Below are positions 1-64,000 of a stretch of DNA of 64,000 bases, one piece after another. The notes below the pieces were generated by a model that saw only the letters and a list, made by a program, of their open reading frames with translations, was not told where the DNA came from and made no database searches. The position numbers and the translations under genes were made by a program. Every line of letters begins with the position of its first letter. The first letter of the stretch is position 1. The stretch is from Octopus bimaculoides. Taxonomy: Eukaryota. The stretch is from contig NC_068983.1 in assembly GCF_001194135.2 (NCBI RefSeq), forward strand, positions 122,088,590-122,152,589, read 5' to 3'.

Positions 1-63
1 GAATCTGCACCTTAAATATGTAATCCATACTTGTTCTATTTATCTGTTTCTTTATCTCTCTAG

Positions 64-3000
64 GCATATTTAACTCAGTCATCACAACTTTATTTGGAAA
101 CCTGCCTTCCATCTCTTGGTGACACATTTTGCATTGCCCCTTCATTCCGTGCTGAATTATCTCGTACAAGACGACATCTTTCTGAGTATGTGGAAGGATT
201 ATTTTTTTTATATTTCTATAATTCATTAGTTTTGAGTACTTAAGGTCCATAAAGCAGCTGGTTTGTATTCAATAGGTTCAAATCCTATCTGAAACTTAGT
301 ATTGTTGCTTAGCTTCATATCAACACTGATGAAAAAAGGCCTATGATTAAAGAATGACTATCCCTTTTTCCCAAACACAGTGTTTCTATGACATACCTAT
401 CCAATCTGATCTTTCCTTTATTAAGGCAGCAGGATGTAATTTGAGAGATTTGGCTGTTATTTCCTGCTTGCCAAGTGACTATATAAAAGCTGCCATTTTA
501 GTTTGAAACTTGGTGTGATATGTAAAGTAGCTAAGTTTAACAGTAAGTACATGGGTAAGATGTGAACCTTTAAAGAATCATGACCTGGTGTCTTGTCTGA
601 TGCACAGTGATCAACTTTATTCAAACAACTGATATTCTTCTGTATTATTTTCTTTACTATAACGTGGGTGTTGGGTGGCTATATTTATGAGATTCTTGGC
701 TGCAATAGTGGTTTTAATTGCACAGAGGTGGTGTGGTAGTATTGATTGTAGTTGTGGAAGCAATTGTAAGTGTACGAAGATAGCTGTTGTGATGGAACTT
801 GTGGCTGCTGGTGGTGAGGATCTGTTGTGTGGCAATGACTAATACTCTACAGATTATAGTCTCTTGTGACTTTCTCAAATAGTATCCTGAAAAACATGAT
901 ACTCTACTAACATCATTAAAACAGTACCCTTTAAAACAATAAAACCTTGCCATATATGGAAACTCCAAACTATTACACAGCAGAAATTTACTTCTCATTG
1001 ACAGCCCTGGTGCAAAATATATCCACCTATCTCATTTCATCTAGTCAAAGAAATAATGTTTACTATTGAAAAGGACATACAGATATAAAGAAAAACAAAA
1101 CAAGACTTTTCCATCATCACTATCATGTAACATTTGTTTTCCATGCTGGCATGAGTTTGGATGGTTTGACAGGAGCTGGCAAGCCAGAAGACTGCACCAA
1201 GCTTCAAGACCTTGAAAAAAGTTGTGCTTTTACATATCTATTCAATCCATACTAGCATTGGAAAATGATGAGGTTCTGGAAACAAAATTGGTTATCCACT
1301 TAGGTATAGATAGCATATACTTTATATTGTATCTGAGGTACAGTCACTGAGTGATATGGCATTATAGGTTATAGTTACTAATGGCATAGAGTGTTGAGTG
1401 GTATAGAATAACAATTGCTGAGGGTTGGATGTAATGAATGAGTCTTATAAGGTCCTCAGGCACACCCTCCTCTGGGTCCTATCAGAAGCAACTGTCATTA
1501 CACTTTCTGGTTGAATTCCCAAATGTGATCAACCGAGACTATGGATATTATCCAACCATCTTATTTTTGGTCTATCCTTTAGGTCTCTTAGCCATTTGAT
1601 TCAGCTTGAAGAATCTTGCTTGGGATTGTTTCCTACTGTATTCTAATCGTGTCTGTAGTACTGGTGATGTATAGCAATTAAAAAGAAAGAAACTAAAAAT
1701 TAGTGATGGGTGGCATTGGTGAAAGACAATAAAATAATTTTACATGTCATAAGATGTGATTTCTTGTGTCTCGTGTAGGGGTCTTCTTGAAGAGTATATA
1801 TATAGCAATTAAATGGTTTAATGTATGATTTCTTTTCGTTGAACTTTATAGTCAGCCTTTCTTGTGAGCAAACACACATGCTTAGTTGACCACACTCAAC
1901 TTCTTCCTCTCAGATTATTTAAATAATTCAGTACACTAAAATATATTTTTATGGTTAAAACGTATACAGTCTGCTTATGGGTTGAAATTTGGCAAAATAT
2001 ACCTAAAGTTATTAGTAATATAGGACAGATACCAAATTAATTGCAGTTTCAGATTTATTGACCTTTGTCAGAGTTTTCTTAATTCCATTGCAGTGATGGA
2101 AGAAAATTCATACCTGTGCAGATAATGCTTAAATTTACATAGATTATTGCATATCCTTCTATCACATTATCATGTTTCACTAACTGCACACTATCATATG
2201 GATATGTTTCACTAACTATACACTATCATACAACTATGTTTCATTAACCACACACCATCATACAACCATGTTTCACTGCCTGCACTATCACACATCTGCA
2301 TTTTACTGGCCATCCAACATTACAGAGCTATATTTCACCAACCATAAATCATCATCCCATTATGTTTCACTGACTATACATTATAACAGTAATATTTCAC
2401 TAATCATACACTATCATGCAACTGTTTCACAATCTATACACTATTATCAACACTACATATTACAAATGCCAGCTGAAAACTTCTTACTCTATTTTTATTT
2501 CATCATGTTTATTTTATCAATCTATCTCACTAATAATTATGGTTTCCTTGTTTTCCTGCCAGGTACACACATGTAGAAGCTGAGTGTCCTTTCATTACAT
2601 TTGATGAGCTTCTTGATCGTGTGGAATATCTAGTCTGTGATGTTGTTGACAGAGTGTTAAAATCTCCTCTTGGACATCTTGTCCATGAACTGAATCCAGT
2701 AAGTATCTTTAGATATATTTCTGATAGTATTTTATAAAACGCAGCCTCAGCACATGGCAACTGAAATCACTATGGTATAAATAAAGTCATAATTAGTGAG
2801 GTCATTGTTGCAAACTATTTTGTTATGGGTGAAATGTTGTTGTCAATGCGTATTTTATCTGTTTGTCAACCAATATTTTCATACATAATGAAAAATCAAT
2901 TTTTTTAGTACAAAAATATGTACAACTGAAATTACCTCAAAAACCATCCCCAATTCACTTTTATCTTCATAGATTTATTTATATTCTTTAGCATTTGTAA

Positions 3001-3823
3001 CAGATTTTATATAAAAACAATTCTTATAATAAAAACCATCAAATATGAAGTGGGATTGTTATATATTTTTAAACCAAGTTGACCATGACTAACAGCATAA
3101 ATGAAACATGTTTAAGGACATGTTATAATCTCTTTGAGGCTTATATTGGGAAATTTCACTCCCTTCTAGTTGACATTCTCAAAGTCATATCTATGTATTT
3201 ATTATTACATTTTTTTCCAGACTTTCCAACCTCCTAAACGTCCTTTCAGAAGAATGGCTTATAAAGATGCTATTGAATATCTAAAGGAGCATGACATTCG
3301 AAAAGAGGATGGTACTTTCTATGAATTTGGAGAGGTTAGTATCATTGGATATAAATGAGTCAACCCCTGTGTTAGTTATTTAATAATTTAGATTGTATCA
3401 ATTGTATTATCTTCAGGTTTCATATATAAAACCTATGGAAAGTAAGTTACTATACTAACTATACTCAAGTGTTCCCTTGAATGGTAGATTTAATTTATTG
3501 CCCAATTTAATACTGCCATCTAACCCTTTGATGCCTTTAGCAGAATCCCTCCTGGTGATGATCCTATTAAATGACTTAGCATGTAATGACTAATTATATT
3601 CTTGGTTTTGACCTTTACTCATCTCTTTTACCACTGTCAACTCAGGTAATATGTAATTCCTTCTATAATAGTTTAGTGTAGGCAGTCTAAGAGAACAAGG
3701 ATAGCAAAACATAAATGATATACGTTAGAGGCCTGGTAAATCAGGTGAGCTAACCTCTAGGCCAGTGGTTCCCAACTTGAGGTTCGCAAAAGTAGTACTA
3801 GGGGTCCGTGAAGTAAATTCAAA

Positions 3824-3871
<48 letters not shown>

Positions 3872-4176
3872 NNNNNNNNNNNNNNNNNNNNNNNNNNNNN
3901 NNNNNNNNNNNNNNNNNNNNNNNNNNNNNNNNNNNNNNNNNNNNNNNNNNNNNNNNNNNNNNNNNNNNNNNNNNNNNNNNNNNNNNNNNNNNNNNNNNNN
4001 NNNNNNNNNNNNNNNNNNNNNNNNNNNNNNNNNNNNNNNNNNNNNNNNNNNNNNNNNNNNNNNNNNNNNNNNNNNNNNNNNNNNNNNNNNNNNNNNNNNN
4101 NNNNNNNNNNNNNNNNNNNNNNNNNNNNNNNNNNNNNNNNNNNNNNNNNNNNNNNNNNNNNNNNNNNNNNNNNNNN

Positions 4177-4223
<47 letters not shown>

Positions 4224-6508
4224 AGGATGAGCATATTAAAAAGTATCTGTGAGAAAACTCATTTAAATAAAAGGGTTGGAAACCACTGCTCTAGGCATGA
4301 ACCACATCTTGTTTACTGTTGTTACATATGTTGGTGAAAGGGAATGCACTGAATAACACAAAACAATTTTAAAAGCTAGTATAGCTTGAATGAGTCATTG
4401 TTGTTTGTAAAATAGGAGTGGTCTTTACCTTATTTTACCATGTATTGGTTACAAGGTAGAGCAGAGGCATGTGAGATGGTGTGGGTCCTAGGAAAACCTG
4501 CATGTGATGTGATCCCAGTTACATCAGACATCTGTATACTAGCGGACAGCTAGGTCTTTGTTGGTCCAATTGGCCAGAGCTGACTCTAGTCTTCAGGCCA
4601 CATCAAGTTCTTTCATCATGTGGAGGACCTCACTGTCGAGAGTGTGACTACAAAGCACTTATTTATCCCTCCATCTAAATTCGATACTTAAAATTATTTT
4701 ATTTAATTATTTTCCCCTGATAATTAAAACATCTTATAACTCTGCTTTTGAAGCTCAATGGAATAAAATAGAAACCTGATTTGAAAATCTGGTAATGGGG
4801 CAGTGGTTGACAATAGGAATACTGCTTCAAAAAACAAAATCTTCATCTAATCCATGCCAGTATAGAAAAATGGATATTCAATAAAAATGAATATTTATGT
4901 GAAAGTTAGGCATGTAAAACTGATTTTTTTTTTTCTTTTTTAGGACATTCCAGAAGCACCTGAAAGGAAAATGACAGATCAAATAAATGAACCAATCCTT
5001 CTGTGTCGATTCCCAGCTGAAATTAAATCTTTTTATATGCAGAAATGTGCAGATGATCGTGCTGTCACTGAATCAGTAAGTTTTCAAATAATTTTTTAGC
5101 CTAGAACTTTTATCTGTTACTCTGCCTGCTTCACAATAGAAGCTTTACAATGTGGCCTTAATGTTAAGTTATTTAATGATTTTTTTTTCACATTGTTATA
5201 GGTTGATTTGCTGATGCCAAATGTAGGTGAAATTGTTGGTGGCTCTATGAGGATGAATGATGAAAAGGAACTTCTTGAAGCCTATAAAAGAGAAGGAATT
5301 GACCCGACTCCTTACTATTGGTACACTGACCAGGTAATCATTTGTTGTTCAGAAGATCTTATGGTAATTAATTAATCTATTGTTTGGGAGCAAACCACAA
5401 GATATAGCCAGATATGTTTTAGTCTGCTCTTCCAATGTATTTATTACATTGTTATTATTCAATAGATGTTTGTATGGAGAGCAGTTCCACAACAAATGTG
5501 TGAAAGAATCATTAAAAAACAAAGTCCCATTTCCCAATGTTATACATAAAAGTCTTCTAAATTAGTTTGGGGTGTGAACTGAGGAAGCAGTCTACTATTA
5601 GATGTATTTTTATGTTTGTCTGAATCAAATGAGAAAGTTAGTCTTAAGTGCAGATGAGACTGATATACATAATTGTAGTCATTCAGTGGCAATATTCAGT
5701 CCAATAGGAAGAGGATAGACATGTGGATGAAAAGTTTAAGAAATGGAGTTATTAACTGGAATCTCAAACATGTATATAGTGATGGAGATAAACTGGTATC
5801 AGCCTATTAAAAATAGCTCATTTAATGCTGTCTAAAAGTACAAATATGCAAATTAGACAAGCCACTATGGTGTTAACATAATTTATGGCTGTTTTATACT
5901 ATAGCTAAATGCTCTGTGCTATTGACTGGAGGAAAGAAGTTGAATATGTCTTCTCTGAGGAGCAGTCAACAAACCATGAAATAGTTCATCAAAAGACTTG
6001 CCTCTTATTTTGGCACATCAGTAGCATAGAAAGAATGTATTTACATTCTTTGTTCATCCACAGAGAGGCTTTATAAATTTAAATTTGTTCCAGTTCTGAT
6101 TTACACTACATTGTGCATAAAATAGAAAGATCAATAGTTTAAGCTATGTCAGTTCTAGCATTCACATCTTAAATACGGCAGATTATTCTACTTGCTAAAT
6201 GCTAAGGCTTTCATCTTACAGTTACAATTACATATTTCAAAGACTATCAAGTTATATATGTACACTTGTTCCCACAAGACAAAGAATTATATTTTTAAGA
6301 ATTAGATTTAAAAAAAAAATTCATTTGGTTTGTAGTTGTATTAATAACATGTCTTTGATTTTCATTTCTTTTCCAGCGTAAATTTGGTAGCTGTGAACAT
6401 GGTGGCTATGGACTTGGTCTGGAGCGTTTCCTCTGCTGGCTTCTGAATCGATACCATATCCGAGATGTGTGCCTGTATCCACGTTTCATTGAACGATGCA
6501 AACCTTAA
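64..6508 (+). CDS. NARS1: Cytoplasmic asparagine--tRNA ligase, last six coding exons (5' part lies upstream of the window)
   Basis: Exons 64-185, 2563-2698, 3221-3334, 4944-5075, 5202-5333 and 6377-6508, all GT-AG and phase-consistent. They translate to [51 protein letters not shown]...[32 protein letters not shown]...[17 protein letters not shown]...[50 protein letters not shown]. Contains class IIb aaRS motif 2 (FRAE..RTRRH) and motif 3 ([10 protein letters not shown]). Confidence 0.97.
3763..4288. mobile_element. hAT (Charlie-like) MITE containing a (TA)n microsatellite and an assembly gap
   Basis: TIRs cagtggttcccaac / gttggaaaccactg; perfect 8-bp TSD ctctaggc at 3755-3762 and 4289-4296. 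Confidence 0.88.
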
Positions 6509-6933
6509 CTTTGAGCTGTTGACTATAATCTTTTCTACATAATTAAAATGTAATTCTTAATTTGAAATGCAGCGCTTCATAGAGAACAGGCTCAACTTTC
6601 CAAACCTTACCTTTTATGAACTTCATTTTATTTAACCGTAATCATTTCTTTTCTGTTTTTTATTGACCAATCTGATAAACGCTTCTCAGAAATTATTGCC
6701 TTGCTATTATTATTATTATTGTTGTTATTGTTAAGGTGGTGAGCTGGCATGCAGACAAAAATGCTTAGCATTTCGTCCATCTTGAAAATCCAAGTTCAAA
6801 TTCTACCAGAGTCAACTTTGCTTTTCATGCTTTTGGGGTTGATAAAATAAGAGCCATCTGAGCACTGGAATCAATTTAAATGACTAGCCACCTTTCTCCC
6901 AAAATTTCAGGCTTTGTGTCTATAGTAGAAAGA

Positions 6934-6977
<44 letters not shown>

Positions 6978-9085
6978 GGCAGTGAGCTGGCAGAACCATA
7001 AACAGCTAAATGCTTTCAGGGTTGATATATTAAGTACTAGTCAAGTCCTGGAGTTGATGTGATTGACTATTTCCCCACCACCACTACAAACTCCAGGCTT
7101 TGTGCTTACTGTAGAAAGGTTACTACTACTACTACTACTACTACTATTGTTAGACCAGTGGAATAGCAGAATTACTAGAGTATCAGACAAAATGCATTAC
7201 AGTATTTTTTTTTGGGGGGGGGGCTCTTTAAATTGTCATTTCAAATTCTACCATGGTCAACTTTGCCTTATGTCTTTTGTGAGTTGATAAAATAAAGCAC
7301 CAGTCAAGTACTGGAGGTGATTTAATTGGCTAAACCCCTTCTCCAAATTTCTGGCCTTTGCCTATGTTAGAAACAATTACTATTATGATTGAATTTAATC
7401 CCACCCAAGTTGATAAAATATGTACTAGGTTAATATAATTGACTTTTCTCTCCCCAGAAATGTGTAATCTTGTGCTTAAGATAAAAATCAAACACTTGCC
7501 ATTCTTTTCAACAAACAAGAACTTAATTTACAATAATTAGAAACAGTTAATTAGCAATAATGTTCACATTTTAGCACTGATGGAGATTTGATAGCTAATT
7601 AATGCACTGACAGATGTGTATGAGTGTATATGTATGATTTTAAACATGTGCATGTTGAGTTAAATGTTGCTATATTAGTCTGACATGCATGCAGTTATGG
7701 CAGTTTACTGCTTGGGCAGGATGTAATCAGTGAATTCCATTTCACTTAAAGAGCAAAATATGGCATGGTGAAAGGTTAAGCATCAGAAATTTCCCAGCCT
7801 AACTCTTAGATGTTTTAGGACAGCATTGCATTTGAATAAACATTGTTTCTTGGGTGCAAGTCTCCCAAGCCTACTAATTAAATGACACAAAAGACTGCAT
7901 ATAAGATATACTTCAAAAATATGAATCGATTTAATAAATTTTGTGGTCATTCTTAATAAAAATTTTGATCTTAGAATAGTAGGTAAAAAGAAAATGTTGG
8001 AAAAAAACATTGTTATTTCTTAGTTGATAAAGGCAGTAAGCTGGCAGAATTGTTAGCATGCTGGACTAAATGCTTCGTAGCATTTCTGGTTTTACATTCT
8101 GAGTTCAATAAAGTGATAAATGGGGTTGATGTTATCAACTAGCCCTCTCCCCCAGAATTTCAGGTCTTGTACATATTGTAGAAAGAATTATTTCTTAGCT
8201 CATAATAATAATGATAATTACATATTTTACCAGAAATGTATTAAGAAAACAATTAATTTAAATATAAATGATAAAAGAACTAATTAATCATTTTAAAAAT
8301 AAAAAGGTAGTTACCTTGACTATTTTTGGCTGTCATTGTATATTTGCCTTTTTCATACCCAGTCGTTTCTGACATGTAAATTGAAATACTAATTATGACT
8401 ATATCACACACCAAAATCACCTTAGTAATGAAATGTAATGCATACATCCTTGTCTAATGTTTGCTTATTATTCTAGGTTTTCTTCTTCCGTTAGCTATGT
8501 GGTCCATCATTTCTTTCATCTCACTTTCTCTCACCCTTTCTCTCTTCTCCATTGGGTAAGTGATGGAAATATTGTAACAAAGAAATGTAAAAACGATTTT
8601 GAATGAATAAAGAATAATTTCTGATCTAAAGTTACTATTGTTTTCTGACTAAAAATAAAAACACAACAAATGTAGACCTAACTGCACACTTTCTCACAAT
8701 ATTTGTAATAAGGTCTCAGGTAGACAAACACAAAGGTAGGCAGTGATTGATGGGTATGTGAAGAAAGTACAAAGTAAAAGAGAAAAAGAAAATTTCAAAA
8801 ATTTTTTCAAGGATGCAGTTAATGATCAGTCATGTGCAAAAAAAGAAAGCTATCCAATTTATTTATTGATTTAAACTAGTTGAAAAGAAGATTGAAAAAA
8901 ATGTTATTTATATAAACTTAACATGAGTTACTGTACTTGTGTATTAGTTATATTGTGTGTGTTTATAAATATAGTTAGCATTAAGCAAAAAGTGGGTGTA
9001 TAGACAATGTAACTTAAGATTCTAATCAAAAACATTTCACTTTATAGTTTCCTCAGTTCTGTACCAATATATATATGTTCAATAA

Positions 9086-9297
9086 GGTGGTGAGTTGGCA
9101 AAATTGTTAACATGCCGGGTGAAATGCTTAGCAACATTTAGTCCGTCTTCATGTTATGAATTCAAATTCTGCAGAGGTTGACTTTGCCTTTCATCCTTTC
9201 AGGATTGATAAAATGAGTACCAGTTGAGTACTGGGGTCAATGTAATCAACTTACCCTCTCCCCTGAACTTGCTGGACTTGTGTCAAGATTTGAAACC
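9086..9297 (+). mobile_element. tRNA-derived SINE (family A, about 210 bp)
   Basis: ggtggtgagttggcaaaa (A box) ... gaattcaaattc (B box) ... gataaaatgagtaccag. Other copies at about 6733-6935, 6977-7110, 7165-7375, 8030-8190, 14215-14390, 21240-21370, 22790-22960, 35615-35770 (-) and 48028-48233 (-). Confidence 0.8.
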
Positions 9298-9429
9298 AAT
9301 ATATATGTTCAACAGTAACATCTTCAAGTAAAAGAGTATTTATGAAATAAAAAGGTCTGCTTACTACAAATTGATATATAATGCACTCTCTGCTACCTAT
9401 TAAGAAAAAACTTACCTTGCTGCATTGGA

Positions 9430-10530
9430 AAAAATACTTCTGCTAAAAGCATAGCTAGTCACCATAACATTGCAGAAAGAACTGATATTTTAAGCACACA
9501 AAACCCTTATATAACATTAAATGACCACAAACCAAGCATTTCATATCGTATGACCACTGGATTGTTCAACCCATTGAAAATTGATGTTGGAAGTGTAATT
9601 AAATCTATAAATGATTCATTTTCTACCATTAAACACCAATCTCCATTACAATTCTTGAACAATTCTTTTTCTGTAATTGAATAGTTCATAGCCAACCAAA
9701 ATGAAAATGAATGTCACATCTTCAGTTTGATAACTACAATGATATTCTTCCATCCAACCACAAGAAAATACTCAGCATTGTAATTATGTGAAATTGATAA
9801 CAACATTGAAACAACTGGACATGAAAACAATCTTACAAAAAAACATGTATTCTTTAATTACACCCCAAGGATAAAATTGGTAAAATGAGAATACACAACC
9901 TTTTGACATTAGTTTGGGTGCTAAGAATGCCACTGATGTTAGCAACTTTATAATTATTAATTCAAGTTCCGACATATATCTTTAAGTTTTTATAAAGATG
10001 ATGGTCTCATTATACTTAGAAACTATGATAAACAAAAACACACTCCAAAGAGATTTTATAGCTTTTTTAAGAATTAAGTTTCAAAATCACTTACTACCAA
10101 TACAGAAAATCAACTCAAAAAATACAATGCATTAAAAAATTCTCTAACCACCCAAAGAAAATTATTAGTCTCATCCATCAGAATCTCAACTATCTTTAAA
10201 GAAATGCACATAGTAATGATGAAACTCAAAGAAGTAATGACAAGAGACTTCAACTACCACAATAACAACAAAACCCCAACCTTGACCTAGTAACAGGAAA
10301 AGCAACATGATCTGATCCTATATAATTAAAATATTCTTCAACCTTTTGTATAAACATTTCTCTCCTAACTGCAACAACTATACACTCTGAAATAAAAAAA
10401 ATAAAAAAACATTAAAAAATCTCTTATTTTACAATCCATAACTTCTTGGAAATAGCTCACATCCAGCCATGTAAAACAAAACCAAGAACCAGACAGCCTC
10501 ACTCTAAGTAACTGTAATTCATACATGAAG
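9430..10530 (+). mobile_element. Degenerate Penelope-like retroelement, reverse transcriptase region
   Basis: Frameshifted motifs in the expected order: FDISLGAK (9902), FYKDDGL (9988-10008, RT YxDD), SNHPKKII (10143) and IFFN (10331). These match the FDVTMG / YRDDGL / SNHP / IWFNPP series of GIY-YIG Penelope-like elements. Confidence 0.7.
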
Positions 10531-11581
10531 TTGCTTGGAGGTAGGAGGTGGATGCGAACGGCTGCATTTCATTTTTCATTTTACCTAATTCATCTTTTCC
10601 ATTCATTTGGTTTTTTTTTTTTTTGTCCCCACTTTGTGCTGTCTCCTCTATGTGCGACCTTCATGGTCAATTTCATGAAATAAAGAAGCTTACTTCCCAA
10701 CCACATGGTTCTGGGTTCAGTCATACTGTGTGGCACCTTAGGCAAGTGTTTTCTATTATAGCCTCAGGCTGACCCAAGCCTTGTGAGTGGATTTGATAGG
10801 CGGAAACTGAAAGAAGCCCGTTATATATTTGTGTGTGTGCCCCCCCCCCCAACCGGTGTTGGTGTGTTAACATCCCCGTAATTTAGCAGCTTGGCAAAAG
10901 AGACCGATAGAATAAGTACTAAGCTTACAAAGAATAATTCCTGGGGTTGATTTATTCGACTAAAACCCCTTAAGGTGGTGCTTCAGCATGGCTGCAGTCA
11001 AATGACTGAAACAAATAAAAGAATATACATAGAGAGAGAAAACTGAAAATATTCAAACGATGAACATTCATGTATAAATATATAGATATTTATAGATTAA
11101 CAGAGCAGACTTACACAGAGAACAAAGACACAAAAAATTGAAGGGAGAAGGTATGGTATTACAGGCCCAACAGTTATTTCGGGGGACTGGGAATTATGTC
11201 ATAATATTGGCAGATACATCTGCCAACATTCGCAAAAAGTTAATGATATGCAACCAGTAGTGAAAGCATATAAACATTAGGTAAATCCGGTCTCCATCTT
11301 CAAGGTGGAGAAATACGTATCTATGCAGGTATTCCTACACATCTGTGTACACATTTACACGTGTACATAGATGAATTCTGACCGAATATTTTATCTCACA
11401 AAAAAATAAAAAAGTAACACATCCACTTTTATGCATGATTTGTATTGATCTTTAAACGTACACTATATGTATACTTAAAAATATATGAAGAGAAATACAT
11501 GAGGAATAATAAGAATTCATTAATATCGTAATAGCTTACATGCTACAAATGATGTTAACTGATGTATGGTAAGTGATGGTA

Positions 11582-12770
11582 CAGTGGAAGATACAAGAGG
11601 GATCCGAATTTTTGCCTAGCAGACAGTGCTTGATTAACCAGTAAGCAAGTGCTTGAGGTATCAAAGAAAGTGGGGCACCATAGAAAAGGTAAATGGTTTA
11701 TGGCACAAAAGAAATCCCTTTAAACTGATGAAGTGGTGCTTCTACCCGTATACCTTGGGAGGCTTGCTTCCAGGGTTATTGTAGAAGACATACCCCCCAG
11801 AAGTGGATGTAGCCTGGCTGGTAGCTGCCATACTACTAGGCATGGAGAAGGTGGTGGTCCTCCAGGCCACCAGGCAAGAGCATTCAGGATGCTTTATCTC
11901 TACTATGTATAGAAGCATGCAAATAAAAAAAAGTATAAAACTTTTCAGATATAAATAGAGGAAGTATACAAAAATAAACATTATTTTTCATCTTACATGT
12001 TAGTTTTGTTTCATTTTGAGAAGTGAAAATTTATTTTACGGTTTATTATTATTATTATTTATATTTTGAGTTACATATATATGGGGGCACCTAAATCTTT
12101 TAAATACTTAGGACCTCTATAGATCTTAACCCAGCCCTGCTAGCAGATTATCATCAGTATCTGTCGCAGAGGTGAAGAACTTATCCAGAGTTACTTGACA
12201 TTTACGGTGCACCATCTCTTTATACAGTTCAGTGTGGGAACTGAGCTGAATATTAATTCTTCTTGTAATTTTTATGTTGCATTTACTATTGGAATCGTTA
12301 TCAATGAAAACTTGTAGACCTTTCTCTATACGTGTCAAATCTTTTGCCATATTCTTTTCGATCAATTGATATGGTGCAGATTCTACATCCCCTTCTTGCC
12401 CTGCATCAGTACCTTATTAGTCGAACTTACCCAAGCAACTCAACCACATCATCTACTTTTCAAACCCTATATCATTTATCAGTGTTACAATATCTTGTTC
12501 AACTTGATGTAAGCTCTTTTGCAGGTGGTAAGCCTGCAAAAGCACGAAAGCCATCTGGCCATGTTTTGCCAAATAGCATTCATAGCCAAGAACTTCATTT
12601 CATCACATGATTTCTCTACATTCATAATGTCGAACTTTTTTCAGAAGCCTCAAACTATAGGTTTATCCCCTCCGTCAAGTAATTTTATGATGTGACAGAA
12701 ATAATTCTTCTGAAATCAAACTCTACCGTGTCAAAAAAAGAATAACATTAATTAATGTTATCCTAGACAC
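11582..12770 (-). mobile_element. pogo/Tigger DNA transposon remnant (DDE C-terminal half plus 3' end)
   Basis: ORF 12126-12365 ends ...LYKEMVHRKCQVTLDKFF, a Tigger-like C-terminus. Upstream frameshifted KKFDIMN...MNAIWQ. Candidate terminus TA|cagtggaag at 11580-11590. The other TIR was not found. Confidence 0.65.
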
Positions 12771-15513
12771 ATAACGTCTGGAACAATACGCGATAGTCAC
12801 GAGTGGAGCGTCTTTGATCTATTGGGTAATGGTTAATCTGGAGATAAACAACAAAAAAATGAACAATACCAGATTCAGTTCGAATCATAGCGGTATCGAA
12901 TTTGCCTTTCATTTTCTCTGCCTAAAAACTCTGTCAAAAACTTTAGAATTCTCTTCTCCTTATGACAAATCTATTCTATTTCTTGAACTTTGCTTTTTAC
13001 TTTCCTCTTGGTCGAATAAAATAACTTCCAACCATACTGAGTTTAATTCTACCGTCCACAGCCCACCAATACCAGATTGTCGGAATTTACCGATCGTTAC
13101 CGGATAATGCCGGAACACTCGTACACGAACATACGACAATATTTGCAGGCACCCACATCTTCCAATAATTTAATTTTCCTTATTGATGTTAGGATTGTCT
13201 TCCGAACAGTTTTATGGATAAACAACCTACTTGATTGATAAAAGCAATGATATACACTCTATGATTTCGAGGTGAACTTTATTCATATTCATTATTATTA
13301 CTGAAATGTTAGTCATTCACAAAAATCATCAAAATGTAAGTTTTGCGATATTTGAAGACAATTTTGTAAAAAAATCTTATTCGTAAATGAAGAAATTAAT
13401 TGTATATCATAAACCTTCCCTAGTTTCAGTCAATTTTCATCCTTGATCTTTTCCCTTCATTTACTTAAAGACCAACGTTATTTTATCCTTTGCAACCGAC
13501 CAATTTGTTTTGAAATGGAGTCCCACTTGATTGTTCCTTATGGGTCGTCTCCACAAAAGAATTCAATGAACAGACGAAGACTTTGACATTTTGTGAAAGC
13601 TACCTACTTATTCTATTCTTGTGGGTTGTATTTTTCACAACCTTCATGTTTGATATTCCACTTTAACCACAATCAAACATTGTGTGTATAAGATTGTTGA
13701 TATTCCAAGATGTATGTTAATACTTACTGCTATCACAAATACCGTAATATATATTTGATCAGTCAGTTTACCATCCTTCCTTCCTACTCTGTTTACCTAA
13801 TGCGATTGTTCGATCTGCTTGGAATAGAAACCAGATCTTTCTCAAATCACCCTACTGCATTCGGAAAGGAAGCAATATTGGATAATGTAGTGCTAAATAC
13901 ACTGAGCTTACAAAAAGACTGGTTGTGGCTTGAATATGTTGGATCAGAGCTGATCTGGAGTTGAACAGCTCCAAAAAGAAATGCTTAAACCGTGGTAACA
14001 AACTAAAAAGCTAAGTAACTAATAAAATATGAATTTCAGAGAACAGTTTTCTCTTTAGAATTGTGACCATTAATGTATGTCTTTTATGAATGTCACAGCT
14101 TTGCTTTTATGCCAATAATAATAATAATTAATTCTGGTTTTATTGGCCACAAGGGCTAATATAAATTAAACACATGTAAGTCGATAACTTCTGGAATATT
14201 AATTGTTGTTGTATGGCAACGAACTGACAGAATCGTCTGTCTTCACATTCTGATTTCAGATTACGACGAGGTCAACTTTGCCTTTCATTTTTCGGAGTCG
14301 ATAAAATAAGTACCAGTAGAGTACTGGGGATTAATGTAATTGACTTACTCCCACCTCCGAAATTGCTGGTCTTGTGCCCAAAATTTTGAAACTAATATTA
14401 ATTACTGTTGTGAAAAAAACCACTCATTTGGTTTACTAAATATGCTACGTCTTCATCTTTTATACTAAATACCGATGCCATGTCAACATCAAAGCGCACT
14501 TGGTATTGAATGTCTTTTGCATTCATTACTTCGTTCCGTCATAACAGCTAAATGTAAAACAATAATATACGTGCTGATGGGGAAGCTTCTATGTAGTCTT
14601 CTTCCATTGTAATTACATTAACGTCTTGGATACATTATAAGAATATTAACCGACTGGTATTTTATATCAAATCCCCAAAAGGTTGTATTCAAAGTTGATC
14701 TTCGAGGATTACAACGTGGACATCAAGGGCCATAACTAAATGTTACAAGGCGTTAAGTCTGACGTGATAATTACTGTTAAGATTTGTTCAGAAATAGCAG
14801 ACAGCTTTTCAGATTATACTTTACGCGCCATTAGAAAAGGAAGGATACATTTAATAATATAGTCCAAGATACAATAAATAGATAAAAAAAAAAAAAAAGA
14901 CGGATTATTAGGGGCTTGAGTGTCTTCTTCAGTCACAGGGTTGTTTGATCAGAGCTGTACTTCGATAACTTAGAGACAATCATTTAAGTTTATTGTCCAG
15001 CACTTTCCCCACTAAATTTCCCATTTTCTACCTTAAGACTTATTTTGATCAAACCATATAGAATGAAATGTTACATATGTGAATTCCTTTTTTTTTTTTT
15101 TAAATAAATAGATTATCACAAACTCTTATGGATTTGACTATAAATTTTTATGAATTCAATGTCAACTAAAGTTTGTTTTATATTATAGAATGTGCTGCCT
15201 TCATATTCTAGCATTAAAATAAACGTTTTTCCTTACCCTAGAAGGTCCTAACTTCAATCCAAGAAAATCCCAGAGAACAATTAACAGATATGATTGCCAG
15301 AAATGCACCGCTAAACCCAGTATCCAGTGATGTAATAGTGTTAATAATAATAGATTGATAGATACATTTGTATACATTAGTTCTCTGCATATAAGTCGTG
15401 TAGATTGAACTCCTTTAAGTGTTTGCATAAAAAAAATACAAGTGCACAAATCTTAATAGCTAAAGGTTAATTCCTGTGTTAATGGAGCCAAAACACACAC
15501 ACATGTACATATA

Positions 15514-16672
15514 CAGGGTGCATAAGTTATCTGAAGGTAGATTTATGTTTATTAAAAAACAGATATATAATAACTAATAATAAGTTTATTATCAAAAAAA
15601 TGCTATGAGGATAAAAATAAACCTCCATTTCCTCAACTTCAATAACTGCTTCTATATGAGATCTAAATCATCCACATGCTCAAATCAAGTGGTCCTGGTT
15701 CATTTTGGATATTACTCTGACTATGGTGGCTTTCAAAGAATCTTTGGTGTTATGGGTGTGTTCATTGACACTCAACACATATTAGTCCAGTGGATTGAGA
15801 TCTGGGGAATTAGGAGGCCAAATGCTAGGGATTATGTGATCATGAGAAATTTTCAATCATCCATTTCTGTGTTACTTGAGCCATGCAAGATAGTGCAGTC
15901 TTGCTGAAGCACATATGATATTCCATTGCATACACTGTCTATTCAGGGCTTAATAACTGCTTCCAGGACCTCAATGTAGGTGGCCTTGCTGAGAACCCCT
16001 AAAACCATGACAGTTGCAGGAAATTTTGTATACATAACTCTTGGAACTTCAGAAGAATCTGCATATAACCATCTTCTGTTAACTTTTTGATCTTGGTTGA
16101 AGTTTTTCTCATCTGAGAAAAACCAAATCAAATCTACTGGATTTTTCAGTTTGTCTAAAAGCCTTTTAGATCTGATATAGCAATTTTCTGTAGCTTTTTC
16201 TGATATAAATTGACCTTTCCTCATCATAAAAGACTTATATCTGATGTTTTCATGGACAACATTTCTGATTGTTCCTTCTGACACATGGAGATATTTTGCA
16301 ATTGACCTCATAGATTTTCTGGGATTGTAATCAATGGTCTGTTGAATTTGCTGGATACATTCATGTGTTCTGATGATTTTGGAGCATTTAGAATGTTTTT
16401 TTTATGCTTTGATACGAGTGATATGTTTCCATCTTTAGTTTCTTACTCCTTACAAACTTTGTAGACAAAAGATTTAGTAACTTTTAAAAATCAAGATATT
16501 TCCAAGTCACCATGACCAGCATTAATAGCCATGATAACAGCATGCCTCTTCATTTCTTGAGTAAGCTGAGAGTCTGTCATTATTATTTTGTGAAACAAAG
16601 ATTATATAAAGTTAGCAAAAACTGCAGCAATGACCCCAAAAAGGTATGTCCTCAAATACCTTATGCACCCTG
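15514..16672 (-). mobile_element. Tc1/mariner element, DD37D (maT)-like, decayed
   Basis: TIRs cagggtgcataag / cttatgcaccctg. Transposase motifs WFFSDEKNF, TKFPATVMVLGV, QQD and IWPPNSPDLNPLD on the minus strand, with stops and frameshifts. Confidence 0.88.
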
Positions 16673-16814
16673 CATATTCATTTTTGCTTTATATATTTTT
16701 CCGGGTAGTTCAATATATGAATACATTTTGAGTCCTACTGACATTTCAAATATTTTATTTTTTCTGATATATTTTTCAGTTATAAGTTCTCCAATTCTGA
16801 GTAAGTAACATAGA

Positions 16815-17561
16815 ATGGTAGATTGGCTTCACTGCAACCTATGTTTCAACCAGCCTGGCAATGGTATTAAATTTTCTCTCACCAGCTGTGGGCATATTTA
16901 CTGTGAGAAGTGTTTAAATGAAGGTAAGCAGCTTTGTGGTTTTTGTACAAGAACCATCATCATTTAGATTTTTTTTTTTTTATTTAAATGTAATTTAAAA
17001 ATAACAACGGCTTAAAAAATGAATAAAAACTTTGGAAATGATTTGGTTACAGGTTCACAGCCGACATATCTGTGATACAGATATGCAGACTTCATTTCTA
17101 AGTAAATTAACTTGGAAATATGTGTAGCTAGACTTATCAAATTTATTGCATTTTTATTAACTCTAATTTTCTCAAATTATCTCATTGAAATAAACCTGCA
17201 ATATACTATTCTCATCTATTCAAGGGAACTACTTCTCATTGAATTTATACCATGTAATTGGAATAAACCCTTAATCAACAAGCCACTGTGGCTCTCAAAA
17301 ATTGATATTCTGTTTCTCTGCAGCTCAACATCTTGATCTTGTATGTGCTTATTGTATTTTTATCACCAAAACATAAAGGAACCCAGTCTACACTTGAAGT
17401 ATACTGATCTAAAAATAGCTTATAACAAGTTTGTTTATATTAAATATTACTTTTCTAATTTAGAAAAGTAACTCCGAGATTTGAATTATTTGTCATATTA
17501 AAATGATAAATATATTTCTTTAAATAAATATGCGTGCACACACACACACACACACACATGT

Positions 17562-17592
<31 letters not shown>

Positions 17593-20500
17593 TAATGTCA
17601 ATGTGAATACCCGTCAGAGTGTAAGTATCTTGAGAGAAAAGCTGAACATTAGAAGCATCAGTTGTGGCGTGCAAGAGAGACGATTGCGCTGGTATGGACA
17701 TGTGGTGAGAATGGAGGAGGATAGCTGCGTGAAAAAGTGCCACACCCTAACAGTTGAGGGAACCCGTGGAAGAGGTAGGCCCAGGAAGACCTGGGCTGAG
17801 GTGGTGAGGCAAGACCTTCGTACATTGGGCCTCACCGAGGCGATGACTACGGACCGAGNNNNNNNNNNNNNNNNNNNNNNNNNNNNNNNNNNNNNNNNNN
17901 NNNNNNNNNNNNNNNNNNNNNNNNNNNNNNNNNNNNNNNNNNNNNNNNNNNNNNNNNNNNNNNNNNNNNNNNNNNNNNNNNNNNNNNNNNNNNNNNNNNN
18001 NNNNNNNNNNNNNNNNNNNNNNNNNNNNNNNNNNNNNNNNNNNNNNNNNNNNNNNNNNNNNNNNNNNNNNNNNNCATTTTGAGCGTGGCCGTTGCCAGTA
18101 CCGCCTGACTGGCTCCTGTAGGATTTTCGAGCGAGATCGTTGCCAGTGCCCCTGGACTGGCTTGTGCGGGTGGCACATAAAAGACACCATTTCGAGCGTG
18201 GCCGTTTTCGTGCGGGTGACACGTAAAAGCACCCACTACACTCTCTGAGTGGTTGGCGTTAGGAAGGGCATCCAGCTGTAGAAACTCTGCCAAATCAGAC
18301 TGGAGCCTGGTGTTGCCATCCGGTTTCACCAGTCCTCAGTCAAATCGTCCAACCCATGCTAGCATGGAAAGCGGACGTTAAACGATGATGATGATGATGA
18401 TGATGATATATATATATATTGTAACTTAGGAGTTTTGCACATTCTTTTTTATTCTTTACAGGGACAAGAGAAAACTGCAAAATGTGCAAAGCAGTGTGCA
18501 ACAGTATTCTATTAACAGGAAAGGTTTGAATGAAATTACAATTTTCAGCACTGTTTTCCTTCTTAGTTAAATATGTTTATATTTTTGTATATAATTCAAA
18601 ATAAATTATGCAATTGTTTTAAGAAGGAGAGAGAGAGAGAGAGAGAGAGTAAATTCCCAGTAAACCAAGCCCACAAAACAGTTTTTGTTCTTAACTGAAG
18701 TCATTTCATCTTATTAGGCATACCTTTCTTTCATTGGACACTAAACTCTGCTTGCGAAGACCTGTTGAGGCAAGTGAAATCGAAATCAAAATCGATGACA
18801 GTGCCGCATGACTGGCATCCGTGCTAGTGGAGCGCTAAGAGCACCATCCGAGCATGATTGTTGCCAGGGCCGCTAACTGGCCCCTCTGCTGGTGGCACAT
18901 AAAAAGCACCATTCGAGCGTGATCGTTACTGGCACTTGTGCCGGTGGTACATGAAAAACAACGTTCGAGCGAGGATGTTGCCAGTGCCACTGTACTAGCC
19001 CTCGTACTAGTGGCACGTAAAAGTACCCACTACACTCTCGGAGTGGTTGGTGTTAGGAAGGGCATCCAGCTGTAGAAACTCTGCCAGATCAGACTGGAGC
19101 CTGGTGCAGCCATCTTGCTCACCAGTCCCCAGTCAAACCGTCCAACCCATGCCAGCATGGAAAGCAGATGTTAAACGATGATGATGAATATTTCTGCCAA
19201 AGGTATAAATATTAACAATATGTTACAACCCACCTCTTTTCAAGGTTTCATGTATTGGGTTGGCAACTAAGTTTTTTTAAATTTAAATTTTTTAAAAGGC
19301 TTAATAAAGAATATCAACTAATTAATCAATAATGTATTCACCCTTGTTTACAACTTCTTCCCAACGTTCAACAAGATACTCAATTTCGACTTGAAAAATT
19401 GATCCAACCAAGCTCTCAATTCTGCATCAGTACTGGACGAAACTTTGTGCATAACATTTGAAAGAGTTCGAAAGAGGTGGAAATCCATTGGTGCCAAATC
19501 AGGAGAGTACGGTGGGTGTGGTAGCACTTCTCAATCATGTGTGTGAAGATGCTTCTCTATAGCAGTGTGAGAGCATTCAATTTTCTCTGCCAGTTCCCTT
19601 GTCGTTTGACGAGAATTTTCATGCAAAATTTGGTTTAACCGCTCTTCATTGAACTCAACTGGACGGCCAGAACAAGGTGCATCTTTGAGGTCAAAATTTC
19701 CATTTTTGAAATTGGCATACCAATCACAAGTGGTTCTTTCAGCTATGGCACCCTCTCCATACACAGCACAAATGTCGCGAGCAGCTTTTGCGGCCTTAGA
19801 ACCTTGATTAAAAGCAAAAAGATGAAAGTGTCGAAAATCCTCGTTTTTCTTAACTTGACATTCCATTTTAATGATCTGAAAATAAACAAAAATTAACTAA
19901 AATTAACTAGAAAAAAACAAAATAGATTCCAAAATGATTCAAAACTAGAATTCTCGAAAAAATAGATTCCAAAATTTAAAAACGCAATAAATTCCAAAAT
20001 TTAAAAAAATGGCAGGAACTTAGTTGCAAACCCAATATGTAAGTTTGGCTATAGTCATTACTTTGAAGATTCCCTATGTGATGATACTATGATATCCTAT
20101 AAAAAGACAAAGTTTTCAAAGCTGCCCCAATATTTAGTGCTTCATAAGTATAGATGCTTGTCTATATATAATCTTTAGTAGGATTTGTCAAGGAGTTAAA
20201 ACAGATGTTTGAAATGTAGAAACATGAACTGAAATATCTAATGGTTATCATGACAAGAACTAAAGTGCTTCTTAGTAAGAGAAAGCACAAATCCCTCTTC
20301 CCTCTAAAAATTGGCTTTGCTTTGTATGAAGGAAAAGAGAATGTTGGAACTCAATAATGTGTACTCAGTGCAAGCAAGGTTTATAAACAAGGTACAGTGG
20401 GCTCTCTGGCAGGCTGACAGAACTTTAGATGTACAAGAACAGTTATCAATAGAGCCTCTCATGGAATGACATTATTAAGGAGCTGCTTTGATAATTCAAG

Positions 20501-23500
20501 AGATGTAATTGAAAGTTTCTGTTATCTAGGTGATCTAATTAGTGTTGGCAGTGACTGTGGGAAAACATTAATGTCAGAAAAAAAAGGAGAGATGAAAGAA
20601 GTTCAGAGAGCTGTTACCCAGATGGTAACAAAAGTTTCTCCCGTTATTCTAAAAGCAAACTAAGAAATATACATCAGAAATATGATGCTGCTTGGAAGTG
20701 ACACATATGCACTACATGTAGAAAATCTGAGGAGAAATGAGGCAGGCACTATTCTTTGTATAAATATTAATCTGTGTAAAGGTGGTGAGCTTGTAAAATC
20801 ATTAGCATGCTGGACAAAATGCTTACTCTTTTACTGTTTTACTTGTTTCAGTCATTTGACTGCGGCCATGCTGGTGCACCACCTTTAGTCGAGCAAATCG
20901 ACCCTGGGACTTTTTCTTTGTAAGCCTAGTACTTATTCTATCGGTCTCTTTTGCCGAACCGCTAAGTGACGGGAACATAAACACACCAGCATCAGTTGTC
21001 AAACAATGCTAGGGGGACAAACACAGACACACAAACATATACATATATACATATATACGATGGGCTTCTTTCAGTTTCTGTCTACCAAATCCACTCAGAA
21101 GGCTTTGGTCGGCCCGAGGCTATAGTAGAAGACACTTGCCCAAGGTGCCACGCAGTGGGACTGAACCCGGAACCATGTGGCTGGTAAGCAAGCTATTTAC
21201 CACACAGCCACTCCTGCACCTAGTGATATTTCATCTATCTTTATTTTTTGAGTTCAAATTCTGCCAAGATCAACTTTGCCTTTCATCCTTTCAGGGTCAA
21301 TAAAATAAATACTACTTGAACATTGAAGTTGATTTGAAATAGATGGCCTTGTACCATAATTTGAAACCAGTATTAATCTGATTTAAACACAATTAATTTT
21401 AGGGTGGTTAAAGGCATTAAATTAATAGATGCAAGAAGTCAACTAATTTCATTGGACATGATGTAAATAAAAAATAAGTGTGGGCTAAAAGCAGTTGGTT
21501 TTTTTTATAAAAAGTTTAATCTTGTTATTTCTGATGTTTATTCACACTGATGCAATTAGTATATTCTTCAGTAAACTTCAGCTGTCATATTTTTACATAT
21601 CTACATGACATTCATTTGGTATTGGATACTGTGAAGGTGCATAACCTCATGGTTAATGTTTTGGACTTATGGTCTTAATTATGGTTTCACTTCCTAGACC
21701 AGGTAACACATTGTGTTCTTGAGTAAGTCACTTCATTTCATGTCACTCTCATCCACTCACCTGCAAATAAATACCAGTAGTAACTAGGGGTTAACACTGC
21801 AACAGATTGGCATTCTATTTAAAGGGTGGGTATTATACTCTTGGCTACTTACACGCCATTGTAACTGGACTAAACTCTAGCCTAATGACCTAACTGGTTT
21901 TTGAAACATTTTTTTAATTTTTGAAACATTTTTTTATTTTTGAAACATTTTTATCATCTTTTAGATGTCTTGCATTTGACATCAATCATGAATTCGAAGA
22001 ATGTCTAGTGATACCTCAGATCTTTAAAGAGTGACTATGATTGAAAGAATTATTACTGGTGCATAGCTGCTTGAGATTAAACTCCATAGCTTTAAATTGA
22101 GTAAGAAATACTTCTCTGTTTAGTTCAGTTTAGCAAAATAGATACTAGTACGTCAAAGAAATTAACTTACTAGTATTCTTATTCAGTGAGAAGAAAACTC
22201 AAAACTGAAAATGTAACTTGTAAAACCACCCACTTCTAGATACAAACTAGTATACAGCTGTCATGTCTGTAATTTACATTTGTTGCTGTATAAATATAGT
22301 ATAAATCTTTTGGTGGTAAGTTTGTGCTCACAATCATTGCTTATTTGTCATGGCTTTTCAGATGAAACCTGATGTTGAGATATTTTTCGGAGATCCATTT
22401 GAACTGATAAAGAAACAAAACAGACAACTGATACAGGTAATTTCTCAGGTTCTTGTAATTACTATTATTGATTTCTTCATATTCCACATGGAATATTCTA
22501 TATAATTCTTACAATATTTGATCAATATACTTATCTGGTTTTTAACATAGTTTAATTTTGCTAAAAAAAAAATGCTAAGTAGAAAATAGAAGTAAAAGCT
22601 GATGTTATAGTGTATCATATGTAAAAACTATTTTGTAGGTCTTTGAATTTCAGAAAAATCACAGACGAAGATTTATGAACTATTTAAGAGATAAGGCAAG
22701 TAATTTTTTCCATTCAGAATTTTCATTTTCTTCTTTTAATATTATTGTTATTATTAATGTTGATGTTATTCTTATTAAAGGGAAGTGAATGACATAATCA
22801 GTAGAGCACCAGACAAAATACCTTGTGGTATTTTGTTCTGAGTTCAAATCCTGCTATGGTTGACTTTGCCTTTCATCGTTCTAAGGTTAATAAAATAAAT
22901 TTCAGTTAATAACTGGTTTTGGTATAATTGACTATTCTCTATCCCCAAATGCTGTGGCCTTCTACCATTTTCAGAAATCATTAATATTTTTGTTAATTCT
23001 TTTATTACTTAGACAAAAAGAATTCTATTGTTATTTCTATAGCAATAAATTTATTAATTTGATATCACTTGCATTTTTTTTGGTTTACTGTGTTATCTCA
23101 AAATTGAAGATCTGTGTCCATAGATTTGCTCACTGCTAGAGAAGGACTGGATTTGTAGCAATTAGAAATGTTATTGAACCATGTAGAAATTATATTCATT
23201 AATGTCATATCTAGCAACATCATATAGCATCAGATTTGCTGTGCTTTCATAGATTTACCAGTTTATCTGATATGAAAGGTAAGGAACTGAAAAATTACAT
23301 TCTTCACTTATCACTACAATTTAAGTTAACAAATTATTTTACAAACATTCCTATGGTCTAATTGTTTCTAACCTGGCAGTGTCATTGGATTACAGATTTT
23401 ATCCCTACATTTTACACCTACATCTGGCACATAAAAGACACCATTTCGAGCATGGCCGTTTTCGTGCAGGTGACACGTAAAAGCACCCACTACACTCTCT

Positions 23501-26500
23501 GAGTGGTTGGCGTTAGGAAGGGCATCCAGCTGTAGAAACTCTGCCAAATTGGATTGGAGCCTGGTGTTGCCATCCGGTTTCACCAGTCCTCAGTCAAATC
23601 GTCCAACCCATGCTAGCATGGAAAGCAGACGTTAAACGACGACGATGATGATGATGATGATCTCAAAACTGAAAATGTAAATGTCATCTAGAGTCCCCTG
23701 GGTTTTGAGCCAACCCTAATTTTTCATCCTAATTTCATAGTGCAGAGTGGACAACATGGTTAACTGAGATTTAGAATTAAATGTCATGTCTTGAATTATG
23801 AGATGCCAGCTGTGTCTCCTCAAATACCTACCCTTCTAGGCTATTTCACCTTTTTAGCTTTATAAATGAAAAGAACCAAGATTTTCTGGCTCTCTTTGTG
23901 TTCTCACTATTTCACACCCTTATTTTTCTATTGGCAATAGCCATACGCTTTTTAGAAACTGACATTTTTTAAGCAAGTAGATTTAGAGATATATGTCCTT
24001 ACTGCTAACCATTCAACTTTGAAGGATGAGTTGAAAGATTCTGTTGATGGATATACCACAATAACTTAGCAAGATTTAAACTTTTAGTCTCCTCAGTAGT
24101 CTAGCCTGTTAACCTAACAGCTATGTTTCAGTAGGAAAATATATTGTCTGATGCTATATTTAGAAGAGAAAAGTTGTTCATATTATTCTGCACAATCAAC
24201 TCTCATCAAGCGGTTTTATGATCAAAGGTAACATTTCTCTCTCATATTTGGACACAGTCTGTCTAATGTATCAGTCTTTTTAAGATGATAGGTTGTTATT
24301 TAAAGGAGATTTGCTGGTGTTTCTTGCAGATTGTGCAGTCATGCTCTCTGTTGGCTTCTGTGCAAGTCATTTTATATGATTGAGAAGAGGAAGGGATAAG
24401 TCTGAGTGTCACCTTCAAAAGTATATTTGACACCTATCTCTCAATATGTTATTTCAACTGACTTCACCTCAAAGATAACAAAATTTAACATTATATAAGT
24501 CTTGATGTAAACAAAAATACTATATTGATGTGTAGTTACTATAAACAGACCATTAATTGATGGAATCTTTTCTTTCTTTTTTTTGCTAGGTGAACAAACA
24601 AAATGCTTACATCAAACAAATCAATCAAGCTCTTCAAGTGAGGCAAGAACTTCAAAAGTATGTAACACTGACTCTTTTAGAAACATTTTCATAATGTACA
24701 GAGTTCTTCCCTTTTCTTTTAATATTTTATGTCCATTTTATGGTATTAGGAAGGACATCCAGCTGTAAAACCATGCCAAAACAGACAGTGGAACTTGGTG
24801 CAGTACTCTGGCTTGCCAGCTCCTGTCAAGTTGTCCAAACCATGCCAACAAGGAAGACAGACGTTAAATGATGATGACAATGACAACAATAATTGAATGA
24901 ATGAATGAATGAAATAGTCTTCACAAATTTATTTTTTTGTAGCAATTATTTGTACAATTAGATGATGTTCTCTTCTGTTCTAACCACTAAACTGTAAAGG
25001 AAGAGTGGAACCTGTTTGCGAGTCAGGTTGGAGAGAGATTGGCTCCAAAATGTCAATCTGTTCTACATCTAAAATGCACTGCAGCCAAGAAGATTGAGTA
25101 GTAATGTGTAATTTTTTATAGCAAATTCAAGCAACATGATGTTATGAGAATGGTCTAATTAATGCTTTTGATGATACTGTGGATCTTGGTAAATTAAGAT
25201 GATATTCCTCTGTAAAATGCAGATTTTCAGGTCCACAGTAAGTGCAATTGTGGAAGTTAACTGAGGTATTTAATTTAAGTATAACCTCATCACTCCAACA
25301 AATTTTGTTGGAAAGTGTGCATCTTCTACACATCTTGCCAAGTACCACTCACAAATCTCCACTCTTTGGTCCGGATCATCTTCATTGGGAGCACGGACTA
25401 TTCTTAGAATATAACATTTTAATGCAATGGACACTTAATTTTGAAATTTCTGTCTCGTAATTTATAGCAAAGATTTCTAGCAACACATTTTTGGAACCCT
25501 TTATTGTTTTGTGGAGTTCATCAATGTCTGCAGTCTTCTGGAACATTTCTTGTAGACATTCTGAAAAGTTCCATCTTGTTTAAACTTATCTCTAATTTGT
25601 GTTAGTAACATGAGACTAAGCAGTGTATTTCATATGAGTTTAGCTAGGTGAGGCAAGGGAATCACTCTCCTGTGGGTTGGTAACATGAGACTAAGGGGTC
25701 GATTTTGTAAGGGTTATTTGCCAAAGACTAAGGGAACATTTTTATGTAAATTAGTCACATGTGACTATAAGGCTAATCATGTTGGTTGGTAAGATGAGAC
25801 AAAATGGTCTTTCTCATGTTGGTTATATGAAATCAAAAGGTCTGTTTCATGTTGGTTGATTACAAAGGATTAAGAAGATAGTTTGAAATGGGTTGCAAGT
25901 GAAAGGGTTCATCATATTTGCTACAATATATAATCACACAACATTCATCTCCTTATATCTATCAATCAATATTTCTGCTATTTACTAACTGATTCTGGTC
26001 TTGTTTAAATGTCAGTCTCCTATTTATTACTATTCAAAACAAAATTTTAATTTGAAGATGAAAAAACAGTCCTTTGTCTCAGACTGATAATATCAATGCA
26101 GCTTAATTTCTGCAGATTTATATTTGCAAGGAAAACATAGGCAGGGAAAATGTTCCAGTGGGGTTTAGTTCTGTGGATAACTTTTGGGGTGAACTATTTA
26201 GTATGATGTTGTATGAGGAAAGAGATACAGTACATTAGTATGCTGGTGATTGTAACGTGTTTGTGAGTGAAGTGTAGAAAATATTCTATAAATCATGAAA
26301 ATATTCTTATATATGGTAAATCCATTTCAGGGAGATCAGCAAACTAAAGGAAGAAAATCTTTATTTGAAGCGGTTAATCTCAGAAAAGGTAACTGTTACT
26401 ATGTTCCATATCTGTTTCTCAACCATTTTTTACTTATGGACTCCTTTGATTCCTATTTTACTCAGATGGATCTTCGTAGCCATTCAATGATTAAAAAAAT

Positions 26501-29500
26501 CATATATTTTTATAATTAAACATTATTAGGAATTGTATAGAAAAAATTGCTAAATTATTTTGTGTACTGTACAAGTACAACCATTCATTGCTGATAAATT
26601 TTAACAACAAAATGTTATATAGTTGAGAACCACAGAACTTTACTGATAATGTAGCAGATAAAAGAAGAGCATTTTGATATGTTGAAAATGTCATCTGATA
26701 TTATCATTATCATTTCTTTATTTATTCCTTGTTGTTATTATTGTTGGTATTGTTGTTATGACTGCACTGAGGCTGAATAAGTCCTGACTACATCAAAATC
26801 ATAATCCTTTGGTAGTCTGACATCAAAATTATTTAAGGGTTGAGAAGACACGTCAAGCCAAGTGAAATCATAGTTGTGGCCAGTGCCAGTGATATGTAAA
26901 AGGCACCTGTGCTGGTGACATGTAAGAGGCACCCACTACACTCTTGAAGTGATTGGCATTAAGAAAGGCACCCAGCCTTAGAAACCAAAGCAAACCAGAC
27001 TGGAACCTAGTACAGCTCTCTGGCTTACCAGTTCCACTCAAACCATCTAATCTATGCCAGCATGGAAAACGGATGCTAAATAATAATGATGATGACCATG
27101 GTGATGATGATGATGATGAAGAAGAAGTATATATTCTGATACAGAATTAATTTATATTTGCTGCCAGATTTTCAGGCTCCTGTGCAGATGGCACGTAAAA
27201 TACAGCATTTCGAGCGTGGCCGTTGCCAGTACCTTCTGACTGGCCTTTGTGCCGGTGGCACGTAAAAGCACCCACTACACTCTTGGAGTGGTTGGCGTTA
27301 GGAAGGGCATCCAGCTGTAGAAACTCTGCCAAATCAGATTGGAGCCTGGTGTTGCCATCTGGTTCACCAGTCCTCAGTCAAATCGTCCAACCCATGCTAG
27401 CATGGAAAGCGGACGTTAAACGTTGATGATGACATTGATGATATAAGTTATAATATTGATACAGTTATAATATGACAATACAATTATAATATTTAGAGAC
27501 AGATTTTTTTCAAAATGTTAGGATTAAGAAAGAAACTTTTTTAGAGATTAGAATTAGTATTTTTGAAGGTAATAATAAAATTAGTCGAATCTATTTTCAT
27601 GCAGTCAGAGTGTGCTAAGTTTCCATAGTGCCAATGGCATGAATATAGGTCTGACAAATTTTATTAATATCTGAAAAAATACTAAGTTTCCAACATCTTT
27701 ATGGTAGAGTGTTATGAGAGGTAATATTGTATGAGAGAGTGAGATTTCAATACATATTTCAGTATCGAACGTTACGAAGCACGTGTTATGGTTAAATAAC
27801 TTGATACAGCTAGAAGTGTCATTGAATAGTGAGAAATGGGGTCGGAGGAGTAAAGTTGAAAAAGTGTGACACACTAACACATTGACATCCACTTTTGCAT
27901 TTATTCTTATAGATGTTTAATTTGTACACCCTGTGGTGTATAATATATTTATATATGAAGGATCATTGATAGAATTTTGGCTTTCAACTCATCAATATAC
28001 TATTACTTTTATTAAAGAAAGACAAGAAAGGAAACTTACATGGTCATTTAGCCTGCTAGAAATGGCAGCCAAATTCCCCTTAAAGCATATCCTACCTTCT
28101 TAAAAATGATATTAAGACTTCGTGTAACACTAGATGCATGACGCTTGGAAAAAAAGAAAAAGACAAATCAGGGTGATCATTGCTGGAATGCCTTTTTGAT
28201 GAAGAAGTTTACTCAATCAGAGCCAACTTGAGACTAAACAGTAACATCTGATGAAATCTATCATAGAAAAATAGTTTAAGGACTTCATTGATTTCATTAC
28301 TATTTCTTAAAATCATCTCAAATGTTTTTGTTTTATATTTTCAGGGTTTAAATGCTGGGAGTAGGTAAGATGATACTTTTAAAATTACTGTTAATAAGTA
28401 AAAAGTTGGATTTGACTTCACATAACTGTAGTCTTTTATATTTAAGTTCACCTTAAGAATACGCTAGCAGTGACTCTGAGTTTCTGTCTACATTTTAACT
28501 ATCTAAGCAATATTTCAGTTGAACTATTCTCCAATCATCTTCAATCGCCATACTTCTACATATACATAAAGAATTGCCAGATTGCCAAACTATGAGGTGG
28601 TATCAAAAAGTTCCCAGACTAGTTCTAGAGTGCACCAACAGGTGGCAGCACACAGCTGCTTGTACAGTGAGAGCTAGTGGTGACCTTCATGAGACAGTGT
28701 GCTGAATGACATTGCTGTCTTTACTTTGCAAGTTGTGAAATTTGTGTTTTTGTGATCATGTATATGCTGTAGTCTGTGATTTTGTCATGGACAGGCACTT
28801 CAAAAGCGGAAGAACCTCCCTGAAAGATAATGAGCGATCTGGAAGATCCACCATGGATGTCACACCTGGAAATGTGGTATTGTGTATTGAGAATTCATCC
28901 CTCAGGGCCAGACTGTCAATTGAGAGTTCTACTGTGAAGCTTTGAAGCATTTGAGGGAGGACATTTGGCAAAAGTGACTGGATTTGTGGAGTGTGAAGAA
29001 CTGGATTCTTCATCATGACACTGCACCCTGTCACCAAGTTCTCCTCACTCACGAGTAACAGCATTGTTGAGATCCAGAGCAAATCACAGGAGGTCCTTGA
29101 CTCACTTACGGAAAATGGCTTCCAGGCCAAATTTCAAAAGTGGCAGGAATGCTGGGACCGGTGTATTGCTGCACAAGGTGACTATTTCAAAGGAAATGAT
29201 ATTAAAACTTAGGTAAATAAGTTATTTTTTAATAAACATAACTAGTCTGGGAACATTTTGATACCACCTCATATGAACTTCACTTGTCTCAATCTCTTAG
29301 ATCAAAAGATTCTTGTCACATTGCTTTATTGCAATCTGCCTTGCTGGAGTTCATTTTCACCTTCTCATCATCAACTCTGGTGTATCCCAAAGTTTGGTCT
29401 TGTCTTTCACACTTTTCCTTCGGTACATTTACCCTTTAGCATGTAAACAAGCCATATCCAATCAGAATAATCTACCTGCTTTATCTTCAAACTGGCCAGA

Positions 29501-32500
29501 TCCAACCTCTCACGCTTCCCTTACAATATTATTCTAAAAATAAACAATCATGTCATTGAAATCTCAAAGCTACAAGGTAATGCATGATTAATTTGTATCA
29601 ATATAAATAAATAAGCATTACATTTGACAGAGAAATATGAATGCTAAAGGGTTAACAATGAACTAACTATTAACTGCATGCATATATATACACATATGTA
29701 GATGGTATTATGAAAATTTAGTCTGCTTCAATAATATCAAGATACAATCACGGCACATATAAAAGAAACTCTTTCACACTCCACATTTTCTGTTTAATCC
29801 ACTATTAAAATCCTCAAACTCTCTACAAATGCTGGGTAGTCTTTTATGATGACCTCACATAGGTACTGTCATCAAAACTACATACCAAAGGGTAGGGTTA
29901 CTTTCAGATTCAGAAAATTCTTTATTCTCAATCAGTTGCTGACTTTCTTCTAAGCTTAAGAGTGATTTATATTAAAGTATTGTTCAGATTATTTTGAATG
30001 GTATTGCTGTTGCACAAACAAGTATCTTAGGTTACATACATCAAAGATAATGTCAACCAACTGAAATTCTGTCACCTCTCTCTCCCTTTTATACAGCTAC
30101 TGTAATGGCCTTTTGCTCCTTGGATTTGGTTGGATTTGGTTTTGGCCTCACCTCGAGGTTTCACACTAATCACTATACCTAATCTTTCCTTGACAGAACG
30201 TCAGTCCTCTGAAATTCTCTCTGTTCACATCTCTCCCATAGGTGTTGACTTATAATGGTTCAAGAGGAACATTAGTGGCCTCACTTTCATCAGTCTAAGG
30301 AGGTCCTACTAAAAGTCACTGACCCTTCCTGCACAGCCAGCAAGTAAAAGGAAAATGATGGGCAAAACTCACTTATATGAACAGATTGTAACCACTAATT
30401 CACATACATACTGTTTCTATTTTTATCACTACTACAATAATGGCTTCTTCTTTTGCATATCACACTATATGTCACCTTTTCTCAGATCCAACCAGTATAC
30501 CAGCCTCTCCTTGTGTTTCACTGGCCTGAAACTCCATACTAAACAGTTTTCTAAACATTTTCTCCCACATCTGCAAACTTCTAGAATTCTCTTCCTTGAC
30601 ACATTTTTCCTTCAAACATTGACTTACAGATGTCTAGACGGAACATCAACTGCATTAATGTCATCAGTCTGGATGGTCTTCAAAGACCATGCACACTGCC
30701 CTTCATATACTATCAAACACACACAACATCTCTTTTTCACAGCTACAATTGTACTTCACTTCAATAGTCACTGAATTTTATCAAAACTATTTTTGAATCA
30801 GTTGTTTTTTCTCTTATCTTTGCTTTATAACTTGAGCAATCTGAAGACCTTGGTTATTCTGTTTTCTTCCAGGAACTCAACACCAAGTAGACCATCATAT
30901 CTTTCTAATGTTCAGTCACATGGTAAATAATCTGAATTTATTTTCTTTGTTGTTTTCCCTATATTTAAAAAGTTTAACTTTGAAAAACAAAGCAAAGAAA
31001 AGAAACTAAACATTTATAAATAGATAATAAAATATCTTGAAATTTTAATTTCAAGTCTACTAAGTACATTGCTTTCTTGTTTTTTAATTACAAAGTACAA
31101 GGAAGTATGGACAATTCAATTCCTATATGATGATGTCAATAGGATTGTAATGGAAATGTTCAGCAATCGCCAGATGTTGCAATTTGCTAGAATATTGCCC
31201 ACATGATAAACAAAATATTATTGATTTTGTACACAAAAACAAATGTTGTTGTTACAAGAAATGACAAAACATTCAGAGAGCGTTTGTTCTTGGTGTAGTT
31301 GTAACAACAGATAAAGTGTTGTTAGTTGTTTGCCAGCCACTAACTTATAATGTCATTCGTCATCTGACAGTTCATTGCCTTTGTGTTGTCAACTGCTGTC
31401 CACCATCTCTGTTGGCCAACTCCTTCAGTGTTTGTCAATGCTCTTTCTTCTGCATCTTAAAACTCTGTCTAGTAGTTACAATATACTGAATTTATACTGG
31501 TTGATAGGTTCAGAAGGAAATGTGCCAAAAGAAAAGATTGTCGTTAGAGCCTATTTGATGTAAAGCTGTGGTTGGTCAGATTTTGTTGGTCATATGGGCA
31601 ATATTCTACTGAATTGTGACAGCGGACAATTGCTGAATATTCCCACTATATGATTGATTTTTAGCATAACCTTTTGTTGTTTGATACTTGTAGAGAAAGT
31701 TTGAGCCAAGAGGTCCAGTGAGTTGCAATTCTGAAGAGGGAAAATTGAGAAAAATATTTAGTATAAGTTTTGGGAATGCGACATATCAGAAAAGACAAGA
31801 AGTCAAGTGGCTGGTGTATCAGATGGCCTTCAGTGAAAGTAGTCAAAGTTTACTAATTCAAAGTGCTGGGAACTATTCTAGTAATGACAGAAGAGACAGA
31901 AAAGGGCACAGTATTCTGTAGCATGTTAATATAAAAGATAGTCGATAGCTTCCGCTATCTGGGCGACCAAGTTAGTAGTGGGGGTGGGTGCGCTGAAAGT
32001 GTAGCTGCTAGAATAAGAATAGCCTGGGCAAAGTTTAGAGAGCTCTTACCCCTGCTGGCGACAAAGGGACTCTCACTCAGAGTAAAAGGCAGACTGTATG
32101 ACGCATGCGTACGAACAACCATGCTACATGGCAGTGAAACATGGGCTGTAACTGCTGAGGACATACGTAAGCTCGCAAGGAATGAAGCCAGTATGCTCCG
32201 TTGGATGTGTAATGTCAATGTGAATACCCGTCAGAGTGTAAGTATCTTNNNNNNNNNNNNNNNNNNNNNNNNNNNNNNNNNNNNNNNNNNNNNNNNNNNN
32301 NNNNNNNNNNNNNNNNNNNNNNNNNNNNNNNNNNNNNNNNNNNNNNNNNNNNNNNNNNNNNNNNNNNNNNNNNNNNNNNNNNNNNNNNNNNNNNNNNNNN
32401 NNNNNNNNNNNNNNNNNNNNNNNNNNNNNNNNNNNNNNNNNNNNNNNNNNNNNNNNNNNNNNNNNNNNNNNNNNNNNNNNNNNNNNNNNNNNNNNNNNNN

Positions 32501-35500
32501 NNNNNNNNNNNNNNNNNNNNNNNNNNNNNNNNNNNNNNNNNNNNNNNNNNNNNNNNNNNNNNNNNNNNNNNNNNNNNNNNNNNNNNNNNNNNNNNNNNNN
32601 NNNNNNNNNNNNNNNNNNNNNNNNNNNNNNNNNNNNNNNNNNNNNNNNNNNNNNNNNNNNNNNNNNNNNGGCACATAAAAGACACCATTTCGAGCGTAGC
32701 CGTTTTCGTGCGGGTGACACGTAAAAGCACCCACTACACTCTCTGAGTGGTTGGCGTTAGGAAGGGCATCCAGCTGTAGAAACTCTGCCAAATCAGACTG
32801 GAGCCTGGTGTTGCCATCCGGTTTCACCAGTCCTCAGTCAAATCGTCCAACCCATGCTAGCATGGAAAGCGGACGTTAAACGATGATGATGATGATGATG
32901 ACATTGACATTGGGAAACAAACTGTGGGTGTTGAAATATAGCTGATTTATAGCTGATTGAATTAACCACAGAACATACTGGGTTATCATTCTCTTGAAAG
33001 TTGAAGTCAATCTTGATACAATTTCAACTCAAGATGTAAAGAAGGGAAGCTAAATGCTACAAACTAAATACTAACATCCTACCAGTTTTGCTAATCTGGC
33101 AACTGATGATCAATAATTGTTTCTAATTTAAGCATAAAACCAGCCAGCAGTTTTGAGAGGGGGAGGGCCTCATTGATACCAGTACTTGATCGGTGCTTTA
33201 TTTTATTGACATTGGGCAGGATTTGAGCTCGAATAGCCTGATCAATTAGGCATGTATAAGGCAGGACAAAAATTTTTATTACTGTTTCTATATTGAAACA
33301 TAAATATTGTTTGATTTTAAACTGTTGTTTTTGTTTTTAAAATAGCTTCACCTTCATTATCTCCACGGGAGAATATGTCCATGTATTCAAGAACCACTCC
33401 AAATCAGCAGTGAGTACATTTTATCATGTGTACATAACCACATCTGATATTCAAAACTTAGAGACTTTTCTACTTCATAACCTACATAGGATGGAACTCT
33501 TAATTTTGACATGTTCTTGTTAAATATTTATCACTAGTTGCAATACTTAAGAAAAATTTACTTCATTAATTTCACCACTGTAGTAGCCAATTTACATATA
33601 CAAATCTGCATTTGTCTATACATATATACATACATGTATATAGGTGTATCTGTAAGTGTATATGTACGTTCTTCCTTCTCTAGCCTACATGTTTATTTTC
33701 TGTTGGGATCTCTACACCGTTGTTTGACCTGTTAAAAATAGTACACACTAACACTCCAAACATTCTCCTTGATCTGTTTCACACTTCCTAACCCATCCTC
33801 TACCAGAACAAACTTATCTCTGCATCTATCAGATCATCCAAATGCTGGTTATTGCGACTATTCATCACACATTTGCATTCTACACTAGTGGTTCTCAACC
33901 ATTTTTTTTTGTCTATGGACCCCTTTTGACTACTATTTGTTCTGGTGGACCTCAATGTTTAAAAACTATTTTTATAGATACATCATTTAGCATCTACTTT
34001 TCTTGCTGGCATGGGTTAGACGGTTTGACTGGAACTGATAAGCTGGAGAATTGTACCAAGTTCTAATCTGATTTGGCATGGTTTCTACAGTTGGATGCCC
34101 TTCCTAATGCCAACCACTCTAAGAGTGTGATGGATGCTTTTTACATGCCACCAGCATGGATGCTTTTATGTGCCACCAACATAGACACCAGTTATTTGAC
34201 ACCAGCCGTGACTACAATTTCACTTGGCTTGATGAATCTTCTCAAGCACAGCATATTGCCAAAGGTCCTGATCATGTCATCACCTCCATGAGGTCCAATA
34301 TTTAAAGACCATGCTTCACCACCATGCTTCTTTCAAAATTCCTATTTCATTTTTCGTATGTTCACTTGTATAGGTTTGTAATAGGACTTTCTGAGAAAAC
34401 ATGTTTCAGTTGCCAGAAACATGTTAAAATGTATAAAAACCTTAGAGAAAGAGACCTAGCTGTCTCTTGCAATAAATACATCCAAAACAAAATCTTTTTC
34501 GTGGATTCTTAAAATACTACTGCAAATCCCCAATTTACTAGTTTGTCTGCGCAGACCCCCAAAAATCTTATATGGACCCCAGTTGAGAACCACTTCACTA
34601 CACTATACTCACCAACTCCCAGGTCCTGTGGCATTTTAAGTCAGCTGACTGGTCACATTTCTGCCAGTTCTAGGTCAACTGGCCCTGACAGTGTATATTC
34701 TTTCTCTTGACCCATCTGAAACAATAAAACTTTTTATGGTACACATCATTTTTTTTTTTCTTCATCTCAGAAACACATTCCCTATTCAATACAGATTCAC
34801 TTTATATAGTAACTGTCCCTTTTTTAAATTGCCTGTATGACTCTTTTGTTACCATATTCCTGTTGGAATACACTATCTTTGTTTCAGTTAACTTTGAAAA
34901 TAATGAAGAATACAGTAAAATAACTTTGTAATTATTATATTTGGAATATAAGTTAAATGGAAATTTTGATAGAATAAAGGCAACAATGTAATGGAAAGTG
35001 CAAGGAATATTAATGCAATATATGGGGATCGGACAATAAGTGCAAGCCAGTGACAATGGTGATTCCAGAAATTCTGAGCCAGAAACAACAGCCTAGATGA
35101 TGAGCCTCGTCCTGGAAGATCTGTAGAGCTCAATGAGGACATCCTGAAAACCCTGGTGGAACAAAATCCCATTGTAACTGATGAGGAACTAACAGAGAAT
35201 GTTAGATTTGATCTTTCAACCATTCATTGACACCTGTGTGCCATTAGAGAAGTCAGCAAATTGGGTTAATGAGTTCCTCACAAACTTTCCAAGTCTAATC
35301 GTGTGTAGAGAGTGAATGTGTGCTCTTTTTTGCTGTCACATCTCACCAATGAACCATTTTTGGATTGAATAGTGACTGTGATGAGGAATGGGTTCTCTAT
35401 AAAAATGTCAAGTGCCGAAGACAGTGGGTAGGGAAAGGAGAAACAGATTAGAAGTTTTGAATTGTGACAAAGCATAATTTTCATTTAGTATTAATTGAAA

Positions 35501-36724
35501 TTAAAGGTGAGTATAAAGAGTAGGATCCCTCTCAACTGCATTTATTATTATATTCTATTATTTATGTTACATTTAATTCCATTATTTATATTATTTATAT
35601 TGGCTTCAAATTTTAGCACAAGACCAGCAGGTTTGGGGAAGGGACTAAGTCAGTTAAATGAACCCCACTGTTTAGTTGGTATTTGCTTTATCGACCCCCA
35701 TAGGCAAAGTTGATTCTGGTGGAATTTGAACTCAGAACGTAAAGGTAGATGAAATGTTACTAAACATTTTGCCTGACATGCTAATGATTCTCCCAGCTCA
35801 CTGCCTTAATTTCATTATTTATATTGCATCTATTCTTGTAAATTTATGTATGTTTACACCAACACATACCTCAATATAAATATAAATTACCCCTGTGATA
35901 AAATTAACAAATTCGTATGACTATTTTACTAAATTGCACTAAGATTTTATTATTTTTCTTCCAATAGATCACTTCTACCAGATGTCAGAATCTCACAGTC
36001 AAATATGGTGATTTTTTTTTTTTTTTTTACTTACTTCCTATTTGCAGACATGAATGTAATTAGAATATAATTATCTTTGAAAAGTTGTTGATTCTATTTC
36101 TTTTATGAAAAGCAATCATAAACTTTACAGCTCCATATCAACCAATCCCTACATTTAGTTAAAAGCAATCCAAAAGATTATACTTTCACTACTCAACTAT
36201 AGGAATAGTCATCTCACTTCTCATGAAAGTTGCTCTCAATAAACTTGCTTCTCTTATTTTGTTGAGATCCTTGGAAAGCTAAGTTGGCTTAAGTGAAGAT
36301 TTGAATTCAGAATTAAGAGGCAGTAAATAAACTTGGATAATATTTCAGGAATGAAAAAAAAAAAAAGGAAATACAAAAACAAAAAGCAGTCTAATGTTTT
36401 TACTTTCAGACTTATCCTACATCCAAATATTTTACGTTTTAATTTTTGGATGTTAAATGATGGTGGTGTTGGTTGTGGCAGTGGTAGTGGTGGGGATTTG
36501 TACAAGCTTTAGCAATTATCAAGATTATAATTTTCCAAACTGTTAACTTTATCTATAGGAATGGTTGTGTGGTAAGAAGCTTGCTTCCCGACCACATGAT
36601 TCCAGGTTCAGTCCCTCTGCGTGACATCTCACACAAGTGTCTTCTACTATAGTCTTGGGCTGACCAAAGCCTTGTGAGTGGATTTAGTAGATGGAAACTA
36701 AAAGAAACCCGTTATATATATATG

Positions 36725-36787
<63 letters not shown>

Positions 36788-39763
36788 CTTTGTGTCTGTA
36801 TTTGTCCCCCACCACTGCTTGACAATTGGTGTTGGTGTGTTTACATCCTTGTAACTTGGCAGTTCAGCAAAAGTGACTGATTGAATAAATACCAGGCTTT
36901 AAAAAAAAATAAGCCCTGTGGTTGATTTGTTCATCTTAAAGACCTTTCAATGTGGTGCCCCAGCATGGCCACAGTGAAATGACTGAAATAAGTAAAAGAT
37001 AAAAGATATAGACACTGTTTTGTTCAGTTTGACTTCTGATCTTAATCAGGTGTTTTATTCCTGGATGTGGCTATGATCCAAAACTATATTCAAACTAGGA
37101 ACCTTTATTTCTAAACTAAAGGTAGCAATGTATGTATCTTATACCTTATTGTCCAGTTACTTAGTGGATAAGCATATTACTACCTTTAGTTAGGAAATAA
37201 AGGATTCTTAGTTCAAATCTTGTCCATGACTATGTACAAATCCATGAATAATAGATGAAATCTTGTTTATAAATATTATAAATATACACTCTAAAGATGA
37301 GTTTGATAACATTTCATCTTAGATATTTACCTTTTTGCAACTGTCTTATGATTTTCAGGTGTTTAACAGTAACAGCCTAGGAATACCAATGTCCTTCCGT
37401 ACTCCACCATCTCAAAGTACATCTTCAGAAATGGTTGGTATTGTTTTATTGATTTTGTTATACACACGTGCGTGCGTATAAATTATTAGTTGTCCTTAGG
37501 GCTAACTGAAAAAAAATGCACACTCTAAAAAAAATAAAACAGTTATATTTTTATATTGTTGAGCAGTATATTTCTAGTTATAGCATATAACTTGGTTAGA
37601 ATGTTACTAATGGTTCCATGCTGACTATTGCACTTGGCAATAGACAACTCCTCAAACCAGTATTTTGAAGCCTAATTTAGCCTTTAGCACACTGCATTTT
37701 CTCTAGAATTGTTTACTGCCCTGTTAATACATGGGAGTAAACTCATATGATGATATGATGCACCTTCAGTGTGCTAAAGGTTAAGTCAATCTCTTAAAAT
37801 CTGTATCTTTCATGTTCTGATTACTACATTTCTGCTGCACAGCTTAGTGACTGTTATTAGGTTTGTAGTCTCTGAAGATGATCAGGTTATCAGCTTTACA
37901 CTTTGTGAGTCCTGAGGTAGCTTATTAAGCCAATTTTTATATGAAATCTATGGTTACATTGGAGGAACAGAATAGGGAAGTCAGGAACCAGTTGGACACT
38001 TACTTTCTGTGCAGTCCTCCTCTCTTTAACTTCTCTGGTCATATCTGATTCTGAGTGTTTTACTCCAAAGTACACAGCACTATGTCACAGTGAGTGATCT
38101 TGAGCAAGATATTTACCAGTAGACTGTTCTATGTTACACTTTTTCAAGATTGTTTTGAGCATGCCTTTGTAACTCTTCTTTGGTTCACCACACAACTGAA
38201 AGTCAACTGCTCGTTCACCAAAGATCTGTTTGGGGAGTCTGGAGTTAAGATATGCTATATATCTACTCCACCACAGCTGGAATTTGCTTTTTCTCTGATA
38301 TCCTAAAACCTCAATAATTGCTTCCATTTTCCTACTTTTGTCCCTATATAAATATATTTCACACAATCTATCTCTTTTTAATTCTTGGCATCCCTTATGT
38401 TACGATAACGAAAAATTCAGATAAGCAAACCTCTGACTTTTCTTCCCTCTTCCAAATATCCTCCATTCATTCAGTCATAACTAACATATTTAACAATCAC
38501 TAAACACTGGAACCTGTCAAATGTCTGGTACATGAGACACTCTTCTATTTGTGTATTTCTATTTCAGGGAGGAAATTATTTCCCTCCAATGCCAAGTAGA
38601 GTTTCCATTCGAACACCTCCATCTCAGGGCCGAATTGGTAAGTTACTTTCAAATTGTTTAATGAAACACAAACTCATAAAACAAAGTAGTTAGTGAAGAA
38701 TATTTTATTCCATAAATGTTTGGCACATTTGTTACTATAAACTTGCAAGATAGACGACTGTGCTGGTATGGTCATGTGGTGAGAATGGATGAGGATAGCT
38801 GTGTGAAGAAGTTTCACATCCTAGCAGTTGAGGGAACCTGTAGAAGAGGTAGATCCAGGAAGACCCGGGATGAGGTGGTGAGGCATGACCTTAGAACATT
38901 AGGCCTCACCAAGGCAATGACTAGTGATCAAGACCTCTGGAAATATGCTGTGCTTGAGAAGACCCGGCAAGCCAAGTAACCAGCCCACTTATGCGTACCT
39001 TTCCTTCATTGGACACTAAACTTAATATTTTGAAGGTAGTTAGCCTTGGCCTCAGAACAACGAAGCAGTAAAGCATGTCAGTATAAAGAATTGTGGCAAG
39101 TGAAATTGAAATCAAATTCTATGACAGCACCGCATGACTGGCACCTGTGCCAGTGGAGCGCTAAGAGCACCATCTGAGCATGATCGTTGCCAGGGTTGCT
39201 AACTGGCTCCTGTGCCCGTGGCACCTAAAAAGCACCGTTCAAGCGTGATTGTTACTAGCGTCGCCTTACTGGCACTTGTGCCAGTGGCATGTGGAAACAA
39301 ACATTCAAGCGAGATCGTTACCAGTGCCGCTGGACTGGCTCCTGTGCAGGTGGCACGTAAAAAACACTATTTGAGCATGGCCATTGCCAGTACCACCTAA
39401 CTGGCCCTCGTGCCGGTGGCACATAAAAGCACCCACTACACTCTCGGAGTGGTTGGCGTTAGGAAGGGCATCCAGCTGTAGAAACACTGCCAGATCAGAT
39501 TGGAGCCTGGTGCAACCATCTGGCTCACCAGTCCTCAGTCAAACCGTCCAACTCATGCCAGCATGGAAAGCGGACGTTAAATGACGATGATGATGATGAT
39601 GATGATGAATCATCTTTTTTTTTTTAATTTTGTTTGTAGCTGCAACAGTGTTATAATATGAGTCAACTAATATTTTACTATATTTTCCAGATAGTCCTCA
39701 TGCTCCAGTAGTGAGCATGAGTCCATCATCAGCTGTGTTGGAATTATCAAAGAAGTTTACTAG
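16815..39763 (+). CDS. RNF212: RNF212/RNF212B (Zip3/ZHP-3 family) meiotic RING-type E3 ligase; 13 exons traced, terminal exon unresolved
   Basis: Exons 16815-16923, 18462-18523, 22362-22436, 22639-22695 (GC donor), 24590-24657, 26331-26388, 28345-28364, 30873-30922, 33346-33409, 35968-36007, 37359-37433, 38568-38637, 39691-39763. The N-terminus [49 protein letters not shown] is a C3HC4 RING of RNF212 type. It is followed by a coiled coil ([19 protein letters not shown]...[19 protein letters not shown]) and an S/P-rich tail with [14 protein letters not shown], resembling RISMISPPQDGRMG of vertebrate RNF212 as I recall it. The first six exons are high confidence; the tail exons rest on splice signals and phase continuity. 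Confidence 0.9.
17589..18407 (+). mobile_element. Young 5'-truncated RTE-clade LINE inserted in a (TA)n/(CA)n tract
   Basis: [46 protein letters not shown], a long 3' UTR and a (GAT)n tail. Confidence 0.9.
18720..19188 (+). mobile_element. RTE 3' UTR fragment
   Basis: Same 3' UTR and (GAT)n tail as the other copies. Further fragments at about 23424-23660 (+), 24745-24890 (+), 26840-27115 (+), 27170-27432 (+), 49030-49475 (-) and 53735-54030 (-). Confidence 0.85.
19255..20035 (-). mobile_element. Internally deleted mariner element
   Basis: TA-flanked TIRs ttgggttggcaactaagtt / aacttagttgcaaacccaa. HTH ORF 19531-19866 ([17 protein letters not shown]) is joined directly to [17 protein letters not shown], so the catalytic core is deleted. 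Confidence 0.92.
20841..21222 (-). mobile_element. Full-length tRNA-derived SINE (family B)
   Basis: The minus strand begins taggtgcaggagtggctgtgtggt (A box) ... gggttcagtccc (B box), with a central (CA/TA)n linker and a 3' end gtcaaatgactgaaacaagtaa. Other copies at about 10684-11024, 36562-37005, 53590-53720, 54050-54235, 56140-56280, 56605-56760, 57265-57540 and 58150-58400. Confidence 0.8.
25000..25600 (-). mobile_element. Tc1/mariner transposase remnant
   Basis: Minus-strand [13 protein letters not shown]...[29 protein letters not shown], matching the WSDE..FKLNG.VNRHN..YW..ENP motif; ends not resolved. Confidence 0.6.
28593..29271 (+). mobile_element. Internally deleted mariner element (irritans-like)
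   Basis: TA-flanked ~33-bp TIRs tgaggtggtatcaaaaagttcccagactagtt / aactagtctgggaacattttgataccacctca. Fragments [22 protein letters not shown] and [12 protein letters not shown]. Confidence 0.9.
29432..29651. mobile_element. piggyBac-type (TTAA) MITE, about 220 bp
   Basis: Ends ccctttagcat / atgctaaaggg, flanked by ttta / ttaa. Confidence 0.75.
31938..32900 (+). mobile_element. Young 5'-truncated RTE LINE spanning a gap
   Basis: DSFRYLG...[29 protein letters not shown]. The 3' end is near-identical to the 18170-18400 copy; (GAT)n tail. Confidence 0.9.
33886..34595. mobile_element. hAT-type MITE with a nested minus-strand RTE 3' fragment (about 33985-34325)
   Basis: TIRs tagtggttctcaac / gttgagaaccact; degenerate 8-bp TSD ttctacac / cactacac; subterminal atggacccc repeats. 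Confidence 0.7.
34850..35445 (+). mobile_element. Mariner transposase 5' fragment, decayed
   Basis: [26 protein letters not shown]...VSKLG**VPHKL...[13 protein letters not shown]. Confidence 0.8.
37900..38330 (-). mobile_element. Old RTE/BovB-like LINE 3' fragment
   Basis: [22 protein letters not shown]...[18 protein letters not shown]...LAQDHSL, matching QLRW.GH..RM...RLPKQI....K.YKD.LK..L. Confidence 0.65.
38746..39608 (+). mobile_element. RTE LINE 3' fragment carrying a 73-bp foreign insertion
   Basis: [20 protein letters not shown]...EKTRQAK*, 3' UTR subrepeats and a (GAT)n tail. Confidence 0.88.
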
Positions 39764-40905
39764 GTAATTGAATTCATCTGCTCATTTTAAACAATAATAT
39801 AATACTATTAGCACTTATTTCACTTACAAGAGATTCATTAGATCCACATATACCTTATTTCCAACTATATTAAATTTTATCTGGATTTGTTTAGGGGAGG
39901 TGTGGATCTGCTGATTTTCACATTTTCTTGGTTCTTTTCGGTATTTTCTTCACTTTACAATCACCACTACCACTACCACCCTCATGACCATTAGCACCTC
40001 TCAATATTAAGAATTTGAATTCATTCGATTTATCTGTACTCTAAGGTGACTGTATAATCCTATGTTCAATCTCAGAGAACATTGACAATGAGAATATGAA
40101 AACTGGATTGTAGCTGGGTCTCAGGATCGTTACTGCCAGCCTGCTTCCCTCCATCAGTGTCTATAATGGTCATTATCTATATTGATTTTTATTTACATCT
40201 GTCTATGACCATAAATTATTGGTGTGGGGGCAGGAGTGTAGTCAGTTGAATCAATCTCAGTTTAAAACCAACACTTATTTATTGATTCCAGAAAGCTGAA
40301 AAACATTTGCAGAATCCCAAATTCTACAGCATTTTAAATATTAGAATAACTTTTTTTTTTTTTTTGATTTGGTGGCAGAGCTCCAAAGTAATCAGCTTGA
40401 TACCCTAAGTATCTTTTTCTCTATTTTGGTCAATCTGATATTAATTTTATCAATCATAGGCAAATATTTAGGCTAAATTAACTGAGGCAGAATTTAAAGC
40501 AGAGAACCACAGACCCAAATTTGTCATCAGCATCTATTAATTCTCCTTAAACTAATTCTGTCTCTGCTAAATTACAGTTCCATAAAATTTGGATTCTTTT
40601 CTAAATATGATTTCACTTGTACTTTACATATAACTTTGATAATGCAATTAGGATTCTTTTAGAGTAGAGCCAGAAGATACTCAAATATTGAAGACAGATG
40701 GCTTAGCAGTTACGCATTGTGTGAGCTGATATGGTAGCCTCTATCTAGTTGTTTGATGAACTAGAAATAGACGCTAACTCTCCTTTGAATCACTCCCTAC
40801 TGTGTTTAAAAAGGAAGGTTAAATTAGGTAATCTGGTCTTAGACTCACTATATTTTTTGGAATTCTCTCTCTTGCTATGTTTTTTGTGCAGTAATCAACT
40901 TGCAG

Positions 40906-40978
40906 CTGCTTAAGAGGAACATCACCTGTACCGATCTCACCCACCTTGGAGGACTATGGACTCCACTCCTTTCTTTAG
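40906..40978 (+). CDS. Candidate terminal coding exon of RNF212 (uncertain)
   Basis: The acceptor ttgcag at 40900-40905 gives a phase-2-compatible SCLRGTSPVPISPTLEDYGLHSFL*, with an AATAAA about 20 nt downstream. An alternative acceptor at 40891 gives SNQLAAA*, and other candidates exist near 40662 and 41225. Confidence 0.3.
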
Positions 40979-41637
40979 ATCAAACAGTTTAAAAAATAAA
41001 TCTGGAATGAAAAGAAGATAGCCACAATTAGAATACCTTTGATCACTGGTCTTCTAGACTAGAGCTGACTTGGGGATAAATAGCAAGAATTACATATTGA
41101 ATGCAAGGGTAATCTGTACAGATTTAACAATTGACAATTCTTTATACTGACATGCTTTACTGCTTCCTTGTTCTGAGGTCAAGGCTAACTACCTTCAAAA
41201 TATTAATTGACAACATAATCTACAGATTCAGGTGTGAAGCAGCAGCATTCTCACTTTTACTTTTGGATGAGATGTTGGAAAAGGAAGAACTTTACTAATG
41301 CTTCTCTTTTTTCCTTATTTCTTATTGTATTACATATGTAAAAGGTTGATAGTTGCAATAGAGACATTAGTCTCTCTCTATCACCTTTCAACAAAATTAT
41401 ATATTAAGAAACAGTAGAACAATTAATAACATAATAAAAATAAGTTTTATTTTTGGTGATGCTTGGTTTTACAAATCCTGTGTCATTCAGCTTAGCAGCC
41501 GCTGGTTGACTTATAATCAGCATTGGAAGGTTAAGGGCTCCGTTGATGCATGCCAGAGGAGAAAATAGCTGTCGCTTCGAAGGCATCGTGTTAAAGAGAG
41601 TTAGAAAACGAAAGTAGCTCTTTAAGTACTGGTTTTA

Positions 41638-41732
41638 CTACGCATGCGCACTCGAGGGGCTTCCGGGAAGGCAAGTCCCTTGTGCATGTGTAGATTGTAC
41701 TTCCTCAATGGCGGCCATAATTTCGCGCCACT
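41638..41732. promoter_or_regulatory. CpG-rich promoter-like motif cluster (NRF1-, ETS-, YY1- and E2F-like sites)
   Basis: cgcatgcgca 41641-41650, cttccgggaag 41660-41670, aatggcggcc 41707-41716 and tttcgcgcca 41721-41730, in an otherwise CpG-depleted background. Confidence 0.6.
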
Positions 41733-41759
41733 ACACATAGTTATTAAAGTATATTAAGA

Positions 41760-42130
41760 TGCATCACTATATGTTTCGACATGCCTTCATAACATGTTGG
41801 ATACTATGTGTTATGTTGCACTTGTTAAATACAACTTGACACATCACTGCAATGTGTTATGACATACAAGTACAGTGTGTTATAACATACTACTGGTATG
41901 TTATAACATACTACTGGTATGTTATAACATACTACTGGTGTGTTATTACATATTACTAGAATGTGTAATGACATATCACTATAATGTATTATTACTTGCT
42001 ACTACAGTGTATTCACTTATGACTTACAACTACAATGTGGTATGATTTTCCACTAATATATGTTATGACGTATCATTACAATATGGACATATACAGTTTG
42101 TTATGACATACACTATTACAATACACTAGT
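41760..42130. repeat. Degenerate minisatellite including a 21-bp unit tgttataacatactactggta (three near-perfect copies at about 41877-41940)
   Basis: Direct inspection. A compositionally similar degenerate acactatcat / atgtttcact tandem array lies at 2160-2470. Confidence 0.75.
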
Positions 42131-43394
42131 GAGGCCTGCATAATTTCCACAGAATGATAAAAATTGAGAGGATCTATTTAAGATAGAAAGGATTATTTGC
42201 ATTTTTAAATATTCATAACTTTGCTTTCATTAAATATACTTGATGTTTGTCTACATTCATTTGCTTATATCTCTTTTGGTGTTGTCTTTTTTCTCTTTTT
42301 ATTATATCTTCTCACTGTTCCTCTCTGATCCTTGCTCTATATATGTGCACCCTTTCTTCGGCAGCTTGCAACTATGTTTCTTGTGAATCCATAGTTTGGG
42401 CTAAATTAGCTCTTATAAACAAATATCAATTTTTTTAAGCAAGCAGATGATAACTGTTTGCACTTATGTGCATACGTTTAACAATGGTCCCTATAACTGC
42501 TTCCCCTGTTCCTCTCTCTCTATCTACCTTTCTTAAATCTCACTACCAGAGCATCACCCTCTCCTATATATTATATCCGCAACATATCTCTTTCTCTTCA
42601 CCTTTCCCTTCTGCTAACATCTTAACCACATAATAAGTATTCCTTCCCCCACCCCACCACACGTTAACACTTCTCTCTTCCTCTTTTTCTCTCGTTTTTT
42701 ACCTCTACCTTCAGCTGACCATGTGACCGTTTGGCCTAGGTGTACTAATATTAATCACATTTCTCTACTTCTTCCTCTCTTCTTTCTTCACTCTCCCTCC
42801 CTCTCTCTCTCACTCTTACTCCACCTACACCTTTCTAACTAACTAAAGTGTAATGGGCGAATGAACTAGCAGATTATTATATAGATTATGATAACGGTAA
42901 TGATGGAGATACTGTTCTACAAATGTTACAGTAAACTTAATTTTTTTACTTCCAGATAAAAGTTCGTCCTTCTATCAGTAAACCAGAAATACAAGTCCAA
43001 AGAATTTTATATTTCAGACAGCTTTTTCTGTGTTTCCCGGTTAAATTTTGTAATTTTTACAGTTATATTCCTTTTCTAGAGATTTATTTTTAAATCACAA
43101 TAAAAATTTCAGAAAAGATTTTTGTTCTGTCATCATTCTATTTGTGCTGTAAGAAAAATTTCAAGACAGCCAAGGTAAAAAAAAAAGACTAAATAAAATG
43201 AATCCTTATTCTAGAATGATATAAACTTAAAGATGTCAACATTTTTAAGACTGGTTATTATTAATAAGATTATAATTTTAGGACTATTAGCTTCATTTCC
43301 AGAAATGAAATATTTTTTTAATATTTACATCTGTTACACTTTGATCTCTTTTCATCATCAGTGGATGCATAGTGAAGTATTATCCATTATCCAT

Positions 43395-43830
43395 TTTTTC
43401 CGCATGCTGGTTCTGCCTATTCTCCTCTACAGCGCTGAGACCTGAACCAACCTCAAACAGCACCTGAACAAGCTCGAAATGCAGTGTCTTTGTCAGATCC
43501 TTAATGTCTTTCTATGTGACTGAATCTCAAGCAACAACATCCAGGAATAATGCCAGCAGTAGCCAACCATTGAAGACCAAGTCCAGCAGTGAAAGGCTAC
43601 AGTGGTTTGGCCACATCTGCTGGATGAGCACTGGAAGACTACCATACCAACTTCTTGGTGGCAGCAGTTCTTGCACTGGAGAATCCAGTGCAGCACATGA
43701 AAGAAAACATTAGTAAAATAAATTGAAGAAGACCTGAAGTCACAGTGCTTTGACCATGCGAATGCCAAGGCCATTGCCATGGATCAGAAAGTGAGGAATA
43801 ACATCATCACCAGACGAAGACAGGTGGTGT
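43395..43830 (+). mobile_element. Old RTE-like LINE 3' fragment
   Basis: LVLPILLYSAET*T...LEMQCL..IL...RLQWFGHICWMSTGRLPYQLL. Similar old RTE fragments lie at about 1400-1800 (-), 20466-20780 (+) and 51800-52290 (-). Confidence 0.7.
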
Positions 43831-44082
43831 AAACAACAAATGGATGTATTAGTTTAACGCTCGGGAATAGAGAAAGTCTGACGTTTCGAGCTACACTCTT
43901 CAACTGAAAGGAACACAGAAAGAAATAAGGAGAGAAACAAGGAGAAAAAAAATATAAATGTAGTGGTCAGCGATCTATCATGGCGAATGCCGGACAGAAA
44001 GTTCACACAGGAGAGCTAAGAAAAAGGGGAGATAACAAAGGGAAAAGAAGTGGTGAACCCAAGACGAGAAGCTGTGTGTGTG
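43830..44082 (-). mobile_element. Probable Penelope-like terminal-repeat fragment with a decayed hammerhead motif
   Basis: Minus strand at 43878-43906 reads cagttgaagagtgtagctcgaaacgtcag, a minimal type I hammerhead layout with two core substitutions. Confidence 0.5.
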
Positions 44083-45652
44083 TGATATAAAGAAAAAGAT
44101 GTACTTCACTCACATCCTCGTTTGTTCTTATTCTTACTCCCATTCTTTTTCTGCTCTTTTTTAAAAAGACAAACACACTTTACCTATTATTAACTGTTTC
44201 TTATATGTATTAGTCCTCCCAACCTCTTAGACCCTCTGAAGAAGCCTAGAGGCACATTCATCATCTACGCATTATCTACCCATCCCTACAGAACACTGAA
44301 GAGATGAAGATATGGAGGATTTCATTGCCTCTTGGCACAAACGGCCGTAAGGAACTAGCACTTACTGACAATTTGCTCATTTCTGTACTACTAATACATG
44401 TGTATGTATTCATCTGATACACCCAGGGAGAAAAACTAGAGGTAGTTGATAGCTGCCGCTATCTGGGCGACCAAGTTAGTAGTGGGGGTGGGTGCGCTGA
44501 AAGTGTAGCTGCTAGAATAAGAATAGCCTGGGCAAAGTTCAGAGAGCTCTTACCTCTGCTGGCGACAAAGGGACTCTCACTCAGAGTAAAAGGCAGACTG
44601 TATGATGCATGTGTACAAACAGCCATGCTACATGGCAGGGAAACATGGGCTGTGACTGCTGAGGACATGCGTAAGCTCGCAAGGAATGAAGCCAATATTC
44701 TCCGATGGATGAGTAATGTCAGTGTGCATACCCAACAGTGTGTAAGTATCTTGAGAAAAAAGTTGAACATAAGAAGCATCAGTTGTGGTGTGCAAGAGAG
44801 ACAATTGCACTGGTATGGACATGTGGTGAGAATGGATGAGGATAGTTGTGTGAAAAAGTGCCATACCCTAGCAGTTGAGGGAACCCGTGGAAGAGGTAGG
44901 CCCAGGAAGACCTGGGCTGAGGTGGTGAGGCAAGACCTTCTAACATTGGGCCTCACCGAGGCGATGACTTCTGACCGAGACCTTTGGAAATATGCTGTGC
45001 ATGAGAAGACCCGGCAAGCCAAGTGAGACCTAAATCCAAGGCCTCTGCCAGGGGTGTAGCCAGCCCACTTNNNNNNNNNNNNNNNNNNNNNNNNNNNNNN
45101 NNNNNNNNNNNNNNNNNNNNNNNNNNNNNNNNNNNNNNNNNNNNNNNNNNNNNNNNNNNNNNNNNNNNNNNNNNNNNNNNNNNNNNNNNNNNNNNNNNNN
45201 NNNNNNNNNNNNNNNNNNNNNNNNNNNNNNNNNNNNNNNNNNNNNNNNNNNNNNNNNNNNNNNNNNNNNNNNNNNNNNNNNNNNNNNNNNNNNNNNNNNN
45301 NNNNNNNNNNNNNNNNNNNNNNNNNNNNNNNNNNNNNNNNNNNNNNNNNNNNNNNNNNNNNNNNNNNNNNNNNNNNNNNNNNNNNNNNNNNNNNNNNNNN
45401 NNNNNNNNNNNNNNNNNNNNNNNNNNNNNNNNNNNNNNNNNNNNNNNNNNNNNNNNNNNNNNNNNNNNNNNNNNNNNNNNNNNNNNNNNNNNNNNNNNNN
45501 NNNNNNNNNNNNNNNNNNNNNNNNNNNNNNNNNNNNNNNNNNNNNNNNNNNNNNNNNNNNNNNNNNNNNNNNNNNNNNNNNNNNNNNNNNNNNNNNNNNN
45601 NNNNNNNNNNNNNNNNNNNNNNNNNNNNNNNNNNNNNNNNNNNNNNNNNNNN

Positions 45653-45686
<34 letters not shown>

Positions 45687-46078
45687 GGCAACTAAGCAAG
45701 TGAAGAGGATACAAAATTGACAGACATCAGCTAGTAAACATTCTAGTATGTCCATTTCAGGGTGTATTAGATGAATACATACACATGTATTAGTAGTACA
45801 GAAATGAGCAAATTATCAGTAGGTGCTAGTTCCTTACGGCCGATTGTGCCAAGAGGCAACAAAATCCTCCATGATATCTTCATCTCTTCAGTGTTCTGTA
45901 GAAATGTGCCTCTAGGCTTCTTCAGAGGGTCTAAGAGGTTGGGAGGACTAATACATATAAGAAACAGTTAATAATGGGTAAAGTGTGTTTGTCTTTTTAA
46001 AAAAGAGCAGAAAAAGAATGGGTGTAAGAATAAGAACAAACGAGGATGTGAGTGAAGTACATCTTTTTCTTTATATCA
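44083..46078. repeat. Inverted repeat: arms 44083-44424 and 45760-46078
   Basis: The arms are reverse complements with scattered SNPs and one ~25-bp indel; the spacer holds an RTE fragment and an N-gap. Confidence 0.92.
44432..45070 (+). mobile_element. RTE LINE 3' ORF2 fragment running into a gap
   Basis: [18 protein letters not shown]..., and ORF 44625-45026 [22 protein letters not shown]...EKTRQAK*. Confidence 0.9.
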
Positions 46079-46385
46079 ATAAAGGATGTAAAACATCTAG
46101 AGAAAATAGTTTTCGAACGAAGTCAACTGAGTTTCATATTCTACCTTTATTATTCTCACAGTCAAAAATATAAATATCTCTTTGGAAATGTGTAACTAAC
46201 GACGCTATTGTTCACAAATTGCAATATGAAATCGAAAGGTGTTCCAATTGTTTACAAATAACAGCAGTAACTAAGGGAGATAACTCAAAACGCTATTTTT
46301 TTTTTCTGCGTGCGTGTGTGAATGTAAGGATATGGGTGGGGGTGGTTTCTCTACTTTTCTACTTTCATTTACCAAAGAGTAACTG

Positions 46386-46398
46386 TTCCCCGCGAAAA
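46386..46398. promoter_or_regulatory. E2F-like near-palindromic site just upstream of the ORC2 ATG
   Basis: ttccccgcgaaaa (minus strand TTTTCGCGGGGAA) ends 18 nt before the ATG at 46417, within a CpG-retaining region around 46170-46520. Confidence 0.5.
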
Positions 46399-46416
46399 AC
46401 GATTGCTGACTGGAAA

Positions 46417-49028
46417 ATGACGTTGACAGACGACGAAGACTTAACAAAATTAATAGCCGCACGTAAGTCGGTACGAGTGAAGTTTGTCAATGACGAAGAC
46501 ATCGTCCAACACATTGTACATCTGAAAGAAAGAAAGAGAGGTGAGAATAACTTAATTATGCAATTGTGTTTTATTGCTAAAATCTGTCACCAAGTTGTTT
46601 ATGTCAAAATTTACTCTACAACGAAGACACTCCGCTACTTTTAATATGATTTCAATACTTTTATTATTTTTCTGAGAAAGGACTCATTATTAGCAGACAT
46701 TGTCTATTGGTATATATCTGTTTCGTAACTTAATTTCCTGGGAAAATTACGGATTGATAGGGTTGTATGGTTATAATTATTAGTTTATGTCTTTGTTTAA
46801 TGCCAAATCAGCACCAATTGAGCTATGACGCAAAGGTTGTCGATCTAAGATTAGGTGTCCCCCCCCCCATACATCTCATCTACTATTCCAAGTATACTGT
46901 GACTCCGCCGAGCTGGGGACGAATTAATCTAGTGAGATTAGTGTAATTGATATTATGTTCAGTTTGAAAAAAACACAACCGGAGAGTATTCTGAGAAAGA
47001 TGCTTATTAGAGACTTTGTGGCTTAAAATATATTAAAGATGACGAGAAGAGGAAAGTTTGGGGCATTTGTGTGGTCTTAGGAAGTGAAGAGGGAACTGAT
47101 GATGACGATAGAGAGAAAAAATGCGGAAACTATGTATTGGTTAGTGAACCATCAGCAATCGGACAAATATTGCTTTTGGATGTTATCTGATATATATGAA
47201 TTTGTAAGAGACACAGTCTCCAGATTTTAGCAAGTTTCTTGTGTTTTTTGATATCCTATGACTGTTAATGTTGTTTTGATGGTAGCTTGGTCACATTTAA
47301 CTGGCCAGAACCAGTAAAAGTGTATATTACAAAGAGGTCAGCAACTGATGAATGCTTAAGTATTTTCTCCCGCTCAAAAATGAAATCTTGACGTCAAGTT
47401 TTCAACATGTCATTTGAGGCCATGATGAGAAATTGTGAGGTGCAGATAAGTCTGTATTCATTTGTATTTTGCTAGTTTTGATGATCTATTGCAGGTGGCC
47501 TTCCACATATGGAGCGTACAGTTTCCAGCGGAGCCAAAAGACAAGCTGTTATGATTAACGACCAAGAAGTTGTACTTGGAAGCAGTGATGAGGAAGATGA
47601 AGTTTATAAATCCTCAAGAGGTATGAGATTAATTATAGATATTTTCTCATGTGTATTGGAAAGGTAGAGGTGGTCAGTTGGTATGATTGCTTAACTGTTG
47701 ATCTGTAAGTGATTGAATCAAACCTTCTTACAAGTGTTGCATTGTGAGCTTGAACAAGATACTTAACTAAATTCTGTTCATCTAAACTAGAATTTTTGGA
47801 GACATTCACTCTTTACAATTGAGTTTGGTTAGAAAAGATATTCAGCTGTACTTACCAGTGTACAAACCACAAAACTATACTTATTACTTGTTCTTACACT
47901 TTTTGAAAATATATAAATTTACATAACCTATCAACCCATTACAATATGAAAATTGGCAGACCATTGTTCATTGGTGCATCTTAAACTATAATGATGCACC
48001 TGTTTACAACCCACTACATTCTTTTCTACTCTTGGCACAAGGCCCGAAACTTTTGGGGAGGGGGCTGGTCAATTAGATCGACCCAGTATGCAACTGGTAC
48101 TTAATTTATCGACCCTGAAAGGATGAAAGGCAAAGTCGATCTCGGCAGAATTTGAACTCAGAACGTAAAGACAGACAAAATACTGCTAAGCATTTTGCCC
48201 AGTGTCCTAATGTTTCTGCCAGCTAGCCACCTTACGACCCACTACATTGGCATTATTAATACCCTGTGTTAACCAGATTACTACATACAATGCTAATGAT
48301 CAATCTACAAACTACAAGGTGTACCAACCATTTTACAGACCACAGTGCTGTTCAAATAATTGCTATTGAACAAAAACAGATATTTGATCATTGAGACTAT
48401 AATCTAAAGTAAAGATTATTTCCAATTAAAAGGAAAACTGCAAATCTTTTATTTTTGTGAAATTTATTGCAGATATTGAAGTTGTTTTTCAATGAAAATT
48501 TACATTTATTTCTAGTTGTCATTAATTTTTATTTTTTGTTTTTATTTTATATTTTTTTAATTATTACCTGAAAAAGCTTTGGTGAATGATGGAGTTGCTG
48601 GTGGTAAAGATTTGTTTACTTTTCGAACACCCAAGAAATCAAATTCAATGACTCAAAAAGGTAAATTGTTCAACTTATCAAGTTTTCAATTTAATTTCTT
48701 CCTTCTGACTGGTTTTTATCATCTTCTCCAGACCTTCAGTTTCTGTTGTAGCTGTGTTCTCCACCACCTTACTTTCATTTATTCTCAATAAGTAATGAAA
48801 TATACTGCCTCATTCAATTGTCTCAGTCAGTATAGAAACACTGACCTAAGTTAGAAGCTGTAGCTAAGCAACTTATTGATCTAGCATCCTAAAGACTTTA
48901 GATGTCCAGCCACTAGTATTTGTTTCTAAAAAAAATTGTGGTTTACTGAAAGGAACATCTGCATATTTCTTAAAATGGCTTAACGAAGGACATTTGATGA
49001 TGAAATATATTATGTATATATAATAATT

Positions 49029-49065
<37 letters not shown>

Positions 49066-52000
49066 GTTTAACGTCCGGTTTCCATGCTAGCATGGGTTGG
49101 ACGATTTGACTGAGGACTGGTGGACCAGGAGGCGACACCAGGCTCCAATCTAATTTGGTAGAGTTTCTACAGCTGGATGCCCTTCCTAACGCCAACCACT
49201 CAGAGAGTGTAGTGGATGTTTTACGTGCCACCGGCACGAGGGCCAGTCAGGCGGTACTGGCGACGGCCACACTCAAAATGGTGTATTTTACGTGCCACCT
49301 GCACAGGAGCCAGTCCATCGGCACTGGCAACGATCTCACTTGAATGTCTTTTCACGTGCTAGGGAGGCGACGTTGGTAACGATCAATGGCCATGCACGAA
49401 ATGGTGTATTTTACGAGTCATCTGCATAGGGGCCAGCCTATCGGCACTGGCAACGATCTTGCTCGGATGTCTTTTCGATTATGCAATATTTTACATATAA
49501 GCATTTGATTATGAAATGTATTGTAAAAAGGGATCTCAAATACCAGATGTTAATGCATTGTCACAGTTGATACTATTAATAATGTTGGATTGGCTGAATG
49601 TGGTCATGATGATGATTTTTTTTTCATTCATCTTGTAGAGAATGATGTTATAAAAGTGAAAATATGAAGTTGGAGTCTGTCAGTGTTAATATTTTATCTG
49701 TAAAATTCATCAACTTATTCCTAGTTTATCTCATCTTTTTCAGCACTTGAATCAAAAACTCCAACCACTCCAAAATCTAAGAATTCTTTGCAAGAATTTA
49801 ACAGACAATATACAGGTAATTTCTATTGGTTTTTAGCCAACAGCTCGTTCTGTGTTTGAGCTGACAAATGGTGATTATATAGTTATTCAATAATTTTCAT
49901 ATTGGAACTTTCCTAAGTTCTCTGAAAAGAGTTAAATTCTAAAGATTCTTGAAAGCTCCTGTATATCACCAATCTATAATCAAAAGCATGAAGTTGGAGT
50001 CTGTCAGTGTTAATATTTTATCTGTAAAATTCATCAACTTATTCCTAGTTTATCTCCTCTTTTTCAGCACTTGAATCAAAAACACCAACCACTCCAAAAT
50101 CTAAGAATTCTTTGCAAGAATTTAACAGACAATATACAGGTAATTTCTATTGGTTTTTAGCCAACAGCTCATTCTGTGTTTGAGCTGACAAATGGTGATT
50201 ATATAGTTCTTCAATAATTTTCATATTGGAACTTTCCCAAGTTCTCTGAAAAGAGTTAAATTCTAAAGATTCTTGAAAGCTCCTANNNNNNNNNNNNNNN
50301 NNNNNNNNNNNNNNNNNNNNNNNNNNNNNNNNNNNNNNNNNNNNNNNNNNNNNNNNNNNNNNNNNNNNNNNNNNNNNNNNTAAGTTCTCTGAAAAGAGTT
50401 AAATTCTAAAGATTCTTGAAAGCTCCTGTATATCACCAATCTATAATCAAAAGCATGAAGTTGGAGTCTGTCAATGTTAATATTTTATCTGTAAAATTCA
50501 TCAACTTATTCCTAGTTTATCTCATCTTTTTCAGCACTTGAATCAAAAACACCAACCACTCCAAAATCTAAGAATTCTTTGCAAGAATTTAACAGACAAT
50601 ATACAGGTAATTTCTATTGGTTTTTAGCCAACAGCTCATTCTGTGTTTGAGCTGACAAATGGTGATTATATAGTTCTTCAATAATTTTCATATTGGAACT
50701 TTCCCAAGTTCTCTGAAAAGAGTTAAATTCTAAAGATTCTTGAAAGCTCCTATATATCACCAATCTATAATCAAAAGCATTCCAACCTTGACTGTCTCCC
50801 CACTCAGATATAGAGTATCTATTTTATCCAATGTATCCATCTTTTTTTAAAGGCAGTAGAATGTGATTTGAGAGAGATTTGACTATTATTTCTTGAATGT
50901 TGAACATCTTGAAATGATGTGGAAACTGTGAAACATTGATAGAGATTAAGATTGCAATATTTGGAATTATTAGTAGTGTAGACATTGTCATCCAGATACA
51001 TTGAAAGATGGAAGAACTTGTTTGCAGTTATAGTTTGGAAATTTTTTTTAGTATACTTCCAGATTGCTCTTCCTTTTTGTATGTGCATTTCAGATAAAAT
51101 ATTTTGACTGGAAGAGCAATCTGGAAGTATACTAAAAAATTTTCCAAACAATTAGAAATTCAAATTCACAGTGAGAACTTAATCTTTTGCTTTTGGTAAA
51201 TGTTCCTGATTAATCTATTACACCTTTACCAAATTGTTTTATATAGATGACTAGGTAACAGAATATTTGATGAAATATTTCCTTTTATCTACCCCAAATT
51301 TGGTTGCAAATAGGAAATTTAATATTCTGTCAAGGAGCAAAGATCACTTCGTCTCTTGTTGGAAAAAGGAAAAACTTCCCTCCTTCTCCTCTATATTTTC
51401 ATATATTTGGTGAAATATAATTTCTTTATAGCACTGTAATGTTATTCTGTTATAAGGAATCACTCAGGAATAATTACTTGTGAATGATCTATTCAAATAC
51501 TGCAATATTGTTAACTATTGTGGCACATAATGTCGTTTGATGTGGATCACTTATGGTTTAGTTAGAAAATAATTCAGATTATCTTTTCAGCAGAAATGAT
51601 AATAATCTCTGTACCTTGTATCTCGGATTACTAACTGTCTTTTGTCTCTAGTCTTTAGTTGAGACAGAACATAACTGTGTATTAACTGCTGGGAACCTGT
51701 GACATTATAGAAGAATTTGTACTGGATAATTCCAAGTTGGAGGTGGATGAAATCTAAGGTTGTGATTCTTTCAGCTCATTGTTTACAGAAAAGGCCTATC
51801 TTCATCATTTTTAGAATAGCTTTCCCATGCTTGTCTGTGTTGGACAGAACTTTTCCAATGCAGCATCTTACCATTTATTACTTTCCTTTGTCATCTCTTT
51901 TGTGAGATTCAACATCCTGGAATCAACTTTCACAACTTCTGCTCATTTCTTCTTTGGTTTTCTTCCACTTGGTTCTCCTGGCTCATTTTTACCCAATTGT

Positions 52001-55000
52001 GTTTTTACATCCACATGCATTACATGTCTGTATCAATACAATCTTTTCTTAAGTGCACTACACCTGACTCCTCTTTCCTCCAGTTTTCTCTCAGCTCATC
52101 TGTACCATATTGCTCATGCACACTAACATTGCACATCTAGCAGGGCAGACTTGCTTCATTTCTATCAGCAGAGATAATAGTTCCCTGAACTTTTTTCCCT
52201 CCTGTTCTTGTTCTGGCTACTACACTTACAGACTCCATCCTTCCACTACTGATTAGGTAACCTAACAAAAATTATCAGCTGCTCTTACAGATCATTTCAG
52301 GCATTAAGAAGAATTTATTTTATTAGTGCTCTGATTGCTAATTACTCTTGTGCATCTTCTACATGTAAGTCTGTTTTCTATGACAATTTACTTGTGCTCC
52401 CAGTACAACTCTTGTTCACCACAGATCGTATTAAGTAACTCTATGAAATTCATTTGAACCTGGCCATTTCCATGATAGCAGCAGATTCCTATCTTCTTTT
52501 CTACTTACTAAAACTTTATCCTTCACCAACTTTGCACTGAGGCATCTTAGTTGTTTTTTTTGTGTTTATAAATACTATAATCATGCCTTATCACCATTAG
52601 AGAGCTATATTTATTATCCAGCCCTGACACTTCTCTTCCCGATACAGATTTCCATTAGTTGTGGTCTAGTGATTAGTCCTGGCTAATGGCGGGATTTGAT
52701 ATATATATATACATGATGATGATGATGATATAGGTGTACATATACATCTATATGTATACATATACATCTCTCTCTCTCTCTCTNNNNNNNNNNNNNNNNN
52801 NNNNNNNNNNNNNNNNNNNNNNNNNNNNNNNNNNNNNNNNNNNNNNNNNNNNNNNNNNNNNNNNNNNNNNNNNNNNNNNNNNNNNNNNNNNNNNNNNNNN
52901 NNNNNNNNNNNNNNNNNNNNNNNNNNNNNNNNNNNNNNNNNNNNNNNNNNNNNNNNNNNNNNNNNNNNNNNNNNNNNNNNNNNNNNNNNNNNNNNNNNNN
53001 NNNNNNNNNNNNNNNNNNNNNNNNNNNNNTATCGAAATGTGATTGTTTCAGTTTTGATACTGAAATAGTTTTCTTTTACTGTCAGTGTTTCTCCTTCCTT
53101 TCTTTTTGTATTTGTTGTTGGATCGTTCATAAAGGTTCATAAGAGAAAGTAAGAGTTGAAAGGATTTGTAAAAGTATTAGAAAGAGAAAATAAAATTTCA
53201 TTAGAGGGGAAAATGTTAATTTGTGTAATTTTATGGATTTTATTCGTAATTGGGAGTTATTTTGACTGAAAAAATAACGCTGTGACCTAAGTTATGGTAT
53301 TTAGAATATTAATTGCGATTCTTTCATCCAAGAAATTTGGAATTGTGTAAATGTATGAATTTTAAACATACACAGAAAATTTGCCTTTTATAGATGAGAT
53401 AAGATGCATGATGTATTTGTCAACTTTATTTCTTCAGGCCTTCAATCAAGATCTCCAAATACTCCAAAATCTAGGAAGCCATTATCTGAATCCAATAGAC
53501 ATGAAACAGGTAAGACAAAAGAAGGATTTTGTCCCTGATGTGTTTTAATAGTTAGCACATAAATAATGATCTATAACAAACATACATGCATGGCTGTGTA
53601 GTTTAGTAGCTTACTTTACCACCATATGGTTTGAGGTTCAATCCTACTGCATGGCACCTTGGCCAAGTTTCTTTTACTGTAATCCCAGGCCAACTAATGC
53701 CTTGTAAGTGAATTTGTTAGAAACTGTGGAACATTATCATCTAATGTTTGCTTTCCATGCTGTCATGGGTTAGACTGTTTGATTGAAACTAGTAAGCTCA
53801 AGAACTGCACCAGGTTCCAATCTGATTTGGCATGGTTTCTACAGCTGGATGCCCTTCCTAACGCCAACCACTCCAAGAGTGTTATGGTTGCTTTCTAAGT
53901 GCCACTGGTACAGGTGTCATTTACATGACACCAGCAATAGCCACAAGTACAATTTCACTTGGTTTGATGAGTCTTCTCAACCACAACATATCGCCACCTC
54001 TGTGAGGCCCAACTTTGGAAGATCATGCTTCTGGCAGAATGCGTATCTGTGTGTGTGTGTGTGTCACCACCACCACTTGACAACAAATATTGGTTTGTTA
54101 ACATCTCTATAACTTAGCAATTTGACAAAAGAAACCAATAGAATAAGTACCAAACTTAAATAATAAGTACTGGGAGTAATCTGACTAAAACTCTTCAAGG
54201 TGATGCTCCAGCATTGTCACTGAAACATGTAAAAGAAGGTACAAGGCAGCAAATTTTGGGCAGACAGTCTGATCAACGACTCCTTCTGGATGGAAAAAAG
54301 ACAATGTTTTTTTAACTTTGAACATAAATAGCTCTAACTAAATTCCATGAGATATTTGTCTATTCTCTACTGATTCTATCAGAGCTTTTATCTAACATCT
54401 GCCATCCCATTCAAGTATGATGATAAATGTAAGACAGCCATCATCTTCAGCAACACATTTCCAGTTGTTTTAGACATCCAGTACAGTTACACAGTTTAAA
54501 TATTCCTTGAAAATAATAAGTCAAGAAATTGTTGTTTAGCCCCAAATCAACCTTCACTGAGTAGACTTATCAGAGCCATTCTAGATGTTGCCATCCCATC
54601 TAGGACAATATTATTTAATGTGTCTTTTCCTTTTCTAACATGATAGGCTGTGAGTTGAGGGAGATTTAGCTGCTATTTTTAGTAAGTCATACAACAATTT
54701 AGCGGCTGTTGTTGGCTAAAAGTCAAAGAAGTTTTCTTCCCCCACCCATCTCTAACTCTGCATTAACCACTACATCCAGTCCTTCATTCCCAGAGCATAT
54801 TCTCTGTAGGATGCCCTCCATAGTCTCTTTTTTGTTTTTGAGTTATTCATGAAGAACAACTACATCAGTCTCAGAATTCTTGGAAGGGCTTTGAAAGGCA
54901 AAGATAGACCCTTCTTCTAGACCAAAGCATTTAAAAAAAAATAGAAAGTCAATGAGCTGAACCTTAATAGTAAAACCAAGTGAACCATCATCCTTCTACT

Positions 55001-58000
55001 TTTCAAAGGTGTTACTAAAATATTTCCTTTTCTACATTTCAGGTAGTCTTGCTATGACCTTACGGAAGAAATCACACAAAAGACCAGAAACCACTACACC
55101 ATATCGGCTCCGTAAAAGAAATCATTTTGGTAAGTATTTCTTTTCCCACTTTTTCTTTTCTAGGCCATTTGTAACTTCCAGCCTGCTATCTCTGGAGTTT
55201 ACTATGATGTCCTAGTCTGGATTAGATTGTTCTTTCCCAACACTTCATTTATGAGAGACCTACTTTGTATTTCTTCTTCCTATTAAATCGGCCTTAACAC
55301 TTTAACATTTAAACCAGCCATATCTGGCTCAAATATTCTACCTGCTTTATGTTCAAACTGGCCAGATTCAGCCTCTCACACCTACCCTACAATGTCATTC
55401 TAAAAGTAAACAATGGCATCATTGAAATCTCAAATCTATGATTAATTCAAAGTAGTATGAATAAATAAGCATTAAATTTGACAGAGTACCCTGAATGCTA
55501 AAAGGTCAAGAGATCTATATATATTGTTAATTTCTTTGTCTTGTAACTTCCTGTTTACATGGTTGAGGCGGCTTTATGGATGTTTTCCAATTTACACCTT
55601 CTTGAAATGATTACTGTTGTAACTGGCCACCACAAACCATTCACTCACAATGTAGGAGTAGAACTTGTCAGCCAGGTAGGTTGTGGACAGCTGAATTGTA
55701 GGTCATGCTCATGGATACACACTAAATCTGTGTTTGTAAGGTTTGAACTTCTAACTTTGTGGGTAATAATCTAGTACTTTAACCTCATGACTTGTCTTAT
55801 TGATCAAATTTTCACTGAAGCCAAAGATATTTGAATTTTTTTACAGCTTACAATGATGAATCCTCCAGTGACAGTTTATATTCTTCCAGTGATGAAAGTG
55901 ACTCAAGCTTTGAACCCCAACAGAAGGTCCTTTCAAACACTGCTGATTTAACTATCAAGGAGTCTAATGATTCCTCTAAAATTAAGCCAACTTCTGAAGC
56001 TAACACAAAAATTTCAACGCCAAGTGCTTCCAAAAAAATGCCTGAGGAAGATATGGTATGTATGTTACTGTATATAGTATGTATGAAGTATAAGTTATTT
56101 TTGTATATTACATTATATATTATCATACATGTGAAAGCATGTGACCTAGAGGTTTGGTTGTTGCACTCAAAATCACAAGATCGTGGGTTTGATTCCTGGA
56201 CCAGGTGATGCATTGTGTTCTTGAGCAAACCATTTCACTTCACATTGCTCTGGTCTGCTCAAATCTAAATGAATAACCCCGCAACAGAATAGCCTTCTAA
56301 TAAGGAGGAATGCTGGCCTGCTTGAAGCTAAAACAATGCGCAGAGCATTGTGGTCAGCGATGTATAACAACATCCAATAGTCTGGTTGATACTGTGATAC
56401 CACAATTATCCTACATATGCTGTCATATGAAAGAACAGGTTTTTAAGATAAGTTCTAAGAATTTGTACGTGCTATACTTGCTGCATAAGATTACAACAAA
56501 CTTTACACTTATCACAAGATCATAATTAATGAATTCTGCTATTTTGTTTTTGAGGCAAACTAGCTGATGTTTCTACATTTTAACAAAGTATAAAAAAGTT
56601 GTGGGTGTGGCTGTGTGGTAAGAAGTTTGCTTCCCAACCACATGATTCAGGGTTCGGTCCCACTACCTGGTACCTTGAGCAAGTGTCTCATATTATAGTC
56701 ACAGGCCAATCAACGCCTTGTAAGTGGATTTGGTAGATGAAAACTGAAAGGAGACTGTCATATGTGTGTGTGTCTATATGTATATGTTGGTATGTACCTA
56801 TGTGTGTATTAAGTGAATCTCTGTTGCATTTTATTACATGTGCCACCAATTTTGTTTTTCATATAGCATAGCCAACATATATCATGTTGAACAGAACTAA
56901 ACCACTTGCTTGGTATCCTGTTTAGTTGCTTAAAAATAAAGTTAGTAAAAAAAGACAATACTGATTTTCACTTAAAAATCATTGAAAAAACATTTGAACT
57001 TGTTACCTTCATTAGTTTCTGAGATACCGCATTAGAAACTTAATGAACCAATCAGCCAAACAAATGAAAAAAAATAAAAGTTTTTCTTTTTTTTGGTTAG
57101 ATATGCAAGATGACTGAATATTTATAGAGTGGTATAATAAATGTTAGCTTTATAAAGTAAGAAATTGTGTTAATAACATTTGAAATACATTTTTCTTTAG
57201 GTTTCTCTGAGCCAGTATAACAATAAAAAAATAAACATGGTAAATAACAATCATTTTAACAGTAGGTGCAGGCGTAACTGTGGTTAAGAAACTTGCTTCC
57301 CAATCACGTGGTCTTGGGTTCAGTCCCACTACATGGCATCTTGAGCAAGTGCCTTCTACTATAGTCCCAGGCCAACTGAGCTTTGTGCTTGTGAGTAGAT
57401 TTGGTTGGTGGAAACTGAGAGAAGACTTGTGTGTGTAACCAACCAACCAACCAATAGTTTGTTAAAAATTACTGATAGAATAACTACCAGGATTTAAATA
57501 TAAGTACCGGGGTCGATGTTTGACTAGACCCTTCTAAGTAGTGCCAAAAACTAGTGAAAGTTTAAAAAAAACTGTAAATGTGTCTTTTATGTTCATGTGA
57601 CATTGCATAAAACTTGTCTTATATTCTAACAGCCATCTGTTGTAGAACAGTATTTTGAAGTACATTCTACAAAAGGACTTACATCAGACCGAACACTATC
57701 TCGACTGGATATGCCACGAATTGATTTAGACGATTTACAGAAACTTCTAAAAAATGTCTCAGGAAACCATTGCAAGGAGTACAAACAGCTTTTTGACAAA
57801 TATCCTGAATATTTTGACAAATGGTTATTTTTACTCAGGTAATCTATTTCATGAATTCACTGTCACCTGTAGTTCTTATTTGTTATCTTATATGCTAGTG
57901 TGTAACTAAATGACTAAAGAGTACTAAAAGCTGTTGAGATTGGTGATGTATTACTAATTATTATGGAAGTGATAGTGTGTCCATATACATGCACAGATAG

Positions 58001-58183
58001 GTAAATATTTATTTTTTTATAATCATTTTAACTGTCTAGCATTCAGATTACTTTGTCAAATGCAATGCTTTTTTTTTATTTACATTGTTTTGAATTAATT
58101 ATGCATTATTTCATAGCTTTGAGGTTTTAACGATGTGATTGTTTCTTTTTAGACAGAAACTGTAAGAGGCCTGCCATATATAC

Positions 58184-58217
<34 letters not shown>

Positions 58218-58550
58218 CTATTTATCTCCCTCCCATCACTGCTTGACAACTAGTGCTGTTGTGTTTACGTTCCTGTAACTTAGTGGTTTAGAATAAAGAC
58301 TAGGCTCAAAAATAAGTCCTGGGATCAATTTGTTTGACTAAAATCCTTCAAGGTGGTGCTCCAGCAAGGCCGCAGTCAAATGACTGAAACAAATAAAAGA
58401 ATACATATATAAACATATATAAATATGTATTGCATATATATATGTCTGTGTGTTGGTATGTGTGTGTATATATACATGTGTGTGTGTGTATATATATATA
58501 TATATGTGTGTGTGCATATGTATGGGTATATATATATGTATGTATATATA

Positions 58551-58608
<58 letters not shown>

Positions 58609-61600
58609 CACAGGGGTTGGACAAAATAACGGTAGCACAAGAAATTTATTTTAATATGGGGTAGGACCGCCTTTGGCAGTAATTACAGCTTGAATTCTAC
58701 GAGGTATGGACTCATACAAAGTTTGAATGGCTTCCAAACAAATTTTTGTCCATTCTTGAGCTAAAACAGTCTCCAGTTTTTGTAGTGATGATGATGGAAG
58801 ATATCGACCCCTTACTTGTTTTTCTAAAATGCACCATAAATGTTCAACTTCACTAGAATGTTCCTTGTGCCATTTAGTAACAACTTTAGCTGTGTGAATT
58901 GGTGCATTATCATCCTGAAATATTGCATTTCTTCCCCGGAAACAGTTCCGCAACCATAGGATGAATTTGATCAGATAAAATGCTTAAATAGTCTTGACTA
59001 TTAATTCTACCATGAAGGGAAACCAGTGGGCCGGCAGATTTCCAAGATATAGCNNNNNNNNNNNNNNNNNNNNNNNNNNNNNNNNNNNNNNNNNNNNNNN
59101 NNNNNNNNNNNNNNNNNNNNNNNNNNNNNNNNNNNNNNNNNNNNNNNNNNNNNNNNNNNNNNNNNNNNNNNNNNNNNNNNNNNNNNNNNNNNNNNNNNNN
59201 NNNNNNNNNNNNNNNNNNNNNNNNNNNNNNNNNNNNNNNNNNNNNNNNNNNNNNNNNNNNNNNNNNNNNNNAAAGTAGTGGTTTTCTGATTGCAGCACTC
59301 CTGTGAAATCCGGCTTTGTGCAGCTCCCGGTGAACAGTTTTTGTGGAAACTGTATTCTTAAGATGGTCATTAAGCTCTGCAGTAATTTTGGGAGCTGTAC
59401 TTTGGTGATCCTTTCTAACAATTCGCGTAAGAGTCCGACAGTCCCTATCTGAAACTTTTGGCTTTCTTCCGGAGTTTTATTTTGATGAGGAGGTTTTTCC
59501 CTCTTTCTCAAAGGCTGTCATTACTTTCGAGACAGTACTTCTTGATACACACCAAACATTTCAGCTGTTTTCATTATGCTAGTGCCTGCCATACGAGCAT
59601 CAACAATTTGACCTCTTTGAAAGTCCGATAGATCTATCATTTTAATTACCTTTTTCTGATGATATCTGAAATGAAACAGCAATTTTAGCAAAACATATTA
59701 GGCCACACTAATAATAAGTCAAAAAGCATAAAAATAAACAAGCTTTTGATGGTTTTATAGATATTTCAAAATTATGATGTTAGGTGTTTCCATTATTTTG
59801 TCCAACCCCTGTATATAGAGAGAAACTGTGTGTGTGTGTATGGGGATGAGATACTGCTTATGCAGCAGCAGATTCTGTTATACATGTATGGGTGTATTAC
59901 ACTGTATTGCAAGTGTCTTACTACACTGTAATTATTACTCTATACTGTATTTCATAATAATGTGACTGCTGCACTGTATAGCACTGTTATATTGTGCAGT
60001 GTATTAACTGCTTTTATACTAATTTCTATAAGTCATTAATACAGATCTTTTTTTTTCTCAGTTATGGATTCAATATTTTGGTATATGGATTTGGTTCCAA
60101 GAAATCATTATTAGAAAAATTCTTCTCTAAAAAACTCAATGGATATGATCATGTTATTGTCAATGGTTTCTTCCCAAGTCTGTCAATAAAACACGTATGT
60201 TGACCTTTCATTTTATTTTATTTCACTGATTTTGAAGATGATGATGTTACGGCCTGAAGAGCCATGGGTTGGGTGGAATTCCAGTGTGTTGAAATGCTGG
60301 GAAAAAGTCATCAGGATTTTACATCAGTTTTCCATGCTGGGGTTGGATGGGTGATTATTACACTCTTTGATGGCTTTGAAGACCAAATCCCACATGTAAG
60401 TTACATTTTTTTTTCATGGTTTCTGTAGCCAGATGCCCTTTCTAACCACACAGGCACACTTGTGCCTATACATGTTCACTTTCCCTAATGAATGCCTGTT
60501 GACAAAGGGCAAACTAATTGAAATAAAGTATAAATATTAATATCTCAAGAGCTAGTAATCTCTTCTCATAAAAAAGAAATTAATATATCTTTGAGAGAGC
60601 AGCCCAATGTGAAGCACAGTACAAAATAGTAATAATGAATAAATAGTTTTTTAAAAAAATAACTAAAGTCAATAGTCCATAAAATAATCATCTATTTAAA
60701 TTGAGTTAATTGTTGATGAAATTTCTCTAACATGTGAATCATGTTTTATAACTACAGTTTAAAGAACTTAATCAATGTTATTGTCTTTCACATTTTAGAT
60801 TTTAGATTCAATAACAGAAGAGATTCTTAATGAAGAAGGAACATTTAAAACCTTGTTGGACCAGTGTGAATTTATTAAGAAGTCTCTAGAAGGTCAGTAG
60901 CTTTTTATTTGTTTCCCTTATTAAATTGCTATTTTTATTTTTTTGTGATTTATAAATTAGTGAAAGGAATAGTGACAGTACTTATAACCTTTGCTGGTTC
61001 TTATAGACTGGTGTGACTTATTTTCAGTTTTTAACATCTGTAGGCTGGTGTTTGCTATGTGAACAAAGAATGAATTGCAGTTCTGGAGATAACTTAAATG
61101 TTGGTTTATAGCTTTGGGTACAAGATCACACGTTTGTAATGAAAGAACTATAGTTAACTAAATTAATGCAGTACATTACTGGTATCTGTAGGCAAAATTA
61201 GATATAGCAAGGTTAGAAAAAACATAAAGGGATGTTTAAAAAAATGGAAAAAATTCATTTAGTCAGCCTTCTATCACTTCTGCCATTCTGTCAACCTTCT
61301 TCTTCTATCAAAGATACAAGGGTGACAAATTTTTGTGAGGGGGTACATCCACTTAAATTAAACCAGTAATTGACTAGTTCTTATTTTATCAACTTGGAAA
61401 GCTGAAAGCCAAAATCACTCAGGTGGAATTTGCATTAAATGCTGCAGGAGATTTTGTCCACCTCTCCATTAATGTACTCCTGAATCTATCATGAAGCTGA
61501 ATATTAGCAGGAACATGGAAATTTATATTATATAATGTTTGAACCCACTGGAGTTTTCTTATCACAAAGCAATATTACATTGTTGACGACTGCTTTTCAG

Positions 61601-63811
61601 TTCTGCTTGTTCTATATTCAAAGTAATGTGAAGAAGATATGGTAAGTAGGAAGTGTCAGTTGTTTCAACAAGCAGAAATACATGCTGAATGACATAACTC
61701 TTTGCCTGTCCAAAGCATTTTCATTTGTTTTTCTCCATGCTTGTTTTCAGACTGTTAGTTAGCCCTTGTTTCATATGTTCTGAGCAATCTAAAGTTCCTC
61801 TAGATGTTGAAAAAAAAATTGGGAATGTGTATTATGTACAGAGTTGGCCAAAAGTCACATGACTGTAAATCAAAATTCCATAAATTCTATCTGTAGTTCT
61901 GTATTAACTCAAATGGAAAAATGTGTTGCTCAAGGACTTCAGTTTGAACAATTTTCATGATGTTTCATGTTTAGATGCTTTTATTGAATTCATTCAATTG
62001 TTAAACATAAATAAATCTTGGAATTAAATGGTTTTGATTTACTGTCCAGTGACTTTTGGCCAACCCTGTATAATGCATAGATACCAAGGAAACAACCTGA
62101 GTGTTACATGTAATACACAGGACAGGCAAAAGATTTTAAGTACAGTAGCTCAGAAAGAATTGAACTTACATTCTGGGTCTTAATGCCACTATCCACCACT
62201 ACTGCTGCACAGCAGGGCTATAGGAAGGTTTCATGATAGTAATATTTGGATGATGAATTGTGTTGTTAACTTATGTAATTAACAATGTATGTCTTGGTTT
62301 TTTCATTTACTTTTAATACAGATGATGACAGAGATTTCTTCCTGTTAATCCATAATATTGATGGCATCATGTTACGTTCAGCTAAAGTCCAGAATATATT
62401 TAGTTTCCTATGTAAAATTAAGCGTTTCCATATGGTCGCTTCTGTTGATCACATAAATGCGCCTTTAAGTAAGTCATTTAACTCCTCTTTCTCTCTCTCT
62501 CGTTTTGCATCCATTTTTTCTTGCTTGTGTACATGGAAGGGTTTTTGTGATGAAATCATTATTTTTGCAGCTGGATGGTGTCTTTTCCTACTGCTTACAG
62601 TAGGAATCATAATTCTGTAGTATTATTTCTTCTATGTTAATAAGAACATTGACAGAATTTTTCTAATATTTTAAACTTTGTTATGAATGGCTAGCTGCAA
62701 CTGAGCAAGTTGGTATTATACTGAGACAGCTCACAAGTGCATTAATAGAATGCAGTGAGGAATTCAAATTTCAAATTCCATTATAGACCTTGAAATGACA
62801 GTAAACAAATTCAAATCTGTCTTTGACATAAAATCTCCTTGATCCAACAATCCAATGTGACATTATTTCATTGAAAGACCAACAACACTGTATACAATTA
62901 TGTCTATTACTATAGCTGACGCTTTACAGAAAATTAGGGAGTAAATTCCATACATAAATACAAGTGTTGACTTGAACCCAGGTTTTATGAGTGAATGAAT
63001 GAAAACAAAATGGTTAAGTTACTCATCGTAGGTTTCTAGTTGGAATTTAAACCACAAATTCCTAGATATATTTCCATGTATAAAATGTTTTGTTATGTAC
63101 TCATTTCCAGCTCACATCAGTCTGGAAGAAGACAGATCATCTATATGATTACTTCATCTGTTGAATAAAGCTACTAAGTTTTCCTCTACAAATCTCCTTA
63201 TTGTCTTTAATATAGAGCTAACAGGAAAGATTTGGTGACGTTTTTCAACTGGAACAATGCTGTTACCAAATCCTCCTCAATAATTTCCATACTGTCTTTA
63301 GCATATAGCCAACATGGAAGCTTTTATGTATATACTCAGTATGCACAATATAGAAACCAAAACTGCTTCAATAAGCCCTGTATAGTGTAAAATAGGGGTC
63401 ATGCATTTCTACTTCTAAAAATTATTATTACCATGTCCTATAGTTGATCAAATACTTCATTCTCGTGGTGCTGATCAGAGAACTATTCGAAGACAACAAA
63501 ACCCTAACCTTATATTGGCCTAGTTCATGCAATTTTTTCATTGTTTTTATTGTAATGTCATTTTGCTGTTTCAGTCTGGGACCAGATGCGCTACATCAGA
63601 TTCAATTGGTTGTGGTGTGATGTAACTACTTATGAGCCTTACATGGAGGAAACAGCCTATGAAAATTCCTTGATGGTGCAACAATCTGGACGTTTAGCAC
63701 TCAGCTCCCTGTCACATGTCATGCATAGTTTAACATCAAATGCTAAAGGGATATTCATGCTTCTTGCTCGCTATCAAATGGAAAATCAAGCCGGTGTTCA
63801 GAACTATCAAG
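46417..63811 (+). CDS. ORC2: Origin recognition complex subunit 2 (3' end continues beyond the window)
   Basis: Exons 46417-46540, 47495-47620, 48577-48660, 49744-49815 (tandem copies at 50068-50139 and 50535-50606), 53438-53509, 55043-55129, 55847-56055, 57633-57838, 60062-60194, 60799-60892, 62322-62468, 63575-63811; phases are consistent. ORC2-type motifs include [19 protein letters not shown]...[60 protein letters not shown] and [24 protein letters not shown]. Confidence 0.96.
49030..49475 (-). mobile_element. RTE 3' UTR fragment in ORC2 intron 3
   Basis: (CAT)n followed by cgtttaacgtccg..., the reverse complement of the RTE tail. Confidence 0.85.
50068..50139 (+). CDS. ORC2: Tandem duplicate of ORC2 exon 4 (72 nt, phase 1-1)
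   Basis: Intact ttttcag acceptor and gtaatt donor; encodes [24 protein letters not shown], the same as 49744-49815 apart from one synonymous change. Confidence 0.6.
50535..50606 (+). CDS. ORC2: Third assembled copy of ORC2 exon 4 (after an N-gap; may be allelic)
   Basis: Same 72-nt exon with intact splice sites; lies downstream of the gap at 50286-50380. Confidence 0.45.
55298..55505. mobile_element. Second copy of the TTAA MITE family
   Basis: The internal sequence (ctacctgctttat..caaactggccagat..cctctcac, ttgaaatctcaaa, aaataagcatta.atttgacagag) matches 29432-29651; flanked by ttaa / tcaa. A partial inverted copy lies near 58030-58130. Confidence 0.7.
58420..58610. repeat. (TA)n/(TG)n compound microsatellite
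   Basis: Direct inspection; it explains the IYIY/CVCV ORFs. Other microsatellites: (ATT)n 6935-6975, (CTA)n 7122-7146, (TA/TG)n 36712-36782, (GA)n 18627-18648. Confidence 0.95.
58611..59811 (-). mobile_element. Tc1-like (DD34E-type) transposon, decayed, spanning a gap
   Basis: TIRs caggggttggacaaaataa / ttattttgtccaacccctg + TA. ORF 58651-58953 has [13 protein letters not shown]...EHLW..LE...[19 protein letters not shown], with the WPxxSPDLNP segment deleted. Confidence 0.9.
61839..62068. mobile_element. 230-bp Tc1/mariner-type MITE
   Basis: TA-flanked imperfect ~38-bp TIRs cagagttggccaaaagtcacatgactgtaaatcaaaa / ttttgatttactgtccagtgacttttggccaaccctg. Confidence 0.85.
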
Positions 63812-63842
63812 GTAACTTTCTCATAAAACTATTTTGTATGTA

Positions 63843-63905
63843 TGCTATTGGAAAAGTCAGCAAATTGAGTCAATGGGTTCCTCACAAACTTTTGTACGCT
63901 TGTCA
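63843..63905 (+). mobile_element. Short mariner fragment of the same family as 34850-35445
   Basis: gctattggaaaagtcagcaaattgagtcaatgggttcctcacaaact (AIGKVSKLSQWVPHKL, the WVPHEL linker) closely matches 35258-35286. Confidence 0.7.
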
Positions 63906-64000
63906 ATAGAATATGACAATAAATATGGTATTTTAATTAAATAAAACTTATTTGGTATTAAAATGTTTGAATATCTTTTCAAAATATTTCTATAACAAAT

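Follow-up and report, generated by a model that had tools for sequence, protein, structure and literature searches.

Probable recent tandem duplication of an in-frame exon in the N-terminal region of ORC2 in Octopus bimaculoides

The ORC2 gene of Octopus bimaculoides probably carries a 324-bp segment that was duplicated in tandem in the recent evolutionary past, with copies that are likely to be included together in the mRNA. The duplicated segment would comprise a symmetrical exon of 72 nt, referred to as E4, together with flanking intron, and it would have arisen most likely by slippage or by end-joining at a microhomology of 2 nt. Each additional copy would extend the N-terminal disordered region by 24 residues, adding two minimal S/T-P sites and a net charge of +2. 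The expansion of a protein repeat is here the more likely outcome compared with mutual exclusivity of the exons. The effect is predicted to be at most a modest tuning of the multisite CDK control of ORC, and the additional copies are quite possibly near-neutral, because molluscs already differ in how many TP motifs they carry here. The analysis covers one stretch of 64,000 nucleotides, referred to as the window.

Gene identity and exon structure

A preliminary description of this DNA had assigned the gene to ORC2, and the protein search agrees with this assignment. All of the 41 matches carry PF04084, and the best are ORC2 proteins of Dreissena, Patella and Lottia, with E-values down to 6e-41 and 75–95% of the query covered; ORC2 chains from human and Drosophila structures in the PDB were also matched. 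The closest ORC2 match shows 35% identity, compared with 82% for the neighbouring asparaginyl-tRNA synthetase. The RecA-like ORC2 domain PF04084 was found with E=1.6e-23 and 83.7 bits (cutoff 25.1) at residues 324–418 of the model with three E4 copies, the match ending where the query ends. It starts downstream of the duplicated exon. The exon lies, as had been proposed, in the N-terminal region, which is outside the domain and of low hydrophobicity. After E11 (63811) the gene passes beyond the window end, ahead of the C-terminal winged-helix domain (PF24882) expected of ORC2. All exons within the window are bounded by ag/gt, and E2, E3, E4, E5 and a further exon related to E4, referred to as E4′, are all in phase 1-1 (Table 1). 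A scan of the whole window with Rfam returned no family at gathering score.

Table 1. Exons, repeat units, variant sites and predicted splice junctions of the ORC2 locus. Positions refer to the window; variant sites are given as 0-based offsets in the repeat unit with alleles in the order copy 1/copy 2/post-gap fragment/copy 3; a slash between sequences marks a junction.
Feature	Position	Strand	Description	Evidence
ORC2 exon E1	46417..46540	+	start codon (MTLTDDEDL...)	
ORC2 exon E2	47495..47620	+	126 nt, phase 1-1	
ORC2 exon E3	48577..48660	+	84 nt, phase 1-1; equal in length to Patella and Lottia counterpart	
Repeat unit copy 1	49664..49987	+	complete, 324 nt	TRF, blastn, column comparison
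Exon E4a	49744..49815	+	72 nt, phase 1-1; Thr codon ACT	splice sites, tblastn
Repeat unit copy 2	49988..50285	+	unit offsets 0-297, ended by gap	column comparison
Exon E4b	50068..50139	+	72 nt, phase 1-1; Thr codon ACA; same 24-aa peptide as E4a	
Assembly gap	50286..50380	.	95 N, intronic part of repeat	
Post-gap fragment	50381..50454	+	unit offsets 250-323; copy-1 alleles T250 and G297	column comparison
Repeat unit copy 3	50455..50780	+	followed by unique sequence	column comparison
Exon E4c	50535..50606	+	72 nt, phase 1-1; Thr codon ACA; same 24-aa peptide as E4a	
Older paralogous exon E4′	53438..53509	+	72 nt, phase 1-1, canonical ag/gt	blastn, alignment, tblastn
ORC2 exon E5	55043..55129	+	87 nt, phase 1-1; equal in length to Patella exon	
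ORC2 exon E6	55847..56055	+	acidic Ser-rich stretch	
ORC2 exon E7	57633..57838	+	conserved protein part begins here	
ORC2 exon E8	60062-60194	+		
ORC2 exon E9	60799-60892	+		
ORC2 exon E10	62322-62468	+		
ORC2 exon E11	63575-63811	+	gene runs past window end	
Variant site	offset 19		G/G/-/A	
Variant site	offset 69		A/C/-/A	
Variant site	offset 96		T/A/-/A	
Variant site	offset 183		G/A/-/A	
Variant site	offset 221		A/C/-/C	
Variant site	offset 250		T/C/T/C	
Variant site	offset 297		G/A/G/A	
Predicted splice junction E3 to E4			...ACTCAAAAAG/CACTTGAATC...	
Predicted splice junction E4 to E4			...CAATATACAG/CACTTGAATC...; impossible from a single copy	
Predicted splice junction E4 to E4′			...CAATATACAG/GCCTTCAATC...	

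The repeat array and the assembly gap

The 324-nt unit starts at 49664, 49988 and 50455 as had been described, and both TRF and blastn recovered this arrangement. TRF reported a head-to-tail array with a period of 324 nt, 98% matches and a score of 1207, and the copies are 98–99% identical. With copy 1 as query, blastn returned copy 1 itself (100%), copy 2 with 98.3% identity over 49988–50284, where the gap cuts it, the post-gap fragment with 100% identity to unit positions 251–324, and copy 3 with 98.1% over 50455–50778; the E-values range from 1e-34 to 1e-169 and are far beyond chance. Seven sites vary among the unit copies. Copy 1 and copy 2 differ at six sites and are joined without a gap, while copy 3 resembles copy 2 at five of the seven sites. 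The caveat made earlier that the pattern of single-nucleotide differences is ambiguous proved to be exactly right, the fragment behind the gap being copy-1-like and copy 3 being copy-2-like.

The presence of at least two copies is supported by the assembled sequence at the boundary between copy 1 and copy 2, which reads without a gap as ...AAAAGCAT/GAAGTTGG. The junction of unit end and unit start, ...TCAAAAGCAT/GAAGTTGGAGTC..., was assembled without N and is present twice. At the junction, only 2 nt (‘AT’) are common to the end of the unit and the left flank of the array, and because nothing more is shared, a mis-join by overlap cannot yield the boundary between copy 1 and copy 2 from a single-copy locus.

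The number of copies beyond two depends on the gap, which begins 146 nt past the donor of copy 2 and ends 154 nt before the acceptor of copy 3 and, as it falls within intron sequence, leaves the reading frame untouched. The gap breaks the register of the repeat: after a left contig that ends at unit offset 297, the 95 N would lead to offset 69, as (298+95) mod 324 shows, yet the right contig begins at offset 250. The true missing length is therefore -372, -48, +276 nt or similar. In a model with three copies the flanks overlap by 48 nt with two mismatches, whereas a model with four copies requires 276 missing nucleotides and is free of conflict. Between its two flanks the assembled array measures 1117 nt, compared with 648, 972 and 1296 nt expected for two, three and four copies, respectively. 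Both contig ends fall exactly at variant sites, for which the chance is about (7/324)^2 = 5e-4, and the break is therefore to be regarded as a failure of repeat resolution and not as a hole in coverage. Three copies are our tentative first choice; two copies, or four and more, are each possible on a somewhat lower and mutually equal footing, and a single copy is very improbable. Deriving the copy number from the break points by reasoning on de Bruijn graphs was also tried with models of two, three and four copies: no usual odd k gives both 297 and 250, both ends are reproduced at k=48 alone, given at least three distinct unit tails, and this was not relied upon.

Coding properties of the E4 copies

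It had been claimed that each copy contains an intact 72-nt exon in phase 1-1 with intact splice sites, and this holds at all three positions, where the borders are canonical ag/gt. The acceptors all read ...ctttttcag/CACTTG and the donors ATACAG/gtaatt, so that every copy has a pyrimidine tract followed by ag and a donor beginning with gtaa; the acceptor tract of E4b has a C in place of A at -11. The phase follows from the upstream exon at 48577–48660, which leaves a carry of one base. The three exons are 99–100% identical and agree in length, phase and similarity as is required for tandem exons. The diagnostic difference named earlier corresponds to the variant at unit offset 96, which is the sole exonic one and is synonymous (ACT/ACA, Thr). 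Differences between copies affect 1 of 72 exonic and 5 of 226 intronic positions, which is not significant (Fisher p=1), and selection on the new E4 copies was not indicated by this comparison.

Models with zero, one, two or three copies of E4 all stay open across 11 exons, with 5, 7, 9 and 11 S/T-P sites and net charges of +5, +7, +9 and +11, respectively. The proposal that a change in copy number would alter the CDK sites and the charge without a shift of frame is thus borne out as far as the frame is concerned, but its functional weight is less than was implied, given that gastropods carry three to four TP motifs.

The conserved TP motif and the N-terminal region

The peptide encoded by E4 contains the ORC2 motif A-x-E-x-K-T-P, termed ancient here, and both TP dipeptides ascribed to the exon are present, giving two minimal S/T-P sites. 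In the HMMER alignment to 7cte_B, T116-P117 of human ORC2 falls on the exon's second TP, and conservation of the A.E..TP column extends from molluscs to vertebrates. In PMC5217639, Thr116 and Thr226 of human ORC2 are given as phosphorylated by CDK, and T116 (in ELAKTPQKSVSF) is listed as CDK2 substrate, both with credit to Lee et al., 2012 (JBC 287:11891). The second S/T-P site of E4 is therewith homologous to a demonstrated CDK site, and its phosphorylation in the octopus protein is putative. The sites of E4 are TPTT and TPKS, neither of which fits the full consensus S/T-P-x-K/R; in the N-terminal region the full consensus is found in E3 (TPKK) and in E5 (TPYR) only. In this respect the octopus protein differs from human ORC2, in which T116 lies in T-P-Q-K and the motif is present once, as opposed to a predicted two (E4 and E4′) to five times here.

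The N-terminal part consists of 76% disorder-promoting and 22% hydrophobic residues, compared with 54% and 42% in the rest of the protein. This composition, the limits of the Pfam domain and the literature argue for a predicted disorder of the region: human ORC2 has an intrinsically disordered region at aa 30–230 including a conserved essential stretch, and in yeast the CDK sites of Orc2 cluster in the N-terminal disordered region.

The older exon E4′ and the molluscan counterparts

E4′ matches E4 in 51 of 72 nt (71%) and in 12 of 24 aa (blastn E=1.5e-9; tblastn E=4e-5), with a dN/dS of about 0.59. This shows that the E4 exon had been duplicated once before, E4′ being the older copy. The recency which had been claimed for the 324-bp duplication holds relative to this exon, with a divergence of about 2% compared with 29%. 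E4′ keeps the length, phase and splice sites of E4, and the locus therefore tolerates extra copies.

In Patella and Lottia, whose loci were used for comparing intron positions, the region lies in a single exon of about 111–129 nt with three to four TP motifs. E4 and E4′ together encode 48 aa, compared with 37–43 aa in the gastropods. The octopus region resembles the TP-K region of molluscan ORC2 (Patella vulgata, Lottia gigantea and Dreissena polymorpha) in its location between the FRTPKK and TTPYRLRKR motifs and in its multiple KTPKS-like motifs, of which the gastropod exon contains three to four and Dreissena more. The motif number is therefore naturally variable at this spot. In contrast to the two gastropods, which hold their motifs within one exon, each 24-aa module is encoded here by its own 72-nt exon, i.e., the repeat region grows by exon duplication.

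Alternative explanations

The array may be smaller than it appears in the assembly. That the duplication as a whole arose in assembly, with two haplotypes of a single-copy locus strung in tandem, is highly unlikely: the assembly is rich in gaps, with seven in 64 kb, and the copies, at a difference of about 2%, might in principle represent alleles, but such a locus would lack the junction of unit end and unit start that was assembled twice without N, and the 2 nt common to unit end and left flank are too little for an overlap or a k-mer mis-join. Two true copies are a possible, if doubtful, reading, in which the contig behind the gap is an unmerged, allelic or error-bearing second rendering of the same 372 nt (the end of copy 1 followed by copy 2), i.e., a false exon gain. 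The blocks 49914–50285 and 50381–50752 on either side of the gap are indeed 99.46% identical with only two mismatches (unit offsets 19 and 69), and this reading predicts the alleles seen at offsets 250 and 297, copy-1-like in the fragment and copy-2-like in copy 3. Duplicates separated by a gap are the pattern of false duplication and false exon gain in short-read assemblies (Ko et al., 2022; PMC9516828), and near-identical sequence flanking an intragenic N gap with an added exon is what is seen here. A gap lies between the two near-allelic blocks but none between copy 1 and copy 2, which differ at six sites, and copy 3 alone is thus at risk. Against two copies speak the length of -372 nt which they need where the scaffolder estimated +95, the assembled span, which exceeds the one expected, and the other six gaps in the window, none of which has such flank redundancy and whose variable, non-default lengths (216 to 582) make the value of 95 look measured; nor do two copies give an obvious cause for contig breaks exactly at 297 and 250. 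Of the amplification originally described, a tandem duplication with at least two copies is supported by the gap-free junction; the third copy, which lies behind the gap and forms together with the preceding 74 nt a 99.46% replica of the 372 nt ahead of the gap, is tentative. Rather improbably, the 324-bp unit may instead be a coding minisatellite, whose copy number (two, three, four or more) would vary by haplotype or individual with all copies spliced in; differences between haplotypes would then explain the unclosed gap.

The copies may also be real and not all used, one of them being spliced in (mutually exclusive or fixed) or the array being variably skipped, so that the protein would be unchanged or exist in near-identical isoforms. 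Equal length, phase and homology are regarded in the literature as typical features of mutually exclusive exon clusters, and skipping would be tolerated as the isoforms with zero to three copies are all in frame. We nevertheless consider partial use unlikely, since an exon length that is a multiple of 3 imposes no penalty by frameshift or NMD, the introns of 252 nt between the copies impose no steric block, and a choice among copies that encode the same peptide would change nothing; moreover, E4 and E4′ combined are as long as the one exon of the gastropods and fit the spacing in the human protein, which argues for co-inclusion. In the E4 array no mechanism of exclusivity (frameshift, short intron, docking/selector pairing) was visible. 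Co-inclusion of the E4 copies in the mRNA is likely, because their splice signals are equal, the introns are 252 nt long and the exons have a length divisible by 3. A scan for inverted repeats as docking/selector RNA structures gave weak AT-rich arms only (best 71–79%), which were discounted as evidence. The microsatellites (ATC)12 at 49030–49065 and (GAT)5 at 52715–52729 bracket the array and can form a perfect pairing of 17 bp (-28 kcal/mol); a role as splicing device was rejected, as these microsatellites adjoin copies of an interspersed repeat in the window, and the pairing is taken as a by-product of repeat insertion.

Implications

Provided that the additional exons exist and reach the mRNA, the protein would contain between two and five tandem copies of the one N-terminal motif that is shared by ORC2 from molluscs to humans and is CDK-phosphorylated in human cells. 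This would amount to a natural experiment on the tuning of ORC behaviour by phosphosite number within a disordered region. Should the unit be a minisatellite, ORC2 would form a natural series of alleles that differ in phospho-valency, with differing counts of the Thr116-type CDK motif within one species. For annotation, the handling of the gap will decide whether an automatic gene model includes one, two or three copies, and claims of a cephalopod-specific ORC2 expansion from the present assembly are unsafe. A search of metagenomes with the exon sequence gave 0 matches.

Tandem exon duplication in animal genes was reportedly described by Kondrashov and Koonin in 2001 and by Letunic, Copley and Bork in 2002. 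It was also treated more recently (Ivanov and Pervouchine, 2022; PMC9013439). The duplication in ORC2 is of this ordinary kind: adjacent exons are homologous and alike in length and phase, the splice sites are intact, the exon was duplicated with flanking intron, and two generations are present (E4′ relative to E4, and E4a, E4b and E4c among each other). Most cases studied so far involve old exons that exclude one another, whereas the E4 copies are about 98% identical, encode the same peptide and have a length that is a multiple of 3.

Organization of the ORC2 gene and its duplicated exon

The spliced translation of the plus strand is an ORC2 protein, as the preliminary description had proposed. 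Its N-terminal 307 residues matched 41 proteins in a protein search, all of which (41/41) carry PF04084; the best matches are the Dreissena, Patella and Lottia ORC2 proteins with ~35% identity, the nearest relatives found thus being molluscan. Moreover, the RecA-like ORC2 domain starts at residue 324 of the three-copy model (Pfam), and human ORC2 (7cte_B) was aligned across residues 10–303 in a PDB sequence search. The exon chain was obtained by tblastn with homologues and splice-site inspection.

Features of the ORC2 locus and its surroundings (window positions)
Feature	Position	Strand	Remarks
Asn-tRNA synthetase exons	about 3170-6505	+	upstream of ORC2
Transposase-like open frame	15946-16401	-	
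RING finger open frame	16809-16964	+	
E1	46417-46540	+	
E2	47495-47620	+	phase 1-1
E3	48577-48660	+	phase 1-1
(ATC)12	49030-49065		upstream of E4 array
Repeat copy 1	49664-49987		repeat finder, blastn
Repeat copy 2	49988-50285		repeat finder, blastn; interrupted by N run
N run	50286-50380		95 N
74-nt repeat fragment	50381-50454		repeat finder, blastn; unit offsets 250-323
Repeat copy 3	50455-50778		repeat finder, blastn; then unique sequence
E4, three copies	49744-49815, 50068-50139, 50535-50606	+	phase 1-1
(GAT)5	52715-52729		downstream of E4 array
E4'	53438-53509	+	phase 1-1
E5	55043-55129	+	phase 1-1
E6	55847-56055	+	
E7	57633-57838	+	
Transposase-like open frame	58654-58983	-	E7-E8 intron
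Transposase-like open frame	59524-59697	-	E7-E8 intron
E8	60062-60194	+	
E9	60799-60892	+	
E10	62322-62468	+	
E11	63575-63811	+	gene continues past window end
Interspersed repeat copies	49100-49480; about 18075-18349, 18845-19142, 23462-23603, 26909-27387, 32706-32847, 34055-34156, 39171-39548, 53808-53911		both orientations

The genomic structure, reading frame, splice signals and homology of the array around the 72-nt exon E4 are shown by the assembled sequence. A head-to-tail repeat with a unit of 324 nt occupies 49664–50780 (TRF: period 324, 98% matches, score 1207), and the blastn E-values of its copies, 1e-34 to 1e-169, exclude a chance origin. The three unit starts and the intact, frame-preserving phase 1-1 exon in each copy, both noted in the preliminary description, are borne out by TRF, the repeat finder and blastn and by models with 0, 1, 2 or 3 E4 copies, all of which keep the frame open. 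A column-by-column comparison revealed seven variant sites, given here by 0-based unit offset for copy 1, copy 2, the fragment and copy 3: 19 (G, G, -, A), 69 (A, C, -, A), 96 (T, A, -, A), 183 (G, A, -, A), 221 (A, C, -, C), 250 (T, C, T, C) and 297 (G, A, G, A). The splice signals are identical across the E4 copies, the sole nearby difference being A/C at -11 of the acceptor tract. No selection signal was detected on the new copies (one synonymous difference in 72 exonic nt versus five in 226 intronic nt, p=1).

Ahead of the junction (...AAAAGCAT/GAAGTTGG), only the dinucleotide AT is common to the end of the unit and the left flank, and the duplication probably arose via slippage or end-joining at this 2-nt microhomology. 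With every further copy the protein would gain 24 residues, two minimal S/T-P sites and a net charge of +2. Since the number of TP motifs here already varies among molluscs, ORC is probably little affected.

An older paralogous exon and comparison with other ORC2 proteins

A blastn search with the unit found no further match in the 64-kb window except one diverged exon, E4', which was absent from the preliminary description. The match (53430–53513; 74% over 84 nt, E=1.5e-9) contains a 72-nt exon with canonical acceptor and donor, the phase of E4 and 24 encoded residues. E4' and E4 are identical at 51/72 nt and 12/24 residues, their likeness ends a few bases beyond the splice sites, and dS is ~0.55 with dN/dS ~0.59, estimated over 24 codons only. 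E4 was thus duplicated once before, long ago, and in both copies the exon has retained its length and phase, an open frame and its splice sites; the recent 324-bp duplication is a second round at this locus.

In Patella and Lottia ORC2, the counterpart of E3 measures 84 nt, and next to it comes just one exon, about 111–129 nt long, which encodes 37–43 residues; three or four TP motifs lie within it (ASEVKTPKS...STPVKTPKSKGTTPGKK; ASEAKTPKS...KTPKSALKTPKSKSTTPGK). In Patella, an 87-nt equivalent of E5 comes next. E4 and E4' together (48 aa) therefore correspond in position to one gastropod exon, and their length agrees with the spacing of roughly 48 residues that separates the corresponding motifs of human ORC2, which argues for inclusion of both in the mRNA. 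If this is extended to the other paralogous exons of the region, they are probably spliced in together rather than used as alternatives. The deposited Lottia model (P0003) lacks the TTPYRLRKR exon found in Patella and in the window (Lottia locus L002, about 2835–3566) and includes a 30-nt exon (LHNYAIYARA) that is matched nowhere else; this gene model is probably imperfect.

CDK regulation of the ORC2 N-terminus is established, and in yeast Orc2 every CDK site is clustered in the N-terminal IDR. The human ORC2 IDR comprises residues 30–230 and includes a conserved essential stretch (Chou et al., 2021). In a multiple alignment, the E4 start (A-L-E-S-K-T-P) corresponds to a conserved metazoan motif (ASE.KTP in molluscs, ASELA.TP in vertebrates), and human T116-P117 was aligned to the second TP of E4 (HMMER). 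T116 (ELAKTPQKSVSF) and T226 are listed as ORC2 CDK2 substrate sites in PMC5217639, with reference to Lee et al. (2012). Tandem exon duplication is a common and well documented process; no account of a Thr116-type motif expanding exon by exon was found, the gene structures compared being those of Patella and Lottia.

Assembly gap and copy number

The N run falls within intron sequence of the unit, after the second E4 copy's donor (50139) and ahead of the third copy's acceptor (50535), and interrupts no reading frame. Its flanks are out of register: the left contig breaks off at unit offset 297 and the right one resumes at 250, although a true gap of 95 nt would place it at 69 (298+95). The true distance is therefore one of three values. 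At -372 (two copies), the 372-nt flanks of the gap represent one and the same stretch, with 2 mismatches (99.46% identity); at -48 (three copies), a 48-nt overlap conflicts at its first and last bases; at +276 (four copies), a further unit lies partly inside the gap with no conflicts. The ambiguity of the SNP pattern, which the preliminary description had raised by considering two or at least four copies, is borne out. Since both contig ends sit exactly at variant sites (chance ~5e-4, given 7 such sites among 324 positions), the break is a failure of the assembly to resolve near-identical copies or haplotypes. Such flank redundancy is absent at the other six gaps in the window, which lie at simple or interspersed repeats.

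Three copies are only slightly more probable than two or than four or more, the latter two being about equally likely. Two real copies with a false third one would fit the pattern of gap-separated duplicates that characterizes false duplications, among them false exon gains (Ko et al., 2022; PMC9516828), but the assembled flank-to-flank span of 1117 nt falls between the values expected for three (972) and four copies (1296), far from 648 for two. Moreover, the remaining gaps vary in length (216–582), so that the length of 95 has the look of a measurement and to some degree disfavors two copies. A single copy, with the entire duplication being false, is highly improbable, because a 2-nt overlap cannot produce the unit-end-to-unit-start junction from single-copy DNA.

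For real copies, co-inclusion would be the default expectation, because introns of 252 nt separate the E4 copies and the length of the exon is divisible by three. That the copies are real and not co-included is rather unlikely, as no mechanism enforcing exclusivity was seen in splice sites, exon frame or an inverted-repeat scan. It is quite unlikely that the array is a copy-number-polymorphic coding minisatellite altering ORC2 CDK-site valency between individuals.

Neighboring features

The best database matches of the asparaginyl-tRNA synthetase exons are at most 82% identical. The RING-finger open frame (PF14634 zf-RING_5, 42.7 bits versus a cutoff of 27.9) probably belongs, as an exon, to a third gene located between the synthetase and ORC2. 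Three open frames resemble Tc1/mariner-type transposase remnants; in the first, HTH_Tnp_Tc3_2/HTH_38 matches are weak and stay under the Pfam cutoff, and the other two, flanking the gap at 59054–59271, have no Pfam match.

An interspersed repeat family with at least nine copies (70–92% identity, internal tandem sub-repeat of ~123 nt) gave no Rfam match. One copy lies in the ORC2 intron immediately upstream of the duplicated unit, and the gaps 17859–18074 and 32249–32669 terminate beside copies. An ATC/GAT microsatellite adjoins most copies; (ATC)12 and (GAT)5 show 17 nt of perfect complementarity, and their computed duplex (-28 kcal/mol) brackets all E4 copies in the pre-mRNA. This pairing is probably a by-product of repeat-element insertions.
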